Shown: in pieces, positions 1 to 64,000 of the stretch | Position numbering within the stretch: the stretch's first letter is position 1 | Layout of the letters: every line of letters begins with the position of its first letter | The notes under the pieces: model-generated | Told to the model about the DNA's origin: nothing | Seen by the model: only the letters and a program-made list of their open reading frames with translations | Database searches by the model: none | Made by a program: the position numbers and the translations under genes | From: Candidatus Altimarinota bacterium | Lineage (GTDB): Bacteria > Patescibacteriota > Gracilibacteria > UBA1369 > GCA-2718715 | Assembly (NCBI GenBank): GCA_041242255.1 | Contig: JBESAV010000001.1 | Span: 32,001-96,000, forward strand | Direction: 5' to 3' | Length of the DNA: 64,000 bases

Positions 1-1
1 C

Positions 2-325
2 GACGAAACATGGAGAAGCATCAAAGAAAGAGATGGATCAGTCCAACACTTAGACTTCCTTTCTCAAGAAGAAAAAGACGTTTTCAAAACTTACCCAGAA
101 ATCGACCAAAGAGCCATCATCAACCAAGCCGGTGTAAGACAAGAATTCATCGACCAAGGTCAATCCCTCAACGTAATCATCCATCCAGACACACCAGCTA
201 AAGAAATAAATCAGCTTTACCTAGACGCATGGAAACTTGGCGTAAAAAGCTTGTACTACCAACACAGTATGAATGCAGCCCAAATGCTTAATCAAAAACA
301 AAACTGTGTAGCCTGCGAAGGATAA
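2..325 (+). CDS. nrdA: Ribonucleoside-diphosphate reductase alpha subunit, class I (3' end only, runs off window)
   Basis: Not in ORF track. Frame 2 reads ...GSVQHLDFL...FKTYPEIDQ...RQEFIDQGQSLN...AWKLGVKSLYY...NCVACEG*, with the IDQxQSLN, KSLYY and C-terminal CxxC motifs of NrdA. Confidence 0.93.
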   Translation, partial: DETWRSIKERDGSVQHLDFLSQEEKDVFKTYPEIDQRAIINQAGVRQEFIDQGQSLNVIIHPDTPAKEINQLYLDAWKLGVKSLYYQHSMNAAQMLNQKQNCVACEG

Positions 326-398
326 TTTGTAAAACCAAAACCCTACATATCAAAGCAACCTCTTGTTAGGATAAATGTAAGTAATTAATAAACCAAAC

Positions 399-581
399 AT
401 GAAAGCCAAAAAAGCCATCCAAATGATTCTCTCTGCAGCAATAATCGCCCTCGGTATATACATGCTTGCTACAAACAGTTACCCAACTCCACCATTCCTA
501 AGTGGTATTGGATTCCTGCTAACAGGTATTTTACTTTGGCTACCAAACTGCCCAATATGCAACGCCCTTTGCAAAAAGTAA
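399..581 (+). CDS. Small two-TM membrane protein with C-terminal CPxC
   Basis: 60 aa ORF with two hydrophobic stretches, followed by a hairpin terminator at ~590-618. Confidence 0.6.
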   Translation: MKAKKAIQMILSAAIIALGIYMLATNSYPTPPFLSGIGFLLTGILLWLPNCPICNALCKK

Positions 582-675
582 GCAATCCTAAAGACCATTC
601 CCTCAAGAGTGGTCTTTTTAATTGTTTACAAATTTGTCAACAAACACCATAATGTATCCCACTTAACCAAATAAA

Positions 676-1380
676 ATGCAAAAACTATTAGTAGTTGCTT
701 CACTCTCAATCCTAGTACTTACAGGATGTGCAAACTCAGACAGTCCAGAAGAAACCCCAGACCAAAGTCAGACTGATTCACAAATGTCAGCAGAATTTGA
801 CCCTAGCTCATTCTCAATAGCTGATTACTATGAATCAACAGCTATAACAGACGAAACTTTCAATATTGGACAATTATCAATTACCAATAATGGTGTAAAA
901 ACTCATGACCTAGTCTCCGTAGCAGACAACCTCGCTTGCCAAACTTATCTAGAGAATGCCATGATGGTAGATCTTGAAATCACAAACAACTATGATCAAG
1001 CTATAACATATGGAATGATTTCAGATATTTGGGGGATCTCCGATGTTACTACTGATAAAACTATAGAATTCATGGAATCAGAAGACTTTGCCCAAGACGC
1101 AACAGTTTTATCTGACGAATTTTATGGAACTCTAGACCCATATTTGTTTCAAGGAGATTATCTAGGAACTTGTTTTGAACAACAAAACGATCGTTTCTCA
1201 GCTCAACCTGGAGAAACTGTAAATTACCCACTTTACTTCTCACTTCCAGACAGATGGACTGATGGAGCAGAAGATTGGTACTTAGCCTTAAATCCAAACA
1301 CATACTCTCTTCCAGCAGACCACCCAATCAAAGAGCTAGAACAACAAAGACAGTTAGCAATCATCAAGTTAGATATCTAA
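676..1380 (+). CDS. Hypothetical lipoprotein
   Basis: Signal peptide with lipobox LTGC; acidic mature domain. Confidence 0.75.
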   Translation: MQKLLVVASLSILVLTGCANSDSPEETPDQSQTDSQMSAEFDPSSFSIADYYESTAITDETFNIGQLSITNNGVKTHDLVSVADNLACQTYLENAMMVDLEITNNYDQAITYGMISDIWGISDVTTDKTIEFMESEDFAQDATVLSDEFYGTLDPYLFQGDYLGTCFEQQNDRFSAQPGETVNYPLYFSLPDRWTDGAEDWYLALNPNTYSLPADHPIKELEQQRQLAIIKLDI

Positions 1381-1395
1381 ATTATCTAATCAACA

Positions 1396-1428
1396 AAAAA
1401 GACCACCTCTCAACGGATGGTCTTTTTT
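1396..1428. terminator. Bidirectional intrinsic terminator
   Basis: AAAAAGACCA...TGGTCTTTTTT hairpin between convergent genes. Confidence 0.7.
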
Positions 1429-1437
1429 AATACAAAT

Positions 1438-1980
1438 TTATCTTGAGATAACTCCACTCAAAACAGCAATAGCATTGAAATTATAATCAAACTTCAATAG
1501 ATCACCATCAACTAAAGCAAAAAATCTTTTATTACCAGCAAGATCACCTAAGAAATCTAATTCAATTACATCATACCCTACAAATTCAACGTAATTTGCA
1601 CCATAACCATTCTCATCTACCGCCTCAACTCCACCAAAGAGGTTATTTTCTAGTGCAGTAATAAGCTCATCTCTATCAACACTGATTAAATCATTTTCAA
1701 AGTCACCCTCAACAACATATCCAAATGTCTGCGACTGATCCCCAGACATAATAGGTCTCAAAGCCCCATCACTATCTCCAAGAGTTAGCTCATTCGTAGA
1801 ACAAATATCAAATGATAAACCATCCAAAGAATAAACCTCACCTATATTACAACCAATCTCCTCAGTCGTATTAGAGTCTTCCATGGAAGTATCCATATTA
1901 TCATTAACATTTCCTCCACATCCAGCTAGGAGCAAAGCGATCATTGTTAAACTGAAAAATTTTTTCATATTCTCAAACAT
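1438..1980 (-). CDS. Hypothetical lipoprotein
   Basis: MKKFFSLTMIALLLAGC lipobox; start probably at the MKKFF Met. Confidence 0.75.
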   Translation of the reverse strand: MFENMKKFFSLTMIALLLAGCGGNVNDNMDTSMEDSNTTEEIGCNIGEVYSLDGLSFDICSTNELTLGDSDGALRPIMSGDQSQTFGYVVEGDFENDLISVDRDELITALENNLFGGVEAVDENGYGANYVEFVGYDVIELDFLGDLAGNKRFFALVDGDLLKFDYNFNAIAVLSGVISR

Positions 1981-2058
1981 TAAATAACACGTGCACTATA
2001 ACATATTTGTAAAAAAACACGTCTAAACTAAAATAGATATAGTCACTAAACAAAACTT

Positions 2059-3417
2059 ATGAAAAAGTTACTCCCACTTTCAATCATCACCTCCTTGATT
2101 ATCCCATCAATCGCATATGCAAATTTCCCCGATGTTCCTACAAATCACCCAAACCATACAGCCATAACATATCTAAAAGACCAACAAATCATTGACGGTA
2201 ACCCAGACGGAACTTTCAAACCTCAAAACACTTTAAACAGAGCTGAGCTCACCAAAATAGCTGTCCTTTCAGCAGACTTACCACTAGAGGAACCAAACAA
2301 TTGTTTTCCAGACGTACCCGACACAGAATGGTTCGCACCCTTTGTATGTACTGCTAAAGCCAACGGTATTGTAGCAGGTTACCCAGATGGAACCTTCCGC
2401 CCATCCAACCCTATCAACCGAGCCGAAGCTTTTAAAATAATCTCAGAGTCCCAAAACACGCCATATCAAAACGCCAGCCCACAAACCGCTCAAAACAATT
2501 ACTCAGACTATGACCAAAACCAGTGGTACAGCGGATACCTTAACTACTTATCTAACCAAAACTACCTACCCTTCAGCCTCAAAATTGAAGCTGATAAAGA
2601 ACTCCAAAGAAGAGAATTTTCAGAAATTTACTACCGCTTACTTTCAACCAACCAGTCCCCTTTCACACCAGAATTTCCAGATACAAATTATCAAATAGAA
2701 GGAGATCACACTGAAATTCTTCAAATGCTAGACCTCATCAACCAAGAAAGAACTTCAAGAGGGTTAGTTCCAGTCGAATACAGTAACGAACTAACCTACA
2801 TGGGAGAACTTCACTCAAAAGACATGCTAAACAGAAACTTTTTCTCACATGAAAATCCAGACGGTGAAAACATCGATACGCGAAGAAAGGATTTAGGAAT
2901 ACAAACTTTTGTCGGAGAAAACATCTCAAAAAACACATCAGTATCAGGATCCCACAATTCACTCATGCAAAGTCCTCCTCATAAAGCCAACATCCTTAAC
3001 CCAGACTGGAATAGACTTGGACTAGGAATTGTATCTCAAAACGGTATCTACTATGTCAGCCAAGAATTCTCACTTTATGAAGTAAACACCGAAAAACTTA
3101 TCAACCAAATAGTTCTCGAATCCAACACTTCACTAGAAATCAACAGTACTCTAATGTCAGCCGCTCAAAAATGGGCAACCATAATGGCAAACAACCAAAA
3201 CACAAGCCTTGAAATCATCGGTCAAAAACTACAAGACCTTCAAGAACTACAAGGCCTCAATGTATCAGCTGGAACAGGAAGTGCTTCCGTATCTGGAGAT
3301 CTAAGGAATCTAGTTGAACCTCAGCTTGAATTCCTACAAGAAAGCTATACTGAACTTGGATACGCCACAGCCAAAGACTCAACCGGACAAATATATTTCA
3401 TTCTGATCACAATCTAA
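2059..3417 (+). CDS. SLH-domain plus CAP (SCP) domain surface protein
   Basis: Signal peptide; SLH motifs (FPDVP...GNPDGTFKP...LNRAE); CAP motifs (INQER...HSKDM...FFSH...GENI...SPPHKANIL). Confidence 0.9.
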   Translation: MKKLLPLSIITSLIIPSIAYANFPDVPTNHPNHTAITYLKDQQIIDGNPDGTFKPQNTLNRAELTKIAVLSADLPLEEPNNCFPDVPDTEWFAPFVCTAKANGIVAGYPDGTFRPSNPINRAEAFKIISESQNTPYQNASPQTAQNNYSDYDQNQWYSGYLNYLSNQNYLPFSLKIEADKELQRREFSEIYYRLLSTNQSPFTPEFPDTNYQIEGDHTEILQMLDLINQERTSRGLVPVEYSNELTYMGELHSKDMLNRNFFSHENPDGENIDTRRKDLGIQTFVGENISKNTSVSGSHNSLMQSPPHKANILNPDWNRLGLGIVSQNGIYYVSQEFSLYEVNTEKLINQIVLESNTSLEINSTLMSAAQKWATIMANNQNTSLEIIGQKLQDLQELQGLNVSAGTGSASVSGDLRNLVEPQLEFLQESYTELGYATAKDSTGQIYFILITI

Positions 3418-3450
3418 GTTAATATATCTTTAAACTTTTAAAACAAAATT

Positions 3451-3912
3451 ATGAAAAACAAATTTCTACTCATAACACTATCAAGCTTACTACTATTTGG
3501 ATGTTCATCTCCAAGCATGGAAAAATCAGACTTATCAAACCCACCAACACCACCATCTGAACAAACAAGCTCAGATTCAAATGAAGATAATCTCATAAAA
3601 CCTGAATTAGAAGCTTTATACTCAAGTGCTGAACAAGTTATCTTAGCTGGACCTGAAACTGAAGTGACTGAAGATGAATTTTCACAAAGAGTTACAGCCT
3701 TAATCACAGAGTTAGAAACAACTCTCAAATCTGATAATTATACAGGTAATGAATTCCTTGATACACAATTAACAAACCTTTTAAACTCATCTCCTGAACG
3801 TCATGAAGGAATGGGACCAGAAAGTTACCAAGAGTATTACGAACTAGTAATGCCAACAGCTCAAAACATATTGAATTGGGAAGGTATGACAGACACCACC
3901 CCAGAACAATAA
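3451..3912 (+). CDS. Hypothetical lipoprotein
   Basis: Lipobox LFGC. Confidence 0.7.
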   Translation: MKNKFLLITLSSLLLFGCSSPSMEKSDLSNPPTPPSEQTSSDSNEDNLIKPELEALYSSAEQVILAGPETEVTEDEFSQRVTALITELETTLKSDNYTGNEFLDTQLTNLLNSSPERHEGMGPESYQEYYELVMPTAQNILNWEGMTDTTPEQ

Positions 3913-4002
3913 AGACTCACAAAAAGCCACACCAACCAAGTGTGGCTTTTCTCTTGCCCAAAACTCTATCATCCCGTAATCTCAAACCACACAAAACCAT
4001 GT

Positions 4003-4078
4003 GCGCCTGTAGCTCAACTGGAAGAGCATCGGTCTTCGGAACCGAGGGTTGGGGGTTCGAACCCCTCCGGGCGTACCA
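4003..4078 (+). tRNA. tRNA-Arg(TCG)
   Basis: 76-nt cloverleaf: acceptor GCGCCTG/CGGGCGT, anticodon arm TCGGT-CT TCG GA-ACCGA, T-loop GGTTCGAA, encoded CCA. Confidence 0.95.
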
Positions 4079-4137
4079 TTTTCATAAAACAAAAAAGCAC
4101 CCTAAGGTGCTTTTTATAATCAATCTAAATCAAGTAA

Positions 4138-5928
4138 TTAGTTACTTACATTTAGTTTTGCTCTATCAGAACAAATCAATTCATTTGTATCAATATCTCT
4201 CAATTGCACTTGAACTTCATATCCACCATCAGCGATTACACCAGCACCTGGGAAATTACCAGTCCAGTAATAAACATGATTAGTGTTTCTATTTAGATTT
4301 CTGTTCACAAGTACAGATTCATCTCTAGCAGCATCAATAAATCGAATCTGAGCATTAACCATTGCATCAGTATAATCTCCGATCCCATAGCTAATCACCA
4401 AAGTCTCATCACTTGGATCAAAAGTTGCAGAACTCAAAGAGATATCACAACTTAATACAACTAAATCATCGTCATCAGTTGGTTGATCAGTTGAATCATC
4501 ACCAGTAGAGTTATCGTTATTAGTTGTCGAATCATCATTATTGGTAGTCGAATTGTCGGAATTATCAGTACTAGAATTATCAGTTGTTGAATTATCACTA
4601 TTATCTACATTTGTTGTAGAGTTATCTGAGTTATCAGCATAGTAGTAAGAATAGTAATAATCGTAGTCGTAATTATAGTTGTAAGTATAATTAGTAGTAT
4701 CATCATCTGAATAATTGTAATCACTTGTGTAGTTATAATTCACAGTGTCATCATCAGAGTAAGAGAAATCAACATCATTATTCACAGTATCATTACTATC
4801 ATCAGAGTCAGAATCTGGATTATCAGAATCATCTGAGTTATCAGCTACATCACCATTTGAAACAATGTACACTCTCTCAGAATCACTACATGTCCAGTTG
4901 TAACCTAAATCAACTACAGAAATTTCAATTGTATACCATCGACCATCTCTTAAAACATCATTATTTTCATCTTCACCGTCCCAGTAGTATGTATAATCAT
5001 CATTACTGTCAATTCTAACAGTTCGAATTTTAGTCACATTTCCATATGAATCCTCAGCCGTAATATTTGCTTCTAGCCTCATATCACCTATAGTATCAGT
5101 TTCAAAATCTATTCTGAGGTTTTCATAAGTAGGATCAAAGTCATTATCTCTTATATCAATCTCACATGAAATTACACGATCAGAATCATAATCACGTCTT
5201 CCACCTTCATACACATCATCATTTCTGTCAGTAATGTACTCAAGTCTGTAAAGCATTTCAGCAACCTCACCACGAGTCATAGACTCTTCTGGTAAGTAGT
5301 AGAAAGCATCAACCTCATCTATAGATCTCGCTGGAATAGCATGGTAAAGACCTACAGTATTTGATCTAGAAGCGTAGTCTACAAATGGGTAAAACCATTT
5401 TCTAAAATTGTTATCTACAATTCTAAATTGGTATTCATCAATTTCAGGTAAATCACCATCATTGAAGTAAAGTGAAGCCATTTTAATTGCTTCCGCTCTT
5501 GTAACACAGTTTCCAGGTTTGAAAGAACCATCTTCATATCCTCTAACTACACCTTGGTAAGTAGCTTCAACTACATATGGATAAAACCAATCTCCAGGGA
5601 ACACGTCACTATAGTGAACAGTGTTGTAGTAAGGGTAATCCAAAACATCGTCCTCAGTATTTGCAACTTCGAACATCATTTTTAAGAACTCTGCTCTGTT
5701 TACACAGATATCAGGTCTAAAGTTTCCATCTGAATATCCAGAAACAAACTGATTATCTCTCATCCAGTAGATAGAATCATAGTAAGGATAAGAATTTGGT
5801 ACGTCATAGAAACTCGCGTCTCCATAACCATTGTAATAGTTTTGACCGTAACCATAGTAATCAGCACTAGCAAACAAAGCTGGTACAATTACCATAACCG
5901 CCAAAACAGTTGATAGTAACTTTTTCAT
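4138..5928 (-). CDS. SLH-domain surface protein with Ig-like (FlgD-type) domains and D/N/S/T/Y low-complexity linker
   Basis: Signal peptide; SLH motifs (GYSDGNFRP...NRAE, GYEDGSFKP...TRAE); WDGED motif; DNSTT repeats. Confidence 0.85.
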   Translation of the reverse strand: MKKLLSTVLAVMVIVPALFASADYYGYGQNYYNGYGDASFYDVPNSYPYYDSIYWMRDNQFVSGYSDGNFRPDICVNRAEFLKMMFEVANTEDDVLDYPYYNTVHYSDVFPGDWFYPYVVEATYQGVVRGYEDGSFKPGNCVTRAEAIKMASLYFNDGDLPEIDEYQFRIVDNNFRKWFYPFVDYASRSNTVGLYHAIPARSIDEVDAFYYLPEESMTRGEVAEMLYRLEYITDRNDDVYEGGRRDYDSDRVISCEIDIRDNDFDPTYENLRIDFETDTIGDMRLEANITAEDSYGNVTKIRTVRIDSNDDYTYYWDGEDENNDVLRDGRWYTIEISVVDLGYNWTCSDSERVYIVSNGDVADNSDDSDNPDSDSDDSNDTVNNDVDFSYSDDDTVNYNYTSDYNYSDDDTTNYTYNYNYDYDYYYSYYYADNSDNSTTNVDNSDNSTTDNSSTDNSDNSTTNNDDSTTNNDNSTGDDSTDQPTDDDDLVVLSCDISLSSATFDPSDETLVISYGIGDYTDAMVNAQIRFIDAARDESVLVNRNLNRNTNHVYYWTGNFPGAGVIADGGYEVQVQLRDIDTNELICSDRAKLNVSN

Positions 5929-6006
5929 TTTTTGATTGTTAATTAAAAGTTAGAGCTGATTATATAAAAAATAAACTTTTTGTCAACATCATCTTCCATC
6001 CGACTT

Positions 6007-6636
6007 CTACTTCTCCAAACCAATTGCCCCCTCAGCCTTCAACACACCTACTAAATCACCACACATAAATTCAAATTGGCTAGCTTCATACAGTTCATGC
6101 AGAGGAGACATAACTAAACGAGCATAGTTTGAAACAAAGGCTTCATACTCATCTGTTACTCTATGATTTTTAGGCAGTTCATTTGAAAAAGGATTATAAC
6201 CCAAAGACTTCTCCACAGCTTTATTTAAAGTAAAATAAAAAACTCTTTCATCATCAACTGGGAAAAAATCTCTAGAAGTTACCACTATCATATTATTAGG
6301 AGCAAATCTAAAATAATTTTCAGGATAATACTTCGAAACAGCAAACCAGAAAAAATCACCCACACCTGGAAATCTCACTAAAGCCCTTTCATTATTCCTA
6401 GTAAAAGGCAATAAATTTCTAGCAAAAACCTCATACCCGTCAGCCCTAAAGTCATCAAAAGATTCATACTCAGGCATTGCAAAAACTTTTGCAAGCTTCT
6501 TCTGCATGTTCTGTCTTATCTTCTCATTATACTCAACCAACTTATTCCTAACATAACCATCATCAAAACCATCACTTAAATAAGAGATATCTGCATTTTG
6601 AAAGGATGCAAATGGACAAACTGATTCCCTAAACAT
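6007..6636 (-). CDS. Hypothetical protein
   Basis: 209 aa ORF on the locally coding strand. Confidence 0.6.
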   Translation of the reverse strand: MFRESVCPFASFQNADISYLSDGFDDGYVRNKLVEYNEKIRQNMQKKLAKVFAMPEYESFDDFRADGYEVFARNLLPFTRNNERALVRFPGVGDFFWFAVSKYYPENYFRFAPNNMIVVTSRDFFPVDDERVFYFTLNKAVEKSLGYNPFSNELPKNHRVTDEYEAFVSNYARLVMSPLHELYEASQFEFMCGDLVGVLKAEGAIGLEK

Positions 6637-6681
6637 ATCACTTATTTACAAGAAACCACAGTACCAGCCATACAGTATCTG

Positions 6682-7320
6682 TCAACCTCTACGCCTAAAC
6701 TTAAAATACAAAAACCCAACAACAACCACTAAAACTACCGCCAACTTCAAAATACTCTCCAAGCTACTCATCCCCTCCATCAAACCACCAGCACTTTCTA
6801 GTCCATAGTACCCAACCATTATAAAAAATAAATTCCTCAATATATTCCCAAAGAAAGTCGCCAGCACATACACTTTAAAATTCACCTTCACAAATCCAGA
6901 CATAACACTCACTACAGCACTAGACATAACGGGAGTTGCCCTAAGCACAAACAAAACTCCAAAATTAACCCATAAATTCTCACCCAACTTTGCCCCAAGT
7001 TTCTCTACATCCTCATGACTAACTCCCAGAAACTTCCCAAATCTCCCCATAAAAACATCCTCAAATTTATCAACCAAAAAATACAATATCATCGAAGCGA
7101 CAAGCTTTGCCACAGAAGCCAAAACAGCAACCCACACCAGATAAACAAACCCATTTCCAGCAACTTCAGCCAAACTACCAGCAGTCCCCAAAACCAATGG
7201 AGAAGGAATCGGCGCCAAAATCTCCTCCAAAAAACCACCAGTCAAAACAAACAATTCAATCGAAACTTTCTCCGACAATTCCAGCAACCACCCTTCCACA
7301 ACACCCAAAATATCTCCCAT
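6682..7320 (-). CDS. DedA/VTT family membrane protein
   Basis: EEILAPIPSPLV and LRATP motifs; multiple TM segments. Confidence 0.85.
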   Translation of the reverse strand: MGDILGVVEGWLLELSEKVSIELFVLTGGFLEEILAPIPSPLVLGTAGSLAEVAGNGFVYLVWVAVLASVAKLVASMILYFLVDKFEDVFMGRFGKFLGVSHEDVEKLGAKLGENLWVNFGVLFVLRATPVMSSAVVSVMSGFVKVNFKVYVLATFFGNILRNLFFIMVGYYGLESAGGLMEGMSSLESILKLAVVLVVVVGFLYFKFRRRG

Positions 7321-7417
7321 ATAAATTTTTATCTACACAGATTATATACATTCAGACCCAAACAGTCATTAATATAATTGTTAATAAATGTTATAATTAA
7401 AAGATTTAAAATAAATC

Positions 7418-8281
7418 ATGGAAATACCTATTCCAAACTATGAAAATCAAAGAGAGTTTTTCTCTAGATTTATAACTCTTACTTATCGTAATGTCAGAGT
7501 TCAAGGCCACCCTGAAGAATTTGAAAACATAGATGAAATTTTAGAATTCTTTCTACAAAAATACCCAACCTCACTCCCAAAAATAGAAGAATTACAACAA
7601 AACCTTCAAAATCAATCTTTCAACCCTGAAGACCTTACAAACATAGCTCATCTAATAGAAGCATATATAATCGGTAGCTTTGACTCTAAACAAACCCAAT
7701 CAATCCTTTTCGCACTTTCTTTAGAGCCTAACCCCTTCCAGGATGTAATGACTTTAAGAATAAAAAAACTAAAACAGCTTCAAGAACTTTCAGAATCATA
7801 TGAAGTTAATTTAGACCCAACTATTCTAAATCAAAGAAGAGATATACGCGAAAAAATAACTTCTTTTTTAACAAAAAAAGTATCAAACAATCATATTTTA
7901 AATCATATCTTTCTAAAAAGAATTGCCCGAAAACCTTTTATTAAGTTCACAATACACAGTCTGGAACAAATACTAAACCAACAACATTTTGGAGATTATT
8001 TCGACGAACAAAAATCTCGTATACTACTCCATAGAGAGTTAATTAGTCTGCTAGAAAACCCAAAAAAACTAAATCAATTTATAACAATAATGGAACATCA
8101 CCCTGATAGAGAAATTTTCATATCTCCTAACTTACATTTATCAAGTAAAGACTATAGAAAACTTATTACACTTATAAAGTATGAACCAGAAGGAGCACTG
8201 ACCCATACAAAAAAAGCCCCACAAGGCCAACTGTCACTTTCAGACCAACATGGAGCTATAACTCAAGTTGATAAAGACTAA
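7418..8281 (+). CDS. Hypothetical protein
   Basis: 287 aa ORF; no motif recognised. Confidence 0.6.
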   Translation: MEIPIPNYENQREFFSRFITLTYRNVRVQGHPEEFENIDEILEFFLQKYPTSLPKIEELQQNLQNQSFNPEDLTNIAHLIEAYIIGSFDSKQTQSILFALSLEPNPFQDVMTLRIKKLKQLQELSESYEVNLDPTILNQRRDIREKITSFLTKKVSNNHILNHIFLKRIARKPFIKFTIHSLEQILNQQHFGDYFDEQKSRILLHRELISLLENPKKLNQFITIMEHHPDREIFISPNLHLSSKDYRKLITLIKYEPEGALTHTKKAPQGQLSLSDQHGAITQVDKD

Positions 8282-8625
8282 GCTTCATCGTCCTTAACCA
8301 ATCCTGACAATACAGCCATTATCAAACTCATCACAAAAGATAAAAGTACAGCTGACCAGAAACCTCCCAGACTAAATCCACTCACGAGCTCATCCACGAG
8401 CATTAGCAGTAAAGCATTTAAAACCACTCCAAACAGCCCAAGAGTCAAAAGGTTAATTGGCAAAGTCAAAAGCTTTAAAACTGGTTTTAAAGTTATATTT
8501 ATAAGTCCCAAAACCAAAGCTACAACAAGCGCTACACCAAATGACTCAACACTAGCTCCAGGCAAAACATACGCTCCACCCAAAACAGATAATGCTGAAA
8601 ATAACCATGTTAACAAAAGTCCCAT
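8278..8625 (-). CDS. YvlD-like 4-TM phage holin family protein
   Basis: KPVLKLLTLPINLLTLGLF...NALLL signature. Confidence 0.88.
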   Translation of the reverse strand: MGLLLTWLFSALSVLGGAYVLPGASVESFGVALVVALVLGLINITLKPVLKLLTLPINLLTLGLFGVVLNALLLMLVDELVSGFSLGGFWSAVLLSFVMSLIMAVLSGLVKDDEA

Positions 8626-8645
8626 AAAAATTATTTAAATTCTAT

Positions 8646-9878
8646 CTATATCTTATAGGATTTCAGCCTCCCATCAAACAGTTCACATAACCAAAACGGT
8701 AAGAAGTAGTACCATTTCCTTACTACATCAGCTTTAACAACCTCACACCCACCATCTCTCTCAAACCATTCATCCTCTCGAAAAGATCGAATAAACTCTA
8801 CATCCTCTTTATTTTTAGCAATCAAAGTTAGGTCAATCTCAGAATCTACTCCAAACGACCTATCTGCCAAATTAGAAGATCCGATCTTCAAATACTTATC
8901 ATCCACAATCATAACTTTTCCATGAATATAAACAGGTTCTTTCTTACTATTAAACAAATTATAAAAGTAGTCTCCACCGAGTAACTTCATATTTTTGTAT
9001 GTAATTTTATCAATTGTAGCTTTGGCAAGCCAGTGCCTCGACCTAACCGGCAACATAATTTTCAAATCACCCTCTGGATTCTCCTGTTTCCACTCTTTCA
9101 GTTCCCGCCTTACTTCTTCTGATGCAAAGTATTGATTCTGAATATAAATCAAATCTTTAGCCTGCTCAATCAACTCAAGGGTAATATTTTTCACATGATC
9201 TTTAGAGGAGTAATCATAAGCCTCAAACATATTTTCTGAAACCAAAAAATCTCCAACTCGAAAACCATAATCAACTTCCAATCTATCAGACTTATCAAAT
9301 TTCAACTTTTCATTAATATCAAGATATTTACCCCATCTTTTCAGAATGTAATTTTTAAAAAAATCAACAATTTCCTTCCCTCTCAAAATCCAATGAGTAT
9401 CCTGAAACTTATTATCCAAATGTTTTCGATCATCCTCCCTCCCTTCAACAATATCCATTCCACCAGTAAACAAAAGCTCCCCATCTACGCAAACAACTTT
9501 TGCATGATGACTTCCACCAAAAGGAAAATCCGTTGCAAGCCTATAAACTATATTAGACCTATTCTTAAGCTTCCTAACAGCATTAAACTTCTTAAAAGAA
9601 AGACCCAATCGAACTCCAGACCAAATCAATAAATACAATTTATAATTTTCATTTTCTTGAAACTTCTTCTCAAACAAATCTCTAAAAGTCTTACCTTCAG
9701 AGTATTCAGTATCAAAATCAAAATCCCAGCCAATCACCACAGTATAGTTACTAGACCTATCTATAGCTTCAGCTAAAACACTATAATATTCCTTAGTTGT
9801 CTTCAATACACCGTACTCAACTCCACAAATCTCAGTCCCAAGATTCGTATTAATTTTCATATATAATAATAAACACAA
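8646..9878 (-). CDS. Phospholipase D family protein
   Basis: Two HxKxxxxD motifs (HAKVVCVD; HGKVMIVD...GSSN). Confidence 0.9.
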   Translation of the reverse strand: MCLLLYMKINTNLGTEICGVEYGVLKTTKEYYSVLAEAIDRSSNYTVVIGWDFDFDTEYSEGKTFRDLFEKKFQENENYKLYLLIWSGVRLGLSFKKFNAVRKLKNRSNIVYRLATDFPFGGSHHAKVVCVDGELLFTGGMDIVEGREDDRKHLDNKFQDTHWILRGKEIVDFFKNYILKRWGKYLDINEKLKFDKSDRLEVDYGFRVGDFLVSENMFEAYDYSSKDHVKNITLELIEQAKDLIYIQNQYFASEEVRRELKEWKQENPEGDLKIMLPVRSRHWLAKATIDKITYKNMKLLGGDYFYNLFNSKKEPVYIHGKVMIVDDKYLKIGSSNLADRSFGVDSEIDLTLIAKNKEDVEFIRSFREDEWFERDGGCEVVKADVVRKWYYFLPFWLCELFDGRLKSYKI

Positions 9879-9896
9879 CTAGAGTATACTATATTA

Positions 9897-10607
9897 CTAA
9901 CTACTCAAAGTCTCTAGCTTCCCTTTAAAAATATTCTCATCTAAAGATTTCATCAAATAACTCCCCGAAACTATAAAATCAGCCCCAGCCTTCCTTACAG
10001 CCGAAATAGTTTCCTTATTCACTCCTCCATCCACAGATAAAAGAACCCCAGATTCTCCCAAAATCTCTCTAACTCTTGCAACTTTAGCCACACATTTCCC
10101 AATCATTTTCTGACCACTAAAACCAGGCCAAACAGTCATAACTAAAACCTTATCCACCAACCCCTCTTCTAGCAAAGGTACTAATACCTTTTCAGATGTA
10201 TCAGGATTAATAACGACAGTCGTCAAAAACCCTAACCCAGAGATCTTAACCAAATCACCTCTCAATTTTTCCATATCGACTCTCTCCTTCTTATCCATAT
10301 AGATTTCAATGTGAACTCCATACCAATTCCTTCCAAACTCAAACTCGCCCACATTAAAAATCTCAGCAAACCTTTCTACATAGTCCATGGGTTTCTCAAC
10401 CATCATATGTATATCTACTGGCACATCAATATTCCCAGACACACCTTTAAACACATCAGGCCCAAAAGTTAAATTAGGCGCAAAGTGCCCATCCATTACA
10501 TCTATATGCATAACTCTAAGGCCCCACTTTGAATACTTATCAAATTCAGACCTAACACCTGATAAATCAGCTGACAACAATGATCCTGCTACAATCACAT
10601 CTCTCAT
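9897..10607 (-). CDS. rpe: Ribulose-phosphate 3-epimerase
   Basis: SLLSAD, HIDVMDGHFAPNLTFG, MTVWPGFSGQ, VDGGVN motifs. Confidence 0.95.
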   Translation of the reverse strand: MRDVIVAGSLLSADLSGVRSEFDKYSKWGLRVMHIDVMDGHFAPNLTFGPDVFKGVSGNIDVPVDIHMMVEKPMDYVERFAEIFNVGEFEFGRNWYGVHIEIYMDKKERVDMEKLRGDLVKISGLGFLTTVVINPDTSEKVLVPLLEEGLVDKVLVMTVWPGFSGQKMIGKCVAKVARVREILGESGVLLSVDGGVNKETISAVRKAGADFIVSGSYLMKSLDENIFKGKLETLSS

Positions 10608-10616
10608 CTCAAAAAA

Positions 10617-11033
10617 TTACTTTTTAGCTTTCATTACTCCGTATACAAGTTTTCTCAATGACTCAACATCTTCATTTTCACAAGGAATAGTCATCAAATT
10701 TATATCACCCATATCAAATTCTGAATCAACCAAATCTTCCGGAACACAAGCCATAACAGGCTTAATCCCATCCATGTCAATCACGGCTTGATGCATCTTG
10801 GATGCTTCGTTTGAATAACTCAATAGAATTCCAATCGAATCAGGATTTTGAATTACCTTCTCCCCAAGCTCCCTAGCCAAAACAGTACAATCAACCTGCT
10901 CCTCAATATCAAAAATACCAAGATCAACCACCGTCAGCTCATCATGATTCCTAAAAAACTCAAACAATTCTCTTTTCGCCCCATACCCTTGAGCATCACT
11001 ACCAATATAAACCTTCTTATAATGAAATTTCAT
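10617..11033 (-). CDS. RpiB/LacAB-fold protein, apparently degenerate active site
   Basis: IGSD.G...K, VDLG, V.C...A..LGEKV pattern; directly upstream of rpe. Confidence 0.7.
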   Translation of the reverse strand: MKFHYKKVYIGSDAQGYGAKRELFEFFRNHDELTVVDLGIFDIEEQVDCTVLARELGEKVIQNPDSIGILLSYSNEASKMHQAVIDMDGIKPVMACVPEDLVDSEFDMGDINLMTIPCENEDVESLRKLVYGVMKAKK

Positions 11034-11073
11034 CTAATCTAATTAACTATCTATATATTCTATCACATTTTAC

Positions 11074-12477
11074 CTATTTCTTCACACTCAAAAGCGGTTC
11101 AGCATCAAAATAGTCTCTTCCACTCACCACCTCATAAAAAATATCTACCAATTTATTCACCTTCTCCTGACTATCTGATTCAAACCTCAAAGTCACATTC
11201 GGTGAAGTGTTTGAAGCTCTAAACAACCCCCAAGTATTTTCATCCAGCTCTACAAAAGCTCCATCGATCTCTTTCACATTCAGCCCCTTATCCTTAAATT
11301 CAGCAACCGCTTCAGCCACAAAATCAAACTTTTTATCATCCGGACAACTCAATCTCAACTCAGGCGAACTAACCATCTCCGGCAAACTATCAAACCATTC
11401 CCCAAGAGTCATATCCATTTCCGAAACAATCTCTATCAACTTCAAAGCAGCCAAAAAAGCATCATCATAACCATAATAATTCTCCGCAAAATAAAAGTGA
11501 CCACTCACTTCCCCACCAAGTATTGCCTTATCAGGATCAACTCTCTCTTCAATGTACGAGTGCCCAACTCTAAATCTAACCGGCACTCCTCCACATTTTT
11601 TAATGTGGTTTTCAAGTACCTTAGAACAAGTCACATCAAACACCACTTCACTTCCAGGCAAACGCCCTAAAACATCTTCCGCAAACAAAGCCAAAACCTT
11701 ATCTGCCACATGAAATCTTCCTTTCTCATCCACAACTCCCAGCCTATCTCCATCACCATCAAAACCAATTCCTATATCAGCTCCAACCTCAACCACTCGA
11801 GCCTTTAAATCTTCCATATTTTTCTCTTTTTGTGGATTAGCTTCATGATTTGGGAAATTCCCATCAACTTCTTCAAACATCACCTCAAGATCAACAAACT
11901 CACTTTCAAACATTTTCCTAGCCCAAGCTCCAGCCACTCCATTCCCTGTATCCATCACCACTTTCAACGGCTTATCAATAGTAACTTTCGACCACAACAC
12001 TCTATAAAACTCTTCAAAAACTGACTCTTCATTATACTTCCCATCTCCGACTTCAAAATCATCCGCCTCAATCAAATCAGGAAACTTCTGCAACTCATCA
12101 GCAAACACACTATGAGCCATAGTATCCACAAATTTCACCCCGTTATCTTGCTTTTGATTATGTGATGCAGTCACATTTGAACCACAATCAAATCTATCCA
12201 AACATGAAGCAAAATAAACCATCGGCGAAGTTGCCAACCCAATATTCGTAACATTCAAACCTGTAGATAAAACTCCCTTGATAAATCTCTCCTGAAACTC
12301 AGGCGAAGTAATCCTCCCATCTCTACCACAAACCATTTGCTTCCTACCTTTCCTCACAAAGTAAGTCCCGGCAGCCTTTCCAATCAACTCCATAATCTCA
12401 GGGGTCAAATCAGGCTCATTCCCCATCGCCAAAGCTCTTATGTCATATGCTCTAAACAAATTCCTATCAATTTTCAT
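11074..12477 (-). CDS. Phosphomannomutase/phosphoglucomutase
   Basis: FRAYDIR, TASHN, FDGDGDR, GEVSGH, RASNT motifs. Confidence 0.95.
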   Translation of the reverse strand: MKIDRNLFRAYDIRALAMGNEPDLTPEIMELIGKAAGTYFVRKGRKQMVCGRDGRITSPEFQERFIKGVLSTGLNVTNIGLATSPMVYFASCLDRFDCGSNVTASHNQKQDNGVKFVDTMAHSVFADELQKFPDLIEADDFEVGDGKYNEESVFEEFYRVLWSKVTIDKPLKVVMDTGNGVAGAWARKMFESEFVDLEVMFEEVDGNFPNHEANPQKEKNMEDLKARVVEVGADIGIGFDGDGDRLGVVDEKGRFHVADKVLALFAEDVLGRLPGSEVVFDVTCSKVLENHIKKCGGVPVRFRVGHSYIEERVDPDKAILGGEVSGHFYFAENYYGYDDAFLAALKLIEIVSEMDMTLGEWFDSLPEMVSSPELRLSCPDDKKFDFVAEAVAEFKDKGLNVKEIDGAFVELDENTWGLFRASNTSPNVTLRFESDSQEKVNKLVDIFYEVVSGRDYFDAEPLLSVKK

Positions 12478-12649
12478 AAAATAATCTTAAAAACCACTAA
12501 TTAAACTCAGCTTATACCCCCCACCAAAATCCTCAAGAACATACCCTTGACCAAGCCTCAATAAAAATGGACAACAACTTAGAATCTTCGTTAATTTACA
12601 CATAAGTAAAAAAATGTTAAAATAATATGATTTACATTAATAAATTCAC

Positions 12650-13021
12650 ATGAATCAAAAACAAAAAACACTATCAGCTTTTCTAGCTGGTTTAGTAATT
12701 GCAGGGCTTGCTTTTGTAATGATCCCAGCAACTGGACTACAAGGTACACTTAGAACAAGTACAGCACCAAATCTAGAATCTATAGATTTCAACAAATCAT
12801 GCTCACTTACAAACTGTGATTTGTTAGAAGAAATCCTTAAAGCTTTAGGTAAAACTAACTCAGGTGTCGATACTATGACAGGATTCACACACACATTTAC
12901 AGCATTTACTCAAGACTTCCATGTATTTACAAGAATCATGCTTGAAGAAATGGGTCTTGTAGAAAAATACGAAGAGATGAAAAAACAATCAATGGAAGAA
13001 TCAAGATCTTCTAGAAGATAA
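12650..13021 (+). CDS. Hypothetical membrane-anchored protein
   Basis: N-terminal TM segment followed by LQGTL. Confidence 0.6.
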   Translation: MNQKQKTLSAFLAGLVIAGLAFVMIPATGLQGTLRTSTAPNLESIDFNKSCSLTNCDLLEEILKALGKTNSGVDTMTGFTHTFTAFTQDFHVFTRIMLEEMGLVEKYEEMKKQSMEESRSSRR

Positions 13022-13047
13022 TCTACTTCAACACTAAAGCCTAAGTC

Positions 13048-14955
13048 TTAAGATTTAGGCTTTTTTTGTAGATAAATATTATAATATTCCACCTCATCAC
13101 TTCGATCTAATACCTCATTACATACGGTGGCAAACTCCATTAAATTCCAAAAGTCAGTAGAATTAATATTTTTCATAAAAATCCTTAACTCATCAGACTC
13201 AGGATCCTCCAACACTAATTTCCAAGTTTCCGGAACTCTTTCCATGTAAATATCATAATTATCCACAACCTCTGCACAATTATCTGCATAATAGTTCATA
13301 ACTATATACTCTCTCAAAACTTTAAGATTGTAATTTGATTTCTCCAAAGAGCTTTCATAATACTCTTTGGCTTTTTCAAAATCACCGAAGGCAGTAAAAT
13401 ATTGCCCTTTCAAAAAATCATAAAAGAAATCTTCACCTCTCAGATTAACTAAATTCATAAAGGCATTGTCTATCTGATTCTTGAAATCTTTCTCCTCAAT
13501 CGACTCTGACAAACCAATTACAAAGTTTATAAATCTTACATTATATTCATAATTCAACTCACCATTTTCAAGACTACCTAAGACCAATTCAACTCCTAAA
13601 CTATCATCAGAATCTGAGTCATTACTTATCATATAATTCCCCAAACTATAGTTAAAATCATTAACTAATCTTCCATAATAAAAATATGCATTTCCCAAGA
13701 AACCAATCAAAACCATTCCCACCAAAAAACTAGAAATCACACTATTACTAACATTTATTTTTATCTTTGGATCAAAATCCTTAAAAATCACAACAAAAAA
13801 TAAAATACTAAATATCCAATGTTCAACTAATGGAAAACTCAACATCCAAGGCAGAAAACTAACTAACCATATATATTTAAACTTATTAGTCTTAGCACTT
13901 ATACCTTTAAACAGATAATATCCCACAAGCAACAACCCAAACAAACCACCTTCAATCAAAACATCTAACAAAAAATTATGAGACCTTCCAGCTACCGAAT
14001 AAATTGGCTCAAAATTAAGTAAATCAACCGAGGCATATACTTGATAAACAGACTTAAAAGACTCTAAACCATGGCCTATCAAAACACTATCAAATACCAA
14101 AGGGAAACTAGTCTCCCATAGTATCATTCTTGTCCCCAAGGATCTCAAACTAGGAGCCATCAATAAAATCAGGCCTAAGAACACTGCTCCTGCCAAACTC
14201 AAAATTCCAACCTTATACTTAAACTTTATATCAAACTCATCCAACACGATAAGACTGCTTACAAAAAGCAAAGCTAACCAAGAGGCTCTATTTTCAGTAA
14301 AAACAAGAGCTAGAACATTTATGAATCCACAAAAAACAATTAAGAATCTCCAAAACTTATTCCTAAACTCCCCATACAAGTAATATCCAATCAAAATAAT
14401 AGAAACCAACAACTGTCCTAAAAAATTTGGATGTCCTACCGTTGAATAAACCCTTTCAGAGTAAACTCCATACATCTCCTCAGAAAACCTTAAGATTCCA
14501 AACTTCTGCAAAATCGCATGTAAACTAACCAAAAAGAATACAGCAAACCCTACTAAGAAAAATTTCTTATCCAACAACTTCCGATACTGAAATAGGAAAA
14601 AACACAGTCCAAAATACATCAAATAAGTCAAAACACCCTGCATCCGATCTTCAGCACCCAAAAGTGATGCACCTGTAGTTTCTGAAAAATAAACATTCAG
14701 AGCAAAAAACACACACGAAACCAAAGCAAACAAGCAACCCTTACTAGTCAATTCAATTTTTTTGTCATTTTTATACACATCAATAACCCATAAAATAAAT
14801 ATTCCCAAAAGCCAAAAACTCAAAAGTGCTACCCTAAATAAACTAAAAACATTGTTTCCTAACGGATTGAAAACCACCGGAATCAACCACAACAAACTCA
14901 ACCAAAACTTTGTAAAACTCATGAAAAATATATTATCAAAGATAATATACTCCAC
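13048..14955 (-). CDS. O-antigen ligase (Wzy_C)/oligosaccharyltransferase-like membrane protein with C-terminal TPR-like region
   Basis: Multi-TM; STVGHPNFLG, TENRASW, R..LW, GHG, HNFLL motifs. Confidence 0.85.
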   Translation of the reverse strand: MEYIIFDNIFFMSFTKFWLSLLWLIPVVFNPLGNNVFSLFRVALLSFWLLGIFILWVIDVYKNDKKIELTSKGCLFALVSCVFFALNVYFSETTGASLLGAEDRMQGVLTYLMYFGLCFFLFQYRKLLDKKFFLVGFAVFFLVSLHAILQKFGILRFSEEMYGVYSERVYSTVGHPNFLGQLLVSIILIGYYLYGEFRNKFWRFLIVFCGFINVLALVFTENRASWLALLFVSSLIVLDEFDIKFKYKVGILSLAGAVFLGLILLMAPSLRSLGTRMILWETSFPLVFDSVLIGHGLESFKSVYQVYASVDLLNFEPIYSVAGRSHNFLLDVLIEGGLFGLLLVGYYLFKGISAKTNKFKYIWLVSFLPWMLSFPLVEHWIFSILFFVVIFKDFDPKIKINVSNSVISSFLVGMVLIGFLGNAYFYYGRLVNDFNYSLGNYMISNDSDSDDSLGVELVLGSLENGELNYEYNVRFINFVIGLSESIEEKDFKNQIDNAFMNLVNLRGEDFFYDFLKGQYFTAFGDFEKAKEYYESSLEKSNYNLKVLREYIVMNYYADNCAEVVDNYDIYMERVPETWKLVLEDPESDELRIFMKNINSTDFWNLMEFATVCNEVLDRSDEVEYYNIYLQKKPKS

Positions 14956-14968
14956 ACATCAGATTCAC

Positions 14969-16474
14969 TCAATCACCCACAAAATATTTAGGCCTATACA
15001 CAACTGTTAAAACCCGCTTCTCAGGATCTACAGAGACACCATTCTTATTCTGAACCCCCTCAATAAAAATAGTAAAAAATTCTTCTAGAACCGGCTTCCA
15101 GTCCAATACCGTAATTAACAACTCTCTACCATCTTCTTTCCAAACATACATCAGTTTAAAATCTTTACTGCTTTCTTTAGATTTCAAAGATAACTCAAAA
15201 GATTTCATTTCTTCTACTTCCTCATTAAAACGAATCAAAACCTTATCTTCACCTACAATTTCATGCTGTATAACACGAGGTGGATAATCATTTTTTGAGA
15301 TAGAAACTTTAAGATCTAAGTCAGAATCAGGAGTATTATTATATTTATAAACATAGTCAACTCCTCCATCAATATTATAACCCTTAGGACATGAAACTAT
15401 TTCACTAAAGTTATCTTGAAGCCCAGACTGCTTTCTATATCTTATGTAGTAGTCTTTTGGTATTCCTTCCATTTTCTTAAAGGTCTCAATAACAACACTT
15501 TGAGACTCTTTGGGCTTTAAAGCTACATTAAAGCTCATTTCATCCTGCCATCTCTTAGGAACTGTAACACCAGATACAAATTCAAATCCTTCCTCAGGCG
15601 TAAAATCTAAAATAGCATTATATTTACCTGATAATGGCCAATTATATTCTCCAGGATGATACCAACTAAATATATATGTTCTGTTTATCCCACTCTCAGA
15701 AATATCGGTGATAACATCCAATTTCCTCCTAACATACCTATTATTCTTCAACCCAATCAAATTATTCTCTCTATAAACTGCCCCTACTTGCTCTTTCATA
15801 TCTTTATTAAAAAGCTGAAGCTCTTTATTTTTAAATGATAAATTAACTAAGTTAATCAAATCAAAAATTTTGTAAAATCTAAAAAACATCTTAATAAACA
15901 AAGACCTCAAAACACCTTTCATAATATCCTTTCTACCCCTCAAGTCCTCCAAATTATGTCTATCAATATCAGAAGTTGCTTTAGAAAGTTTTCTAAACAA
16001 ATTTTCAGAGTTCCATTTTTCTCCTTTTACATTTACATAACCATATACATTCAATAAATTCTCAATAAATTGATAGTTTACTAAAAAAATTTCCCTAACA
16101 TCCTTCTCAAAGTTAAACTTATATATCTCTTTCATATTAAGAAAGTTTTGGGAATCACTTAAAGATAAATTAGAGTCTCTAAATTCCATTTTCTGACCAT
16201 CTTTATACCCTAAGCTGTAACCAAATGCCTCGGGCATAACTATATTGGAGCCATTAAAATCTTCAAATACATTCAAAAATTTTGGTTTAACTTTCAAAAA
16301 ACTCACTTCAATTTCCAAAACTTTAGTTATAAAACCTCCACTACTTCTTAGTTCGTTATTATTCTGCAAACAAATAAGAAACAAATGTTCTCTACCAAAG
16401 AAAAAACCTCTTAAACTTTTAAAGATAATTGAAAAGATTTTATTCATGTAATTTCTTATAATACTCAATTGCAC
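14969..16474 (-). CDS. DUF4012-like protein with C-terminal Ig-like domain
   Basis: QNNNELRSSGGFI, FRDSN and RKQSG motifs typical of DUF4012 proteins. Confidence 0.75.
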   Translation of the reverse strand: MQLSIIRNYMNKIFSIIFKSLRGFFFGREHLFLICLQNNNELRSSGGFITKVLEIEVSFLKVKPKFLNVFEDFNGSNIVMPEAFGYSLGYKDGQKMEFRDSNLSLSDSQNFLNMKEIYKFNFEKDVREIFLVNYQFIENLLNVYGYVNVKGEKWNSENLFRKLSKATSDIDRHNLEDLRGRKDIMKGVLRSLFIKMFFRFYKIFDLINLVNLSFKNKELQLFNKDMKEQVGAVYRENNLIGLKNNRYVRRKLDVITDISESGINRTYIFSWYHPGEYNWPLSGKYNAILDFTPEEGFEFVSGVTVPKRWQDEMSFNVALKPKESQSVVIETFKKMEGIPKDYYIRYRKQSGLQDNFSEIVSCPKGYNIDGGVDYVYKYNNTPDSDLDLKVSISKNDYPPRVIQHEIVGEDKVLIRFNEEVEEMKSFELSLKSKESSKDFKLMYVWKEDGRELLITVLDWKPVLEEFFTIFIEGVQNKNGVSVDPEKRVLTVVYRPKYFVGD

Positions 16475-17312
16475 CTTTTTTATCCCCTAAAGTATATAGT
16501 ATGTGGGAATATGCTTCATGTAAGATATTCAAATCACCCAATATATCATATGCTTTTTCAATATGATCCTTCGCACTTTTCAAATTACCATTTAACAACT
16601 CAATCTCACCTAAATAATAATGAATCTTACCTAAAAAATATGACTCACCCAAATTCAAATTCAAATATTTAAAACCATATTCATAAGATCTTTTATAATC
16701 CTCTACAAAAAAACTATCAGCACAAAGGTAAAAATAAACCCTATCCAAATACTTCATATTATTCTTGTAATAGTTCTCTAAACTTCCAATATACCTTTTT
16801 CTACTTAATCTAATCTTCTCCATATCCACGAATGATTCATTCTTAATCACAAAATCATCAAGAACCCCTACTTTCACATCACCAACATCTAAAAACTCAT
16901 GTACCGGTAACTTATACTTTAAACCAGCACTTAACTTCCAAATTTTCAACTTCTCAATCTCATCTTGATTAGTTTTCACACGTACATAAATAGCTTCAAC
17001 CTCTTTCATTAAACAGTCTAAAGTTTCTGGATCATAACTATCCAGCCTTTCATCAGCATCCACAAATAAACACCAATCCGTCTTAACGTATTCTAAACAT
17101 TTATTCCGCGCATCTGAAAAAGATCCAGTCCATTCAAAATCAAAAACACTTGCCCCGTTCTTAAGGGCAAGCGCTTTAGTATGATCATTAGAGCCAGTAT
17201 CTAAGACAACTACATCATCAACGATACACTCGAAGCTCTTAATACAATTTACAATATTACACTCCTCATTCTTTACTATCAAACACAAAGATAGGCTCCT
17301 ACCACTCATCAC
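16440..17312 (-). CDS. GT2 glycosyltransferase with C-terminal TPR (SunS-like architecture)
   Basis: LCLIVKNEE, DTGSND, FSDARN, FVDADE, PVHE motifs; helical TPR-like tail. Confidence 0.88.
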   Translation of the reverse strand: MMSGRSLSLCLIVKNEECNIVNCIKSFECIVDDVVVLDTGSNDHTKALALKNGASVFDFEWTGSFSDARNKCLEYVKTDWCLFVDADERLDSYDPETLDCLMKEVEAIYVRVKTNQDEIEKLKIWKLSAGLKYKLPVHEFLDVGDVKVGVLDDFVIKNESFVDMEKIRLSRKRYIGSLENYYKNNMKYLDRVYFYLCADSFFVEDYKRSYEYGFKYLNLNLGESYFLGKIHYYLGEIELLNGNLKSAKDHIEKAYDILGDLNILHEAYSHILYTLGDKKGAIEYYKKLHE

Positions 17313-17784
17313 AAAACTTAGGTAATTTCTCCCCTTTCCATTCCTTAATAGAGCAGGTATGCATTTGATCCCAATTCAAAGTGTCTACATGTCCTTCACA
17401 ATAGTCAGGTTCAAAATCATGATCCCACTTTCTGTGATATGCACATTGTAATCTTTGCCCTCTGCATAATTCAGGATTAAACTCAGGACTTCTACATGAT
17501 TCAGGAGACTCGTCCCTACACATCTCTGGATTTGGGTCCATACACATTTCAGGAGACTCATTTCTACACATCTCTGGATTTGGATCCATACACATTTCAG
17601 GTTTATCTTCATTTAAGTCCCATGGATCTCCTCCCATAATCTCATCGTCTCCACAACCGGGTGTCAAAACCCCTATTGCAGATGCACCTACCAAACCTGC
17701 CATACCTCTTAAGAAGCTTCTACGACTTATTGGCTCATGCTTTCTTTCACTGATTCCACCACTTAATCTATCTAATTTTTTCAT
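17299..17784 (-). CDS. Twin-arginine-motif lipoprotein with PE(M/S/L)C cysteine repeats
   Basis: SRRSFL motif, hydrophobic helix, LTPGC lipobox; six PExC repeats plus four further Cys. Confidence 0.75.
   Translation of the reverse strand: MKKLDRLSGGISERKHEPISRRSFLRGMAGLVGASAIGVLTPGCGDDEIMGGDPWDLNEDKPEMCMDPNPEMCRNESPEMCMDPNPEMCRDESPESCRSPEFNPELCRGQRLQCAYHRKWDHDFEPDYCEGHVDTLNWDQMHTCSIKEWKGEKLPKFCDEW
17501..17601. repeat. 48-bp tandem duplication encoding PEMCMDPNPEMCR(N/D)ES
   Basis: Two near-identical 48-bp units, TCAGGAGACTC...TACACATTT. Confidence 0.9.
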
Positions 17785-17792
17785 AACAATTA

Positions 17793-18170
17793 TTATCTAC
17801 AAATTTCTACTCTTCTACAAACTCTTCTAACTCTCACAGGACGACAATTTCTTCTGTATCTACACATCTCAACTCCTCTACATCTTTCAGGAGATCTACA
17901 AGATTCAATACTTCTACATCTCTCCACAGAGCGACAAGACTCAATACTATTTGATGACCTACAAAATTCAGGAGCTCTTCCAGCACCAATAACTTCATCT
18001 GCATCTAGAATAACAGCTGCTGCTGCTAATCCAACCACACCGGCCATTTTCTTAAGAAAACCTCTTCTATCAATTGTTTGGCTTTCATTAGAAACTACAT
18101 TGTTTTCTTGTAAGAACTCTCTATTACCATCAATATTTTTCATATAACTAAAGTTACAAATTTCACGCAT
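17793..18170 (-). CDS. Twin-arginine-motif peptide with nine CR repeats (mostly xExCR), RiPP-precursor-like
   Basis: DRRGFL motif and hydrophobic helix, then PEFCR..IESCRSVERCRSIESCRSPERCRGVEMCR...VEICR; start probably MKNID at 18143. Confidence 0.72.
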   Translation of the reverse strand: MREICNFSYMKNIDGNREFLQENNVVSNESQTIDRRGFLKKMAGVVGLAAAAVILDADEVIGAGRAPEFCRSSNSIESCRSVERCRSIESCRSPERCRGVEMCRYRRNCRPVRVRRVCRRVEICR

Positions 18171-18285
18171 AGTAACATAAGTATTAAAAATAGCAACCCC
18201 TCAAGCTTTCAAGTCACTTATCATTTACTTAAATTCCCCATCAAAACTTTTAATGTTAAACTACTCACAAATATAACCCCTAAAA

Positions 18286-19095
18286 ATGTCAGACAAACCA
18301 AGTGCAAACATCGCATCACACACTCGCCACCAAATCATCGGTGACGACATCCAAACAGTTGTTATGACCCTCCAACCTCAAGAAACAATTGTAGCTGAAG
18401 CCGGAACCATGAACTGGATGGACCAACACATTGGATTCGAAACTAAGATGGGAGACGGTTCAGAAGCAAAAGAGAACCTAACCTCTAAGCTCCTCAATGT
18501 TGGAAAAAGATTCTTAACCGGTGAATCCCTTTTCATGACTCATTTTACCAATAACGGATCAGCCGACCAACAAGTAGCTTTTGCTGCTCCTTACCCAGGA
18601 AAAATCATCCAAATAGACCTTTCTCAATTCGACGGACACATCCAATGCCAAAAAGACGCCTTTCTATGCGCCGAACTTGGAACCAAAGTCGACATAGCTT
18701 TCCAGAAAAAACTTGGAACTGGACTTTTCGGAGGTGAAGGATTCATTCTCCAAAAACTAACCGGAGACAAAATCGCCTACCTTCACGCCTGCGGAACTAT
18801 CATAAAGCGTGAGCTAAAAGGAGAAACAATTAAAGTTGATACAGGTTGTTTAGTTGGATTCACAGATGGAATCAACTACAACATCGAACGAGCCGGAAAC
18901 CTCAAATCAATGGTCTTCGGAGGCGAAGGACTCTTCCTAGCCACTCTTCAAGGTACAGGAACAGTTTGGCTCCAATCTCTCCCATTCTCTCGAATGGCCA
19001 AACAAATCGTAAGATACGCCCCTCAAACCGGAGGAAGAAGACAAGGTGAAGGCTCAGTACTTGGAACCCTTGGCGACCTAATCGACGGAACCTAA
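18286..19095 (+). CDS. TIGR00266/AIM24 family protein
   Basis: [34 protein letters not shown] motifs. Confidence 0.92.
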
Positions 19096-19167
19096 AATCC
19101 ACAAATTACAAAAAAACAACCCAAGTACAAAATTATGTACCTGGGTTTTTCGGTAAGTACTTCTCCT

Positions 19168-19335
19168 TCAACTTTGAACCAAAACTCTCCTTGTGGCAGT
19201 AGAATACATCATGTCAGTCACCCCAAGTAGGGCAACCACACTCCAAGCTGGAATAATCATTGTATCTACTCCTGAAAGCCTCATCCAGTAAGTAATTACA
19301 AGAAAGAAAAGCACAATGAGTTTCGTCACGACCAT
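19168..19335 (-). CDS. Small hydrophobic protein, 55 aa (not in ORF track)
   Basis: MVVTKLIVLFFLVITYW...LVQS*, preceded by an AAGGAG Shine-Dalgarno. Confidence 0.45.
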   Translation of the reverse strand: MVVTKLIVLFFLVITYWMRLSGVDTMIIPAWSVVALLGVTDMMYSTATRRVLVQS

Positions 19336-19459
19336 TACCTAACTCCTTTTCAAGGGTCTAAAGCACGTTTAGCCATAGACTAAACGACGTTCAACACTCG
19401 AACATCTTAACACCAAAGCGCAAAATGTCAACCCAGCCCAAAACCACATCAACTCCCAC

Positions 19460-19930
19460 CTACCTAAACCTCTTCAAACTCCTCTCAATATCTCTATTCT
19501 GACTCTTTTTCTTTAAATCATGTCTCTTATCATGCTTTTTCTTACCTCTCGCTAAAGCAATCGCAAGTTTCACCAACCCTTTCTTCAAGTAAATCCTCGT
19601 AGGTATCAAAGAAACCCCAGCTTCATTCAAACGTTTTTCGAGATTTTCAATCTCTGATTTTTTCAAAAGTAATTCTCTTCGACGAACCTCATCATATTTT
19701 GAATTATCGGCAAAACTATATGGAGAAACATGCATGTTATTCACATATACCTTCCCATCACTCAGAATCGAAACAAAACTCCCCTTCAGATTAACCTTAC
19801 CCCGACGAATAGACTTCACCTCAGGTCCACTCAAAATAATCCCAGCTTCCATTTCATCTAGAATTTCATAATCAAAAAAAGCCTTCTTATTCTTCGCAAT
19901 CAAATTCTGATCTTTGTCTTTTTTATTCAT
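19460..19930 (-). CDS. smpB: SsrA-binding protein SmpB
   Basis: NKKAFFDYEI, EAGI.L.G.EVKSIR, RGKKKHDKR motifs. Confidence 0.97.
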   Translation of the reverse strand: MNKKDKDQNLIAKNKKAFFDYEILDEMEAGIILSGPEVKSIRRGKVNLKGSFVSILSDGKVYVNNMHVSPYSFADNSKYDEVRRRELLLKKSEIENLEKRLNEAGVSLIPTRIYLKKGLVKLAIALARGKKKHDKRHDLKKKSQNRDIERSLKRFR

Positions 19931-19983
19931 AATAATTCACTGTTTTGTAAAACATACACTAAACTCAGACCAGACTCAACAAC

Positions 19984-20012
19984 TTGACAAAAAACTAAAA
20001 ACCAATCATAAT
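19984..20012 (+). promoter_or_regulatory. Sigma70-type promoter
   Basis: TTGACA-17 nt-CATAAT upstream of the small ORF at 20038. Confidence 0.6.
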
Positions 20013-20037
20013 TATATAATTTAATAACCAACAACTA

Positions 20038-20142
20038 ATGAAAGAAATATTCACTAAATACGCCTTACCAATAATAGCTTTGCTTATTCTAATGGCAAGT
20101 TTCACCGTTTACGCTGGAATAGAAACGACCTTTGCCTTATAA
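20038..20142 (+). CDS. Small single-TM protein, 34 aa (not in ORF track)
   Basis: MKEIFTKYALPIIALLILMASFTVYAGIETTFAL*, directly downstream of a good promoter. Confidence 0.55.
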   Translation: MKEIFTKYALPIIALLILMASFTVYAGIETTFAL

Positions 20143-20169
20143 TTAAAACAACATAAATTAATCTAAATT

Positions 20170-20625
20170 ATGATAGAAAAAACTATCCAACTAGGAACTC
20201 AAACTCCTCAATTCGCAGAACACACTCTTATCGTAGAAACTGACCGTGGAGGATCAAGACTTTTCCTTTGCCACGGAGACAAAGTTGATGTTCTTACAGA
20301 AGTTAAGCCAGATGTATCCAACGAATACTCAGATAATGAAGGGCACAGCAATCATGGCGGGACAAATCATGGAGTATCCTCAACTAACGAGAACAACCAC
20401 CTAAGAGAACACAACAATAAAGTTCACGCCAATGACCTTGTAGACAAAATCAAATATCTAGATGGTCTAAACAAATTCACAAAACTAGAACTATTCGCCA
20501 CAACCGAATTCAAAAAACTTCTAGAAGAAAAAATCCCATCTGGAATCATGCAAAAAGCCAATATGCACATCGGTAACTACAGCCATGACTCAGTTCACGA
20601 CCTAATAGAAAAACACCGGTCATAA
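20170..20625 (+). CDS. Host-attachment/baeRF-like protein
   Basis: LIVETDRGGSRLF and YSDNEG pattern resembling the host_attach family. Confidence 0.6.
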   Translation: MIEKTIQLGTQTPQFAEHTLIVETDRGGSRLFLCHGDKVDVLTEVKPDVSNEYSDNEGHSNHGGTNHGVSSTNENNHLREHNNKVHANDLVDKIKYLDGLNKFTKLELFATTEFKKLLEEKIPSGIMQKANMHIGNYSHDSVHDLIEKHRS

Positions 20626-20643
20626 CAGACCCAAACTAAAAAC

Positions 20644-20673
20644 AAAAACACCTCCAACCAGAGGTGTTTTTTT
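20644..20673 (+). terminator. Intrinsic terminator (AAAAACACCTC/GAGGTGTTTTT family)
   Basis: Hairpin plus T tract; similar stems at 21425-21457 and 35290-35320. Confidence 0.7.
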
Positions 20674-20736
20674 ATAAACTCCATTTTTGACAAAAACCAC
20701 AAAACCTCTTAAATTACAAAAAATAAATCATTCAAA

Positions 20737-21414
20737 ATGGAAACTTTTACTAAAAACATAGAGCAAAAAAACACTCCCCTAAAAAACCCTTTCCCAAAGT
20801 CTCTAACAGCCGGACTACTAACTCTTTTAGCTGCCTGTGCAACTCCTCAAAAAAATACTGAAACACCACAAGATCTACCAGCTCTTGAGTGCGATGACTA
20901 CAGCTGCCACCCAGAGTTCACCTTCAGAGCTAGAAAAGTAGAGGCTATCCAAACTCCTTTCCAAATCCTAAACACTTTCAAACAAGACCATGACTTCCCA
21001 AATGCATACGCAGAACTCCACCTAACTGAAGCCAACTGCCGCGGAAGATGCGACTTTGAGGTAGCTGATACACTAAAAAAAATTATCAAATTCCACAACC
21101 AAAACGTAAACACAAATTGCAACAGATTACCTCAAACTGATGCCGACCTCTACCCATCAGAACAAGACATCAAAAACTCAATCCAAAAAGCAGATAAGAT
21201 CAGAAACAACCCTCAAAAACGTGAATACCTAGCCGGATACCCAGTTGTAGCTTACTCAATTTGTGATAATTACGGTCAATACCAAAGAATCCAATCGACA
21301 GTAGGTTTACCTCAAGAATTCCTCAAACCAGTTTCAAACTACGAACATTACTCTTACTACCACAACCTTGGACAAAGCGCCTTATACTCAAGAGAAATGA
21401 AAATAAACCAATAA
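20737..21414 (+). CDS. Hypothetical lipoprotein
   Basis: LAAC lipobox; several Cys. Confidence 0.65.
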   Translation: METFTKNIEQKNTPLKNPFPKSLTAGLLTLLAACATPQKNTETPQDLPALECDDYSCHPEFTFRARKVEAIQTPFQILNTFKQDHDFPNAYAELHLTEANCRGRCDFEVADTLKKIIKFHNQNVNTNCNRLPQTDADLYPSEQDIKNSIQKADKIRNNPQKREYLAGYPVVAYSICDNYGQYQRIQSTVGLPQEFLKPVSNYEHYSYYHNLGQSALYSREMKINQ

Positions 21415-21466
21415 CACAGAGATTAAAAACACCTCATATCTCCGGGGGTGTTTTTTTGTTTAAATA

Positions 21467-21949
21467 TTAATCACACAAAAAATCCCTCACCACAAAGCCA
21501 GCCACTGAAAAAGCAACTGCCACATTCAAGGACTCCTTTTCACCATGCATTGGTATCTCCATCACATGATCACAAGCCTCCAAGATATCATCACTCAAAC
21601 CATCAGTCTCACTACCCATTACAAGGACAACATCCTCAAAATCCACTTCAATATCTATCTCAGCATAATCCTCAGCCAGACTCCCAGTTTCCACGGCAAC
21701 TATCACCTTACCATCTTCTTTAAGCTCCTCTATCAACTCACCACATATTCGTTCACTTTCCCAACTTATACTATTCTCTGCTCCCAAAGCAATCCTACTA
21801 AACTTAGGGATAACTATTCCATATTTATCTAAAGGACCAGGCGTGTAACCACACATCCAGATCTTCGAAACCCCAATCCCATCAGCACTCCTAAAACAAG
21901 TCGCCACATTCTGAATACTCCTCACATCATTTAATATCAGCTCCATCAA
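21467..21949 (-). CDS. TrmH/SpoU family RNA methyltransferase
   Basis: RSIQNV...FRSAD, GSETDGL, IPMHGEKESLNVAVA motifs. Confidence 0.92.
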   Translation of the reverse strand: MMELILNDVRSIQNVATCFRSADGIGVSKIWMCGYTPGPLDKYGIVIPKFSRIALGAENSISWESERICGELIEELKEDGKVIVAVETGSLAEDYAEIDIEVDFEDVVLVMGSETDGLSDDILEACDHVMEIPMHGEKESLNVAVAFSVAGFVVRDFLCD

Positions 21950-22364
21950 TCAAACCTTTTAAAATATTTTTGATATTATTATAAGTTCTATCTTCTATTA
22001 GATAAATGTCTTTACTTCCAGCTTCAATAAAATCACCAGCCAACTCTCCTAATCCCTCCCTAACTCTCAATCTTAAAAACAAATCGCCCTCTTCGCTCTT
22101 AGCCATATATTGCAGACTTTCTAAAACTTTATTAGTCTCTTCAATTAATTTTTCTAACTCTCCGATGTAAAACATCCTCAATAAAACCAAACTATCATCA
22201 CTATCCTCAATAAACTTATCTACTCCCAACACATTCAAACCTTCATCTAAATTCACAAATCGATCAAACAGATTTTTTGATGCTTTGACTGCATACCAAT
22301 TTTGATTATCAGAAAATGCATTCCAATTCCGCTCAAACGACAACAATTCGAACCCCTCCTTCAT
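21927..22364 (-). CDS. Hypothetical protein
   Basis: 145 aa ORF overlapping the start of the TrmH gene. Confidence 0.55.
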   Translation of the reverse strand: MKEGFELLSFERNWNAFSDNQNWYAVKASKNLFDRFVNLDEGLNVLGVDKFIEDSDDSLVLLRMFYIGELEKLIEETNKVLESLQYMAKSEEGDLFLRLRVREGLGELAGDFIEAGSKDIYLIEDRTYNNIKNILKGLIDGADIK

Positions 22365-22422
22365 TTACAAAAATAATATTACATGCTATAATTTAAAGAT
22401 TAATATTAATAAATCAAGTCCA

Positions 22423-23223
22423 ATGAATAATTTTGAACATATTAAAGTTCCAGCGGCACAAATTCTAAAAAAATATATAGCTGAACCAAACACCGATTTA
22501 AAAGTAAAATTAGAAGCTGCTAACCAAGCCATTGATGAATTATTTGAAGCAAATGCACCTCTATTTGTAGTTGCTACACCCGAAGAAGTGAATTCTGATG
22601 TAATTTTAAACATAGATGCATACTTCTATAAATCACCAAAGCCCAACCCAAATCAAGAGGTATATACCGTTTTTCCTTCAGAACTAGAAAGAAGCGAAGT
22701 AAAACCTAAATTTGGAGGTGAAGGTGAACAATTCAATGGAAAAGTACAAATCGAAGTTCTCTATGATGATTTATTAAACACAAATGAAGAACCTATTGAG
22801 TCAGAATTATACGATGACTTCTCCATAAACCTTATCAACTCTATAAAAAATAAACAAATCAACGCTTCAAATAAACTAGAAATAGCAGATCTTGGTGTTG
22901 AAACATTATTAGACAGTGGTTACAGACCATATATAATCGCAAAAGATGAAAACGAAATTCAATCATTACTAAAAACTGGTTTATCTAAAAACTTTTCAGG
23001 ACATATTTACCTAGGAATTGAACCACCAACTTCAGGAACAATAATAGAACTAAATATAACTGACCCTGAGAACCTAAAACCAGTTTTTGGAGGATCTGAA
23101 TCAGTATTTGCAGGTAGAGTAAATAATCTAGAAACCATTTCCAAAAAACTAATGAAGGTAAACGAAATTGCAACAGCTAGCTCAGATACGAATTCACAAG
23201 TACAAGAAAGTCTAGCCTCTTAA
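22423..23223 (+). CDS. Hypothetical protein with internal domain duplication
   Basis: Two KPxFGGxxxxFxGxV motifs. Confidence 0.6.
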   Translation: MNNFEHIKVPAAQILKKYIAEPNTDLKVKLEAANQAIDELFEANAPLFVVATPEEVNSDVILNIDAYFYKSPKPNPNQEVYTVFPSELERSEVKPKFGGEGEQFNGKVQIEVLYDDLLNTNEEPIESELYDDFSINLINSIKNKQINASNKLEIADLGVETLLDSGYRPYIIAKDENEIQSLLKTGLSKNFSGHIYLGIEPPTSGTIIELNITDPENLKPVFGGSESVFAGRVNNLETISKKLMKVNEIATASSDTNSQVQESLAS

Positions 23224-23442
23224 AAACTCCTCATAACTTGGAAACCACCATCCTTCCATAAGCCCAATTTTAGTTCCACCAAAATCAAAGTACGGCTCAT
23301 AATCACTTCTCTCACCGAAGTAAGCCGTGCTTTTTTCACCGTGATCTATCATCTCTTCATTTTCACCTCCATCAGCAAACCCAACCAAACTTCCACCAAA
23401 AATCACTACAGAAACCAACGCAACTCCTATTAATCTTCTCAT
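23212..23442 (-). CDS. Small secreted hypothetical protein
   Basis: Signal-like N-terminus; directly follows msrB. Confidence 0.5.
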   Translation of the reverse strand: MRRLIGVALVSVVIFGGSLVGFADGGENEEMIDHGEKSTAYFGERSDYEPYFDFGGTKIGLMEGWWFPSYEEFLRG

Positions 23443-23450
23443 AACAATAA

Positions 23451-23846
23451 TTATTTTTCTTCATTATTACCATCTCTATCCTCAAAGTCCAATACACATG
23501 AGTTGATACAATACCTCTGACCACTTTCTCCAGGCCCATCTGGAAACACGTGTCCAAGATGCGCATCACAATTTGCACAACGAACTTCAACCCTATTCAT
23601 CCCATGAGAAACATCTTCCACAAACTTTACAGCATCCTCATACACAGGATCAGTAAAACTAGGCCACCCACTTCCAGAATTATACTTAGTCCCACTATCA
23701 AACAGCACCTCTCCACAAACCAAACACCTAAAAACACCATCCCCCTTAAAGTCATTGTACTTTCCAGAAAAAGGGGCTTCTGTTCCCTTCTCTTTAGCTA
23801 CTCTTACTTGCTCCTCAGTTAAGCTTTCTCCTTTATAATTCTCCAT
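23451..23846 (-). CDS. msrB: Peptide-methionine (R)-S-oxide reductase
   Basis: [26 protein letters not shown] motifs. Confidence 0.97.
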
Positions 23847-23884
23847 AATTTATTTTTAAATATACAACCTTCACCCACAAATAT

Positions 23885-24385
23885 CTAAACCACATGACAA
23901 GCTCCTCCACCATTTTTCTGAAAGTATTTCTGATGATACTCTTCAGCCTTCCAAAATTTCCCCATCGGTTCAATCAATGTCACAATCTTTCTCTCATACT
24001 CAGGCATAAGTTCTTTTTTTATGTCTTCAGCTATCTTTTTTTCAGCATCAGTTTCATACAAAACAATCGACCTATACTGACTTCCATAGTCAGGCCCTTG
24101 TCGATTAAATTGAGTTGGATTGTGAATCTCAAAAAACTTTCTAACTAAATCATCATAATCCACCTCAGTAGAGTCATAAATCACATGAACCACCTCAGCA
24201 TGCTCAGTTTCTCCACTACAAACCTCCTTATAAGTCGGATTTGGATATTCCTCATCATCTCCACCTGCATATCCCACCTCAGTATCCACAACCCCGTCCA
24301 TTTTCAAAAAAGCCTCTTCCACTCCCCAAAAACACCCAGCTCCGAAATACGCATGTTTCCAATCAGCAGACATAGATAAATTCAT
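23885..24385 (-). CDS. msrA: Peptide-methionine (S)-S-oxide reductase
   Basis: GCFWG, RQGPDYGSQYRS, AEEYHQ motifs. Confidence 0.97.
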   Translation of the reverse strand: MNLSMSADWKHAYFGAGCFWGVEEAFLKMDGVVDTEVGYAGGDDEEYPNPTYKEVCSGETEHAEVVHVIYDSTEVDYDDLVRKFFEIHNPTQFNRQGPDYGSQYRSIVLYETDAEKKIAEDIKKELMPEYERKIVTLIEPMGKFWKAEEYHQKYFQKNGGGACHVV

Positions 24386-24496
24386 ATAAATAATTAAACT
24401 ATCCTAATTATACACCTACCAAATACATTCCGAAACAATACAAAAAACTGACCCACAACTCTAAGTTACAGATCAGCTAAGTTTCACATCTAAAAT

Positions 24497-27400
24497 TTAC
24501 AACTTACTAAAAGTTTCATCTAAAAGCTGTCTAACCTCAGTGTCCTCCAATGTTTTCTCAGGCATGAACTCATTCTCATCAACCCACAGGACAAGTCCAG
24601 CTTCAATACTAGCTTCAATCACTGTCGCAAACCAGTCACTAGTATCAACATCTACATAGTTCAAAGTATACTCCATAGATTCATAATCTACTTCCATTAA
24701 CCTTAAAGCCATGGCTAAAGCCTCAACTCTATATATTTCCCTATCAAGCTCAGCTCGTCCATTATCACCAAGTAAAACCCCTTTATCACTTCCAAGCACC
24801 ACGTACCAATACAATTCATCACTTGGCTCAACATCAGGGAAATCCTCACTTCCTGAAGTCGGAAGATTTTCACCAGTAATTTCAAGATAATTATCAAACA
24901 TAAATTTCAAGAATTCTCCACGAGTCACATTGATACTCTCAGGATCAAAAGTTCTAACTGGAGTATTTGAAAAATTATTCGAACCACCACCTGACGATGA
25001 AGTAGAGGTATTACTTTCTGGCTCAACTAATGATTCCTCAGAAGTTGTACCATCTACACTATTTTGCTCAACAACTTCAGTGCTTTCAATTTCATCACCA
25101 ATAGGCTCTTGATCAATTTGCTCTTCATAGAATTCTTCTTCAGTAGAACTATTATCATTAGACTCGCCTACAGTTCCACCACCTGAAGAGGAAGACTCTA
25201 CAACATTCGAAGAAGCACTTCCAGGCTGCGTTCCTATATCATAGACCTCTACAGTAAACTCACTTTCAAAACTCAAACCACCATCATCAGTAGTTACTAC
25301 ACAAATCTCATAAATATTATCTTCGTTTTCATCACGAGGAGTACTCGCATAAAAAGTATCTTTAGCTTTAAGCTTATCATCCTCAGTTACAAAGAATGCA
25401 TCATCTGCTTTCTGCACAGAACAACTCAAGGTATACACAAATCCATCAGGATTTTCTTCCCCATTATCATCCGTAGTTAAAGTTCCAATCGTAAAGTTTG
25501 GCTGCCTTCTTTCATTCAACCAAGCTTCATACCCATCATTCAATCTTAAATCAATCGGCGCTTCATTTACATTAGTAACAGTCACAAAAAGTGTTACTTC
25601 CGCAGTAAGATTTGGCTTACCATCATCCGTAGCATTCACACAAACTTCATATACACTATCTAAATTTGCATCACTTGGCTCCTCAAAGTTGAAGTCAGCA
25701 TTAGCAACCAAAAAGTCATTTTCATCTACCGTAAACAGAGCGTCATCAGCTCCAGCTACAGAACAAGTTTTCTCAAAGGTATGAGTATCTTCCTCATCTA
25801 CATCAACTGCAGTCAAAAGACCCACAGTATAATCAGCACCTTGATTCTCAGGAAATTCTCCAGTCTCAAGACCTCCTACCAAAACTCCTGTTGGAAACTG
25901 ATTGGCCTCAGTACAATCTAAACCATCATCAATAATAATCCATTCATACGGCTCAGCCTCAATCACAGCTCTCTCTTCAGCACCATGACAATAGTTCACC
26001 CCAGTAGCTCCAAACGATACTCCATTTTGAAGATCCAATTCAGACCATTCAATCAAAAGCACATCATAATTTTTAGTCGAGAAACCAGAACTAGTAAGCA
26101 TATTAGCTGCGTTCGTTACACTAGAAACATCCCATCCACTAATATCTTGATCAAAAGCAGAAGCACCAGTAAACATTTGGAACATATTTTGAACGTTTGA
26201 TACATTCCATACACCAATATCTTGATTAAAACCATTATTCACCTCAAACATTCTTTGCATATCTAAAACACCTGAAACATCCCACTCATCTAAAGGCTGA
26301 TTAAATAAATCAGCATCATAAAACATAAGTGCCATATCAGTAACATTTGATACATCCCAGTTATTAATATTTTGGTTAAAAGGAGTTTCAAAGAACATAT
26401 CTGACATATCCTCTACTAAAGATACGTTCCACCCACTAATGTTTCCATCAAAATCACTTTGCTTAAACGTAGCCGACATATTTGTCACATTTGATACATC
26501 CCAAGTCGAAACATTACCATTAAACTCAAGTGCTCTAAAAAACACTCTATCTAAAGAACTTACACCTGATATATCCCAATTATCTAAATCTTGATTAAAC
26601 TTAAAGGCTCCATCAAACATACGATCAATATTGGTCAAACTTGTAGTAACCCATGTATTTAGTGGTTGATCAAAAACTCTACAATCATAAAACATCAAAG
26701 ACATATTTTGAACATTTGATACATCCCATCCACTCAAATCTTGATTAAACTCAAAATTCCTAAAAAACATTCTTCTCATATCAGTAACTTGACCAACCTC
26801 CCAATCAGAAATATTTCCATTAAAAACATTAGCTCCCTCAAAAAGCTGGTTCATTTTAGTCAAACCAGAAACGTCCCAGTTATTAAGATCCTGGTTAAAT
26901 TTCCTAGCATTAAAGAATCCCCTATCAAAATTAGTCAAACTTGATGTATCCCATCCAGAAATATCACTATTAAACTCAAAAGCATTATAAAACAGTAGAT
27001 CCCCGTCTACTAAATTACCTACATTCCAAGTCGAAATATTCCCATTAAAAGAAGTTGCATTAAAAAACATTCTTTCCATTCTTTCTACATTTGACACATC
27101 CCAATTATCAAGATCGGCGTTCAAAGAACTAGCTCTCTCAAACATATAAGACATATCTGTCACTAATGACAAATCAGGAGCATCTGTAGCAACGATATTC
27201 ATATTATCACATCCATAAAAAGACCTTTCCATAGACTCCCAAGCAATCGTCCCCCATTGATCAATAGTAACTAACTTACTTGCATCACCAGTACTATTGA
27301 AATAAATCCTTGGAAAAGTACCAGAAATTCTAATAGTATAACTTCCTGGAGCCCCATAAGTATGAGTAATATCACCAGTTACCGCCAAATCAGTTTGACC

Positions 27401-27631
27401 ATCTCCCCAGTCCACATCGTAGTTATAAGTTGAACCTGCAAAAGTTGGAATAGTAAACTGGTCATCAGCTGACGTTCCCTCATTATCAGTTTGTACAGTG
27501 ATTACAAAATCATCAACCCCTGCAGCCTCAACTCCTGTATACTGAGAAACTGTAAAAAAACTAGCAACCAAACCAGCCACTAAAATCAAAAATGCTATCA
27601 TCAATGCATTCAAATGTTTGTTTATCATCAA
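24497..27631 (-). CDS. BspA/DUF285 repeat surface protein with PKD-like, cadherin-like and SLH domains
   Basis: DWGDG motif; many ~25-aa WDVSNVTxMxxMF repeats; FNFEE...ATDDG cadherin-like units; TRGEF/FPDV SLH tail. Confidence 0.9.
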   Translation of the reverse strand: MMINKHLNALMIAFLILVAGLVASFFTVSQYTGVEAAGVDDFVITVQTDNEGTSADDQFTIPTFAGSTYNYDVDWGDGQTDLAVTGDITHTYGAPGSYTIRISGTFPRIYFNSTGDASKLVTIDQWGTIAWESMERSFYGCDNMNIVATDAPDLSLVTDMSYMFERASSLNADLDNWDVSNVERMERMFFNATSFNGNISTWNVGNLVDGDLLFYNAFEFNSDISGWDTSSLTNFDRGFFNARKFNQDLNNWDVSGLTKMNQLFEGANVFNGNISDWEVGQVTDMRRMFFRNFEFNQDLSGWDVSNVQNMSLMFYDCRVFDQPLNTWVTTSLTNIDRMFDGAFKFNQDLDNWDISGVSSLDRVFFRALEFNGNVSTWDVSNVTNMSATFKQSDFDGNISGWNVSLVEDMSDMFFETPFNQNINNWDVSNVTDMALMFYDADLFNQPLDEWDVSGVLDMQRMFEVNNGFNQDIGVWNVSNVQNMFQMFTGASAFDQDISGWDVSSVTNAANMLTSSGFSTKNYDVLLIEWSELDLQNGVSFGATGVNYCHGAEERAVIEAEPYEWIIIDDGLDCTEANQFPTGVLVGGLETGEFPENQGADYTVGLLTAVDVDEEDTHTFEKTCSVAGADDALFTVDENDFLVANADFNFEEPSDANLDSVYEVCVNATDDGKPNLTAEVTLFVTVTNVNEAPIDLRLNDGYEAWLNERRQPNFTIGTLTTDDNGEENPDGFVYTLSCSVQKADDAFFVTEDDKLKAKDTFYASTPRDENEDNIYEICVVTTDDGGLSFESEFTVEVYDIGTQPGSASSNVVESSSSGGGTVGESNDNSSTEEEFYEEQIDQEPIGDEIESTEVVEQNSVDGTTSEESLVEPESNTSTSSSGGGSNNFSNTPVRTFDPESINVTRGEFLKFMFDNYLEITGENLPTSGSEDFPDVEPSDELYWYVVLGSDKGVLLGDNGRAELDREIYRVEALAMALRLMEVDYESMEYTLNYVDVDTSDWFATVIEASIEAGLVLWVDENEFMPEKTLEDTEVRQLLDETFSKL

Positions 27632-27719
27632 AGTAATATATTAAATCTTAATATAATACCATAAAAATAAGCCCCCAGCAACTCACCAAGGGCTTATTAA
27701 TCAATAAATCAATCTAAAA

Positions 27720-28808
27720 CTAAGACTTTTTATAATACTTATATCCAACCCCAGCTAAAATCAAACCAAGTATCACAAACAGCAGCCAACTATACCATAC
27801 TTTACCTAGTATAATTATGATCCCTCCAACCAATAGTGTAAGCACAAAACTCAATACACCAGCAGCGCCTTTTCCAAGGCTTCCTATTGCTGGAATAACA
27901 CTTAGAACTGTATGGAACGGAGCAAAAATCATACTAAATCCAACAAACATAAACAGAAGCGAAAAACCTCTAATCATCCACAATTTAGTCAGATATTCAC
28001 TATGCATTGTTTCCAAAGCCATGTCTTTAGTTCCAACATATAGTCCATGAATCTTTGCTTCATCTTCATAGTATGGATCCATCACTGATCTTTCAGCATT
28101 CCATTTACCAAAAAGTGTAGCCGTACTCAACTCAGGAACCACATAATACTTTATCCTAGCATCACCTATCTCAGGAGAACCAATAGTTCCAAATCCATTG
28201 AAAAGGTATTCCCCTTCTACCCACAAGTCATCAGTCAAAACTTCTACTTCACCAGTCACATCAGTATCAGCAGCTGGCATTCTCAATCCAAAAGTATCCA
28301 CATCCAAACCTGCAATGTTCATCATATCAGCTCTAGTAGTTGATATATCAAAATCATTATATACATTCTCATGTCCTTCAGGATCTTTAAACTGAGTAGA
28401 GTCAGGTACTTTTCTCACCCATTCTTTTGAGTAACTATAGGTGGTAGTCGTTGTACTAGATCCACCTGCATTAGTTTTAGTAGATCTATTTTCATCTTCT
28501 ACCCATGCATACGTCTCGACATCTCTTTTCAAAACCAAAGCATTTCCATATCTAGCATACTCATCCTCTAAAACTTCATCTACAGTCACTTCACCAGTCA
28601 AAGCCAAAAATTCTCCGTCCATTGTTTCAAGATTCTCAACTCCAAACTGCTCTAAGGCATTCACAGCATATTCCGAAATATCAACACTTCCTTCATTTGT
28701 AAAAAGGAAAATCCCAGAACCTACTACCAAAATCAATCCAATCAAAACTCCTTTGATAGAGTTCCCAATCCTTCCAAAGTAGGAAGTTGTTTTTGTCTCA
28801 GTGACCAT
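27720..28808 (-). CDS. TMEM43/DUF1625 family membrane protein
   Basis: LFTNEG, LKRDVE.Y.W.E, GHEN, PEIGD.RI motifs. Confidence 0.85.
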   Translation of the reverse strand: MVTETKTTSYFGRIGNSIKGVLIGLILVVGSGIFLFTNEGSVDISEYAVNALEQFGVENLETMDGEFLALTGEVTVDEVLEDEYARYGNALVLKRDVETYAWVEDENRSTKTNAGGSSTTTTTYSYSKEWVRKVPDSTQFKDPEGHENVYNDFDISTTRADMMNIAGLDVDTFGLRMPAADTDVTGEVEVLTDDLWVEGEYLFNGFGTIGSPEIGDARIKYYVVPELSTATLFGKWNAERSVMDPYYEDEAKIHGLYVGTKDMALETMHSEYLTKLWMIRGFSLLFMFVGFSMIFAPFHTVLSVIPAIGSLGKGAAGVLSFVLTLLVGGIIIILGKVWYSWLLFVILGLILAGVGYKYYKKS

Positions 28809-28899
28809 AAACTTAAATTAAATAACTAAAGGGATTATACATTTAAATTAGCCCTATCAAACAATTTTATTTAATATATCAACAAATTTAACAATCAAC

Positions 28900-29712
28900 A
28901 TGGATTATAAACAAGCCATTGAAACTGCTACTCGTCTGACCATAGAATACGCACCTAAGGCAATTCTGGCGATTATTACCTTAATCGTAGGTCTCAAACT
29001 CATCAAAATCTTCACCAATATTCTGCACAAAGCCTTCAAAAAAAACAAAGTAGACCCATCCCTTACAAGCTTCCTTGAAAGCTTCCTAGGAATAGGTTTA
29101 AAAATCCTACTCTTCATATCCATAGCCTCTATGCTTGGCATTGAAACGACCTCCTTCATCACCCTAATAGGTGCTGCCGGTTTAGCCGTAGGTCTTTCCC
29201 TTCAAGGCAGTCTATCTAACCTAGCCGGAGGAGTACTCATCCTTATCTTCAAGCCCTTCCAAGTTGGAGACTTGATCGAAGCTCAAGGTTACAAAGGTAG
29301 GGTTCGCAAAATCCAAATCTTCTCTACTCAACTCACAACCCTCGACAATAAAAGAGTAATCATACCAAACGGAAACCTCTCTAACGACAGCATCAAAAAC
29401 TACTCAGCTGAAGACAACATCAGGGTAGACCTTTCAATAGGTATTGGATACGGAGAATCCATCGATAAGGCCCGCCAAATCATCCAGGAAATCCTCAACT
29501 CAAACTCCAAAGTATCCAAAACCCCTGAGACATTCATAGGGGTTGAAGAGTTAGGAGATAGTGCAGTTGTATTATCAGTCAGAGCTTGGACAAAAGCAGA
29601 ACACTACATCATTCTTCCATTTGAACTAAGAGAATCCATCAAAAAAGCTTTCGACAAAGAATCAATCAACATGCCTTACCCACACAGAACAATTATTATG
29701 AAAAACTCATAA
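28900..29712 (+). CDS. mscS: Small-conductance mechanosensitive channel
   Basis: GAAGLAVGLSLQGSLSNLAGG, KPFQVGD, IPNG motifs. Confidence 0.95.
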   Translation: MDYKQAIETATRLTIEYAPKAILAIITLIVGLKLIKIFTNILHKAFKKNKVDPSLTSFLESFLGIGLKILLFISIASMLGIETTSFITLIGAAGLAVGLSLQGSLSNLAGGVLILIFKPFQVGDLIEAQGYKGRVRKIQIFSTQLTTLDNKRVIIPNGNLSNDSIKNYSAEDNIRVDLSIGIGYGESIDKARQIIQEILNSNSKVSKTPETFIGVEELGDSAVVLSVRAWTKAEHYIILPFELRESIKKAFDKESINMPYPHRTIIMKNS

Positions 29713-30327
29713 ACCGATTTCTTCTCGAATTTTAGAATAATTTTTCATATTAAAAACCAAAGCTTGCCAACCATTCTGGCGAGCTTTTTTCACATTTAAA
29801 GGATTGTCATCTAAAAACAAAAATTCTCCAGCCTTCAAGCCAGTCTCTTTGCAAAACACATCAAAAAACTCATCTTCATTCTTCATTACCCCATACTCAC
29901 ACGAAAAAAACATTTTCTTAAACATATTTACCTCATCTAGATTCCCAATCACCTCCATCTTATCAGTTGGACAATCCGAAAATATATAAACCGGTAACTC
30001 CTCACTCAAAACCTCATACAATAACTCCCACCCCTCATCCAAACGAGTGAAATTGTTGACCAGATCTTCAAAAACTTTAGCCGACCTCACTCCAAGATCA
30101 GCATAAACATTCCCCCAAAACTCCTCCGGCTCAATCAAACCACGATTATATTTCTTAAACAAAAGATTGTATTTACGACCATGCCTAGCAAATCTAATAA
30201 ACTTCAACCACCTTTTATCTCTTTTATATTCCTTATAAGCTTTTCCAACGACAGCAGAAAAGTGCCCTCGATCGAGGACACCATGCCAATCCATCACAAT
30301 AGCTTTCCATTTATTTTTGCTCTTCAA
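29707..30327 (-). CDS. HAD-superfamily hydrolase
   Basis: DWHGVL motif I; FLDD..NV motif. Confidence 0.8.
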   Translation of the reverse strand: MKSKNKWKAIVMDWHGVLDRGHFSAVVGKAYKEYKRDKRWLKFIRFARHGRKYNLLFKKYNRGLIEPEEFWGNVYADLGVRSAKVFEDLVNNFTRLDEGWELLYEVLSEELPVYIFSDCPTDKMEVIGNLDEVNMFKKMFFSCEYGVMKNEDEFFDVFCKETGLKAGEFLFLDDNPLNVKKARQNGWQALVFNMKNYSKIREEIGL

Positions 30328-31288
30328 GAACCTCTGGTTTATCTATATCTTTTCCAGCTCCTACACCATGAGCAATTCCAAACACCAACATCAATCCAAG
30401 TGTCAAAAATGGAATCCATCCAAGGAAAAATCCTACTACAATCTCAATAAAGGTAATCGGAACCAAGTAATTCAAACCAACACCATAAGCTTCAAAGTAA
30501 TCAAATTTAAACCCAAACATCTGTCCAAGTCCCCAGATCACAAAAGCCCACCAGAAATTCGTAATAAATCTCACAAACACTATCATCCCAAGCAAAATAA
30601 CAAACGAACCAATCCCCACAAATAACATCGCCATAGGTTCTATTCCTTGCCATCCATCTAGGATGAATTCTTTATCAAAAGTAAAATCTTCTGCCTCTTC
30701 ATAACTTTCAACAACAAACCCTTCACCTTCAACCTCAGCCATTGGGTTTGTCACAATGTATTGTTCACCAAAAAAGTAAAAACCTACCTTGTCCCTTGGA
30801 ATACTCTCTTCAGTCAAACCAAGTACACCTTCAGTATCAACAACAAACTCTAAATCTTCAGCATCCATACTTCTACCATCAACCTTAATCTCTCCTTCAA
30901 AACCTTCTCTCATACCCTCCCTAATTCCTTGTAAAAATTCTTGATTGAATTCACTATCCTCAAAAAAATCATACTCCTGTCCATCCAGAAGACCAGCTTC
31001 ACCGTCTTCTTTCAAAAACTCACTCAGTACAAATGGATCAGGTACATTTCTAGTACTCAAAACCCCATCTTCAAGCTTCACTTCAAAGTCCACAAAGTCT
31101 CTCCTAAAATCATCGGACAATTCACTTGTCATCCGACCAAATGACAGGACCATAAGTAAAGAACCTACCACTGATAAAATCACTCCCCAAAACACAAAAA
31201 ATCCTACAGAAGAACCCAAAGTAAAAAACTTACCTTTCTTCCAAAAATCTTTACTAAAAATTTCCTTAAACCTACTAAATAAAAACAT
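30311..31288 (-). CDS. DUF1189-like membrane protein
   Basis: One N-terminal TM, an extracellular loop and several C-terminal TMs. Confidence 0.55.
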   Translation of the reverse strand: MFLFSRFKEIFSKDFWKKGKFFTLGSSVGFFVFWGVILSVVGSLLMVLSFGRMTSELSDDFRRDFVDFEVKLEDGVLSTRNVPDPFVLSEFLKEDGEAGLLDGQEYDFFEDSEFNQEFLQGIREGMREGFEGEIKVDGRSMDAEDLEFVVDTEGVLGLTEESIPRDKVGFYFFGEQYIVTNPMAEVEGEGFVVESYEEAEDFTFDKEFILDGWQGIEPMAMLFVGIGSFVILLGMIVFVRFITNFWWAFVIWGLGQMFGFKFDYFEAYGVGLNYLVPITFIEIVVGFFLGWIPFLTLGLMLVFGIAHGVGAGKDIDKPEVLEEQK

Positions 31289-31289
31289 A

Positions 31290-32213
31290 TTACCTAAGCA
31301 TTAAATAAACTCCTGTCTCAATATCTTTCTGATCCACTTCAGTTGGATCATTTTCATAAATCTCCAAACCAACCACACCTTTTCTCAACTTAACTTTATC
31401 TTTCATAGCTCTCATCATCAACATACTCCATGCATTCCCAAGATGATTGTAATTACCTTTATGCATAGCCTTCATTGCTTTACCAGACTCAAAATCAATT
31501 ATTTCAAACTCTTTGTCATCAATGTCCTTCACATCATTCATTTGAAGACAAACATAATACTCACACATACCTTTCACCGGTTCCCATTTCGTATACAAAG
31601 CCAAGGGAGCACCCGACTGCTTCCATTTCAATTCACCAGCTCTCTGCATAAGTTTACCCATCAAAGGCCCCATACTTTTAGCAATGTTATCAATCTCTGC
31701 AGTTCCTTTATAACCAACCAAGTATGGAATTTCTAAATCCACAAAACCTTCATAAGAAGAATTTGCAGTCACCTCTCCCTTCTCCAAAACGTCTTTTAAC
31801 ATAAGCAAACCTCTTTTGAAATCCATCCCAATCATCGCTTTCATACTATTCTTCATCCAAAACATAAACCATGGTAAAGAACCATCCATATGCCAATTCA
31901 CTTCAGTCTCTCCATTCATATCTTTAAAATCATACCAAACCTTAGCCTTGGATTTATAAGGAGCTTTAAATTCTAAAGCATATTCTAGATATTTATCTTT
32001 AGTCTCATCCACAAGTCTCATCTCTCCCTCACCAACATACTCTCCATTCCATTTTGAATATTTCTCAGCATATTCTTGATCTGCTTCAGGATCACAAACC
32101 ATCCAAGGATCCCAACTCTTTGAGTGCTGAAAATCTTTCATAAATTTAAATACCTCAGAAACAGGCTTTTCAATCTTGATAGATTTGTGCACATGATACT
32201 TTGCCATTTTCAA
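31290..32213 (-). CDS. SRPBCC plus GyrI-like effector-binding protein
   Basis: DF...WDPW and IGMDF.RGL..LK; HKGNY.HL..AW and EIY.NDP motifs. Confidence 0.88.
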   Translation of the reverse strand: MKMAKYHVHKSIKIEKPVSEVFKFMKDFQHSKSWDPWMVCDPEADQEYAEKYSKWNGEYVGEGEMRLVDETKDKYLEYALEFKAPYKSKAKVWYDFKDMNGETEVNWHMDGSLPWFMFWMKNSMKAMIGMDFKRGLLMLKDVLEKGEVTANSSYEGFVDLEIPYLVGYKGTAEIDNIAKSMGPLMGKLMQRAGELKWKQSGAPLALYTKWEPVKGMCEYYVCLQMNDVKDIDDKEFEIIDFESGKAMKAMHKGNYNHLGNAWSMLMMRAMKDKVKLRKGVVGLEIYENDPTEVDQKDIETGVYLMLR

Positions 32214-32225
32214 TTGATTAATTTT

Positions 32226-32768
32226 TTATAAAACAGGAGCAATCACTTCATTCAAATACTCCAAATCTTCCTCGTCCACAACCATACAATTTCTTTCTAA
32301 AACAACATTTCCACCCACACCAATCAAATCAACCTTCGTTGTATCACAGAAACCATCATTCACAGTATAAACAACTGCATCAATATTAGAGATACTCACA
32401 TAATACTGATCAACAAGACCTTCCTGATTCAAAATATCCTCCAAAGCCCTAGGCTCAGTCTCTCTAATTGAATACTTTCTCCATTGAGCAACCTCTCCTT
32501 CCCCCATCTCAACCATTGGCCCAAATACCTTCAAACCATCTTCATTCTCATATACGTCTGCAATCATAATCCAAAACATTTCATAATCCATAGGACCAAC
32601 CTCCTCACCCATAGCCTCATCATTCATATCTTGTGTATCATCACCAGCAACAACATCATCTTCCATCACTTGAGAGTCATCAATACTCATGTCTTCAGTC
32701 GTTACACCACATCCAGCTAAAAACACTAACGTCAATACAGCAATCAAAATCGACCTCATAATTATCAA
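32226..32768 (-). CDS. Hypothetical lipoprotein
   Basis: LAGC lipobox. Confidence 0.7.
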   Translation of the reverse strand: MIIMRSILIAVLTLVFLAGCGVTTEDMSIDDSQVMEDDVVAGDDTQDMNDEAMGEEVGPMDYEMFWIMIADVYENEDGLKVFGPMVEMGEGEVAQWRKYSIRETEPRALEDILNQEGLVDQYYVSISNIDAVVYTVNDGFCDTTKVDLIGVGGNVVLERNCMVVDEEDLEYLNEVIAPVL

Positions 32769-32829
32769 TTAAATATTTCCCAAATCATATCACATCTATG
32801 CTAATATCAAATAAATTTAGAATTCACAT

Positions 32830-33897
32830 ATGAAAATCAAAAACTTAAACACCTACTTTTTCGTAGCTTGTTTCGTCCTAATAGGATACCTAACTTATCA
32901 AATCTACGCACCATTTGTTGTCACAATATTTGTCGCCGCAGTTTTAGCAGTAGTATTCCAAAAACCATATCAAAAAATCTTAAAACTAACCAAAAACAGG
33001 GAAGCCATATCATCTGCCTTAACCTGTCTTTTAGTTTTCTTCGTAATTATCTTACCTCTCAGTTTCGTAGTCAGCTTAATCTCAGCTGAGGTCATCGACC
33101 TAAGCCAACAAGTCCGAAACACTGATTCAGAACTGTACCAGACTCTAGAACCAGCCCTTGCCCAATTAGAAAAGATACCGGTTGTCCAAAACTACATCGA
33201 CAATCCACAACAACTTCTCGAAGACGAAAGAATAACTTCAGCCGCATCCCAAGTAAGCCAATTCGCACTGAGGTACTTCACTAGTTTATCTCAAAGTATA
33301 GCCTCTATTTCTGGTCTAGTAGTAACTATGTTCTTCTCCTTATTCTACTTCTTTATAGATGGAAAAAAGGCAATCAAGAAAGTTATGAACATAAGCCCAT
33401 TGGCAGACAAACATGAAGAACAACTCATCAAAAAATTCACCTCAATGACCAGAGCAACTCTCAAAGGTACTCTTGCCTTAGGACTCATCCAAGGTCTTAT
33501 GGGTGGACTAGCTTTCCTCATAACTGGAGTTAACTCAGTAGCACTCTGGACAGTTATCATGATCGCTCTGTCAGTTATTCCTCTAGTCGGAGCTCCAGTT
33601 GTTATGCTTCCAGCCGCTATCATAATGTTTATCGTAGGGAATATATGGCAAGGTATCTTCCTTCTGATAGCCACAGGAGTAGTCTCAGCTGCAGATAATA
33701 TCTTAAGACCTCAATTAGTTGGAAAAGATGTAGAGATGCATTCTCTTCTAATCTTCTTCTCAACCATTGGAGGGATAGCCGCATTTGGAGTCTTAGGGTT
33801 TGTTATCGGTCCAATCATCATGGCTCTATTCCTAACATTCATAGAAATCTATCAACTCGAATTCAAAGAAGACCTCAAAAAATACAATCAAAAGTAA
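32830..33897 (+). CDS. AI-2E family transporter
   Basis: DNILRP.LVG and GG...FG..G...GP motifs; multi-TM. Confidence 0.92.
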   Translation: MKIKNLNTYFFVACFVLIGYLTYQIYAPFVVTIFVAAVLAVVFQKPYQKILKLTKNREAISSALTCLLVFFVIILPLSFVVSLISAEVIDLSQQVRNTDSELYQTLEPALAQLEKIPVVQNYIDNPQQLLEDERITSAASQVSQFALRYFTSLSQSIASISGLVVTMFFSLFYFFIDGKKAIKKVMNISPLADKHEEQLIKKFTSMTRATLKGTLALGLIQGLMGGLAFLITGVNSVALWTVIMIALSVIPLVGAPVVMLPAAIIMFIVGNIWQGIFLLIATGVVSAADNILRPQLVGKDVEMHSLLIFFSTIGGIAAFGVLGFVIGPIIMALFLTFIEIYQLEFKEDLKKYNQK

Positions 33898-33955
33898 AAC
33901 CCATAAAAAGCTATCACTTAAATCTGATAGCTTTTTTAATTATCAAAAATCAACA

Positions 33956-33980
33956 AAAAGGGTCCAGCCAAAGCTGGACC
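33956..33980 (-). terminator. Intrinsic terminator
   Basis: GGTCCAGC-TTTG-GCTGGACC hairpin followed by a T tract on the minus strand. Confidence 0.7.
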
Positions 33981-34033
33981 AAACTCCTCAAATTAAGTTG
34001 TGTTTTAAACTTCCAGAACTTCTTTTACTAAAA

Positions 34034-34417
34034 TTAAATATAAAATTCCTCATAAATCAAACGAAACATATCATGAATATTACTCACTTTATACACAAGG
34101 TATCTTTGAGAGTTAATCCAAAAGTCTACATTATACGAATGTTTCATATACGCATGGAAATTTGGATCGGTAAAATCAAAGTCAAGAACACCAGTACGGG
34201 GTCCATATGAAAAAAACAACCAATCCTGATAAACCTTAGAAATATTCAAAACTTCAAAACCGTCCATAACTTCATAACCAGAAGTTACCGGAACAAGAAT
34301 AAAATATTCAGAATTAACAAAGTTTAGAAAAAGATTAAACTTATTTACAATAGTCATTTGTGACTCCTTTGCTGCAAACAGCATTTTTTGATTTTGACAC
34401 GTAGTCAATCGATACAA
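34034..34417 (-). CDS. Hypothetical orphan protein
   Basis: 127 aa ORF; start uncertain; has its own terminator. Confidence 0.5.
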   Translation of the reverse strand: MYRLTTCQNQKMLFAAKESQMTIVNKFNLFLNFVNSEYFILVPVTSGYEVMDGFEVLNISKVYQDWLFFSYGPRTGVLDFDFTDPNFHAYMKHSYNVDFWINSQRYLVYKVSNIHDMFRLIYEEFYI

Positions 34418-34648
34418 GAAAAATTACTTCAAAAACTCATAAAACTTCAAAATAAAACACAACTTTTCAATGAACAGTTCTAGAAGCCAAGACACTCTCA
34501 GAAGAGATCTTTAACTTACAAACTAAATTATAAGCAAAAACCTAATCTCTTCAAGTAAAACACTAGACTTGCAACTGTATCCCCAAAATATTTCTCAATT
34601 CATTGATCATACATTAAAATCAAATAAACAATTTAACATTCAGTAAGC

Positions 34649-35278
34649 ATGAAGTTTTTCAAAAAACAAAAGGCTAGTCTTAGCCGGATAGGTGCAGAAT
34701 TAATTGGAACATTTTTCTTATCCAAAATGATTCTTCTAAGTGTAACCGGAAACATTGGACTAAGCGTCCCATTAGCTGCAGCCCTTACTTTAATGGTTTT
34801 CGTTTATACGGTTGGACCAATAAGCGGAGCCCACTTAAACCCAGCTATCACAATCGGGCTTTTAGCTACCAAGAAAATCAAAGTAAAAGAAGCTGCTTGG
34901 TACATCATAGCTCAAATTGTAGGAGCTACTTTAGCCATGTTAAGTATGTATTTAGTTTTCAGCCTACCTGAAGTTTCACCTGATGGGGTAGTATGGCAAA
35001 TCATTCTAGGAGAATTCGTAGGAACCTTTGCTCTAGCTTGGACAGTTTACGCAGTAGCCTCTAAAAAAACTACCGAAGCAGCCTCTGGAATAACAGTAGC
35101 TGGATCTCTTCTTATAGGTATACTTATAGCCAGTCCACTTTCAAACGCAGTCTTAAATCCAGTAGTAGCTCTCGCAATCGGATCAGTCTCAACACTTTAT
35201 CTTCTCACACCAATAGTTGCATCTATATGCGCTATGCTTCTATACAAACACCTAGAATCCTGCGAAATAGAAATATAG
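34649..35278 (+). CDS. Aquaporin/MIP family channel
   Basis: ISGAHLNPA and a second LNPV motif. Confidence 0.92.
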   Translation: MKFFKKQKASLSRIGAELIGTFFLSKMILLSVTGNIGLSVPLAAALTLMVFVYTVGPISGAHLNPAITIGLLATKKIKVKEAAWYIIAQIVGATLAMLSMYLVFSLPEVSPDGVVWQIILGEFVGTFALAWTVYAVASKKTTEAASGITVAGSLLIGILIASPLSNAVLNPVVALAIGSVSTLYLLTPIVASICAMLLYKHLESCEIEI

Positions 35279-35319
35279 AATATCAGACTAAAAACACCTC
35301 CGATTCTAAGAGGTGTTTT

Positions 35320-35754
35320 TTAAATATTAAATTTTCTAGCTAACCCTTTTTTAGTATGAACATAGTCAGCCTCTATAATTTTCTCTAAAACTTCCAAATC
35401 CACATCAGCCAACTTATTAATATATAGACAACCCACACCAGTCTTATGCTTACCAAGCTTAGCCAGCAGTTGATCTTTCTTATCAAAATCACTTAAAACA
35501 TATAACGAATGTTTAGTTTTACGAGGGGAGAAACCACAATAAAACCAATCACCCTTCTGAGAACTACGCTCATGCTCATAGTAATATTCACCAAAACCAA
35601 TAATACTATCACCCCATATATATGGTTTTTCGCCAGTTACTCTTTTAAACATCTCTAAAAGCTGAAAAGCTTCAGAACGTCGTCGTTCATGATCTATACT
35701 ATTCAAGTATTCCTCAACATTCTTATCAGTTTTCTTCGTTTTTAACTCTCCCAT
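35320..35754 (-). CDS. DUF1801 domain protein
   Basis: WG.SIIGFG.Y, GFSPRK, LGKHKTG..CLYINKL motifs. Confidence 0.9.
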   Translation of the reverse strand: MGELKTKKTDKNVEEYLNSIDHERRRSEAFQLLEMFKRVTGEKPYIWGDSIIGFGEYYYEHERSSQKGDWFYCGFSPRKTKHSLYVLSDFDKKDQLLAKLGKHKTGVGCLYINKLADVDLEVLEKIIEADYVHTKKGLARKFNI

Positions 35755-35824
35755 GTTCTAAATTAGACTTAAATACATTGTGCGGTATAACTCAATCCTA
35801 CCTTTAGCTAATCCAATGAGTACT

Positions 35825-36292
35825 CTAATACTCAATTTTATCATCTTTATCCTCCCATTTCTTAAACAGATCAATAGTCTTATCCCTTCCCATTTGAATA
35901 AAAGGAATCTTCCTCTCCTCTATCGCTAAATCAATCTCATCATAAATAAACTTATCATCAAACCCAATCCTAGCTGCATCTTCCTTTTCGCTTCCATAGT
36001 AAACCTTCTCAGGCCTAGACCAATAGATCGCACCGATACACATCGGACAAGGCTCACAAGTAGTATAAAGTTCGCATCCATCCAACTGAAAACTCCCAAG
36101 TTTGGCACAAGCTCTTCTTATAGCCACGACCTCTGCATGAGCTGTCGGGTCATCAGAAGAAGTTACTTCATTTGTACCTTCTGCAACGATAACTCCATCT
36201 TTCACCACAACAGCACCAAACGGACCACCTTTTCCAGAATCCATACTCTGTAGAGCAATATCTATAGCTCTTTGCATAAATTTTTTATCCAT
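35825..36292 (-). CDS. guaD: Guanine/nucleoside deaminase
   Basis: GGPFGA, HAE and PCPMC zinc motifs; GFDD..IY. Confidence 0.88.
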   Translation of the reverse strand: MDKKFMQRAIDIALQSMDSGKGGPFGAVVVKDGVIVAEGTNEVTSSDDPTAHAEVVAIRRACAKLGSFQLDGCELYTTCEPCPMCIGAIYWSRPEKVYYGSEKEDAARIGFDDKFIYDEIDLAIEERKIPFIQMGRDKTIDLFKKWEDKDDKIEY

Positions 36293-36413
36293 CCTTTCTC
36301 TCTGTTTTATCGTCTTTAGTTATCTTATCCACAATCACATCAGCCACTTTAGTCATAACCGCAGTCACAACCAAGCTCATAATGTAATTCTTAACTTTTT
36401 TACTAAATCTCAT
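36285..36413 (-). CDS. Small protein, 42 aa (not in ORF track)
   Basis: MRFSKKVKNYIMSLVVTAVMTKVADVIVDKITKDDKTERKDG*; fills the operon gap and overlaps the next start. Confidence 0.55.
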   Translation of the reverse strand: MRFSKKVKNYIMSLVVTAVMTKVADVIVDKITKDDKTERKDG

Positions 36414-36415
36414 AC

Positions 36416-36721
36416 TTATTTTACTCCTTTTAAATAAATCTTCTGATCAAACCCTCCTCTCCTCTCAGCTTTCTCAATTCTAACTTCTTCTAAGTATACC
36501 ATATCTTTACCCTTCATCTCTAATACTTTCCTAATCACTTCCATAACATCTGCTAACTCCTCAATCTCCCCGGACCCCAAAAACTCATCCACCTCCTCCT
36601 GTAGTTTCTTCAAAAGCTCATCATAAAACCTCTCATCTTCTAAAGTTTCAACCAAAGGCTCCTCTCCATTTTTCTCAATAATCTCAGGAATACGATCCCG
36701 AACAAGTTTATTATATTTCAT
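36416..36721 (-). CDS. MazG-like nucleoside triphosphate pyrophosphohydrolase
   Basis: YNKLVRDRIPEII, KLQEE, EELAD, RGGF motifs. Confidence 0.9.
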   Translation of the reverse strand: MKYNKLVRDRIPEIIEKNGEEPLVETLEDERFYDELLKKLQEEVDEFLGSGEIEELADVMEVIRKVLEMKGKDMVYLEEVRIEKAERRGGFDQKIYLKGVK

Positions 36722-37385
36722 TTAACAAATTTAAAACTTCCTCTCCAACTTTCTTAGCCGATGCTGGGTTTTGTCCTGTCACAAGTCTTTCATCTACCTC
36801 AACATGCTCTTGCCATAAATCAGATTTTTCAAATTTAGCACCTCTTTCTCTAAGTTTTGACTCAAGCAAAAAAGGTACAACATTCTCTAATCCTATCTTT
36901 TTCTCTTCAGCATCTGTAAATGAGTTCACTTTCTTACCATCTACTAAATAGTTACCATTACTCATCTTCAAATTAACCAAAGCCGCAGGACCATGACAAA
37001 CAGCACTAACCACACCTCCATTTTCGTAAATCTCTCGACCTATTTTTTGTAAATCTTCATTTTCAGGAAAATCCCACATAGTTCCATGACCACCCACAAA
37101 ATGAATCGCAGAATATTTTGACGAATCAACTTCACTTGGTTTCATCGTATTTTTAATCTTTAACTGATACTCATCGCTTTCCCAAAACTCTTTATTGGTT
37201 TCATCACTCAAGTCAAAAGCATCAATAGGAGCCACCCCTCCTTTCGGACTGACAAAATCAATCTCATATCCAGCCTCATGCAACACCTTCCAAGGATGCG
37301 AAGCTTCAGACATATGAAACCCAGTTGGAACACCAGCCCCTCCTCTCTCAGAATGACTAGTTAACACAAATAAAATCTTTTTCAT
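36711..37385 (-). CDS. DJ-1/PfpI (type 1 glutamine amidotransferase-like) protein
   Basis: GGHGTMWD, AVCHG, VTGQNP motifs. Confidence 0.93.
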   Translation of the reverse strand: MKKILFVLTSHSERGGAGVPTGFHMSEASHPWKVLHEAGYEIDFVSPKGGVAPIDAFDLSDETNKEFWESDEYQLKIKNTMKPSEVDSSKYSAIHFVGGHGTMWDFPENEDLQKIGREIYENGGVVSAVCHGPAALVNLKMSNGNYLVDGKKVNSFTDAEEKKIGLENVVPFLLESKLRERGAKFEKSDLWQEHVEVDERLVTGQNPASAKKVGEEVLNLLNEI

Positions 37386-37429
37386 CTCAAATTATTAAAT
37401 CTACTAACATACTATCACACAAGCCAAAA

Positions 37430-38899
37430 CTACCTCAGATGTTGATCAAAAAACTCAACATTAGAACTCATAAATTCAGGCCAATCTGCTATCAACTCAT
37501 GCGGCCCTCCTTCATAAACATTATAAGTAAGATCAGAACCAATACTCTCAGCTGCAACATTCAACTTATCAGCCCACTCAATAGGCGTAGAATCATCAGC
37601 ACTTCCCTGCTGCAACAGAACTGGAGCTTCTAACCTATCCAGATAATTTATAGGAGAAACACCATCCCAAAAAACAGGATTTTCCTCAAAATCACCATAC
37701 TTTTGGAGTATCAACTCCCCTATTCGATCTCCCCTAGTCCATTTATCAAAGTTATCTCTATAGTCAGCACTTACAGGAGCATAAAGGACTACTGCATCCA
37801 CCAAATCAGGCAAAGCAACCATTATATTACTGGTGATCCCACCCCCCATAGAGTGCCCAAGCATTCCTATATTTTCTTTATCCATAAATTCAAAATCAGA
37901 ACCTTCAATAGCCTTTACTAGATTTACAACATCTTCCGTATATCCAAATCTCAAATTAATCCCATTATTCCCAACCTCACTTGAAAAAGCATGGTTTCTA
38001 TAATCAGGATGAATCACAACATATCCCTCCCTTGCAAAATAATCCTGCTCTCTCTTTAAACCACGTCCAAGTGTATATATATCTGGATCAATATAACCAT
38101 GATTCAAAACTAATACTGGATGAGGCCCCTCAGATTTTGGCACATTCATAATCCCTGAAATATCCAAAACACCACTCTTATAATTTATCTGATATCTAGT
38201 ATAAGACTCATTCTCTGACAAAGTTTGAACAATCTCTAACTCCCTGCCATCAAAATTTCTTTCCGAAAAATCCATCAACGACACCTCCCTATCCTCAAAA
38301 AAACTCATTGGATCAATCCATTCCAAGAGTTCATCTTCACTAGCTACATAACCTCTCGTATCCAGATCAATACCTGGCTTAACTCCTAAATGCAAATGTT
38401 TTCTTTCTCCATCAGTCTCTTCACTAAAACCTTCCCCCAATACTCCGATCTCCTCTCCTTTCTCAACTCTATCCTCAAGAATCATCGAATCAGGATCAAG
38501 ATGACCGTATAAAAAAGAATAAACTTCGCCATCAATTTCATGACTCAAAATCAAAACTCCCCCATAGCCATCAACCACATCTCGAAACTCAACAACTCCA
38601 TCTTCTACAGCCAAAACAGGAGTATCACTCTCTTCCAAAGACTCAATATCCAAACCAGTATGATATCCAGTAAATCGCTCACCTTCCACAGGTGAATTAC
38701 TTGGTGATACATACAAACCATAATCTTTATACAAAATACCTTCTCTAAAATTCTCCACCGGTTCAACTATCCCCTCATCTCTTTCAACCTCAACATTCTC
38801 TTCAGTCTGCTCTATATCAGAAACCAAGCCAGTCAAATCACCTACATCAGCACATCCAAACAATCCAACTGACATCAAAACCAAACATAAAAAACGCAT
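37430..38899 (-). CDS. Lipoprotein fusing an M23 peptidase and an S9-type alpha/beta hydrolase
   Basis: LFGC lipobox; HTGLD and HLH (M23); GHSMGG nucleophile with downstream Asp and His. Confidence 0.85.
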   Translation of the reverse strand: MRFLCLVLMSVGLFGCADVGDLTGLVSDIEQTEENVEVERDEGIVEPVENFREGILYKDYGLYVSPSNSPVEGERFTGYHTGLDIESLEESDTPVLAVEDGVVEFRDVVDGYGGVLILSHEIDGEVYSFLYGHLDPDSMILEDRVEKGEEIGVLGEGFSEETDGERKHLHLGVKPGIDLDTRGYVASEDELLEWIDPMSFFEDREVSLMDFSERNFDGRELEIVQTLSENESYTRYQINYKSGVLDISGIMNVPKSEGPHPVLVLNHGYIDPDIYTLGRGLKREQDYFAREGYVVIHPDYRNHAFSSEVGNNGINLRFGYTEDVVNLVKAIEGSDFEFMDKENIGMLGHSMGGGITSNIMVALPDLVDAVVLYAPVSADYRDNFDKWTRGDRIGELILQKYGDFEENPVFWDGVSPINYLDRLEAPVLLQQGSADDSTPIEWADKLNVAAESIGSDLTYNVYEGGPHELIADWPEFMSSNVEFFDQHLR

Positions 38900-38949
38900 A
38901 CAAAAGTCTTAAATCTAAAACAATTCTATCACACACCAAAAATCACCTT

Positions 38950-39411
38950 TTAGAAGAATTCAGCTTGAAAATCCTCAAGGTCAATTCCAGTAACAGTCTC
39001 TCCTTCAACTACATCAACCATCAATAAAACATGATCTTCACAATCATTTGCATCACCACAAGCTGTATAGCCTCCGATTACATCAGGTGCTCCAGAAACT
39101 TCTGTTTTAGAGAAAACTTTATATGAACCAGCTGGGACCTCTATTCTATAACCAATACCATAAGTATACTCATCCCCCTCTAAAGTTTGATATATACCAC
39201 AAGAACTTCCTCTTTCATTTTCAGTACAAACCATCAAATTATCAGGAATCCCCTCACTCGGATACGCCAATGATCCTTCTATATAACCATTACCTTCCAT
39301 AGGCTCGTTCATTGATCCGCTATCAAATCCTGTTTCAGAATCATAAGAAACTTGATAACTACATCCACCCAAAGCCAACGCCATCAAAGATACAAACAAA
39401 AACTTTCTCAT
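38950..39411 (-). CDS. Hypothetical lipoprotein
   Basis: LGGC lipobox; GSL.YPSE.IP motif. Confidence 0.7.
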   Translation of the reverse strand: MRKFLFVSLMALALGGCSYQVSYDSETGFDSGSMNEPMEGNGYIEGSLAYPSEGIPDNLMVCTENERGSSCGIYQTLEGDEYTYGIGYRIEVPAGSYKVFSKTEVSGAPDVIGGYTACGDANDCEDHVLLMVDVVEGETVTGIDLEDFQAEFF

Positions 39412-39486
39412 TTTCTCAAATTAAATTCTAAAAACATTTTACTACACCAAAAAAGACTAGCAAGTTACCCCACTAGTCAGTTTAGT

Positions 39487-40878
39487 TTATGCTTCTGCTA
39501 TTTTCTTATTTATTACTTTCCATATCCAGATAAATCCTAACAACGAAGCAACCACACTTCCTACCATCAATGACAACCAAACTCCGTTTATAGACATCTC
39601 CAAGCTATTCACAACCCAATAAGCACCAGCAATAATTAAAGCCACTCTTCCAAAAGTTATCCAAAATCCTGGCCATGACCTACCAAACCCCTGAAACAAA
39701 CTTGTCTCAATAAATGCCATGGCAAAGAAAGGATAACCTAAAGGCACAATCCTAAAGTAAGCCAAAGCATATTCAGTAACCACAGTATCATCCGTAAATA
39801 CACCAACAATCATCGGAGCCCCTAAGAATACCAGAACACTAAAAAGCAAAGCCGCTCCAGCTCCAAACTTCACTGCAGTCAGAATTATTTCTTTAAGTCT
39901 CTGAAAATCTTTCGCTCCAAGATTTTGCCCCATCATTGCCATCGCTCCAAAACCAAATCCAACTGCAGGAATAAAGGCAAAAAACTCAATCCTAAACCCT
40001 ATCGAAAAAGCTGCTGCTCCAGCCTCCAAAAATGCTCCTGAAACCAACGCTGTTAAAAACAAGAAAGACAACGGATTCAAAGTCTGAGTGAAAGAAGCCG
40101 GCAAACCAATATCAATCACCTTCTTCACTGATTTCCATTTCAGTCCTAGATTACTTAACTTCAACCTCACCAACATCTGCTCACTCATCAACATTTTCAA
40201 AGCCAAAACCAAAAAGACAAACTGAGCAATCAAAGTAGCATAAGCTGCTCCAGCTATCCCAAACCCTCCAAAACTACCAAACCCAAATATCAACAAAGGA
40301 TCCAAAACAACATTCACCAAAGTCGAAATAGCAAAGTATTTAGTAGCAGTAAGATTATCTCCCTGAGCATTAAAAGCAGTTGAGGCGTTCATCATCAAAA
40401 ACATCAAAACCGACCCCAAAGAAGTAATAGAAAAATAACTCAATGCCATCGGAAAAATATCTCCTATAGCTCCTGAAACTGTCAAAAACTGCTCCTTAAA
40501 GATCATTGCAATCACCGTAAAGAAAATAGCAGCAATAAAAGCCAAGCTAAACCCCTGCCCCATAACTTCCTCAGCTTGTTCCTTCTCACCAGCTCCCATC
40601 TTAATCCCCATCAAAACCGAAGAACCAACCGACAAACCCATTGAAAGAGAAATCATCACAAACAAAGACAACTGTGATATTGAAACAGCCGCTATAGCAG
40701 CAGGCGAAATCTTCGCCACCCAAAAAGCATCAACTAGATTGTAAAATGTATGAAAAAACATAGACAACATCATCGGCCAAGACAACTTCCACAGATGTTT
40801 ACCAATAGATCCTTTAGTTAAATCAACTCCGTGCATAAACTCAATTATATTTGCCCGGATTATATGCCTATTTGACAC
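39487..40878 (-). CDS. MATE family efflux transporter
   Basis: YNLVD, NVVLDPLLIFG, G..GAA.AT, GQNLGA motifs. Confidence 0.93.
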   Translation of the reverse strand: MSNRHIIRANIIEFMHGVDLTKGSIGKHLWKLSWPMMLSMFFHTFYNLVDAFWVAKISPAAIAAVSISQLSLFVMISLSMGLSVGSSVLMGIKMGAGEKEQAEEVMGQGFSLAFIAAIFFTVIAMIFKEQFLTVSGAIGDIFPMALSYFSITSLGSVLMFLMMNASTAFNAQGDNLTATKYFAISTLVNVVLDPLLIFGFGSFGGFGIAGAAYATLIAQFVFLVLALKMLMSEQMLVRLKLSNLGLKWKSVKKVIDIGLPASFTQTLNPLSFLFLTALVSGAFLEAGAAAFSIGFRIEFFAFIPAVGFGFGAMAMMGQNLGAKDFQRLKEIILTAVKFGAGAALLFSVLVFLGAPMIVGVFTDDTVVTEYALAYFRIVPLGYPFFAMAFIETSLFQGFGRSWPGFWITFGRVALIIAGAYWVVNSLEMSINGVWLSLMVGSVVASLLGFIWIWKVINKKIAEA

Positions 40879-40890
40879 AAATACAATCCC

Positions 40891-41262
40891 TTATCTATTC
40901 CTTAAAATAGATTCCATTTTCTTTCCCCTAGCCAACTCATCCACCAGCTTATCCATATACCGACCTTTCCTCACTAACTCATCTTCAATCTCTTCCACTC
41001 TATATCCACAAATCACGCCAGTGATCAAATCTGCATTTTCATGAATCTTCGCCTTCTCAAAAAAACGTTCAAAATCCACATCACTCTCAGCCAACTCAGC
41101 AAGTTCATCAGCTGAAAAACCAGTCAGCCAACTCAAAACAGTATCCAGTTCATCTTTGGATCTGCCTTTCTTCTCAATCTTTGCCAAATAAAGCGGATAG
41201 ATATCAGCAAACTTCAGCTTAGCCATCCTATCTCTATGAGCCTGAGTAACTTTCATATCCAA
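40891..41262 (-). CDS. DUF2200 family protein
   Basis: KKGR..ELD, ITGVICGYRVEEI, DKLVDELA.GK motifs. Confidence 0.9.
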   Translation of the reverse strand: MDMKVTQAHRDRMAKLKFADIYPLYLAKIEKKGRSKDELDTVLSWLTGFSADELAELAESDVDFERFFEKAKIHENADLITGVICGYRVEEIEDELVRKGRYMDKLVDELARGKKMESILRNR

Positions 41263-41274
41263 AATTTAATGTAA

Positions 41275-41364
41275 TGGCGGAGAGGAAGGGATTCGAACCC
41301 TCGATACGGTTACCCGCATACACGCTTTCCAAGCGTGCTCCTTCAGCCACTCGGACACCTCTCC
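41275..41364 (-). tRNA. tRNA-Ser(GGA)
   Basis: 90 nt, GGAGAGG.../...CCTCTCCGCCA; anticodon arm CACGC-TT GGA AA-GCGTG; long variable arm. Confidence 0.96.
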
Positions 41365-41447
41365 ACTACAAAGCCAAATATACAACAAACCACTAAACTA
41401 ACCAAACCAATTATGTTACAATATAGTGAGTTAATTAAAATTTAAAA

Positions 41448-42125
41448 ATGAACCTAGAAATGCAAAACCAATTCGACGAATTAGAAAACAATTCTCCAAA
41501 AGCAGATGAAAGCTTAGAAGTAAAAGCAATGACTTCAGCCGAACTCCTGCAAGGCGCACTCGCCTCTTCCGAACTAATGGAACAAATCACTGGTGAACTT
41601 TTAGAAAACCCAAAACTTGCCAAAAAACTTAATCTAGACACCACAGACCCAATCCAACTAGAACTTGAAGTAGGTCGAACCATCCAAAAGCTAGAATCAA
41701 TGTCAGGTCAGCTCACAGACATCATCGAGCTAATCGCTATCATCCTAGTAAACCCAAAAGGCCTTGTTAAAAAATATAAAACAGTCGGAAAAGTAATGAG
41801 CCAGAACGCAGCCGTTCTCGATGAGTTTGAAAACAGACTCGACAACCTAACTGCAGATGAAAACATGCTCAAAGTCGCTTTAGGATACCTAGGAAAACTA
41901 AATCTAAAAATGAACCCAACCTACACAGGATCCAAACTAGTAGCTTACCTCAGCCAACTCACTGGGATTGTCACAGAGGAAGAAACAGCTCAAATGCAAT
42001 CCAACACCGAGCTCCTCGACACTCCAGGCCTAAACATATACATCATCTGGACACTCCTCAAAGACAGTCCGGAACTAACCAAAGAAATCTACGAAACAGC
42101 CATGCAAATCAAAGAACAAGCCTAA
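41448..42125 (+). CDS. Hypothetical helical protein
   Basis: 225 aa ORF with a terminator at ~42129-42156. Confidence 0.6.
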   Translation: MNLEMQNQFDELENNSPKADESLEVKAMTSAELLQGALASSELMEQITGELLENPKLAKKLNLDTTDPIQLELEVGRTIQKLESMSGQLTDIIELIAIILVNPKGLVKKYKTVGKVMSQNAAVLDEFENRLDNLTADENMLKVALGYLGKLNLKMNPTYTGSKLVAYLSQLTGIVTEEETAQMQSNTELLDTPGLNIYIIWTLLKDSPELTKEIYETAMQIKEQA

Positions 42126-42173
42126 CAAAAAAGACCTCTCAGCCGAGAGGTCTTTTCAGTAAATCAATCAAAA

Positions 42174-42458
42174 TTATCTTTGCATTTGTTTGATCATTTT
42201 GTTCACAACTCTTTTTTCATTGTTGAAAGCTTTCTTTCTCATTTTTCTAGCAAACCCAAGCATTTTTTGAGGGTTTTTAGTTAGAGTTTTAATAGCTTTT
42301 GCTGAAACTCTTGCGTAGAAAAAGTCTCCAGTTTCTGGATCCATAAATTTTTTCCAGAAAAGATTTGGTTTGAAAGTTCTTTTTGTTTTGCGTTGAGAGT
42401 GGCTGACATTTTGTCCGCTTGTAGTTCTCTTCCCGCTAAAATCACATACTCTAGCCAT
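42174..42458 (-). CDS. rpmB: 50S ribosomal protein L28 (with basic C-terminal extension)
   Basis: MARVC..SGK...[18 protein letters not shown] motif. Confidence 0.95.
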
Positions 42459-42589
42459 AATAACTTGTTTCTAAATTTTTATTTTTACGATACAATTCCT
42501 GATGTCATAGCCTCAAAACCGCTTGATCAATGACTAGACGGGGCAAAATATAACAACTTATCCTAAAATACACAAGTTAAATTTCCCAA

Positions 42590-43204
42590 ATGTTCAACCA
42601 AAACTTCCTATTATTCCTCATAGCAATCATTGCCGCACTCACAGTTCATGAAGCTGCTCACGCTTTAGTAGCATACAAATTAGGTGATTCTACAGCCAAA
42701 GATGAAGGCAGACTAACACTCAACCCACTCAAACATCTAGACCCTTGGGGTAGCCTTCTTTTCTTACTTGTACAATTTGGATGGGGTAAACCAATCCCAG
42801 TAAATCCTATCAACTTCAAAAATCCAAAGAGAGACCAAGCCCTCGTAGCATTAGCTGGCCCAGCTTCCAACCTTCTCTTAGCCCTTTTAGGAGGTATAAT
42901 CTTCACATACATCCCACAAGCTGAAACCTTCGGACTAATCTTCTTACAAATAAACATTGTCTTAGCTATCTTCAATCTTATCCCACTTCCACCATTAGAT
43001 GGATCAAAGATCTTAGGTATCTTCCTCAACGACAACCAATTCATCCGATACCAAAACTTCATCCAAAACTATAGTGGATACATAATTTTAGGAGTATTTG
43101 TTGATCTAGTAATCCTTCCAGAAATCATAAATTTCTCCGTAATAGGATTAATTGTTAACACCTTCACAGCTGTTATCCAAGCTTTCCTTTTAGCAGGAAT
43201 CTAG
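42590..43204 (+). CDS. Site-2 protease (M50) family
   Basis: HEAAH, AGP.SN, FNLIPLPPLDG motifs. Confidence 0.93.
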   Translation: MFNQNFLLFLIAIIAALTVHEAAHALVAYKLGDSTAKDEGRLTLNPLKHLDPWGSLLFLLVQFGWGKPIPVNPINFKNPKRDQALVALAGPASNLLLALLGGIIFTYIPQAETFGLIFLQINIVLAIFNLIPLPPLDGSKILGIFLNDNQFIRYQNFIQNYSGYIILGVFVDLVILPEIINFSVIGLIVNTFTAVIQAFLLAGI

Positions 43205-43283
43205 TTAACGCAAACAACATCACCAGCTTTCCGCAAAACCGCTTTCTTGCCAACATCTTCCAGAGCTACATATAATTATCTAC

Positions 43284-43437
43284 AGCTCTGTTCTTTCACG
43301 TTTGAGTTTAAATTACTTTCTCGTCTATCACCACTTCAAGGGAGGTCAACATTTCTCAGGTCCGAGGATTTGGGGTGCGATCACCCACTTCACTTATAAG
43401 GCGCAGGTGCCTTTAAGCGGACGGCTGGGATGGAGCT
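43284..43437 (+). ncRNA. ssrS: Probable 6S RNA
   Basis: TTGCCA-18-TATAAT promoter at 43247-43276. Long imperfect closing rod (AGCTCTGTTCT/GGGATGGAGCT, CGTTTG/CGGACG, GTTTAAA/TTTAAGC), central bubble, GGGAG...CACCCAC motifs as in Firmicutes-type 6S; terminator at 43441-43468. Confidence 0.65.
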
Positions 43438-43505
43438 TTCAAAAGACCACGTAATCGTGGTCTTTTTTAATAACTAAAATTTCATACACAAAAATATGAA
43501 TATAA

Positions 43506-44024
43506 TTATTTATTCCAAGGCATAACACCTAAAATTTTAGCCATACCACACCAACCAGTAACTCCGGCAAAAACTAACCCAACTCCCACAAACGCAGACA
43601 ACCAAATAGCATACCAATTCCAAAATAAAGCCAAAGCTACTCCGATCAAAACAAGACAACCTGCCGCAATCAAAACTTGCCTTATAATTGGCAAACCACC
43701 TCCCCCACTCTCAAGAGGCAATCCCTCAGCTTTCCACTGGAGCAAGCCACCATCTACATTAACCAATTCAGTATCAATCTCACCTAATTTTTCAATAGCC
43801 TTCATACTTCTACCACCACTTTTACAAGTCACATACACTTTCTCATACTTACAAAATTGATCGGCATATTTCTCAACTTTATCTAAAGGAATATTTTCAA
43901 AACCTTTAATGTGTTCTTCTTTAAACTCAACATCAGTACGAACATCAACAAAATGAACTAGATTTAAATCTTCATTTTGAAGAGCACTTCTCACCTCTCT
44001 TACTTTACAATGCAACATACACAA
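43506..44024 (-). CDS. Rhodanese domain plus DUF2892 membrane protein (YgaP-like)
   Basis: DVRT..EF, CKSGGRS, GG...W; AG.TG.CGM motifs. Confidence 0.9.
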   Translation of the reverse strand: MCMLHCKVREVRSALQNEDLNLVHFVDVRTDVEFKEEHIKGFENIPLDKVEKYADQFCKYEKVYVTCKSGGRSMKAIEKLGEIDTELVNVDGGLLQWKAEGLPLESGGGGLPIIRQVLIAAGCLVLIGVALALFWNWYAIWLSAFVGVGLVFAGVTGWCGMAKILGVMPWNK

Positions 44025-44097
44025 AAATTATTATCTCTATAAAATATATACCTTACAAAACCAAAACAAAATGTATCTTCAATCCTACATATCTTTA

Positions 44098-44667
44098 CTA
44101 ACCAATTTCATCATTCACCCCAAACCAAACTTGATCAGAAGTATACTCAACGTAACAATCTGAATCACAATAATTATCATTGTTTACCACAACAAACACC
44201 TCATATTCTCTAAAAAAATTATTCAAACATTCCAATAACTCAAGAGACTCCAATCTACAGATACGATTAACCGCAGAAATTTCATCACTGCTATCCATGT
44301 ACAGCACTCCAGCCGAGTAATTAACTCCAGTCCGAACAGACATCAATTCTACAGAATCACTCATATGCCTCATAGCTCTTAAAGCTAATAGAATCTTCAT
44401 CAAGTCAGACTTATCCGACCACAACAAGTTATAAAGTATAACCCACTCAGGCGAGACCAATAAATTAGAAACAGTCACAAAACTTATTCGATCAACAACC
44501 AAAGCAATATCAACTTCCACAAAACTCTCAAAACACACTGCCAAACTTGCTCTTACCTCCTCCACTAAATCATACAAATCATCACTCTGAAACTCAGGGT
44601 ATTTCTCCAAAAACCTATCTATATATCCTTTCTCTAACTCAATCATTATTTCCAAAATTAATATCAT
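44098..44667 (-). CDS. Hypothetical protein
   Basis: 189 aa ORF overlapping the upstream gene end. Confidence 0.5.
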   Translation of the reverse strand: MILILEIMIELEKGYIDRFLEKYPEFQSDDLYDLVEEVRASLAVCFESFVEVDIALVVDRISFVTVSNLLVSPEWVILYNLLWSDKSDLMKILLALRAMRHMSDSVELMSVRTGVNYSAGVLYMDSSDEISAVNRICRLESLELLECLNNFFREYEVFVVVNNDNYCDSDCYVEYTSDQVWFGVNDEIG

Positions 44668-45826
44668 CCCTCAGACTCATGGCATATTCAAAGTCGTACT
44701 TAGGCAATTCGATCTCATTTTCATTATAAAAATCCCGAACTTCTTCTAACATACTCAAAGGAAATTTACCTCCCCACAACAAACTAATGTCTTCAGCTGA
44801 AGCAGTCTCCATAAAATCAACAACTCTCCGCAAACCAATTGAGTAAGCACATTCTTTATTAAAACGATTATAACTCAAGACCCTTATTGCATATCTATAC
44901 GCTTCCTTCATGATCACAACTTTACTCTTTGATGTATCCAAACCAAAAATACTTTCATACGTATCATATATTTTTTGAGCTGAAATTTCTGGTTCTTTCA
45001 GCATTCTTGCTGTTACCACTACATTTGCCGCCCGCTTCAAAGTCCATAAATTTTCTTTTATTTCTTCATGACTCATTCCCATACCTCTCATCTCAGTATA
45101 AACCGCAACCCCCTCTTCATCCGTATAGTAACAATCCACACCATTCATTAAAGGGTCAAAGCCAGTCAAATCACCATTATACTTTCTAAATGCATGCCCA
45201 CAAACTTCATGAAAAAACAATCCTTGCACCTTCGCTCTAGAACGTTTCCTTTTTCTCGGAACAAGGACTCGCCTAGATGAATGACTAAAACTCATCGAAG
45301 TGTATTTACTTGGACGAATCTCATAACCAGACTCTACAAAAAATTCTTGCCCAAATTCATAAAAAGCTCTTCTTATTTCAGACCCATTCATAAGTTGTTT
45401 CTCTCTTTTTTCAGATAAATTCTCAGAATCATAATTTTCAATATAACTCTCAGCTTCCAAAATCATCTTTCTATCAGGACAACCATAAACATCCATTGAT
45501 AGTTTGAGATTACTATCACCAAAGAAAAAATTATGAGTAAACTGAAAATCTGATAATTTCTTCCGATAGTACTCTCTCCACAAAACAGATTCACTAGTAT
45601 CTTCACTTTTAAGCTTCCTCAACATTTTATGAATCAAACGACTTCCATGAACTACCTCCCAAACTTCCATACCCCTTTTATAACTCGCCTTCTCCAAAAC
45701 CTCACCGATACTCAACTCCCCTTCTACAAAAGCTTTCTCTAACTTCTGAGGATCATTAAGCTTAGACGAAGAAATTGGACTAACACTTCTAACCGGCCGA
45801 TTTAAATCTTCAAAATCACGATACAT
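44639..45826 (-). CDS. DUF1704-like zinc metallopeptidase (QEGLA/Tyr-Phe carboxypeptidase family)
   Basis: HEVCGH..R..NG, EEGVA, KE..Y..G and L..GK motifs. Confidence 0.7.
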   Translation of the reverse strand: MYRDFEDLNRPVRSVSPISSSKLNDPQKLEKAFVEGELSIGEVLEKASYKRGMEVWEVVHGSRLIHKMLRKLKSEDTSESVLWREYYRKKLSDFQFTHNFFFGDSNLKLSMDVYGCPDRKMILEAESYIENYDSENLSEKREKQLMNGSEIRRAFYEFGQEFFVESGYEIRPSKYTSMSFSHSSRRVLVPRKRKRSRAKVQGLFFHEVCGHAFRKYNGDLTGFDPLMNGVDCYYTDEEGVAVYTEMRGMGMSHEEIKENLWTLKRAANVVVTARMLKEPEISAQKIYDTYESIFGLDTSKSKVVIMKEAYRYAIRVLSYNRFNKECAYSIGLRRVVDFMETASAEDISLLWGGKFPLSMLEEVRDFYNENEIELPKYDFEYAMSLRDDINFGNND

Positions 45827-45934
45827 ATAAAAAATTTCATAGATATTATTAAATCACCAAAACACAAAAAGTCAACAACTCTTTACATCTAGCCATTTCC
45901 CCGTATACTCCAGCCAACAATAAACACCAATCAA

Positions 45935-47713
45935 ATGGAAATCAGAAATATAGCCATCATCGCCCACGTAGATCATGGTAAAACAACTCTAACCGACGCC
46001 CTCCTTTCCCAAACTGGGATGATCCAAGGTGGATCAATGGACAGCAACCAATTAGAGCAAGAAAGAGGAATCACAATTTACTCAAAACCAACAACTCTTT
46101 ACTACAAAGACACAAAGATCAACATCGTTGATACTCCAGGTCATGCCGATTTCGGATCAGAAGTAGAGCGTGTCCTAAGATCAATCGACTGTGTACTCTT
46201 AATAGTAGACGCCCAAGAAGGACCAATGCCACAGACAAAATTCGTACTTAAAAAGTCCCTTCAACTAGGTCTTAAACCAATCGTAGTTCTAAACAAGATC
46301 GACAAACCAGCCGCTCAACCAGACAGAGTACTTGAAGAAGTTCAAGAACTTTTCCTAGAACTAGATGCCAACGACGAACAATTTGATTTCCCATACATCT
46401 ACGCAATCGGTAAAGACGGTATCGCTAAAACTTCACTAGATGATAATTCACAAAACCTAGACCCACTTCTAGACATGATCCTAGAAAAAGTACCAGCAGC
46501 AGAAGCAGACACTTCTAAAGCCTTCCGCATGCAACCATTCAACCTTGGTTACGACGACTTCATCGGAAGACTTGGAATCGGAAGAATCTACGAAGGAACA
46601 GTAAAATCAGGTCAAAAAGTATTCATCAAAAACCACAACGGGGAAACAAGATCAGGAACTATCAGCAAACTCCAACAGTTCAAAGGATTTGAAACCATCG
46701 AAGTTAAAGAAGCCCACGCAGGTGACCTAGTAATGATCGCAGGTATCGCTGATCTAGACATCGGAGAAACAATTACTTCAGACGACAACGCAGAACTTCT
46801 CCCAGCTATCAACGTAGACGAACCAACTATCGCAATGGACTTCATCGTAAACGACTCTCCATTTGCAGGTAAAGAAGGGAAATTCGTAACAACTCGTCAG
46901 ATCAGAGACAGACTAGAAAAAGAACTAGAGATCAACGTAGGTCTACGTATCGAATTCCCAGAAAATTCAGACAGATTCAAAGTATACGGACGTGGAGAAC
47001 TTCACATCGCCATCCTACTTGAACAAATGGCCAGAGAAGGATTTGAGCTTCAAGTCAGCCAACCACAAGCCATCATCAAGGAAGTAGATGGACAACAAGT
47101 TGAACCATTTGAAGAAGTTACTATCGATTGTCCTTCAGAGTTCACAGGAACAGTTATCGAAAAACTTGGAAAAAGAAAAGGGTCAATGACCAACATGATC
47201 AACAAAGGAAACATCACCAGATTACTCTTCGAAATCCCTTCAAGAGGTCTACTCGGTTTCCGTGGTCAGTTCGTAGTTGATACCAAAGGTGAAGGAATCC
47301 TTTCAAGCCAAGGTCTTGGATTTAGACCATATGCTGGACCAATCGAAAAACACCAAACTGGATCAATGATCTCAATGGACACTGGTAAAGCTCTTGGTTA
47401 CGCCCTAGCCAACCTCCAACAAAGAGGAGTTCTATACATTGAACCAAACACTGAAGTTTACGAAGGTATGGTTATCGGAAACACAGCCAACGGAATGGAT
47501 CTAATAGTAAATCCACTCAAAGGTAAAAAACTAACCAACGTCCGAGCCTCAGGTTCAGACGACGCCCTCAATCTAACACCTCCAAAGAAAGTTACTCTTG
47601 AAACCGGAATGGAAATCATGAAAGAAGATGAATTCCTAGAAATCACTCCAGAAAATGTCCGCATCCGAAAACAACACCTCAAAGAGGCCGACCGAAAAAG
47701 AGCTTCTAAATAA
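45935..47713 (+). CDS. typA: Translational GTPase TypA/BipA
   Basis: RNIAIIAHVDHGKTTL, DTPGHADF, GRGELH, LTNVRASG motifs. Confidence 0.98.
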   Translation: MEIRNIAIIAHVDHGKTTLTDALLSQTGMIQGGSMDSNQLEQERGITIYSKPTTLYYKDTKINIVDTPGHADFGSEVERVLRSIDCVLLIVDAQEGPMPQTKFVLKKSLQLGLKPIVVLNKIDKPAAQPDRVLEEVQELFLELDANDEQFDFPYIYAIGKDGIAKTSLDDNSQNLDPLLDMILEKVPAAEADTSKAFRMQPFNLGYDDFIGRLGIGRIYEGTVKSGQKVFIKNHNGETRSGTISKLQQFKGFETIEVKEAHAGDLVMIAGIADLDIGETITSDDNAELLPAINVDEPTIAMDFIVNDSPFAGKEGKFVTTRQIRDRLEKELEINVGLRIEFPENSDRFKVYGRGELHIAILLEQMAREGFELQVSQPQAIIKEVDGQQVEPFEEVTIDCPSEFTGTVIEKLGKRKGSMTNMINKGNITRLLFEIPSRGLLGFRGQFVVDTKGEGILSSQGLGFRPYAGPIEKHQTGSMISMDTGKALGYALANLQQRGVLYIEPNTEVYEGMVIGNTANGMDLIVNPLKGKKLTNVRASGSDDALNLTPPKKVTLETGMEIMKEDEFLEITPENVRIRKQHLKEADRKRASK

Positions 47714-47749
47714 ACAAACTAAACCAGGTGAAAACCTGGTTTTTATTTA

Positions 47750-48655
47750 TCATCCTATCAACACATCCACCAAGGACTCATGAAAAGCTCTTACAGACGG
47801 ACTCCCAAAAGTTTTATCCAGACCCACTGAACCATTCACTTCCACCAACTTTATACCTTCCCTAGTATTCATGCAGTCATAAGCCAAAATCCGCTGCACT
47901 GGATTTTCACTAAACAATTTCTCTTCAAGTTTTTTTGCAAATTCAACAAACTCCACAGGTACATCATTTTTTTCAAAGACATGTCTAGTAGCACCCTGCG
48001 CAAAATTCGTCAGCAAACTTCCTTTCTTAGGAATACGTAAAACACCATACATAAGCTCTCCGTTCACCATTATCAATCTAAAATCATGAACTCCGTCCAC
48101 AATATCCTTAAACCCACAAGAGCTATCAATCAACTTCTGCACCACGTATTCATCATCAAAAAACTCAGCTTTCTCTAAGATATCTTCAACAGTTCCAATC
48201 AACACTTCCCTTCCACTAGAACCTTTGTTTGGCTTAAAAACAGCTACTTCATTTCTATCAAAATTTTGACTTACTACCTTCTCCAAATCATTTTGATTCC
48301 TAAGCAAAAAAGTTTTAGGACTAGCCTCACCAACCTTTTCAGCCAACATAAACTTATCCATCGTAAGCTGATCAATCCATGGATCAGTCACAACTCTAAT
48401 ATCATCAAACCCAAATCTTCCTTTATTATAAATCACCTTAACTTTCACTTCCCCAGCCTCAATAAAAGCACCATCATTCATCAACCATGATTCAGAAAAG
48501 TGACCATTACCCAAGTAGGTTTCACTTCCTCTCAAAATTCTATACTCATGACCTTTATCCAAAATCGCCTGTATCAACTCACTATATGCATCCACATAAT
48601 ATTTATCACCAAAAGGATAAATATCATACCTATCCTTAAAAAAGATCCCTATCAT
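47750..48655 (-). CDS. RimK-like ATP-grasp ligase
   Basis: DK, KP..GSSG..V, VQ..ID...G, HDFRL, N..QG, EVN motifs. Confidence 0.85.
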   Translation of the reverse strand: MIGIFFKDRYDIYPFGDKYYVDAYSELIQAILDKGHEYRILRGSETYLGNGHFSESWLMNDGAFIEAGEVKVKVIYNKGRFGFDDIRVVTDPWIDQLTMDKFMLAEKVGEASPKTFLLRNQNDLEKVVSQNFDRNEVAVFKPNKGSSGREVLIGTVEDILEKAEFFDDEYVVQKLIDSSCGFKDIVDGVHDFRLIMVNGELMYGVLRIPKKGSLLTNFAQGATRHVFEKNDVPVEFVEFAKKLEEKLFSENPVQRILAYDCMNTREGIKLVEVNGSVGLDKTFGSPSVRAFHESLVDVLIG

Positions 48656-49899
48656 ATCGATTCTTTTACAACATAAGTACTAGCTGGATAATCCATCATA
48701 TTTTGCATAAAATCTCTAAAGCCTGATTCACGCATATGACCGCGCCCCATAAAACTCGTCCCTTTTATCAAACCATGCTTTTGGTTAAACCATTCAGTAG
48801 AAAAATCCGGATATAACTCAGTAACAACAAACTCTTCCTCCGTACAAATCGGTACAAAATCTGAATCAACCCAAGTCGCCACATTCCCTAATTCATGTAC
48901 TCCAAAAACTCTAACATCATCAGGCAAATAATTTCTTCTTACAGTTTTATAAGTCTTTCCTGTATGTATACGGTGCCATTGAGCTTCTTTTATAGGACTC
49001 CCACCAAGATACCTAGAAATAGCATTTGCTTCATATCTATTTAACATAGCTGGCCAAGCCAACGGTAACAACTCTAGTTGATTTGTTAAAGTCTTATAAT
49101 GATATTCCCCATTAACATTTATAAAATTAAAAGGCATACCTCTATCTCTTGTCCTATCCAGATGTCCTTCAAAATCAAAGACCCCTCTCCATAAACCATC
49201 ATCTTCATAACCACCATCCCTTATAAAATCAACTACTTGAGTATTTGTAATCGGATATTTCGAAACCTCAAATCCCTCTAAAATTTCTGAAGCTAAACCT
49301 TGTTCATTATCCCACATAAAAGCATCTACAGAATCGTTATATTGACCAGCACCATAATCAACCCTACCTCCACCCACTTCAACAAACTCCAACTCAACTC
49401 TTTCCATTTCATAAGAATTCAAATCCATTCTTTCTCTATGCTTCTTCATAGAATCAAGTTTGCATATATGAGGAAAAGTAGTTTGATGGTGTAGATTCTC
49501 GTGCTCAATTCCCATCATAATAGCAAAAGCAATTCTCTCATCATTCAAACCACCACTACATATAACTTGTAGAACATCATGATAAAAACGAACTCTATAC
49601 CTATTAAGTTCTTCTAAATCACATCTTTTAAAAGTATCTAAATCATCAATAGAATCAGGACTAACTCCACGCTCAAACAAAACATCAAATTCGTGGTGCT
49701 CTAAATCACAACCAACTTGCTGTAATTTACTTCTAGTAAATGCAGCAGTATGTCCCAAATAAAATAACAACTCTCTTCTTAAAGGATCAGGTTGCTCAGT
49801 CAAAAATTCAAGAAGAACTAAACTAAATAAATTATCATAATCCTTGTAAGATCTAGTGACCTCTGAATAAAACTTCGCCTCTAAACGTTTATTGTTCAT
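48652..49899 (-). CDS. OvoA/EgtB-like non-heme iron sulfoxide synthase (DinB plus FGE-sulfatase domains), no methyltransferase domain
   Basis: LRR.L.FYLGHT..F and MMGIEHE.LH..T iron-ligand motifs; WDNE; ITN....FI.DGGY; Y.DFS...F...H....G.S. Confidence 0.75.
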   Translation of the reverse strand: MNNKRLEAKFYSEVTRSYKDYDNLFSLVLLEFLTEQPDPLRRELLFYLGHTAAFTRSKLQQVGCDLEHHEFDVLFERGVSPDSIDDLDTFKRCDLEELNRYRVRFYHDVLQVICSGGLNDERIAFAIMMGIEHENLHHQTTFPHICKLDSMKKHRERMDLNSYEMERVELEFVEVGGGRVDYGAGQYNDSVDAFMWDNEQGLASEILEGFEVSKYPITNTQVVDFIRDGGYEDDGLWRGVFDFEGHLDRTRDRGMPFNFINVNGEYHYKTLTNQLELLPLAWPAMLNRYEANAISRYLGGSPIKEAQWHRIHTGKTYKTVRRNYLPDDVRVFGVHELGNVATWVDSDFVPICTEEEFVVTELYPDFSTEWFNQKHGLIKGTSFMGRGHMRESGFRDFMQNMMDYPASTYVVKESI

Positions 49900-49995
49900 C
49901 CCATATATTTACTTGCAACAATTATCCCCTCGTCATAAAAATAATCAACAAAAAAGGCCCACTTATTCAAAAGTAGGCCTTTCAAAAACTAAAAA

Positions 49996-50892
49996 TTATT
50001 TCAAATTCTCACTTAGGAATTCAGTAGTTTTTTCCCATGCATCAAGTGTTTCCTCAGCTGCATAGTTTGATCCTGATGGATTTGCAAAAGCATGTCCAAC
50101 ACCATCATAGATATTAATATCATTTTCAACTCCTAACTCATCCAAAGATGATTCAAAAGCTCTAACTTCTTCTACAGGTATTCCACCATCTTCAGCTCCA
50201 AATATTCCAAGTACAGGACCAGAAATACTTTCAAGCTCTTCAGTTGATGTTACAAGATTACCATAGTAAATCACCGTAGCATCTAAGTCGCTAGCCAATG
50301 AAAGATTCAAGGACTGTTGTCCTCCGAAACACCACCCCATTGAAGCAACTCGTGTATAACCATATTCACTTTCAACCCAATCAATCGCTGATTGCATCTT
50401 AGTAACAGCTTCCTCAGGATTACTTCTTACAGAACCAGCCAATTCACCAGCCTGACTACTTTCTTCAGCAACCTCTCCATCATATAAATCTATTGCAAAC
50501 ACTCTGTACCCTTCATTTGCTAATAAATCAGCCATATATTCGATATTATCATTTAGCCCCCACCACTCATGAATCATTACAACCAAAGGTAATTCTTCCT
50601 CAACATTGGCTGCAGCCATGTATCCTTGAAAACCATCTTCCACAACGTCCATACTTACGATTTCATCTCCAAACTCCTGATCAAACAACATTCTATTGTT
50701 ATCTTCAGCAGTGATACATTCACCATTTTCATCGATTTCATCTTCCTGACATCCCATATGGTTCTCCATATCTTTCATGTCATCCATATTGGACATTTCG
50801 TCTGTATTTGGAGTCATCTGAGCACACCCAGCCAACACCAAAGCCAAAACAATCAAAGATAATTTTCTCATATTTTTTGTTAAATTATTCAA
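49996..50892 (-). CDS. Dienelactone hydrolase family lipoprotein
   Basis: LAGC lipobox; HEWWGLN, GWCFGG, GHAFAN motifs. Confidence 0.92.
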   Translation of the reverse strand: MNNLTKNMRKLSLIVLALVLAGCAQMTPNTDEMSNMDDMKDMENHMGCQEDEIDENGECITAEDNNRMLFDQEFGDEIVSMDVVEDGFQGYMAAANVEEELPLVVMIHEWWGLNDNIEYMADLLANEGYRVFAIDLYDGEVAEESSQAGELAGSVRSNPEEAVTKMQSAIDWVESEYGYTRVASMGWCFGGQQSLNLSLASDLDATVIYYGNLVTSTEELESISGPVLGIFGAEDGGIPVEEVRAFESSLDELGVENDINIYDGVGHAFANPSGSNYAAEETLDAWEKTTEFLSENLK

Positions 50893-51017
50893 TCCATATT
50901 ATGAAACCTCTCCAGCCTAAACTCAAGGTAAACTCAAAACAATTGATCTCCCCCCAACAACTTGCTAATATCCCCATACTTAAAAGAACAGCGTATCCAG
51001 GGATACGCCCATCAAAA

Positions 51018-51057
51018 GCCGCCGTAGCTCAGTTGGTAGAGCGCACCCATGGTAAGG
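51018..51057 (+). pseudogene. 5' half of the disrupted host tRNA-Thr(GGT) (attL)
   Basis: GCCGCCGTAGCTCAGTTGGTAGAGCGCACCCATGGTAAGG, after which tRNA similarity stops; its acceptor and anticodon strands pair with the fragment at 58496-58540. Confidence 0.92.
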
Positions 51058-51185
51058 ATACGGACGTCGGGACAATGCAAGGATTTGACTTTAAACTAAA
51101 GCATAACCTACAATCCCAACACGGTCAATAAACCACCCCTGAAAATATAGGGACATCGGCTTAGGTAAAAAAGTACACATATCAC

Positions 51186-51261
51186 GCCATCTTAGCTCAG
51201 TCGGTAGAGCGCCGCCATGGTAAGGCGGAGGTCGGCAGTTCAAATCTGCTAGATGGCTCCA
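51186..51261 (+). tRNA. tRNA-Thr(GGT), element-borne complete copy
   Basis: 76 nt: acceptor GCCATCT/AGATGGC, anticodon arm CCGCC-AT GGT AA-GGCGG, T arm GGCAG-TTCAAAT-CTGCT, encoded CCA. Confidence 0.95.
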
Positions 51262-51316
51262 TTTCCATTTCGAACCAGAGATACCTCGTGAATTAATATT
51301 CACTAAGCTCTTTAAA

Positions 51317-52213
51317 ATGGAAAACAATCAAGTATGGCATTACCTACTTCGATACTTAGAATACTCAAAGGTCATTAAAAATTACTCTCAAAACACAATC
51401 AGAAGCTACAAATGCACCATCAAAAGATTTCTCAGAGAAACCAATATAAACACTACCTCAGACCTTAATAAACAAACTATTGAAAGTTGGTTCTTTAAAG
51501 GCCGTTTAGAAAGACATTGGTCACCTAGCACCTTTCGCTCTCACCTCAAGCACATCAACTGCTTGTGTAAGTGGTTAGAGAAAGAAAATCTGATAGAACA
51601 CAATCCATGCCAAGGTATTGAAAAACCAAAACTCGAACACAAACTTCCAAGAACCCTTAGCAAGGAGGAGGCTAAACTTGTCCTAGATACAACATATCAT
51701 ATGAGATACACCTACAAGTTTGAAAGATATCGAAATACCGCTCTGATCGGGATTATGCTTTATGCAGGTTTAAGACGAGGTGAAACAATGAAGCTCAAAC
51801 TTCATGATGTAAAACTTTATGAGAAAACAATCTTCCTAAAGCAAGCTAAAGGCCACAAAGATAGACTAGTCCCAATCAATACAGCCTTAGCCTCAATCCT
51901 AGAACAGTACCTTGTAGAAAGAGGTAGACTCAAGAAAGACTCAATCTACTTCTTTGTAGGAACGAATAACAACCTACCCCTTGGAGAAAAAGTATTCACA
52001 CGGTTAATGAAACAACTCAGAAAGAAAACTAAACTAGATTTTTCAGCCCATACTCTCCGCCACGCATTCGCTCGACTTATGCTAGAGGGAGGTTGTGACA
52101 TCTACACCCTCTCAAAACTGATGGGACACTCCAAAATCACAACCACTACCATTTATCTTTCATGTTCCACCGAACAGATGAGTAAATCTATTGAGATGCA
52201 CAGATTAAATTAA
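51317..52213 (+). CDS. Tyrosine recombinase/integrase (XerC/D-like)
   Basis: SAM-like N domain (YSQNTIRSY); catalytic R (GLRRGE), K (KG.K.R), HTLRH, MGH, TTIY. Confidence 0.95.
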   Translation: MENNQVWHYLLRYLEYSKVIKNYSQNTIRSYKCTIKRFLRETNINTTSDLNKQTIESWFFKGRLERHWSPSTFRSHLKHINCLCKWLEKENLIEHNPCQGIEKPKLEHKLPRTLSKEEAKLVLDTTYHMRYTYKFERYRNTALIGIMLYAGLRRGETMKLKLHDVKLYEKTIFLKQAKGHKDRLVPINTALASILEQYLVERGRLKKDSIYFFVGTNNNLPLGEKVFTRLMKQLRKKTKLDFSAHTLRHAFARLMLEGGCDIYTLSKLMGHSKITTTTIYLSCSTEQMSKSIEMHRLN

Positions 52214-52225
52214 GTGTTTTAGGAG

Positions 52226-52705
52226 TTAGACTTTCATCCCAAGGAATCCCTTCAAAACACCCCAATAACCTAATGGATTACTTATTCTAATTTGTAGTGA
52301 ATCATCTCCATATGAGGCTGGAACCCATTCACATAACCACATTTTTTTGTAATTGTATCCTTTGTATCTATAAGTAGCTGCAAAACAGAATTTATATTTT
52401 TGTTTGGCTTTAGGTATCTCGACCCATATAGAATCATCACCAATATCTAGATCTGAAATTTTCGCCCTAAAAATTGAAACTGGTACTATATTCCTTATCT
52501 TTTCCTCTGAGCTTATTCGAATTTCTACCAAAACTTTTTCCGAGGTTTCCCCATATCTTTGATTTGATCTAAATTGATATTCAATATAAAGATCAAGGAA
52601 GGGTTCAAAAATTTGCTTGTTATTGTAATAGTTTAAACAATATCCAAGGATTACACCAATGATGGTAAAACCACCTCCAATTAGTGGTGAGAGTAAATCT
52701 GACAT
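52226..52705 (-). CDS. Hypothetical membrane-anchored cargo protein
   Basis: N-terminal TM segment; 159 aa. Confidence 0.6.
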   Translation of the reverse strand: MSDLLSPLIGGGFTIIGVILGYCLNYYNNKQIFEPFLDLYIEYQFRSNQRYGETSEKVLVEIRISSEEKIRNIVPVSIFRAKISDLDIGDDSIWVEIPKAKQKYKFCFAATYRYKGYNYKKMWLCEWVPASYGDDSLQIRISNPLGYWGVLKGFLGMKV

Positions 52706-52858
52706 GAAAATTAAATTAAATACTAGAATCTATCTTATCACCAAAAGTTAACACTCCTAATATTTCACCATCACTTTCCTTTCAGCAAAACATATCCATC
52801 TATACAGACCTCAAGAGCTCACACCTAATTTTCAAAGAACAAAAGTATCAAATTCAAT

Positions 52859-53866
52859 TTATACCTCTAAAGCAGCTACAAGAATATCTGTAGTATTTTT
52901 GGTCATAGAAGGCAGGCTCTGTATGTAAGTGTAAGTTGTAGACAGTTTTCTATGCCCTAAATGCTTCCTAATATCATCAGTGTCAGCACCCATATGAGCT
53001 AAATAAGTAGCTACATACCTCCTAATAGAGTAAACAGTGATATGAAAACCTAATGTTTTTGAAAGTCTCTGAAAATATTTTTGCATCCCTGACTTAGTCC
53101 ATCTCTTCCCCTTTTTTAATGATTCAAATAAATGATTACCTCGTCTTCCCAGTTTTTTTCTCTCAGCCAGATAATTATTAAGAATTGGCTCAATATACTC
53201 AGGAAGATAGAAAGATTGAACCCTACCTTTTTGCTTAGCTGTTTTATATTTCAGAACTAATCCTTCTTTTTCTTTTGTAATAGAACCTAGATTTAAAGAG
53301 GCTGCTTCACTTGTCCTCATACCCGTGATACACAAAATGTTCACAAATAATTCATTACGTGTCTTCTCCAACCTTGTCCTTTCTTCACTTTCTCTAACAA
53401 AGATTTTCAACTTGTTTACCTGATCATTAGTTAGGCAATCTTTTTCGGTAATTTCTTCTTTGATTTTCCCTACCTTCTTAAACTTATTTTCATCAATAAA
53501 CTCCAATTGCTTTAACCATTTAAAGTAAGTATTTAAATCTTTTCTATATGAATTATAGGTAGTACCAGACCAACCTCTCTTCTCATTAAAATGTCCTAAG
53601 AACCATTTAATGGTATGAATATCATTTACTTCCTCGATGGAAGTAATACCGACTTGGAACAACACAAACCTAAGCTTATCTTTAACGTTTTTTACAGTAG
53701 CCTTACTTCTACCACCTACTATTAGATAATCGTAAATAAAATAGTTCCAATACTCCCAAATAGGAGTTAAACCATCTTTGACAATAAGAGACCTTTTCTC
53801 AATATCACTGAGAAGTTCTTGTAGACTTTCTGGGGCTCGACTTACGTCATAATTTGTATAGCTCAA
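52859..53866 (-). CDS. Second tyrosine recombinase
   Basis: TGMRTSE, K, YSIRR (HxxR variant), LGH, TYTY; TTG start. Confidence 0.9.
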   Translation of the reverse strand: MSYTNYDVSRAPESLQELLSDIEKRSLIVKDGLTPIWEYWNYFIYDYLIVGGRSKATVKNVKDKLRFVLFQVGITSIEEVNDIHTIKWFLGHFNEKRGWSGTTYNSYRKDLNTYFKWLKQLEFIDENKFKKVGKIKEEITEKDCLTNDQVNKLKIFVRESEERTRLEKTRNELFVNILCITGMRTSEAASLNLGSITKEKEGLVLKYKTAKQKGRVQSFYLPEYIEPILNNYLAERKKLGRRGNHLFESLKKGKRWTKSGMQKYFQRLSKTLGFHITVYSIRRYVATYLAHMGADTDDIRKHLGHRKLSTTYTYIQSLPSMTKNTTDILVAALEV

Positions 53867-53943
53867 AAACGATTATTTAAAGATAATTTACTTTTGCAAT
53901 CCTTAGCCTAACACGAAAGAAACGGCTTTACAAAGGGCAAAAA

Positions 53944-54507
53944 CTTACCTTGTTTAACAAGGTAAGCCTACACTATTTGACTTGGTTAAGGTCATCGAGA
54001 CTTGCTTGTATTCGTTTTGTGTTCAATAAAAAAATCCACAAAAACCGCTAAAGTTAAACAAAACAAAATTTTGCACTAAATCCAAAACTACAAATTCTGG
54101 GCGGAGAGCATATTTAGGATACATACTTTGAGATATAGATTTACTCTAAACACCTGGTCTAACAAGGTAAAAGCTTAATAAATCATACAAATTTAAAAGT
54201 ACAATCTCCGTCATTTCACGAAAAGCAAGAAAACTGAGAAAGCTCTTTAAACAAAGACAAACCTTACTTTTTAAAATTTCTAAAAGTGTGTTTTTCGGAC
54301 GGACTGCTCATTCTAACAAAAAATATTAAAGTATGATCTACATTTCAAAAGACCTTATCCAACAAGGTAATATATTACAAAAATTAAAAACTCTAAAAAC
54401 ACAATCTCCGCTTTTTTGCCAAAATTGGTAAAATCAAGAAACCTCTTATCATAGATCAAAATACCACTTTTCCAAAATCCAAAAAGTGCTTATTTAGTGC
54501 GGAGAGG
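53944..54507. repeat. Array of ~200-bp degenerate units with palindromic ACCT..AACAAGGTAA boxes
   Basis: AACAAGGTAA at 53956, 54161, 54361; ACAATCTCCG at 54201 and 54401; CGGA boxes at ~54102, 54300, 54500. Confidence 0.8.
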
Positions 54508-54566
54508 TGCGAAGTTTCAACATCAAGTAGATTGTAATATTTGTTAATTTGCGATAATCTTTAAAC

Positions 54567-54690
54567 GAGCTCCAGTTAGTTTTCTTAACGCAAGGAACGT
54601 TCCATCGTTAACCAATTTGGTTAAAGGTGGGTACGTAGCCATATTGGTTTTCCTTGCGAATTCTAATTGGGGCTCCTACGTGCCCTCTTT
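54567..54690 (+). ncRNA. Unassigned structured RNA or leader with pseudoknot potential
   Basis: Stems 54567-79/54663-75, 54589-97/54650-58, hairpin 54602-30, and crossing helix 54629-38/54676-85; extended -10 TGcGATAAT at 54550-58. Confidence 0.6.
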
Positions 54691-54703
54691 TAATTTTATA
54701 AGC

Positions 54704-55702
54704 ATGAATAAAACACAAACAAAACCTTTCTATAAAAAAGACTGGTTTAAAATATTAATGATAATACTACTTGTAATAGTATTTCCTATATCCCTAATTC
54801 TAGTCATACCAGGACTATTATTCTATTTCATATGGAATCATAAAAAATATCCAAGACTCAGCAAAGTAAGTATTGGACTATCTACTTTAATGTTTATCTT
54901 AACAGTCATCGGATCAATCATGGTCAAACAAGAAGAAAACGAAATACTTGCATTAATCAATCAAGGTCAATTTGAGGAAGCTCAACAATACATAAATGAG
55001 AGCGATCAATCACACATGAAGCTAATGAAAGAATTAGATAAACTTAATGAAGAATTTATAGATGATAAGATAGACGAGTTAGCTACGTTAAAAATAACTG
55101 ATGTAGAAAAAGCAACCACTCTGAAAACATACTCGGATATACCTGTTTTAAATCAAGAAATTGTTGATAGAATCATAAGCAAGTCTGATCAAGTTGAGAT
55201 TAGAATTGCAGAAATTGAAAAGGAGAAGTTGGCAAATGAGCAACAAGAACTTGAAGACACAATTGCAAGAATACAAAGCAAAATTAGACAAATTAACAAT
55301 GGAAGAATACCGATACTAGATATACCCAACACCATTCAAGAATTTCCAGATACACCTGAATTATCTACATATAGAAATCAACTAATTCAAGCAGCACGAA
55401 ACCATCAAATCAAAACCTTACCTACTTTACGTAAAGACTATGCTGAAAGGATAGGTAAAGAGTTATGGGAAAACGATTATGAAATATACACCAAAGGAAA
55501 CGGCCATTCTACAATTGTTTTTGTACACTGGAGCTTTGCAAGCAACTCTAACATCAAAACAACTCATGAGCTATTTAGAGACAAGATTAGTGAGTTAAGA
55601 TTTGATAGAGCTGAATACAAATGGTCAGAATATGGGGAGTACACTTTCTATAACATGGAGTCAAAAGCAGACAGCTATATTGAAGGTATAGATAGTAATT
55701 AG
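54704..55702 (+). CDS. Hypothetical membrane protein with coiled-coil region
   Basis: ATG at 54704 (MNKTQTKPFYKKDWF...) preferred over the track's TTG at 54617, which lies inside the RNA structure; N-terminal TMs. Confidence 0.7.
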   Translation: MNKTQTKPFYKKDWFKILMIILLVIVFPISLILVIPGLLFYFIWNHKKYPRLSKVSIGLSTLMFILTVIGSIMVKQEENEILALINQGQFEEAQQYINESDQSHMKLMKELDKLNEEFIDDKIDELATLKITDVEKATTLKTYSDIPVLNQEIVDRIISKSDQVEIRIAEIEKEKLANEQQELEDTIARIQSKIRQINNGRIPILDIPNTIQEFPDTPELSTYRNQLIQAARNHQIKTLPTLRKDYAERIGKELWENDYEIYTKGNGHSTIVFVHWSFASNSNIKTTHELFRDKISELRFDRAEYKWSEYGEYTFYNMESKADSYIEGIDSN

Positions 55703-55724
55703 AAAGTCACACACTCACATAAGA

Positions 55725-56153
55725 CTAAACGTCGCATCTCTTACAAATAGGGCTAGAGTTTCTTCTTACTAAGTCTTTAATATGAACTTCTTTTGTTCTT
55801 GATGTTATAACACTACCTCTGATCTTACTTTTATAATCTTTAGTTAAAAGCTTATCATCAGTCAAAAGAAGCATAGCTTTAGACTTTAAAGCAAGTAAAA
55901 TTATATGATAGTCGTTTGATTTTAAATCATCACATTCAGGCGGACTACTTGACTCATCAATATCATACCCAATTGCTCTTTGATTAATTCTTAAATTTTT
56001 AATAAACCGCATTCTCTTTTCGCCATATTCTTTCTTAAAAATAGAACTCTTTCCATAAACCAAAAGTATTTTTCCTACTTCATTTTGTTGTTCAACATAA
56101 TTACCATCAAGGAAGAAATTATCAAACATATTATTATCAAGGATAAAACACAT
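55725..56153 (-). CDS. PIN-like domain protein
   Basis: ILDNN N-terminal strand; SND.HII.LA; LLLTDD. Confidence 0.6.
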   Translation of the reverse strand: MCFILDNNMFDNFFLDGNYVEQQNEVGKILLVYGKSSIFKKEYGEKRMRFIKNLRINQRAIGYDIDESSSPPECDDLKSNDYHIILLALKSKAMLLLTDDKLLTKDYKSKIRGSVITSRTKEVHIKDLVRRNSSPICKRCDV

Positions 56154-56158
56154 ATTAG

Positions 56159-57391
56159 TTAAAGATTGTTAAATGCCTCATCCAAAAAGAATTCCCGGTA
56201 GGAATCTGGTGCATCAATATAATTACCATTCTTATCAATCTTGATATTATAGACTTGTGCGCCATTTTTATGATTTTCTATATAGACAATATTTATCATA
56301 GAAATCTTTTCAGGATTATCTGTCAAAAACTTCTTCACAGCCCGATCAATAATAAAATCGCTATGTGTTTCAATTACTATTTTTTTGTCTTCATTTAAGA
56401 CCATATCTGCAAAAAAATCACCCATGTGCGCCTGTGCCTTTGGATGTAAATGAACTTCCGGCTGCTGTACTAAATAGAGATCATTTTTTTTTGACATTAA
56501 TGCTCCTATAATAACTGGTAAAGATTGACTTACTCCATATCCGACATCGGCCAAATTACTGTTCACACCTGAGTGCATATCCAATCTTAATTCAAAAGGA
56601 CTCACATTAATTTTTTTGTACCACGAAACTTTTATATCTTTAAACAAACCACTTTTTTTACCATACTCATAAATTTTTTCAGAAATAGACCTATCCTTTA
56701 AAATTTTAGTTAACAGATATGGTGATTCATCATTTTTGTCTGAATTTCTCTTATACATTTCATAAATTCTCTCAGGCTCAGTTCTAATTGGTGAAACTAC
56801 GTGAACTTTACCGGGTAAAGCAAATATCAATTCTTGTATTTTTTTAACAATTGTCATTACTATTTTCTCATCAACATCACTCAACTCATTTTCACTCAAA
56901 ATCATACCAATGAAATAAGTAATGAACCTTAATTCAGTCATATGCTGATAATTCAAGGTATTTTCACTCTCATTTATATCTAGTTCAATATCTTCATGGT
57001 CAGGTATTTGAAACTTAATAAATACTTTGTTTTTTTCCTTTCTAATACTATAAAAATATCCATCACTCCAATCCAAAGAAAGCATATAAGGATGTGCTTT
57101 GCCTTCTTTTGATCTATAACTCAAGCTAATGTAAACACCACCAGCAATCATATTAAATTCAAAAGTTTCAGAATTAGAATTTTTATTTTTCAATTCATCA
57201 AAAGGACCCATTTTGCTCAACATTTCTTCAGATCCGAAGCCAGTTAAATTTGCTGCCATTAAGTTTATTCCAGACAAAATACTAGTTTTACCCGAACTAT
57301 TTTCTCCTACTAAAAAAGTTAATGGTGTGATTTTAATTGATTGTTTCTTTCCAAAGCTTTTAAAATCACTTAACATCATTTGCTTAATCAT
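56159..57391 (-). CDS. AAA_15/AAA_21 ABC-type ATPase (DUF3696-like C-terminus)
   Basis: FKSF, Walker A GENSSGKTS, DVGYGVSQ.LP, QPEVHLHP..Q, ETHS. Confidence 0.9.
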   Translation of the reverse strand: MIKQMMLSDFKSFGKKQSIKITPLTFLVGENSSGKTSILSGINLMAANLTGFGSEEMLSKMGPFDELKNKNSNSETFEFNMIAGGVYISLSYRSKEGKAHPYMLSLDWSDGYFYSIRKEKNKVFIKFQIPDHEDIELDINESENTLNYQHMTELRFITYFIGMILSENELSDVDEKIVMTIVKKIQELIFALPGKVHVVSPIRTEPERIYEMYKRNSDKNDESPYLLTKILKDRSISEKIYEYGKKSGLFKDIKVSWYKKINVSPFELRLDMHSGVNSNLADVGYGVSQSLPVIIGALMSKKNDLYLVQQPEVHLHPKAQAHMGDFFADMVLNEDKKIVIETHSDFIIDRAVKKFLTDNPEKISMINIVYIENHKNGAQVYNIKIDKNGNYIDAPDSYREFFLDEAFNNL

Positions 57392-57579
57392 TCACGATTG
57401 TAATTAAGAACTTAAACCTATTATACATTAATTATTACATTCTTAAACTTAACATATATTAAACAATCCTATTATTTTCAATCAAATCTTTCAAAGCATC
57501 ACTATATAGAAGGTGATTTCAACCTGTTATGCCTAATAAAGGTAAACATTCTTTTAAATTAACTGATAAAAACAGAATT

Positions 57580-58245
57580 TTAAGTAAGCAAATACTTATT
57601 ATGGACTCCTACAGGTAAAGAACCCCTTTTAGATGGATCCAACTCTAAAATGACTAGATCATTATAAAAAAACTCTAATTCATTTGCTGGGAATTGAATC
57701 AATGACCTCAAATCAGAAGCACAGCTAGAACAAAAATAATAGTCTTGAACATTTTTTAATGAAGAAAACAGACCTGGCTTCTTGTTACACTTATTACACA
57801 CATGACTTCCCTTCTTTACATCAAACATATAGTTATCAATATCCTTAAATCTTTTTTCAAACATATCGTGTAAACTTTCTCTTTCCTCCAACAATCCTCC
57901 TGGTAAAATTGTCGACAAAATTGAATCAAATTCCTCTTTATCAATATCACCCTTAACATACCTCTTACCTAAATCTTCACCTGCCTTTTTTCCAAATATA
58001 ATTAGAGTCACATCTATATCATTCATTCTCTCCAGTAGTGTCTCATATTCAATTTGAGTAATTTTTCCTTTAGCCAACAATCCTTTCAGAGCATCTTCTA
58101 TCTTTGAAATTTTCTTATACACTAAATCAATTTGTTTCTGTAACTTACTCTGATATCGAGCCTTCTTATTTCTAGAAACTTCAGCTTGCCGATTCATTTT
58201 TGTAATACCTGCGTTGATTGATCTAAGTTTCGATTTATACCCCAC
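57580..58245 (-). CDS. Hypothetical protein with coiled coil and CxxC...CxxC zinc ribbon
   Basis: CNKC...CSSC motif; GTG start. Confidence 0.6.
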   Translation of the reverse strand: MGYKSKLRSINAGITKMNRQAEVSRNKKARYQSKLQKQIDLVYKKISKIEDALKGLLAKGKITQIEYETLLERMNDIDVTLIIFGKKAGEDLGKRYVKGDIDKEEFDSILSTILPGGLLEERESLHDMFEKRFKDIDNYMFDVKKGSHVCNKCNKKPGLFSSLKNVQDYYFCSSCASDLRSLIQFPANELEFFYNDLVILELDPSKRGSLPVGVHNKYLLT

Positions 58246-58495
58246 GATACAACTTTTACATTTTTTATACTATATCATCATTAAATCACTTTGTAATTGA
58301 GAATCAGGCCATCTTGAAAATAAACATGAGAAAAAGGAAACAACACAAAACTAACACCTTATATTAATCCATGCTATACTCTCATCACATTCACCAAGGA
58401 TACTCCCCTCGAAATGGGACACCGGCTTTTGAATCCAATCCTTGGATAATAGCTACAGATAGGCAAAATATTGTGCTACTACCTACCTTACATAT

Positions 58496-58540
58496 ATGGT
58501 AAGGGTGAGGTCACGGGTTCAACTCCCGTCGGTGGCTCCA
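58496..58540 (+). pseudogene. 3' half of the disrupted host tRNA-Thr(GGT) (attR)
   Basis: ATGGTAAGGGTGAGGTCACGGGTTCAACTCCCGTCGGTGGCTCCA, with no D-arm upstream. Confidence 0.92.
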
Positions 58541-58554
58541 TTTTAATCATATGA

Positions 58555-59121
58555 TCAGTTCTTTGAACCAAAATTCAGCATCTCCAAATAATCAATTCTA
58601 TCCAGAGTATTAGGATTCTCACTTTTCATATCCAACTTTTTCCAAAATCCCAAGAAAAAACCATGACTCACTCCAAATACTTTTTTCCCTTTATATCGAT
58701 CATTAAAAGTTTTAATTCTTTTCTTTATATCTTCATTTTGTTCACTCCCAGAATCTTCAATATTTAAGCTTCTAACAAAATTTTCCCTTATTGCTCTCAA
58801 CGGATTTTCACCATTTTCCACCAATCTCTTAGGACTAAAGCCAATTTCGTTGATCAAAGGTTCCACCACTACATCTTTATCTAAATCAAGTAATCCTAAG
58901 ATCAAATCTAAAGTCTCTCTAGACCTATTTGACTCTGAACAAAGTAGAATATCAGCATTTAAAACATCAGACGGATCAAAACCTTTTATGCCTTCAAGAT
59001 CAAAAACCTGTACAGATGGATCAACTAAACCACTTGCCAACTTCTCTAATTCATCCAAAGTTAACTTAGAGTAATCATCATAGGGTGGCTTCAACCTATT
59101 ATGTCTTATAAAAGTAAACAA
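58555..59121 (-). CDS. Histidine phosphatase superfamily protein
   Basis: FIRH, S...R..ET, INE, SHG motifs. Confidence 0.7.
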   Translation of the reverse strand: MFTFIRHNRLKPPYDDYSKLTLDELEKLASGLVDPSVQVFDLEGIKGFDPSDVLNADILLCSESNRSRETLDLILGLLDLDKDVVVEPLINEIGFSPKRLVENGENPLRAIRENFVRSLNIEDSGSEQNEDIKKRIKTFNDRYKGKKVFGVSHGFFLGFWKKLDMKSENPNTLDRIDYLEMLNFGSKN

Positions 59122-59179
59122 AAATCCATATTACTTAGTTTAATAATATCAAATTTCACTCATAATTTAAGTAAACAAA

Positions 59180-60112
59180 TTATCTCTTAAATGAACTTAA
59201 AATAAATTCCGCATAGCATTGAGCATATTTCTTAACTTTCTCTTCATCTAAAGGATAATAGTCGGCTGCATTAAAACTAGCTGCTTTCTGATCCGTAGCT
59301 AAATAATCACGTCTAATTTCCAAAGCTATTGATTTTTTAACACTCGATAAAAGAAAAGTCGCAGTATGTTTATAATTTACAAAATAAGACCTATTCAAAC
59401 CTAACGGTATACCAAACTTCAAGTAACTTTGTCTCAGTCTCTTTTCAAGAAATCCTGACCTCAAAACTGTTCCATCTTTCATTTCCCCTAAAAGAATATT
59501 TTCACGCAAGTTATTACTTTTATTTGTTTGTGCGTCGATGTATTTCTGAAGATTCTCGAAATCTTTTACTCCTCGATCAGGATTATCTTCTTTAGGTTTA
59601 TTAGGTGAACCTTTATGCATACTATGGGGTATAAATAAAACACCATTATCCTTGAGCATATTCGGAATCTGCAAAACACTATTGGTTAACTCTAAATGTC
59701 TGCCAACCAACTTACTTAAAATAATTGGTTCTTCAGAATAATTTAAAATACTAGCTATCCCCTCTCCCACTGAAGGTTTTATTCTATTACAATCAATAAT
59801 ACCTCTGTGTTGTTGCACTCGGATCAAAGCACCTTTACCCTCAAAGTCACCCAATATATTGACTAACTCATCAGTAACTTCTTGAATACCAACGTCATTT
59901 TTCATCTTTAGATATTCATAAAAAGTTAATTCGTCGTTATATTTCTTAACAACTTCCAAAAATTCTTCTGTCAAAAGCTCATCACCCATAAAATTGTCAT
60001 CATGATAACCATGTTGATCCAAAATTATTAAATCATATTTAGAGTTATTACCTACTTTTTTTCCAAATTCCCACTTAAACATATAACTAGTTATATGTTT
60101 CATTTTAAACAT
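59180..60112 (-). CDS. N-formylglutamate amidohydrolase-like protein
   Basis: HG..., D.G, RGIIDCNR, HSM, LEIRRD pattern. Confidence 0.55.
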   Translation of the reverse strand: MFKMKHITSYMFKWEFGKKVGNNSKYDLIILDQHGYHDDNFMGDELLTEEFLEVVKKYNDELTFYEYLKMKNDVGIQEVTDELVNILGDFEGKGALIRVQQHRGIIDCNRIKPSVGEGIASILNYSEEPIILSKLVGRHLELTNSVLQIPNMLKDNGVLFIPHSMHKGSPNKPKEDNPDRGVKDFENLQKYIDAQTNKSNNLRENILLGEMKDGTVLRSGFLEKRLRQSYLKFGIPLGLNRSYFVNYKHTATFLLSSVKKSIALEIRRDYLATDQKAASFNAADYYPLDEEKVKKYAQCYAEFILSSFKR

Positions 60113-60140
60113 AAACTTTAAAAAGTCATTTTGAATCTAC

Positions 60141-61247
60141 TCACCCCCTCCACAAAATCAATCCTCCAGCCATAACCTTCATCGCAACCAAAACCAAAAC
60201 CCCATACACGATCCCTACATCAAGACTCACACCTACCAAAGGATTGATAAACAACCCAAACAAAGCCGCAGAAAAACTAACAGAAGAAATCACAGTTGTC
60301 CTCAACTTCTTTGGGGATGTTTTCAAGATCCAAGCATCCCGTATATTCCTGTAAACATTCTCTGAAAAAGAAAAAATCATCAAAGCCAACACACACAGTA
60401 TTGGCTCCAAAACTAAGAGCAATCCACAAGAAATCACCTGAAGCAACAACGTTAAAATCATAGATTTTTTTATACCTAGTCCTTCTTCAATCTTATGTGC
60501 ATAAAATGATCCAATAATCGAAAACACCTTTGCACATGCATACACAATACTAATTATAGCCAAACTAATACCTGAAAAAGACAGTGCTGATTGAAAAATC
60601 AGTTCACCTCGATATGACATAAATGAAAAAAACAAAACAATAGGAATCATTGAGTAAGCATATTTCTTAATATCCACTTTGCTATGTTCAACCTCTAATT
60701 CATCATCCTCCTCTTCAACATTTCCTACAAGAAGCATAGCAATCAAACCCAGCACTAACGAAATCAACCCAATCAAAAACCCAAACTTCAGATCACTAAT
60801 CATAAGAACTCCACTAACTGTCAACATACCAATAATTGTAGAGGATTCGTCTACTATACTGAGCCTCCCTAAACTCTTAGTCATATTCCCCTCCTCTCCA
60901 ACTAGATCATGTAAAAAACTTTCCTGAGTTCCAGAAAAGAAGGCCAGTCCTAGATTAAAAAGAAACTGACTTATAGCAAACAACCAAAAAGAATCAGCAA
61001 AATAAAGAACTCCAAAACTTACAATCGACAGGATAAACGCTAAACAAATTGTAAATTTCTTCCCAACTTTATCGGCCATATAAGAGCTTGGCACCTCAGA
61101 CAATAATATAGTCACAACACCTATAGTTTGAATCAAACCAATTTCAGCAAAACTCAATCCAACCTGATTTTGCCACAACAACAAAGTCGGAATAATCAAA
61201 CCATAAGCAAAATGCTGTAAAAATACTGAAGAATAAAATAATTTCAT
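60141..61247 (-). CDS. MFS transporter
   Basis: EVPS...AD..GKK, G.AF.SG, R.TV.S motifs; multi-TM. Confidence 0.88.
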   Translation of the reverse strand: MKLFYSSVFLQHFAYGLIIPTLLLWQNQVGLSFAEIGLIQTIGVVTILLSEVPSSYMADKVGKKFTICLAFILSIVSFGVLYFADSFWLFAISQFLFNLGLAFFSGTQESFLHDLVGEEGNMTKSLGRLSIVDESSTIIGMLTVSGVLMISDLKFGFLIGLISLVLGLIAMLLVGNVEEEDDELEVEHSKVDIKKYAYSMIPIVLFFSFMSYRGELIFQSALSFSGISLAIISIVYACAKVFSIIGSFYAHKIEEGLGIKKSMILTLLLQVISCGLLLVLEPILCVLALMIFSFSENVYRNIRDAWILKTSPKKLRTTVISSVSFSAALFGLFINPLVGVSLDVGIVYGVLVLVAMKVMAGGLILWRG

Positions 61248-61256
61248 ATTTTCATC

Positions 61257-61685
61257 TTACAAGAACTTCACAAATATCAAACTATCCTGCCCCAAAATAT
61301 GTTTCTTCAACCTAGCCTCCACCTCAAAACCAATTCCCTTATAAAACTTCTCAGCTTCCCAACCAGCATTTGTCTCAAGCCAGATTTTCTTACAACTCTC
61401 CCTCTTGGCAACCTCCAAAACCTTATACATCAAAGCTCTCCCAACCCCTTGCCTCCTATACTTATGCCCAACCAATAAAGTCTCCACTTTCGCCAAATCA
61501 GCCTCGATCATCACCTCCACAATTCCCATAATACTACCTTCAGAATCCTCAGCTAAAAACCTATAAGTTCTCTTATCAAAATTTACCTTTCTCCCATAAT
61601 GTTCCAAATCAGCCAAAGGCCACTCCACACTTACAAAATCAGAAACCCTCTCATCATCTGGTTTAAATTCTATAATTCCAATCAT
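61257..61685 (-). CDS. GNAT acetyltransferase
   Basis: YRRQGVGRALM and A..FY...GF motifs. Confidence 0.92.
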   Translation of the reverse strand: MIGIIEFKPDDERVSDFVSVEWPLADLEHYGRKVNFDKRTYRFLAEDSEGSIMGIVEVMIEADLAKVETLLVGHKYRRQGVGRALMYKVLEVAKRESCKKIWLETNAGWEAEKFYKGIGFEVEARLKKHILGQDSLIFVKFL

Positions 61686-61746
61686 ACACTTAACATATCA
61701 GATAAAAATATATAGTATTCAAGTTCACACAGTAAATAAATTAAAA

Positions 61747-62619
61747 TTACTTAACCTTCTTTTCCGATTCTTCACAAACTAAATCTAATTCTTGTTCTTC
61801 CTGCTCAAAATCCAAAACTATATTATTAGGATTCTCAGTACCTAATCTATCAAGATCTAATTCTACATTCGCTGCAGAATAAAATTCACTCCTGTAATCA
61901 TCTTCCTCTAAAAGAGATCCAGATTTATAAACAACATTTCGCCTTAGCATATGAACTAATCTCTCTTCATTTTCCAAATAACTGTTTAAGTTTTCCACTT
62001 CTAAACTGTAAGGCTCAATAGAATTATCACCTTTCATAACATCCAACAACTTTATTCTTTCATTTATACCATCTCTAACTAACGCCAAACTATCATTTAC
62101 CACCTCATCTAAAATTTCTAACTTTTCATCAAAAGGTAAATCATTCTGTAAAGCTTTATCAATTGAAATTTTATCTTTATATAACTCATTAACTGAAACC
62201 ATGAGTGGAATAAGAACACATGTTCCAAAAATAACACCTAGACCATACTCAATAGAAAACAGGCAAGTAGCAATAGAAAATATTAAACCTAAAAAGATTA
62301 CCATTTCCGCCTTACTATCTATTTCTGAATAAAAAACTTTCAATTCACTCGGCAAATATTTTAACACAAACTTCCAATCTGAATTTTCCATATTACCATC
62401 CCTAAAGTAATCACTATACCTTTTACTATAATTTCCGCCTTCAACACTCCTAAAAAACCCTCTATTATCAATCGTTCTACCATCTTTAGTTCTGAATATT
62501 TGATGAGCCTTTTCTATCTTTGCTAACCTTAACTGGTCTTTGTATTCTTCAGCTATCTCATCTGCAAATGTATCAAACAAAATATTGTAATCCTCCATAC
62601 TTAAAATTAAACTTCTCAA
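61747..62619 (-). CDS. Hypothetical membrane protein
   Basis: Two central TM segments. Confidence 0.6.
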   Translation of the reverse strand: MRSLILSMEDYNILFDTFADEIAEEYKDQLRLAKIEKAHQIFRTKDGRTIDNRGFFRSVEGGNYSKRYSDYFRDGNMENSDWKFVLKYLPSELKVFYSEIDSKAEMVIFLGLIFSIATCLFSIEYGLGVIFGTCVLIPLMVSVNELYKDKISIDKALQNDLPFDEKLEILDEVVNDSLALVRDGINERIKLLDVMKGDNSIEPYSLEVENLNSYLENEERLVHMLRRNVVYKSGSLLEEDDYRSEFYSAANVELDLDRLGTENPNNIVLDFEQEEQELDLVCEESEKKVK

Positions 62620-62672
62620 AACATAAGCTCAAAAGAGAATTCTGTCAAGGTTACACATTCATGTGAATCTAT

Positions 62673-63560
62673 CTACCCCATCCCAACCAAAGTCTCAGCC
62701 AATACTCTATGACAATCCTTCACATGTGGTGCATCTTCTCTAATATCCAGCCCCACTGAATCATTCACCTCAATCAATCTTATTCCTTTAGGTGTATTCG
62801 CAAAATCAAAAGCCAGATTCCGATTCTCTGCCTTTTCGGCAAATATCTTCCGATCTATCTCCTTCGCCATATCCACAAATCTTTCAGGAGTATCATCAGG
62901 GTGCAAAACCTCCATATCTCCACCTAAAGCAAAATTAGCCACTAACTTTCCAGGCTTCGGAGTACGAAGCAAAGTCGAAACATGAATCCCATTATTCAAA
63001 GTTATCCTAAAATCATGAATACCATCCACGATTCCCTTAATCCCAACTGAACTATCCAAAAAGTCCTGAACAATATACCCCTTCTCAATATCTTCAGGCA
63101 CTTGCTCCATCAACTTATCTCTCTTCCTAATCACAACACCTCGACCACAAGCCCCAACATTAGGCTTCACCACAACCATTTCATCACTATTATATTTCTT
63201 CAAATTAGCCAAATAATCCTCCACAGTATCAACCACCACCGAATCCGGAGTAATCTCAGGCAAAGCCTCATATGTCTTCTTCTTTCCTTTCACAAATTCT
63301 TGCACAGACAAACTATTCAAAGCTGGCACATCATCGTACGGAAAAGCCCCTTTGTTATAGACTGCATCCGCCTTCACCTTCCCAACCTTAATCAAATCCA
63401 TATTCTCATTGAAAGTATAAGTATTCCTAAACCAACCATTACCAGCATAATTGGACTTATGACGCGCAATAAAGAAATTCGCCCCAGCATCCCAAACCTC
63501 CTCGCAAAGCTCTCTATACGCAGTCAAATAATACTTACTATGAAAAGGATAGCCAAACAC
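62673..63560 (-). CDS. RimK-like ATP-grasp ligase (paralog of 47750-48655)
   Basis: KP..G..G.GV, VQDFLDSS.GI..IVDG.HDFR, ANFA.GG, EVNDSVG; true start probably further upstream. Confidence 0.85.
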   Translation of the reverse strand: MFGYPFHSKYYLTAYRELCEEVWDAGANFFIARHKSNYAGNGWFRNTYTFNENMDLIKVGKVKADAVYNKGAFPYDDVPALNSLSVQEFVKGKKKTYEALPEITPDSVVVDTVEDYLANLKKYNSDEMVVVKPNVGACGRGVVIRKRDKLMEQVPEDIEKGYIVQDFLDSSVGIKGIVDGIHDFRITLNNGIHVSTLLRTPKPGKLVANFALGGDMEVLHPDDTPERFVDMAKEIDRKIFAEKAENRNLAFDFANTPKGIRLIEVNDSVGLDIREDAPHVKDCHRVLAETLVGMG

Positions 63561-63713
63561 ACCTTTTCGCTTGAAAAAGACAACAACATTCTTCTTAAAT
63601 ATAATAAACTTGTTTAAATTTTTTCACACTATAACACATTTACCCATTTAATCAAAAATCATCAATAAAAGAATAATGTATATACTCAATTCTTTTATTT
63701 TAAAAACAATAAA

Positions 63714-63986
63714 TCACACCTCAGCTTTCTCACTTTTCTTAACAAAAGCCCAATAAAACCCATAACCTAAACTTCCATAAGTAAAAATCCCAAAAACAAA
63801 CATAGCACCTTCCCATGTCAAAAAATCTAGCAAATAAATCACTTCATTTCTTAAGTAAGCAAATGGATAATACGTATATAAACCATCAACCAGCGCCATC
63901 ATTGCAATCGGTGGATAACTCAAAATCTCAAACAAACCCTCCCCCGACGAAAATACCAATATAAACATACAGATAACCAAAGGCAT
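63714..63986 (-). CDS. Hypothetical membrane protein (5' end possibly beyond window)
   Basis: Hydrophobic ORF at the window edge. Confidence 0.5.
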   Translation of the reverse strand: MPLVICMFILVFSSGEGLFEILSYPPIAMMALVDGLYTYYPFAYLRNEVIYLLDFLTWEGAMFVFGIFTYGSLGYGFYWAFVKKSEKAEV

Positions 63987-64000
63987 ATATATAAAAGTTG

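What the first reader, a model, noticed from the sequence alone, without database searches (positions are those of the whole stretch)
51018..58540. Integrative element that splits the host tRNA-Thr(GGT) and supplies its own complete, divergent replacement tRNA
Seen: joining 51018-51057 to 58505-58540 rebuilds a 76-nt tRNA-Thr(GGT) with acceptor GCCGCCG/CGGTGGC and anticodon stem CACCC/GGGTG. The only duplication is ATGGTAAGG (anticodon loop plus GG), so neither junction restores the gene. About 130 bp inside the left end, just upstream of the integrase, is an intact tRNA-Thr(GGT) whose acceptor, anticodon and T stems all differ (GCCATCT/AGATGGC, CCGCC/GGCGG, GGCAG/CTGCT). Known: tRNA-targeting tyrosine integrases usually carry the displaced tRNA fragment in attP and rebuild the target. 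Inference: this is a break-and-replace strategy. The altered anticodon stem could keep the integrase from targeting the element's own tRNA, and the host would depend on the element's left end unless excision is precise.
Basis: partly seen in the sequence, partly recalled or inferred. Interest (0 to 1): 0.9.

Follow-up and report, generated by a model that had tools for sequence, protein, structure and literature searches.

The report
Island splits tRNA-Thr, brings its own
A 7.4-kb mobile island has cut the host's only tRNA-Thr(GGT) gene in two at the anticodon loop and carries a complete replacement copy, a strategy shown in 2024 for mycobacterial phages and found here in a widespread family of small non-phage islands.

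Summary
Window 51018-51057 and 58496-58540 are the two halves of one tRNA-Thr(GGT). They share only ATGGTAAGG, and 7,447 bp lie between them. The insert carries a complete, different tRNA-Thr(GGT) at 51186-51261, 130 bp inside its left end. That gene is the only complete Thr(GGT) gene in the 1.0-Mb genome. Six genomes of the same family carry an intact tRNA with the split gene's anticodon stem.

The layout recurs. Of 40 loci where a homologue of the 51317 recombinase follows a complete tRNA-Thr(GGT), 32 have a 5' half 89-171 bp upstream. In 14 loci including the window a matching 3' half lies 5-11 kb downstream (a 15th, L181, ends in a complete tRNA), and the shared cores are 7-17 bp. Hosts include Peregrinibacteria, Gracilibacteria, Saccharibacteria and Gammaproteobacteria.

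- Every delimited element has a second, conserved tyrosine recombinase.
- The cargo is mostly anti-phage defence genes.
- No phage genes were found.

The principle is already published as "tRNA-dependent lysogeny" (Guerrero-Bustamante and Hatfull, mBio 2024) for actinobacteriophages. I rate this a new variant of a known kind. Mobility is inferred. One contig from another sample joins the two halves exactly, but its origin is ambiguous.

The parts
51018..51057 (+). 5' half of the host tRNA-Thr(GGT) (acceptor strand to anticodon loop plus GG); left junction (attL)
   Evidence: Sequence read. Gives ARAGORN tRNA-Thr when joined to 58505-58540. The D arm to anticodon stem is identical to the intact tRNAs of same-family genomes.
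51049..51057 (+). common core, copy 1 (ATGGTAAGG)
   Evidence: Longest identity between the two junctions. The stretch shared by the CPR-type (candidate phyla radiation) elements is TGGTAAG.
51058..51185 (+). Element spacer, the presumed P' arm of attP. It holds GGACGTCGG at 51062-51070, a promoter-like TTGACT-18-TACAAT at 51085-51114 and GGGACATCGGCTT at 51150-51162.
   Evidence: Promoter scan, 10 of 12 matches. The 13-mer occurs exactly twice in 64 kb, both times near an element end. Equivalent spacers of 89-171 bp occur in 32 loci.
51186..51261 (+). The element's own complete tRNA-Thr(GGT); the only complete Thr(GGT) gene in the genome
   Evidence: ARAGORN; Rfam RF00005 at 67.2 bits.
51317..52213 (+). 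IntA, a 298-aa Xer-like tyrosine recombinase
   Evidence: PF00589 at 106.8 bits plus SAM-like N-terminal domains. Below the XerD and XerC equivalog cut-offs. Found in 3 of 41 related genomes at 58% identity or more. Linked to tRNA-Thr(GGT) in 35 of 80 genome loci.
52226..52705 (-). 159-aa ORF of unknown function between the two recombinase genes
   Evidence: ORF list. No Pfam, PHROG or PADLOC family.
52859..53866 (-). IntB, a second tyrosine recombinase of 335 aa
   Evidence: PF00589 at 79.2 bits. Orthologues at 29-40% identity occur in the same place in 11 other CPR-type elements, and a second recombinase occurs in 15 of 15 delimited elements. R184, K211, R282, H305 and Y314 are invariant in 12 sequences.
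53867..54616 (.). ORF-poor stretch with three 19-nt palindromic repeats (53947, 54152, 54352) about 200 bp apart
   Evidence: Repeat family D4. No ORF over 36 aa. Function unknown.
54617..55702 (+). 361-aa cargo ORF, no family
   Evidence: A weak relative exists in element L127.
55725..56153 (-). 142-aa ORF next to the ATPase gene; possible partner of a two-gene defence system
   Evidence: ORF list. No family. The partner role is inferred from adjacency only.
56159..57391 (-). ABC/OLD-type ATPase (AAA_15 / AAA_21), like NsnB and AriA of defence systems
   Evidence: Pfam AAA_15 at 2e-24. PADLOC NsnB at 2.2e-42 and AriA at 1.6e-28.
57580..58245 (-). 221-aa ORF with a SHOCT motif
   Evidence: Pfam SHOCT at 31.1 bits.
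58416..58428 (+). GGGACACCGGCTT, second copy of the end-associated 13-mer (presumed P arm site)
58496..58540 (+). Common core copy 2 plus the 3' half of the host tRNA-Thr(GGT); right junction (attR)
   Evidence: Sequence read. The T arm is seen weakly by Rfam.

Best explanation
Window 51058-58495 is a 7.4-kb integrative island. It entered the host's single tRNA-Thr(GGT) gene by site-specific recombination inside the anticodon loop. The crossover lies within ATGGTAAGG, most likely the 7-bp TGGTAAG.

The island's attachment site shares only this short core with the target, so neither junction rebuilds the tRNA. Instead the island carries a complete tRNA-Thr(GGT) of foreign sequence 130 bp from the crossover, with a promoter-like site of its own. 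That gene now supplies the cell's only GGU-anticodon tRNA, and ACC plus ACU make up 62% of Thr codons.

The integration module is: core, spacer with repeated motifs, tRNA, intA, and a conserved second recombinase gene intB. The rest is variable cargo, here an NsnB/AriA-like ATPase with a small neighbour.

Shown by sequence and comparison: the split, the replacement gene, the recurrence of the layout, and the patchy (accessory) distribution of IntA.

Inferred:
- IntA, perhaps together with IntB as a Xer-like pair, catalyses integration and precise excision.
- Carrying a whole tRNA frees the island from matching the host's acceptor and T arms, which would explain its spread across phyla.
- Loss of the island other than by precise excision would cost the host its Thr(GGT) tRNA.
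For: Structure in the window:
- The halves pair with each other and not with the internal tRNA.
- The core is 9 bp.
- The internal gene is a complete tRNA and the only Thr(GGT) among 30 tRNA genes in the genome.
- ACC plus ACT are 62% of Thr codons in 473 long ORFs.

Empty-site type. G001, G002, G004, G006, G007 and G008, all of the same family, carry intact tRNAs with the CACCC/GGGTG anticodon stem. G001 also has the same acceptor stem and lies next to the orthologue of the window's 42.2-43.2 kb gene.

IntA is accessory. It is found at 58% identity or more in 3 of 41 related genomes. The third recombinase of the genome, at 420 kb, is found in 40 of 41.

Recurrence:
- 32 of 40 loci with a recombinase-adjacent complete tRNA-Thr(GGT) have an upstream 5' half.
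- In 15 of the first 25 recognised, a downstream stretch rebuilds a tRNA-Thr with that half. One of these (L181) is a complete second tRNA and not a half, leaving 14. Cores are 7-17 bp.
- In 5 of 5 host genomes tested, the Thr(GGT) anticodon-arm pattern hits only the element locus.

Other support:
- A second recombinase is present in 15 of 15 delimited elements and in 31 of 40 loci.
- There are no phage families in the window's island beyond integrases, and no IntA relative above 27% identity in IMG/VR.
- One contig of run X3 joins 51048 to 58496 exactly.
- The same logic was shown by experiment in phages (PMC10865867, abstract and sections 5, 10, 11 read).
Against: No direct evidence of mobility:
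- No contig shows the circle junction (contigs drop rare forms).
- The one contig that joins the halves has only 30 matching letters on its shorter side. About 67 further letters appear not to lie on the window's left flank, on my inference that it is record X3:24. It may therefore come from a related strain or be a graph chimera.

Dependence is inferred from gene counts. A tRNA-Thr(UGU) gene exists at genome position 243297 and might read all four codons.

Not every relative fits:
- 4 of 40 loci have no 5' half. L040 and L126 are classical, with perfect 3'-half repeats.
- 4 of 40 have the core and flank motif but no tRNA half on the left.
- L119 is split with no replacement tRNA in 20.9 kb.

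The end-associated 13-mer is weak statistically: 13 of 100 shuffles give two or more matches at up to 2 mismatches. Expression of the element tRNA was not tested.
Confidence: 0.82

Rival explanations
1. Frozen remnant. The island did integrate in this way but can no longer move. The arrangement is now a permanent horizontal replacement of the host tRNA gene.
For: No circle junction was seen in the contigs of four runs. The one joined-halves contig is ambiguous.
Against: Both recombinase genes are open and keep their catalytic residues. Both tRNA halves are undecayed and still rebuild a cloverleaf. The island is present in some and absent from other members of the family. A contig with the halves joined exists in run X3.
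Confidence: 0.12
2. Classical tRNA-restoring integration. On this reading 51186-51261 is the host gene regenerated at the left junction, and the upstream 5' half is an unrelated leftover.
For: Close relatives of IntA do use the classical mode. L040 has a 53-bp repeat and L126 a 46-bp perfect repeat of the 3' half.
Against: The distal 3' half pairs with the upstream 5' half, not with the 51186 gene (GCCGCCG / CGGTGGC against GCCATCT / AGATGGC). Same-family genomes carry the split type of anticodon stem and none of 40 relatives the 51186 type. A classical event cannot leave a 5' half upstream of the regenerated gene.
Confidence: 0.03
3. Two separate elements, one per recombinase, are nested or in tandem, and the layout is a chance composite.
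For: Two recombinase genes on opposite strands. Tandem arrays do occur at this tRNA elsewhere: G046, and two 3' halves in L121 and in L124.
Against: The IntA-IntB pair is present in 15 of 15 delimited elements, and IntB is orthologous across the CPR-type ones. No additional tRNA fragment or repeat separates the two genes in the window.
Confidence: 0.04
4. Assembly artefact: a chimeric join inside a conserved tRNA sequence.
For: tRNA sequences shared between organisms do attract foreign contigs, as the loose ends at 51025 and 51058 show.
Against: Long contigs from four runs cross both junctions with no mismatches: X1:1 covers 49800-58424, X4:25 covers 50228-52881 and X4:31 covers 58058-59176. 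The same architecture occurs in 31 other loci from many assemblies.
Confidence: 0.01
5. The two halves are a working split tRNA gene whose transcripts are joined in trans, as in Nanoarchaeum.
For: Both halves are intact.
Against: The stretch after the 5' half and the stretch before the 3' half are not complementary (my reading). A complete gene of the same anticodon sits between them. The trans-joining machinery is archaeal (recalled knowledge).
Confidence: 0.01

Closest known systems
tRNA-dependent lysogeny of actinobacteriophages (Fionnbharth K4, Cluster L, CQ2, DL, Gaia X): Guerrero-Bustamante and Hatfull, mBio 2024, PMC10865867 (abstract and sections 5, 10, 11 read)
   Same: A tyrosine recombinase targets a host tRNA gene. 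The common core is only 8-17 bp there and 7-17 bp here, so the tRNA is not rebuilt. The element carries a tRNA of the same anticodon. The host has a minimal tRNA set with a single copy. Relatives with the same integrase family use the classical restoring mode, and the switch between modes happened more than once (their Fig. 6 text; here at least 4 changes on the IntA tree).
   Different: Here the element is not a phage: 5-11 kb, no structural genes, and no relative in IMG/VR. The hosts are CPR and other Gram-negative phyla and the target is Thr(GGT). There the hosts are Actinobacteria and the targets Lys-TTT, Ile2-CAT and Leu-CAA. The recombinase here is Xer-like with no arm-binding N-terminal domain by Pfam and is paired with a second recombinase. 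The tRNA has a fixed place between the crossover and intA. Nothing here has been tested by experiment.
Lj965 prophage of Lactobacillus johnsonii (known to me only from the passage in PMC10865867, section 11)
   Same: That passage says it fails to rebuild the tRNA at the junction and encodes a cognate tRNA.
   Different: It is a prophage of a Firmicute. I did not read the original papers.
Classical tRNA-restoring genomic islands (Islander, PMC4383910, abstract seen in the search listing) and tycheposons (bioRxiv 10.1101/2020.12.28.424599, passages and section 4 part 1 read)
   Same: Small cargo-carrying islands with a tyrosine recombinase next to a tRNA gene. Thr(GGT) is one of the seven tycheposon targets. 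The cargo is adaptive or defensive.
   Different: Those islands restore the target with a tRNA fragment and are flanked by a full gene and a partial copy. Here the junctions do not restore it and a whole gene is carried. The supplements of the tycheposon paper were not available, so I cannot exclude that some tycheposons carry full tRNAs.
XerC/XerD chromosome-dimer recombinases
   Same: IntA and IntB have the two-domain Xer architecture. Their best NCBIfam hits are the XerD, XerC and XerA models. Two different recombinases may serve one asymmetric site (inference).
   Different: Scores are far below the equivalog cut-offs (176.7 against 329.6). IntA is patchy among relatives, while the genome's separate Xer-like gene is found in 40 of 41.

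Membership tests
tRNA-dependent lysogeny type of integration (PMC10865867) | The attachment site overlaps a host tRNA gene and a tyrosine recombinase is encoded beside it | tested here: met
   Split tRNA-Thr(GGT) halves at both ends. PF00589 recombinase 56 bp after the element tRNA. The recombination itself is inferred.
tRNA-dependent lysogeny type of integration (PMC10865867) | A short common core, so that no functional tRNA is rebuilt at either junction | tested here: met
   9-bp core. No tRNA is called at 51018-51100 or at 58450-58540.
tRNA-dependent lysogeny type of integration (PMC10865867) | [quoted passage not shown] | tested here: met
   tRNA-Thr(GGT) at 51186-51261.
tRNA-dependent lysogeny type of integration (PMC10865867) | The disrupted host tRNA is single-copy and essential, so the element tRNA is required for survival | tested here: inconclusive
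   It is the only Thr(GGT) gene among 30 tRNA genes, and 62% of Thr codons are ACC or ACT. A Thr(TGT) gene exists, and essentiality cannot be tested here.
tRNA-dependent lysogeny type of integration (PMC10865867) | The element is a temperate phage (lysogeny) | tested here: not met
   PHROGs gives only integrase families and unknown-function ATPase families. The island is 7.4 kb. No IntA relative above 27% identity in IMG/VR. It works like this family but is not a prophage.
Tyrosine recombinases (PF00589) | The catalytic domain with the R-K-H-R-H/W-Y residues | tested here: met
   IntA scores 106.8 bits; R153, K181, H245, R248, H271 and Y280 are invariant in 27 sequences. IntB scores 79.2 bits; R184, K211, R282, H305 and Y314 are invariant, and the first His position is Tyr in 90% or more of 12 sequences. 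Assigning these residues to catalytic roles rests on my knowledge of the family.
XerC/XerD housekeeping recombinases | Score over the NCBIfam equivalog cut-off, and presence as a core gene | tested here: not met
   IntA scores 176.7 against a cut-off of 329.6, and IntB 77.6. IntA occurs in 3 of 41 relatives at 58% identity or more. The separate Xer-like gene at G000:420184-421110 occurs in 40 of 41.
Classical tRNA-restoring integrative islands | attP carries the tRNA fragment, so that one junction regenerates the gene and the other holds a displaced duplicate | tested here: not met
   Only 9 bp are duplicated. The relatives L040 and L126 do meet this feature.
tRNA (Rfam RF00005), for the element's gene | Covariance-model score over the gathering threshold, and a cloverleaf with a GGT anticodon | tested here: met
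   67.2 bits against 29. ARAGORN calls Thr(ggt).
Anti-phage defence islands | Cargo made of known defence genes | tested here: inconclusive
   Window: one NsnB/AriA-like ATPase and no complete known system. Across the 73 cargo ORFs of 15 elements there are Avs2, SoFic, IetA, LmuB and DRT-type reverse transcriptase hits, but most ORFs have no family.

The most novel reading that the evidence does not exclude
These are a cross-phylum family of two-recombinase mini-islands with three linked properties.

1. They use the anticodon loop of tRNA-Thr(GGT), which is identical in all bacteria, as a portable 7-bp landing site.
2. They carry a whole tRNA. This lets them enter hosts whose acceptor and T arms would not pair with a donated fragment.
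3. They thereby become the host's only source of that tRNA.

If so, they would be addictive vehicles for defence genes. They would also be a regular route by which tRNA genes are replaced horizontally in streamlined CPR genomes. The interrupted anticodon loop seen in G046 would then be a host counter-measure that removes the landing site.
Probability: 0.4. Interest if true: 0.75.

Novelty: new variant of a known kind. Interest (0 to 1): 0.6.

Why it matters
The break-and-replace way of integrating into a tRNA gene has so far been shown only for actinobacteriophages. Its authors asked how common it is elsewhere.

Here the same logic appears in a large, conserved family of small non-phage islands. 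The hosts are candidate-phyla-radiation (CPR) bacteria, Gammaproteobacteria and others. The module is fixed: core, spacer, tRNA-Thr(GGT), intA, plus intB.

This has four consequences:
- It gives a rule for finding island ends that standard tools miss, because those tools look for a regenerated tRNA plus a displaced fragment.
- It explains why tRNA-Thr(GGT) genes in these reduced genomes can be foreign.
- It shows how a 1-Mb genome with 30 tRNA genes can come to depend on a mobile element.
- It offers a compact integration module with a very short, universal target that could be tested as a genetic tool for bacteria that still lack one.

Tried and rejected
Synteny by the left flank gene. The dienelactone hydrolase at 49996-50892 has no match in 40 relatives, so no exact empty site could be aligned. 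Partial synteny came from tblastx instead.

First classification of loci. A fuzzy match to the element tRNA and a regular expression both missed 5' halves with short D loops. I corrected 12 loci by reading the printed sequences. The first labelled tree used the wrong labels and is replaced. Rows left out of the tree: L130 (short), L131 and L136 (stops under table 11), L041 and L047.

G004. Its two complete tRNA-Thr(GGT) genes 6.1 kb apart looked like an element carrying a full tRNA in its attachment site, but there is no recombinase between them. I did not pursue it.

Reads. No joint of the go-back kind (circle junction) was listed. Contigs drop rare forms, so this says nothing either way. The X3 joint 51048 to 58496 is reported but not counted as proof of excision.

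L122 intervening sequence. There is no Rfam hit at E up to 1 and the fold z-score is -1.68. Whether it is an intron remains unproven.

The Patescibacteria gene-exchange paper PMC12455944 has no occurrence of tRNA, integrase or recombinase.

Literature. The searches found no paper on Thr(GGT)-splitting islands or on CPR elements of this kind. That holds only for the open-access library searched.

Not run or not available:
- Complex prediction for IntA with IntB. A pass would mostly reflect likeness to solved recombinase tetramers.
- Structure prediction. It was not needed for a Pfam-clear family.
- Paper supplements were not opened. Figs S1 and S2 of PMC10865867 and the tycheposon supplements might bear on arm sites and on full tRNAs in tycheposons.

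Full report
**The observation**

The window lies at 32001-96000 of a single 1,000,477-bp contig. That genome has 30 tRNA genes and a tmRNA gene.

Reading the sequence gives the following. Window 51018-51057 is the 5' part of a tRNA-Thr(GGT), up to the anticodon loop plus GG. Window 58496-58540 starts with the same nine letters, ATGGTAAGG, and continues as the 3' part through CCA. The two acceptor strands pair with each other.

Joined by coordinates in a script, the halves are called tRNA-Thr by ARAGORN. The longest identity between the two junctions is that 9-mer, and no longer direct repeat flanks the insert.

Inside the insert, 130 bp after the loop of the 5' half, is a complete tRNA-Thr(GGT) at 51186-51261 (Rfam 67.2 bits against a gathering score of 29). 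It is only 85% and 75% identical to the two host halves. It is the only Thr(GGT) gene in the genome; the other Thr gene is Thr(TGT). ACC and ACT together are 62% of the Thr codons in 473 ORFs of 250 codons or more.

Contigs from four coded marine-metagenome runs cross both junctions without mismatches.

**Which copy is the host's**

Among 40 related genomes, a pattern for the Thr(GGT) D arm to variable loop matched in 25. Six genomes of the same family (G001, G002, G004, G006, G007, G008) have an intact gene with the anticodon stem CACCC/GGGTG, which is the stem of the split gene. None has the CCGCC/GGCGG stem of the 51186 gene.

G001 also has the same acceptor stem as the split gene. Its tRNA follows the orthologue of the window's 42.2-43.2 kb gene and a tRNA-Ser(GGA), as in the window. 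The exact empty site could not be aligned, because the left flank gene has no match in the relatives.

The split gene is therefore native and the complete one foreign.

**The recombinase is accessory and tied to this tRNA**

The 298-aa product of 51317-52213 (IntA) is a tyrosine recombinase with SAM-like N-terminal domains. It has 824 database relatives at E up to 1e-10, many at 55-60% identity and the same length.

I first suspected a housekeeping Xer, but the evidence is against it:
- IntA occurs at 58% identity or more in only 3 of 41 related genomes, G000 included.
- It scores far below the XerD and XerC equivalog cut-offs.
- The genome's third recombinase, at 420 kb, is found in 40 of 41.

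In 80 loci fetched from species-representative genomes with an IntA alignment, the counts were:
- 35 have a complete tRNA-Thr(GGT) within 300 bp upstream on the same strand;
- 12 have another tRNA there (Lys, Met, Thr-CGT, Thr-TGT);
- 33 have none.

**The layout recurs**

I took those 35 loci, the window, and four metagenome loci (L040, L041, L045, L047). That gives 40 loci, which fall into three groups (12 were assigned by reading the printed sequences after a regular expression missed short D loops):
- 32 have a tRNA-Thr(GGT) 5' half ending in the anticodon loop, 89-171 bp upstream of the complete gene.
- 4 (L141, L142, L164, L179) have the loop letters and the element-side flank motif but no tRNA half to the left.
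- 4 (L040, L041, L045, L126) have neither.

L040 and L126 have perfect repeats of the 3' half downstream, of 53 and 46 bp. That is the classical restoring mode.

In 15 of the 25 split loci recognised first, a downstream stretch 5-11 kb away rebuilds a tRNA-Thr with the upstream half. One of these (L181) is a second complete tRNA, not a half. In L117 the distal half is identical to the element tRNA's own 3' half. The shared cores are 7-17 bp, and the stretch common to the candidate-phyla-radiation (CPR) elements is TGGTAAG.

The host records are titled Peregrinibacteria, Gracilibacteria, Patescibacteria, Saccharibacteria, Parcubacteria and Gammaproteobacteria.

In 5 of 5 host genomes tested, the anticodon-arm pattern without mismatch hits only the element locus: the element tRNA and the displaced 3' halves. 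These are metagenome-assembled genomes, and the pattern could miss odd copies.

**What else the element holds**

Every one of the 15 delimited elements has a second tyrosine recombinase.
- In the CPR-type elements it lies on the opposite strand, 0.5-3 kb after intA, and is orthologous to the window's 52859-53866 product at 29-40% identity.
- In L140, L181 and L182 it lies at the far end on the same strand.
- Over all 40 loci a second recombinase was found in 31. Of the 9 without, 5 have under 1.2 kb of sequence after intA.

IntB keeps Arg, Lys, Arg, His and the Tyr nucleophile. The first His position is Tyr in 90% or more of 12 sequences.

In L141 and L164 the order is intB, core, spacer, tRNA, intA. 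This is what the joined ends of an excised element would look like.

The spacer carries repeated motifs. In the window these are GGACGTCGG next to the core and GGGACAYCGGCTT once in the spacer and once 80 bp from the right end. The 13-mer has only those two exact copies in 64 kb, but 13 of 100 shuffles reach two matches at up to 2 mismatches. Other elements repeat GTRCCYCTC-like or AAACAGGTC motifs. A promoter-like TTGACT-18-TACAAT sits 72 bp before the element tRNA.

The window's cargo is an AAA_15 ATPase like NsnB and AriA, a 142-aa neighbour, and three ORFs without a useful family. PHROGs gives no structural phage family.

The 73 cargo ORFs of the 15 elements include hits to Avs2, SoFic, IetA, LmuB, defence reverse transcriptases and a PLD nuclease. 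Most ORFs have no family. No IntA relative above 27% identity exists in IMG/VR.

**How it most likely works**

*Shown.* A foreign segment bounded by a 9-bp repeat splits the native gene, and a complete gene of the same anticodon is carried. The module is conserved in sequence-diverged elements in many hosts. IntA is accessory.

*Inferred:*
- Integration is by IntA, perhaps with IntB as a Xer-like pair on an asymmetric site, with strand exchange inside TGGTAAG.
- Excision by the same enzymes restores the host gene exactly.
- The element tRNA is expressed from its own promoter.

A whole tRNA removes the need for the donated fragment to pair with the host's acceptor and T arms. This would let one element family use the invariant anticodon loop in distant phyla.

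The host would lose its Thr(GGU) tRNA if the island were deleted rather than excised.

On the IntA tree, the window's well-supported clade of 28 rows holds 20 split, 6 classical, 1 split without a tRNA and 1 with no tRNA. At least 4 changes between split and classical are needed (quick tree, SH-aLRT support only).

**Evidence for movement**

One contig of run X3, a sample not flagged as the source, joins 51048 to 58496. It skips 7,447 bp, and nine letters fit both sides.

I infer that this contig is record X3:24, whose right side matches the window's right flank without mismatch over 1.2 kb. Only 30 letters match on the left. On that inference about 67 further letters do not lie on the window's left flank.

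It may be an empty-site strain with a different left flank, a related organism, or a graph chimera. I do not count it as proof. No circle junction was listed.

**The self-avoidance idea**

In 0 of 32 split loci is the 3' anticodon stem of the element tRNA identical to the five letters that follow the loop in its own attachment site. The host stem, inferred from the 5' half, is identical in 11 of 32. Mean mismatches are 2.8 for the element tRNA against 1.6 for the host.

But hosts with 2-3 mismatches were targeted (the window, L104, L110, L129), and element tRNAs keep TGGTAA. The point is open.

**Comparison with what is known**

The principle is published. Guerrero-Bustamante and Hatfull (mBio 2024, PMC10865867; abstract and sections 5, 10 and 11 read) showed by experiment that some actinobacteriophages do the following:
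- integrate at a host tRNA gene with a core of 8-17 bp;
- fail to rebuild the gene;
- need a phage tRNA of the same isotype.

They also found that related integrases use the classical mode and that the trait arose more than once. They cite the Lj965 prophage as a likely case outside Actinobacteria and ask how common the phenomenon is elsewhere.

Of 23 papers that hold the term, none is, by title, about CPR bacteria, Thr(GGT) or non-phage islands. The searches found nothing closer.

Tycheposons target Thr(GGT) among seven tRNAs but are described as flanked by partial tRNAs (supplements not seen).

The present family differs in several ways:
- It is not a phage.
- It has two Xer-like recombinases without an arm-binding domain.
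- The tRNA has a fixed position inside the integration module.
- Its target is Thr(GGT).
- Its hosts span several phyla.

It meets four of the five features of tRNA-dependent lysogeny that I could test and fails the feature "temperate phage". I file it as working like that system, not as a case of lysogeny.

**Verdict**

The mechanism class has been known since 2024. The family, its two-recombinase module and its breadth appear undescribed in the library searched. I rate it a new variant of a known kind, interest 0.6.

Noticed in passing
L122:9630-9915 (G046), with L118 and L231: In a 1.9-Mb Gracilibacteria chromosome, the tRNA-Thr(GGT) gene before an IntA homologue is interrupted inside the anticodon loop by 207 nt, exactly in the recombinase's core. 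ARAGORN in intron mode calls an intron-bearing tRNA there, with a splice shifted by 2 nt that reads Leu-GAG. Rfam finds no intron family, and the fold z-score is -1.68. Two classical-type elements follow in tandem (3' halves 19.7 and 11.8 kb further on). No uninterrupted Thr(GGT) gene was found with the pattern used. An intron here would remove the landing site; the idea that introns protect tRNA genes from integration is recalled from the literature, not checked.
   Followed up: partly
L119:9780-10000: A host 5' half, a core running through GGGTC, a 165-nt spacer and IntA, but no complete tRNA anywhere in the 20.9-kb locus. This is a split without a visible replacement.
   Followed up: no
L141:8477-10861 and L164:8616-10861: The order is intB, loop core, spacer, tRNA-Thr(GGT), intA, with no tRNA half on the left. 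It sits inside a Myxococcota chromosome and a Ruegeria contig. It looks like the joined ends (attP form) sitting in a chromosome.
   Followed up: no
window 53947-54370: Three 19-nt palindromic repeats (ACCTTGTTTAACAAGGTAA and two variants), 205 and 200 bp apart, in the 750-bp stretch without ORFs between intB and the next gene. They could be binding sites or an origin for the excised form.
   Followed up: no
L032:4830-4905 and 10940-11015 (G004): Two complete tRNA-Thr(GGT) genes 6.1 kb apart. They share about 65 bp of upstream sequence and the 5' two-thirds of the gene but differ in the T arm. Between them lie an MFS transporter gene and a 1009-aa ORF, and no recombinase.
   Followed up: partly
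G002:C12 and C39, G001:C42, G006:C54: In several same-family assemblies the tRNA-Thr(GGT) gene sits within 50-250 bp of a contig end. This is as expected if the site is variable in those populations.
   Followed up: no
window 44000-64000: Very strong strand bias: GC skew of -0.3 to -0.55 over most of the region at 31-42% G+C. It is weaker inside the island (about 0 to -0.25 at 54-56 kb).
   Followed up: no
L121 and L124: Each has two candidate 3' halves downstream, 2.6 kb and 0.56 kb apart. This suggests serial events at the same site.
   Followed up: no

What the first reader, a model, noticed from the sequence alone, without database searches (positions are those of the whole stretch)
54550..54706. 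Compact multi-helix RNA with a 10-bp crossing helix inside the element
Seen: an extended -10 (TGcGATAAT, 54550-58) precedes a 13-bp closing stem GAGCTCCAGTTAG/CTAATTGGGGCTC, a 9-bp stem CGCAAGGAA/TTCCTTGCG, hairpin CCATCGTTAACCA-ATT-TGGTTAAAGGTGG and a small GCCA-TAT-TGGT hairpin. The junction segment GGGTACGTAG (54629-38) is complementary to CTACGTGCCC (54676-85) immediately 3' of the closing stem, followed by a T-rich tract and the ATG at 54704. G-U pairs favour the + strand. Inference: a pseudoknotted ncRNA or two-state switch such as an attenuator, antitoxin or recombinase-associated RNA. I do not recognise the family.
Basis: partly seen in the sequence, partly recalled or inferred. Interest (0 to 1): 0.7.

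Follow-up and report, generated by a model that had tools for sequence, protein, structure and literature searches.

The report
New pseudoknotted leader RNA family
This is a real, previously uncatalogued folded RNA that sits at the very start of messenger RNAs for cell-surface and DNA-handling proteins in a group of tiny-genome bacteria, and it most likely works as an on/off switch for those genes.

Summary
The + strand folds at -52.5 kcal/mol (z -6.9, 0/200 shuffles). It is not a one-off: the 1.0-Mb genome holds three diverged copies. Covariance models found it in 26 of 150 related genomes and in 2 further genomes of the same class. All helices covary, including the 10-bp crossing helix, which was never part of the search model (91.9% of cells paired against 67% shuffled; 41/45 pairs show double changes). 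G·U outnumbers A·C 120:32, which fixes the strand. No Rfam 15 family matches and six literature searches found nothing. A -10 box lies just upstream in 34/35 members. A U-run follows the pseudoknot in 34/35. A same-strand ORF starts within 80 nt in 35/35. Downstream genes encode SLH-anchored nucleases, membrane OB-fold proteins, DNA methyltransferases and small membrane proteins. Best reading: a new cis-acting attenuator or riboswitch-like leader whose pseudoknot doubles as the terminator stem, with an unknown effector. The recombinase and antitoxin readings are not supported.

The parts
54550..54558 (+). Extended -10 promoter element (TGnGATAAT); the transcript probably starts a few nt before P1.
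   Evidence: Sequence. A TAnnnT hexamer lies within 15 nt before the model start in 34 of 35 family members, against 6-17 of 35 at six control offsets. Many members carry TGn before it.
54567..54579 (+). P1 5' strand (13 bp closing stem).
   Evidence: P1 pairs are 94-97% paired, and all 13 show changes on both sides (helices 1-2).
54580..54588 (+). J1/2, an A/U-rich junction of variable length.
   Evidence: Alignments.
54589..54597 (+). P2 5' strand.
   Evidence: Helix 3 is 91.9% paired, with 9 of 9 pairs changed on both sides.
54602..54630 (+). P3 hairpin. Its 3' strand ends in the conserved GRYGGG.
   Evidence: helices 4-6; consensus.
54629..54638 (+). Pseudoknot 5' strand (GGGUACGUAG). It overlaps the base of P3 and the first base of P4.
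   Evidence: All three own-genome copies pair over 10 bp with compensatory changes. In the family it is 96.6% paired, with 7 of 9 pairs changed on both sides (helix 7). It was not part of any covariance model.
54638..54648 (+). P4 mini-hairpin, the most conserved sequence block (GCCA-nnun-GGcUa in the family).
   Evidence: The C-G pairs are invariant (helix 9).
54650..54658 (+). P2 3' strand.
54663..54675 (+). P1 3' strand (uuGGgnRaC in the family).
54676..54685 (+). Pseudoknot 3' strand (CUACGUGCCC), starting directly after P1.
54686..54699 (+). U-rich tract directly after the pseudoknot; proposed termination site.
   Evidence: A run of at least 4 U within 0-2 nt of the pseudoknot in 34 of 35 members. 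Canonical hairpin-plus-U terminators are used in this genome (17 found against 9.5 +/- 3.2 expected in 20 kb).
54704..55702 (+). Downstream gene: a 332-aa membrane protein (P0001) with no Pfam or PADLOC family. Relatives of it also follow this RNA in other genomes.
   Evidence: A weak paralogue lies behind own copy 2 (23% identity over 216 aa, E 1e-5). Homologues lie behind the RNA in L041 and L325.

Best explanation
The element is one member of a new family of about 130-150-nt structured RNAs, transcribed from their own promoter as the first nucleotides of an mRNA. The fold has a 13-bp P1 that encloses P2. P2 encloses a long P3 hairpin and a tiny conserved P4 hairpin. The 10 nt joining P3 to P4 pair with the 10 nt that immediately follow P1, which gives a pseudoknot stacked end-to-end on P1. 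That pseudoknot helix has a G-C-rich end and runs straight into a U-tract, like the stem of an intrinsic terminator.

Proposed mechanism (inferred, not shown): the RNA is a cis-acting transcription attenuator with two states. In one state the pseudoknot's 5' strand is held in extended P3 and P4 pairings, the 3' strand stays free, and RNA polymerase reads into the gene. In the other state the pseudoknot snaps shut just as the U-tract is made, and transcription stops. An effector that is still unknown tips the balance. It could be a small molecule binding the conserved junction or P4 loop, as in a riboswitch, or an RNA-binding protein.

The controlled genes encode surface-anchored nucleases, membrane-anchored OB-fold proteins, DNA methyltransferases and other small envelope proteins. 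I therefore guess that the signal relates to nucleic-acid or nucleotide supply, or to foreign DNA.
For: SHOWN: real structure on the + strand.
- Searches show the fold and the strand difference.
- Three diverged copies in the own genome all keep P1 and the pseudoknot through compensatory changes.
- The family occurs in 26 of 150 relatives with model R3 and in 2 further genomes of other orders of the class.
- On 32 rows, 91.9% of cells are paired against 67.0% shuffled, 41 of 45 pairs change on both sides, 0 of 500 shuffles reach this, and slid controls give 40-45%.
- The pseudoknot was outside every model. It still pairs in the members that R3 newly found, with new sequences such as GGGCGGCGUG/CACGCCGUCC.
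- G.U cells number 120 against 32 A.C cells.

SHOWN: 5'-leader position.
- A -10 box is present in 34 of 35 members and a U-run in 34 of 35.
- A same-strand ORF starts 10-80 nt after the RNA in 35 of 35.

SHOWN: recurrent gene classes.
- SLH proteins follow the RNA in 7 loci, 3 of them with an SNase domain.
- tRNA_anti-like OB-fold proteins with a Zn-ribbon and a TM segment follow it in 4 loci.
- DNA methyltransferases follow it in 4 loci.
- The P0001 family follows it in 4 loci.

SUPPORTING THE SWITCH (model-based).
- Before the 3' strand is made, a mean of 7.7 of the 10 pseudoknot 5'-strand nt are predicted to be paired.
- The nested-only state (mean -59.1 kcal/mol) and the pseudoknot state (mean -63.2 kcal/mol before any pseudoknot loop penalty) are close in energy (30 sequences).
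- The genome uses canonical U-tract terminators.
- It almost never uses a Shine-Dalgarno site (GGAGG upstream of 0.8% of 589 long ORFs). The pseudoknot ends about 18-45 nt before the ATG, so masking of a ribosome site is a less natural mechanism.
Against: - No transcript data exist. No listed sequencing run is RNA, so the start site, termination at the U-tract and any read-through are all untested.
- The alternative P3/P4 extension has no covariation support: 86.6% of cells are paired against 85.0% in shuffles, and 53 of 500 shuffles reach the observed value. The RNA may therefore have a single native fold.
- A terminator 'stem' whose strands lie 37-45 nt apart and cross P1 is unorthodox. I know of no demonstrated case (recall only).
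- The downstream genes are heterogeneous, and many have no recognisable function, so no ligand can be deduced.
- E-values from the short-calibrated models are rough.
- The nested helices were counted on alignments fitted to that structure.
- Related genomes are not independent samples.
Confidence: 0.45

Rival explanations
1. The RNA is a constitutive 5' leader module with a single fold and no switching. A compact pseudoknotted cap buries the 5' end in P1 to stabilise the mRNA, and/or it presents the following U/A-rich stretch to ribosomes in an organism that lacks Shine-Dalgarno sites. It would travel with its promoter as an expression cassette for accessory genes.
For: - P1 begins within a few nt of the predicted start.
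- There is no covariation for the alternative pairings.
- The genome is almost free of Shine-Dalgarno sites.
- The genes behind the RNA are diverse accessory genes, often in variable or defence-type neighbourhoods. HamA, SduA_C, AAA_15, PDDEXK and TaqI_C each occur once among 53 flanking ORFs.
- The window copy lies on a tRNA-bounded island.
Against: - A simple 5' hairpin would suffice for stabilisation. It would not explain five covarying helices, strictly conserved junction and loop nucleotides, and a U-run locked 0-2 nt after the pseudoknot in 34 of 35 members.
- The two states are near-isoenergetic.
Confidence: 0.2
2. The RNA is an independent small RNA of about 125 nt. The pseudoknot plus U-tract is simply its terminator, and it acts in trans on other RNAs or on a protein. 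The downstream ORF would then be expressed only by incidental read-through.
For: - It has its own promoter and a terminator-like 3' end.
- It occurs in several copies per genome (3 in G000; 2 each in G062, G519, G022 and G571).
Against: - In 35 of 35 members a same-strand ORF starts within 80 nt, mostly at a fixed 16-21 nt after the model end, with no room for a second promoter.
- The variable pseudoknot core covaries with its own partner strand rather than being conserved as a seed for a trans target.
Confidence: 0.12
3. The RNA is a self-cleaving ribozyme or an RNA-processing signal that trims the mRNA leader.
For: - The fold is compact and pseudoknotted, with a few invariant nucleotides.
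- It occurs in multiple copies.
- It is partly associated with mobile or variable regions.
Against: - No match to any ribozyme family in Rfam 15, even at E<=10 on the window or E<=1 on 20 member loci.
- The fixed promoter-RNA-ORF layout is typical of cis-regulators.
Confidence: 0.05
4. The element acts at the DNA level or belongs to a mobile element: a recombination site, an invertible segment, a recombinase guide RNA, or an antitoxin RNA.
For: - The window copy lies 700 nt from a tyrosine integrase on a tRNA-Thr-bounded island.
- Own copy 2 has a serine recombinase two genes downstream.
Against: - Phage_integrase occurs in only 1 of 53 flanking ORFs across 31 loci, and no other recombinase family is among the 21 families found.
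- G.U against A.C asymmetry (120:32) and a crossing helix argue for an RNA fold, not a DNA inverted repeat.
- No match in 16 viral contigs that carried the pattern, and no match in phage or plasmid collections.
- Each locus holds a single unit, not a tandem array.
Confidence: 0.03

Closest known systems
Riboswitch-type leaders whose 3' tail closes a pseudoknot (c-di-GMP-II, ZTP, fluoride, preQ1 classes; architectures recalled from memory, not from a call)
   Same: - It lies in a 5' leader.
- It has a multi-helix junction with covarying stems and conserved junction nucleotides.
- The 3' tail folds back into the core.
- A U-tract expression platform lies nearby.
   Different: - No Rfam 15 model matches, even weakly.
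- Here the pseudoknot helix itself abuts the U-tract, instead of competing with a separate terminator hairpin.
- No ligand is known.
- The own genome, a single contig 98.5% complete, has no GGDEF or DAC cyclase, so c-di-GMP and c-di-AMP are unlikely effectors. RelA_SpoT is present.
Canonical intrinsic (Rho-independent) terminator
   Same: A G-C-rich helix end (GGG:CCC) lies 0-2 nt before a U-run in 34 of 35 members. The genome uses such terminators.
   Different: - The two strands lie 37-45 nt apart and are separated by P4 and the 3' strands of P2 and P1, so the helix is a pseudoknot and not a hairpin.
- The only local hairpin found by the scan (5 bp, 54669-54686) is not kept in members such as L043.
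2'-dG-II riboswitch (recalled as being associated with extracellular nuclease genes in marine metagenomes)
   Same: It is associated with secreted or surface nuclease genes in marine bacteria. SLH+SNase proteins follow the RNA in L053, L050 and L177.
   Different: It has a quite different architecture (not a purine-type three-way junction) and no Rfam match. Most of the downstream genes here are not nucleases.

Membership tests
Any Rfam 15 family (4227 models) | A covariance-model match at or near the gathering score. | tested here: not met
   At gathering thresholds only 3 tRNAs were found in the window. At E<=10 over 53800-54800 there were 5 weak hits, none overlapping 54567-54685. At E<=1 over 20 member loci there were 0 hits.
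Riboswitch (general kind) | A conserved, covarying structured domain. | tested here: met
   41 of 45 pairs have double changes and 0 of 500 shuffles reach the observed values. Junction and loop nucleotides are conserved.
Riboswitch (general kind) | Location in the 5' UTR, on the same strand as the regulated gene. | tested here: met
   A -10 box is present in 34 of 35 members. An ORF starts on the same strand within 80 nt in 35 of 35. The transcript itself has not been observed.
Riboswitch (general kind) | An expression platform with mutually exclusive structures. | tested here: inconclusive
   The pseudoknot abuts a U-run, and its 5' strand can pair elsewhere. The alternative pairs show no covariation, with 53 of 500 shuffles as good.
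Riboswitch (general kind) | Direct, selective binding of a small molecule. | not testable with these tools
   This needs in-line probing, ITC or a structure.
c-di-GMP-II / c-di-AMP riboswitches | A match to the family model, and the presence of the cognate cyclase in the genome. | tested here: not met
   There is no Rfam match. GGDEF and DAC give 0 matches in the own genome, while the controls ring.
Intrinsic terminator | A stable G-C-rich hairpin immediately followed by a U-tract. | tested here: inconclusive
   The U-tract and the G-C-rich helix end are present, but the helix is a pseudoknot. Termination has not been measured.
Recombinase-associated or mobile-element RNA/DNA site | Consistent adjacency to a recombinase gene; DNA-level inverted-repeat symmetry. 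| tested here: not met
   Phage_integrase occurs in 1 of 53 flanking ORFs. G.U against A.C is 120:32. 0 of 16 pattern-bearing viral contigs match the model.
Self-cleaving ribozyme classes (hammerhead, twister, pistol, hatchet, HDV-like, etc.) | A match to a class model; site-specific self-cleavage. | tested here: not met
   No Rfam match. Cleavage itself cannot be tested here.

The most novel reading that the evidence does not exclude
This is a new riboswitch class confined to one class of ultrasmall (Patescibacteria-like) bacteria, in which the aptamer's own pseudoknot is the terminator stem. It would sense a nucleotide-derived or DNA-related signal. It would co-ordinate a small regulon for handling extracellular or foreign DNA: surface nucleases, surface OB-fold DNA/RNA binders, DNA methyltransferases and envelope proteins. 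These organisms cannot make their own nucleotides.
Probability: 0.25. Interest if true: 0.85.

Novelty: new variant of a known kind. Interest (0 to 1): 0.7.

Why it matters
- Almost nothing is known about gene regulation in ultrasmall episymbiotic bacteria. A Patescibacteria review that I searched mentions riboswitches only as imported synthetic tools (PMC11665869, passages seen).
- A native, strongly covarying leader RNA gives a concrete handle on that regulation. It ties together surface nucleases, nucleic-acid-binding surface proteins and restriction-modification methylases.
- If a ligand exists, it would name a signal that these organisms monitor.
- The pseudoknot-as-terminator layout would be a new expression-platform design.
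- The element could serve as a native control part for the genetic tools now being built for these bacteria.

Tried and rejected
- **Plain BLAST in 100 relatives** found only the own copies.
- **A loose 21-nt pattern over 400 phylum genomes** was mostly noise, with control counts similar to the real counts. It did reveal the third own-genome copy.
- **Pattern scan of genome contigs** gave 119 stretches. 0 of the 80 listed matched R2. The 39 unlisted gave only one 46-nt, 24-bit match in L142 with R3, which I treat as spurious.
2 of these match R3 (L187 is new; L218 is identical to L055).
- **Pattern scan of viral contigs** gave 16 stretches, none matching.
- **Blastn against phages and plasmids** gave no match.
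- **Sequencing runs:** no RNA holder is listed. All 11 rows are DNA metagenomes, 4 holding the stretch and 3 of those possibly the source.
- **Local mini-terminator** GGGGC...GCCCU was rejected as the conserved partner, because members such as L043 lose it while keeping P1 and the pseudoknot.
- **P3/P4 extension pairs** show no covariation.
- **Protein atlas search for P0001** gave a best score of 0.76, so it offers no lead. PADLOC and Pfam find nothing for P0001, P0002 or the 142-aa neighbour.
- **Literature:** six full-text searches found no description of such an RNA.
  - For PMC11665869, PMC11623550 and PMC11109978 I saw only the passages returned by 'find'.
  - Supplements were not consulted. 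Motif lists in supplements of RNA-discovery papers could hold this family unseen.
- **The organism's name** was not determined. 'Patescibacteria-like' is my inference from genome sizes of 0.4-2.1 Mb across the phylum sample.
- **Not examined:** the second match in G022 (C104, E 6.5e-9).

Full report
**1. The observation**

- TGCGATAAT at 54550-58
- P1 at 54567-79 paired with 54663-75
- P2 at 54589-97 paired with 54650-58
- the P3 hairpin at 54602-30
- P4 at 54638-48
- the crossing helix at 54629-38 paired with 54676-85
- a T-rich tract, then the ATG at 54704

The + strand folds into exactly P1-P4 at -52.5 kcal/mol (shuffles -28.3 +/- 3.5, z -6.9, 0 of 200 as good). The - strand reaches only -34.5 kcal/mol (z -2.7).

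**2. It is a family, not a singleton**

The window lies in a single-contig 1,000,477-bp genome that is 98.5% complete. That genome holds three copies, all on the + strand: C1:86564-86694 (the finding), 577865-577995 and 635019-635150.

The copies share blocks such as AAAGGUGGG, UAGCCAUAU-GG and GUGYCCUCUUUU. They differ in the stems in a compensatory way. P1 and all 10 pairs of the crossing helix are standard pairs in all three copies.

I built three successive covariance models:
- R1 came from the window copy alone. It found the other two copies at 62 and 48 bits.
- R2 came from the three copies. It found the RNA in 16 of 150 relatives. In a class-wide sample it found none in 150 other genomes, 15 of which belong to the same order.
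- R3 came from 21 sequences. It found the RNA in 26 of 150 relatives, 32 matches in all including the 3 own copies. In the class sample it found the RNA in 2 genomes outside the order, G571 with two copies and G556 with one.

Other collections added little. One further member came from a metagenome contig (L187), and L218 is identical to L055. None of 16 pattern-bearing viral contigs matched the model. Blastn against phage and plasmid records found nothing.

**3. The structure is under selection, pseudoknot included**

- On the 21-sequence alignment, 93.3% of cells pair against 71.6% in shuffles. 36 of 45 pairs change on both sides.
- On the 32-row alignment, which includes one spurious minus-strand row, 91.9% of cells pair against 67.0% in shuffles. 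41 of 45 pairs change on both sides, 0 of 500 shuffles reach any measure, and slid controls give 40-45%.
- The nested helices were counted on model-fitted alignments, which flatters them.
- The pseudoknot was never in a model. It is still 96.6% paired, with 7 of 9 pairs changed on both sides.
- The members that R3 newly found carry fresh complementary pseudoknot pairs, for example GGGCGGCGUG/CACGCCGUCC, GGGCGUAGAG/CUCUACGCCC and GGGCGUACAUG/CAUGUACGUCC.
- G.U cells outnumber A.C cells 120 to 32, and 17 to 0 in the pseudoknot. The fold therefore belongs to RNA of this strand, not to DNA or to the antisense strand.

Consensus: the conserved blocks are GRYGGG at the P3/pseudoknot boundary, GCCA...GGcUa in P4, uuGGgnRaC in the P1 3' strand, and YCC-nYUUUUg at the end.

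**4. Context**

A TAnnnT -10 hexamer, often preceded by TGn, lies within 15 nt of the model start in 34 of 35 members. At six control offsets the count is 6-17 of 35.

A run of at least 4 U follows the pseudoknot in 34 of 35 members.

In 35 of 35 members a same-strand ORF starts 10-80 nt after the model end. In most relatives the distance is a fixed 16-21 nt.

Products of the downstream genes:
- **SLH-domain surface proteins** in 7 loci (L053, L039, L047, L049, L050, L177, L186). Three of them also carry a staphylococcal-nuclease domain. L323 looks like an SLH protein by eye only.
- **Zn-ribbon + TM + tRNA_anti-like OB-fold proteins** in 4 loci (L037, L040, L048, L180).
- **DNA methyltransferases** in 4 loci (L181, L182 and L184 are N6_N4_Mtase; L178 is N6_Mtase/MmeI-like with VRR-NUC).
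- **The P0001 family of the window** in 4 loci (window, own copy 2 weakly, L041, L325).
- **A ~160-aa membrane family** in 3 loci (L054, L055, L187).
- **Assorted small membrane or lipoprotein-like proteins** in the rest.

These assignments rest.

Flanking genes show no conserved partner. Among 53 flanking ORFs, Phage_integrase, AAA_15, HamA, SduA_C, PDDEXK_1 and TaqI_C each occur once. The loci therefore lie in variable, defence-island-like regions, but the RNA is not tied to a recombinase or to the ATPase pair.

**5. Mechanism**

*What is shown.* This is a promoter-proximal, strand-specific, pseudoknotted leader with a U-run welded to the pseudoknot.

*What is inferred.* The pseudoknot helix has a GGG:CCC end 0-2 nt from the U-run, so it can act as a terminator stem. 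The genome does use hairpin-plus-U terminators (17 found against 9.5 +/- 3.2 expected in 20 kb).

Before the 3' strand exists, folding predicts that a mean of 7.7 of the 10 pseudoknot 5'-strand nt are tied up in extended P3 and P4. The nested-only state (mean -59.1 kcal/mol) and the pseudoknot state (mean -63.2 kcal/mol before any pseudoknot loop penalty) are close in energy. That is the energetic signature of a switch an effector could tip.

Against this, the alternative pairs show no covariation, and no transcript data exist.

Translational control is less attractive. The genome is practically free of Shine-Dalgarno sites, and the pseudoknot ends well upstream of the start codon.

Effector candidates:
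- c-di-GMP and c-di-AMP are unlikely, because the genome shows no GGDEF and no DAC domain.
- A (p)ppGpp synthetase/hydrolase is present.
- The gene set suggests a signal tied to nucleic-acid or nucleotide supply or to foreign DNA. That is a guess.

**6. Comparison and novelty**

No Rfam 15 family matches the element in the window or in 20 member loci. Six full-text searches found no description. Supplements were not seen.

In kind it resembles riboswitch leaders whose 3' tail closes a pseudoknot. It differs in that the pseudoknot itself abuts the U-tract. I therefore file it as a new family and a new variant of a known kind (a cis-regulatory leader or riboswitch candidate), not as a member of any named class.

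**7. Verdict**

I rate the existence of a real, new structured 5'-leader RNA family at about 0.9. I rate the specific attenuator mechanism at 0.45, and a metabolite-sensing riboswitch at about 0.25. The recombinase, antitoxin and DNA-site readings are not supported.

Noticed in passing
window 51186-58543: The last 48 nt of tRNA-Thr (51217-51264) recur at 75% identity at 58496-58543 (D2). The ~7.3 kb between them looks like an integrated island. It carries two tyrosine integrases (51317-52213 +, 52859-53866 -), the RNA with its gene, an AAA_15 ATPase with a 142-aa partner, and a SHOCT/DUF4428 protein.
   Followed up: partly
window 53947-53965, 54152-54170, 54352-54370: Three copies of a palindromic 19-mer (ACCTTGTTTAACAAGGTAA and variants) lie about 200 nt apart in the ORF-free 840 nt between the integrase gene and the RNA (D3). 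They could be protein-binding sites of the island.
   Followed up: no
window 55725-57391 (-): An AAA_15/AAA_21 ATPase (best PADLOC hits NsnB 2e-42, PDC-M55A and AriA) is followed by a 142-aa ORF with no family. This is a candidate two-gene defence pair. A second such ATPase (553 aa) lies upstream of own RNA copy 2.
   Followed up: partly
whole window: GC skew is very strong and uniform, from -0.06 to -0.54 and mostly around -0.3 to -0.5, at 29-42% G+C.
   Followed up: no
own genome G000: The 16S rRNA ends in ...ACCUCCUUU. Even so, only 0.8% of 589 long ORFs have GGAGG, and 5.6% any 4-mer Shine-Dalgarno core, in the 20 nt upstream.
   Followed up: partly
L038-L050, L177, L179, L183 and other leaders, between the U-run and the ATG: A UAACC(C) motif sits about 12-18 nt before the start codon in roughly 18 of 31 leaders, by eye. 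It is absent from the three own-genome copies. Its role is unknown.
   Followed up: no
L181 1651-1656; L182 (oriented, about 26 nt after the RNA): A conserved AUG-UAA start-stop (AUGUAAUGA) lies between the RNA and the methyltransferase ORF. L178 has a 15-codon mini-ORF that overlaps the start of the long ORF.
   Followed up: no
L034 389-3823 (own genome C1:630388-633822): A 1144-aa beta-helix + SLH surface protein is encoded just upstream of own RNA copy 3.
   Followed up: no
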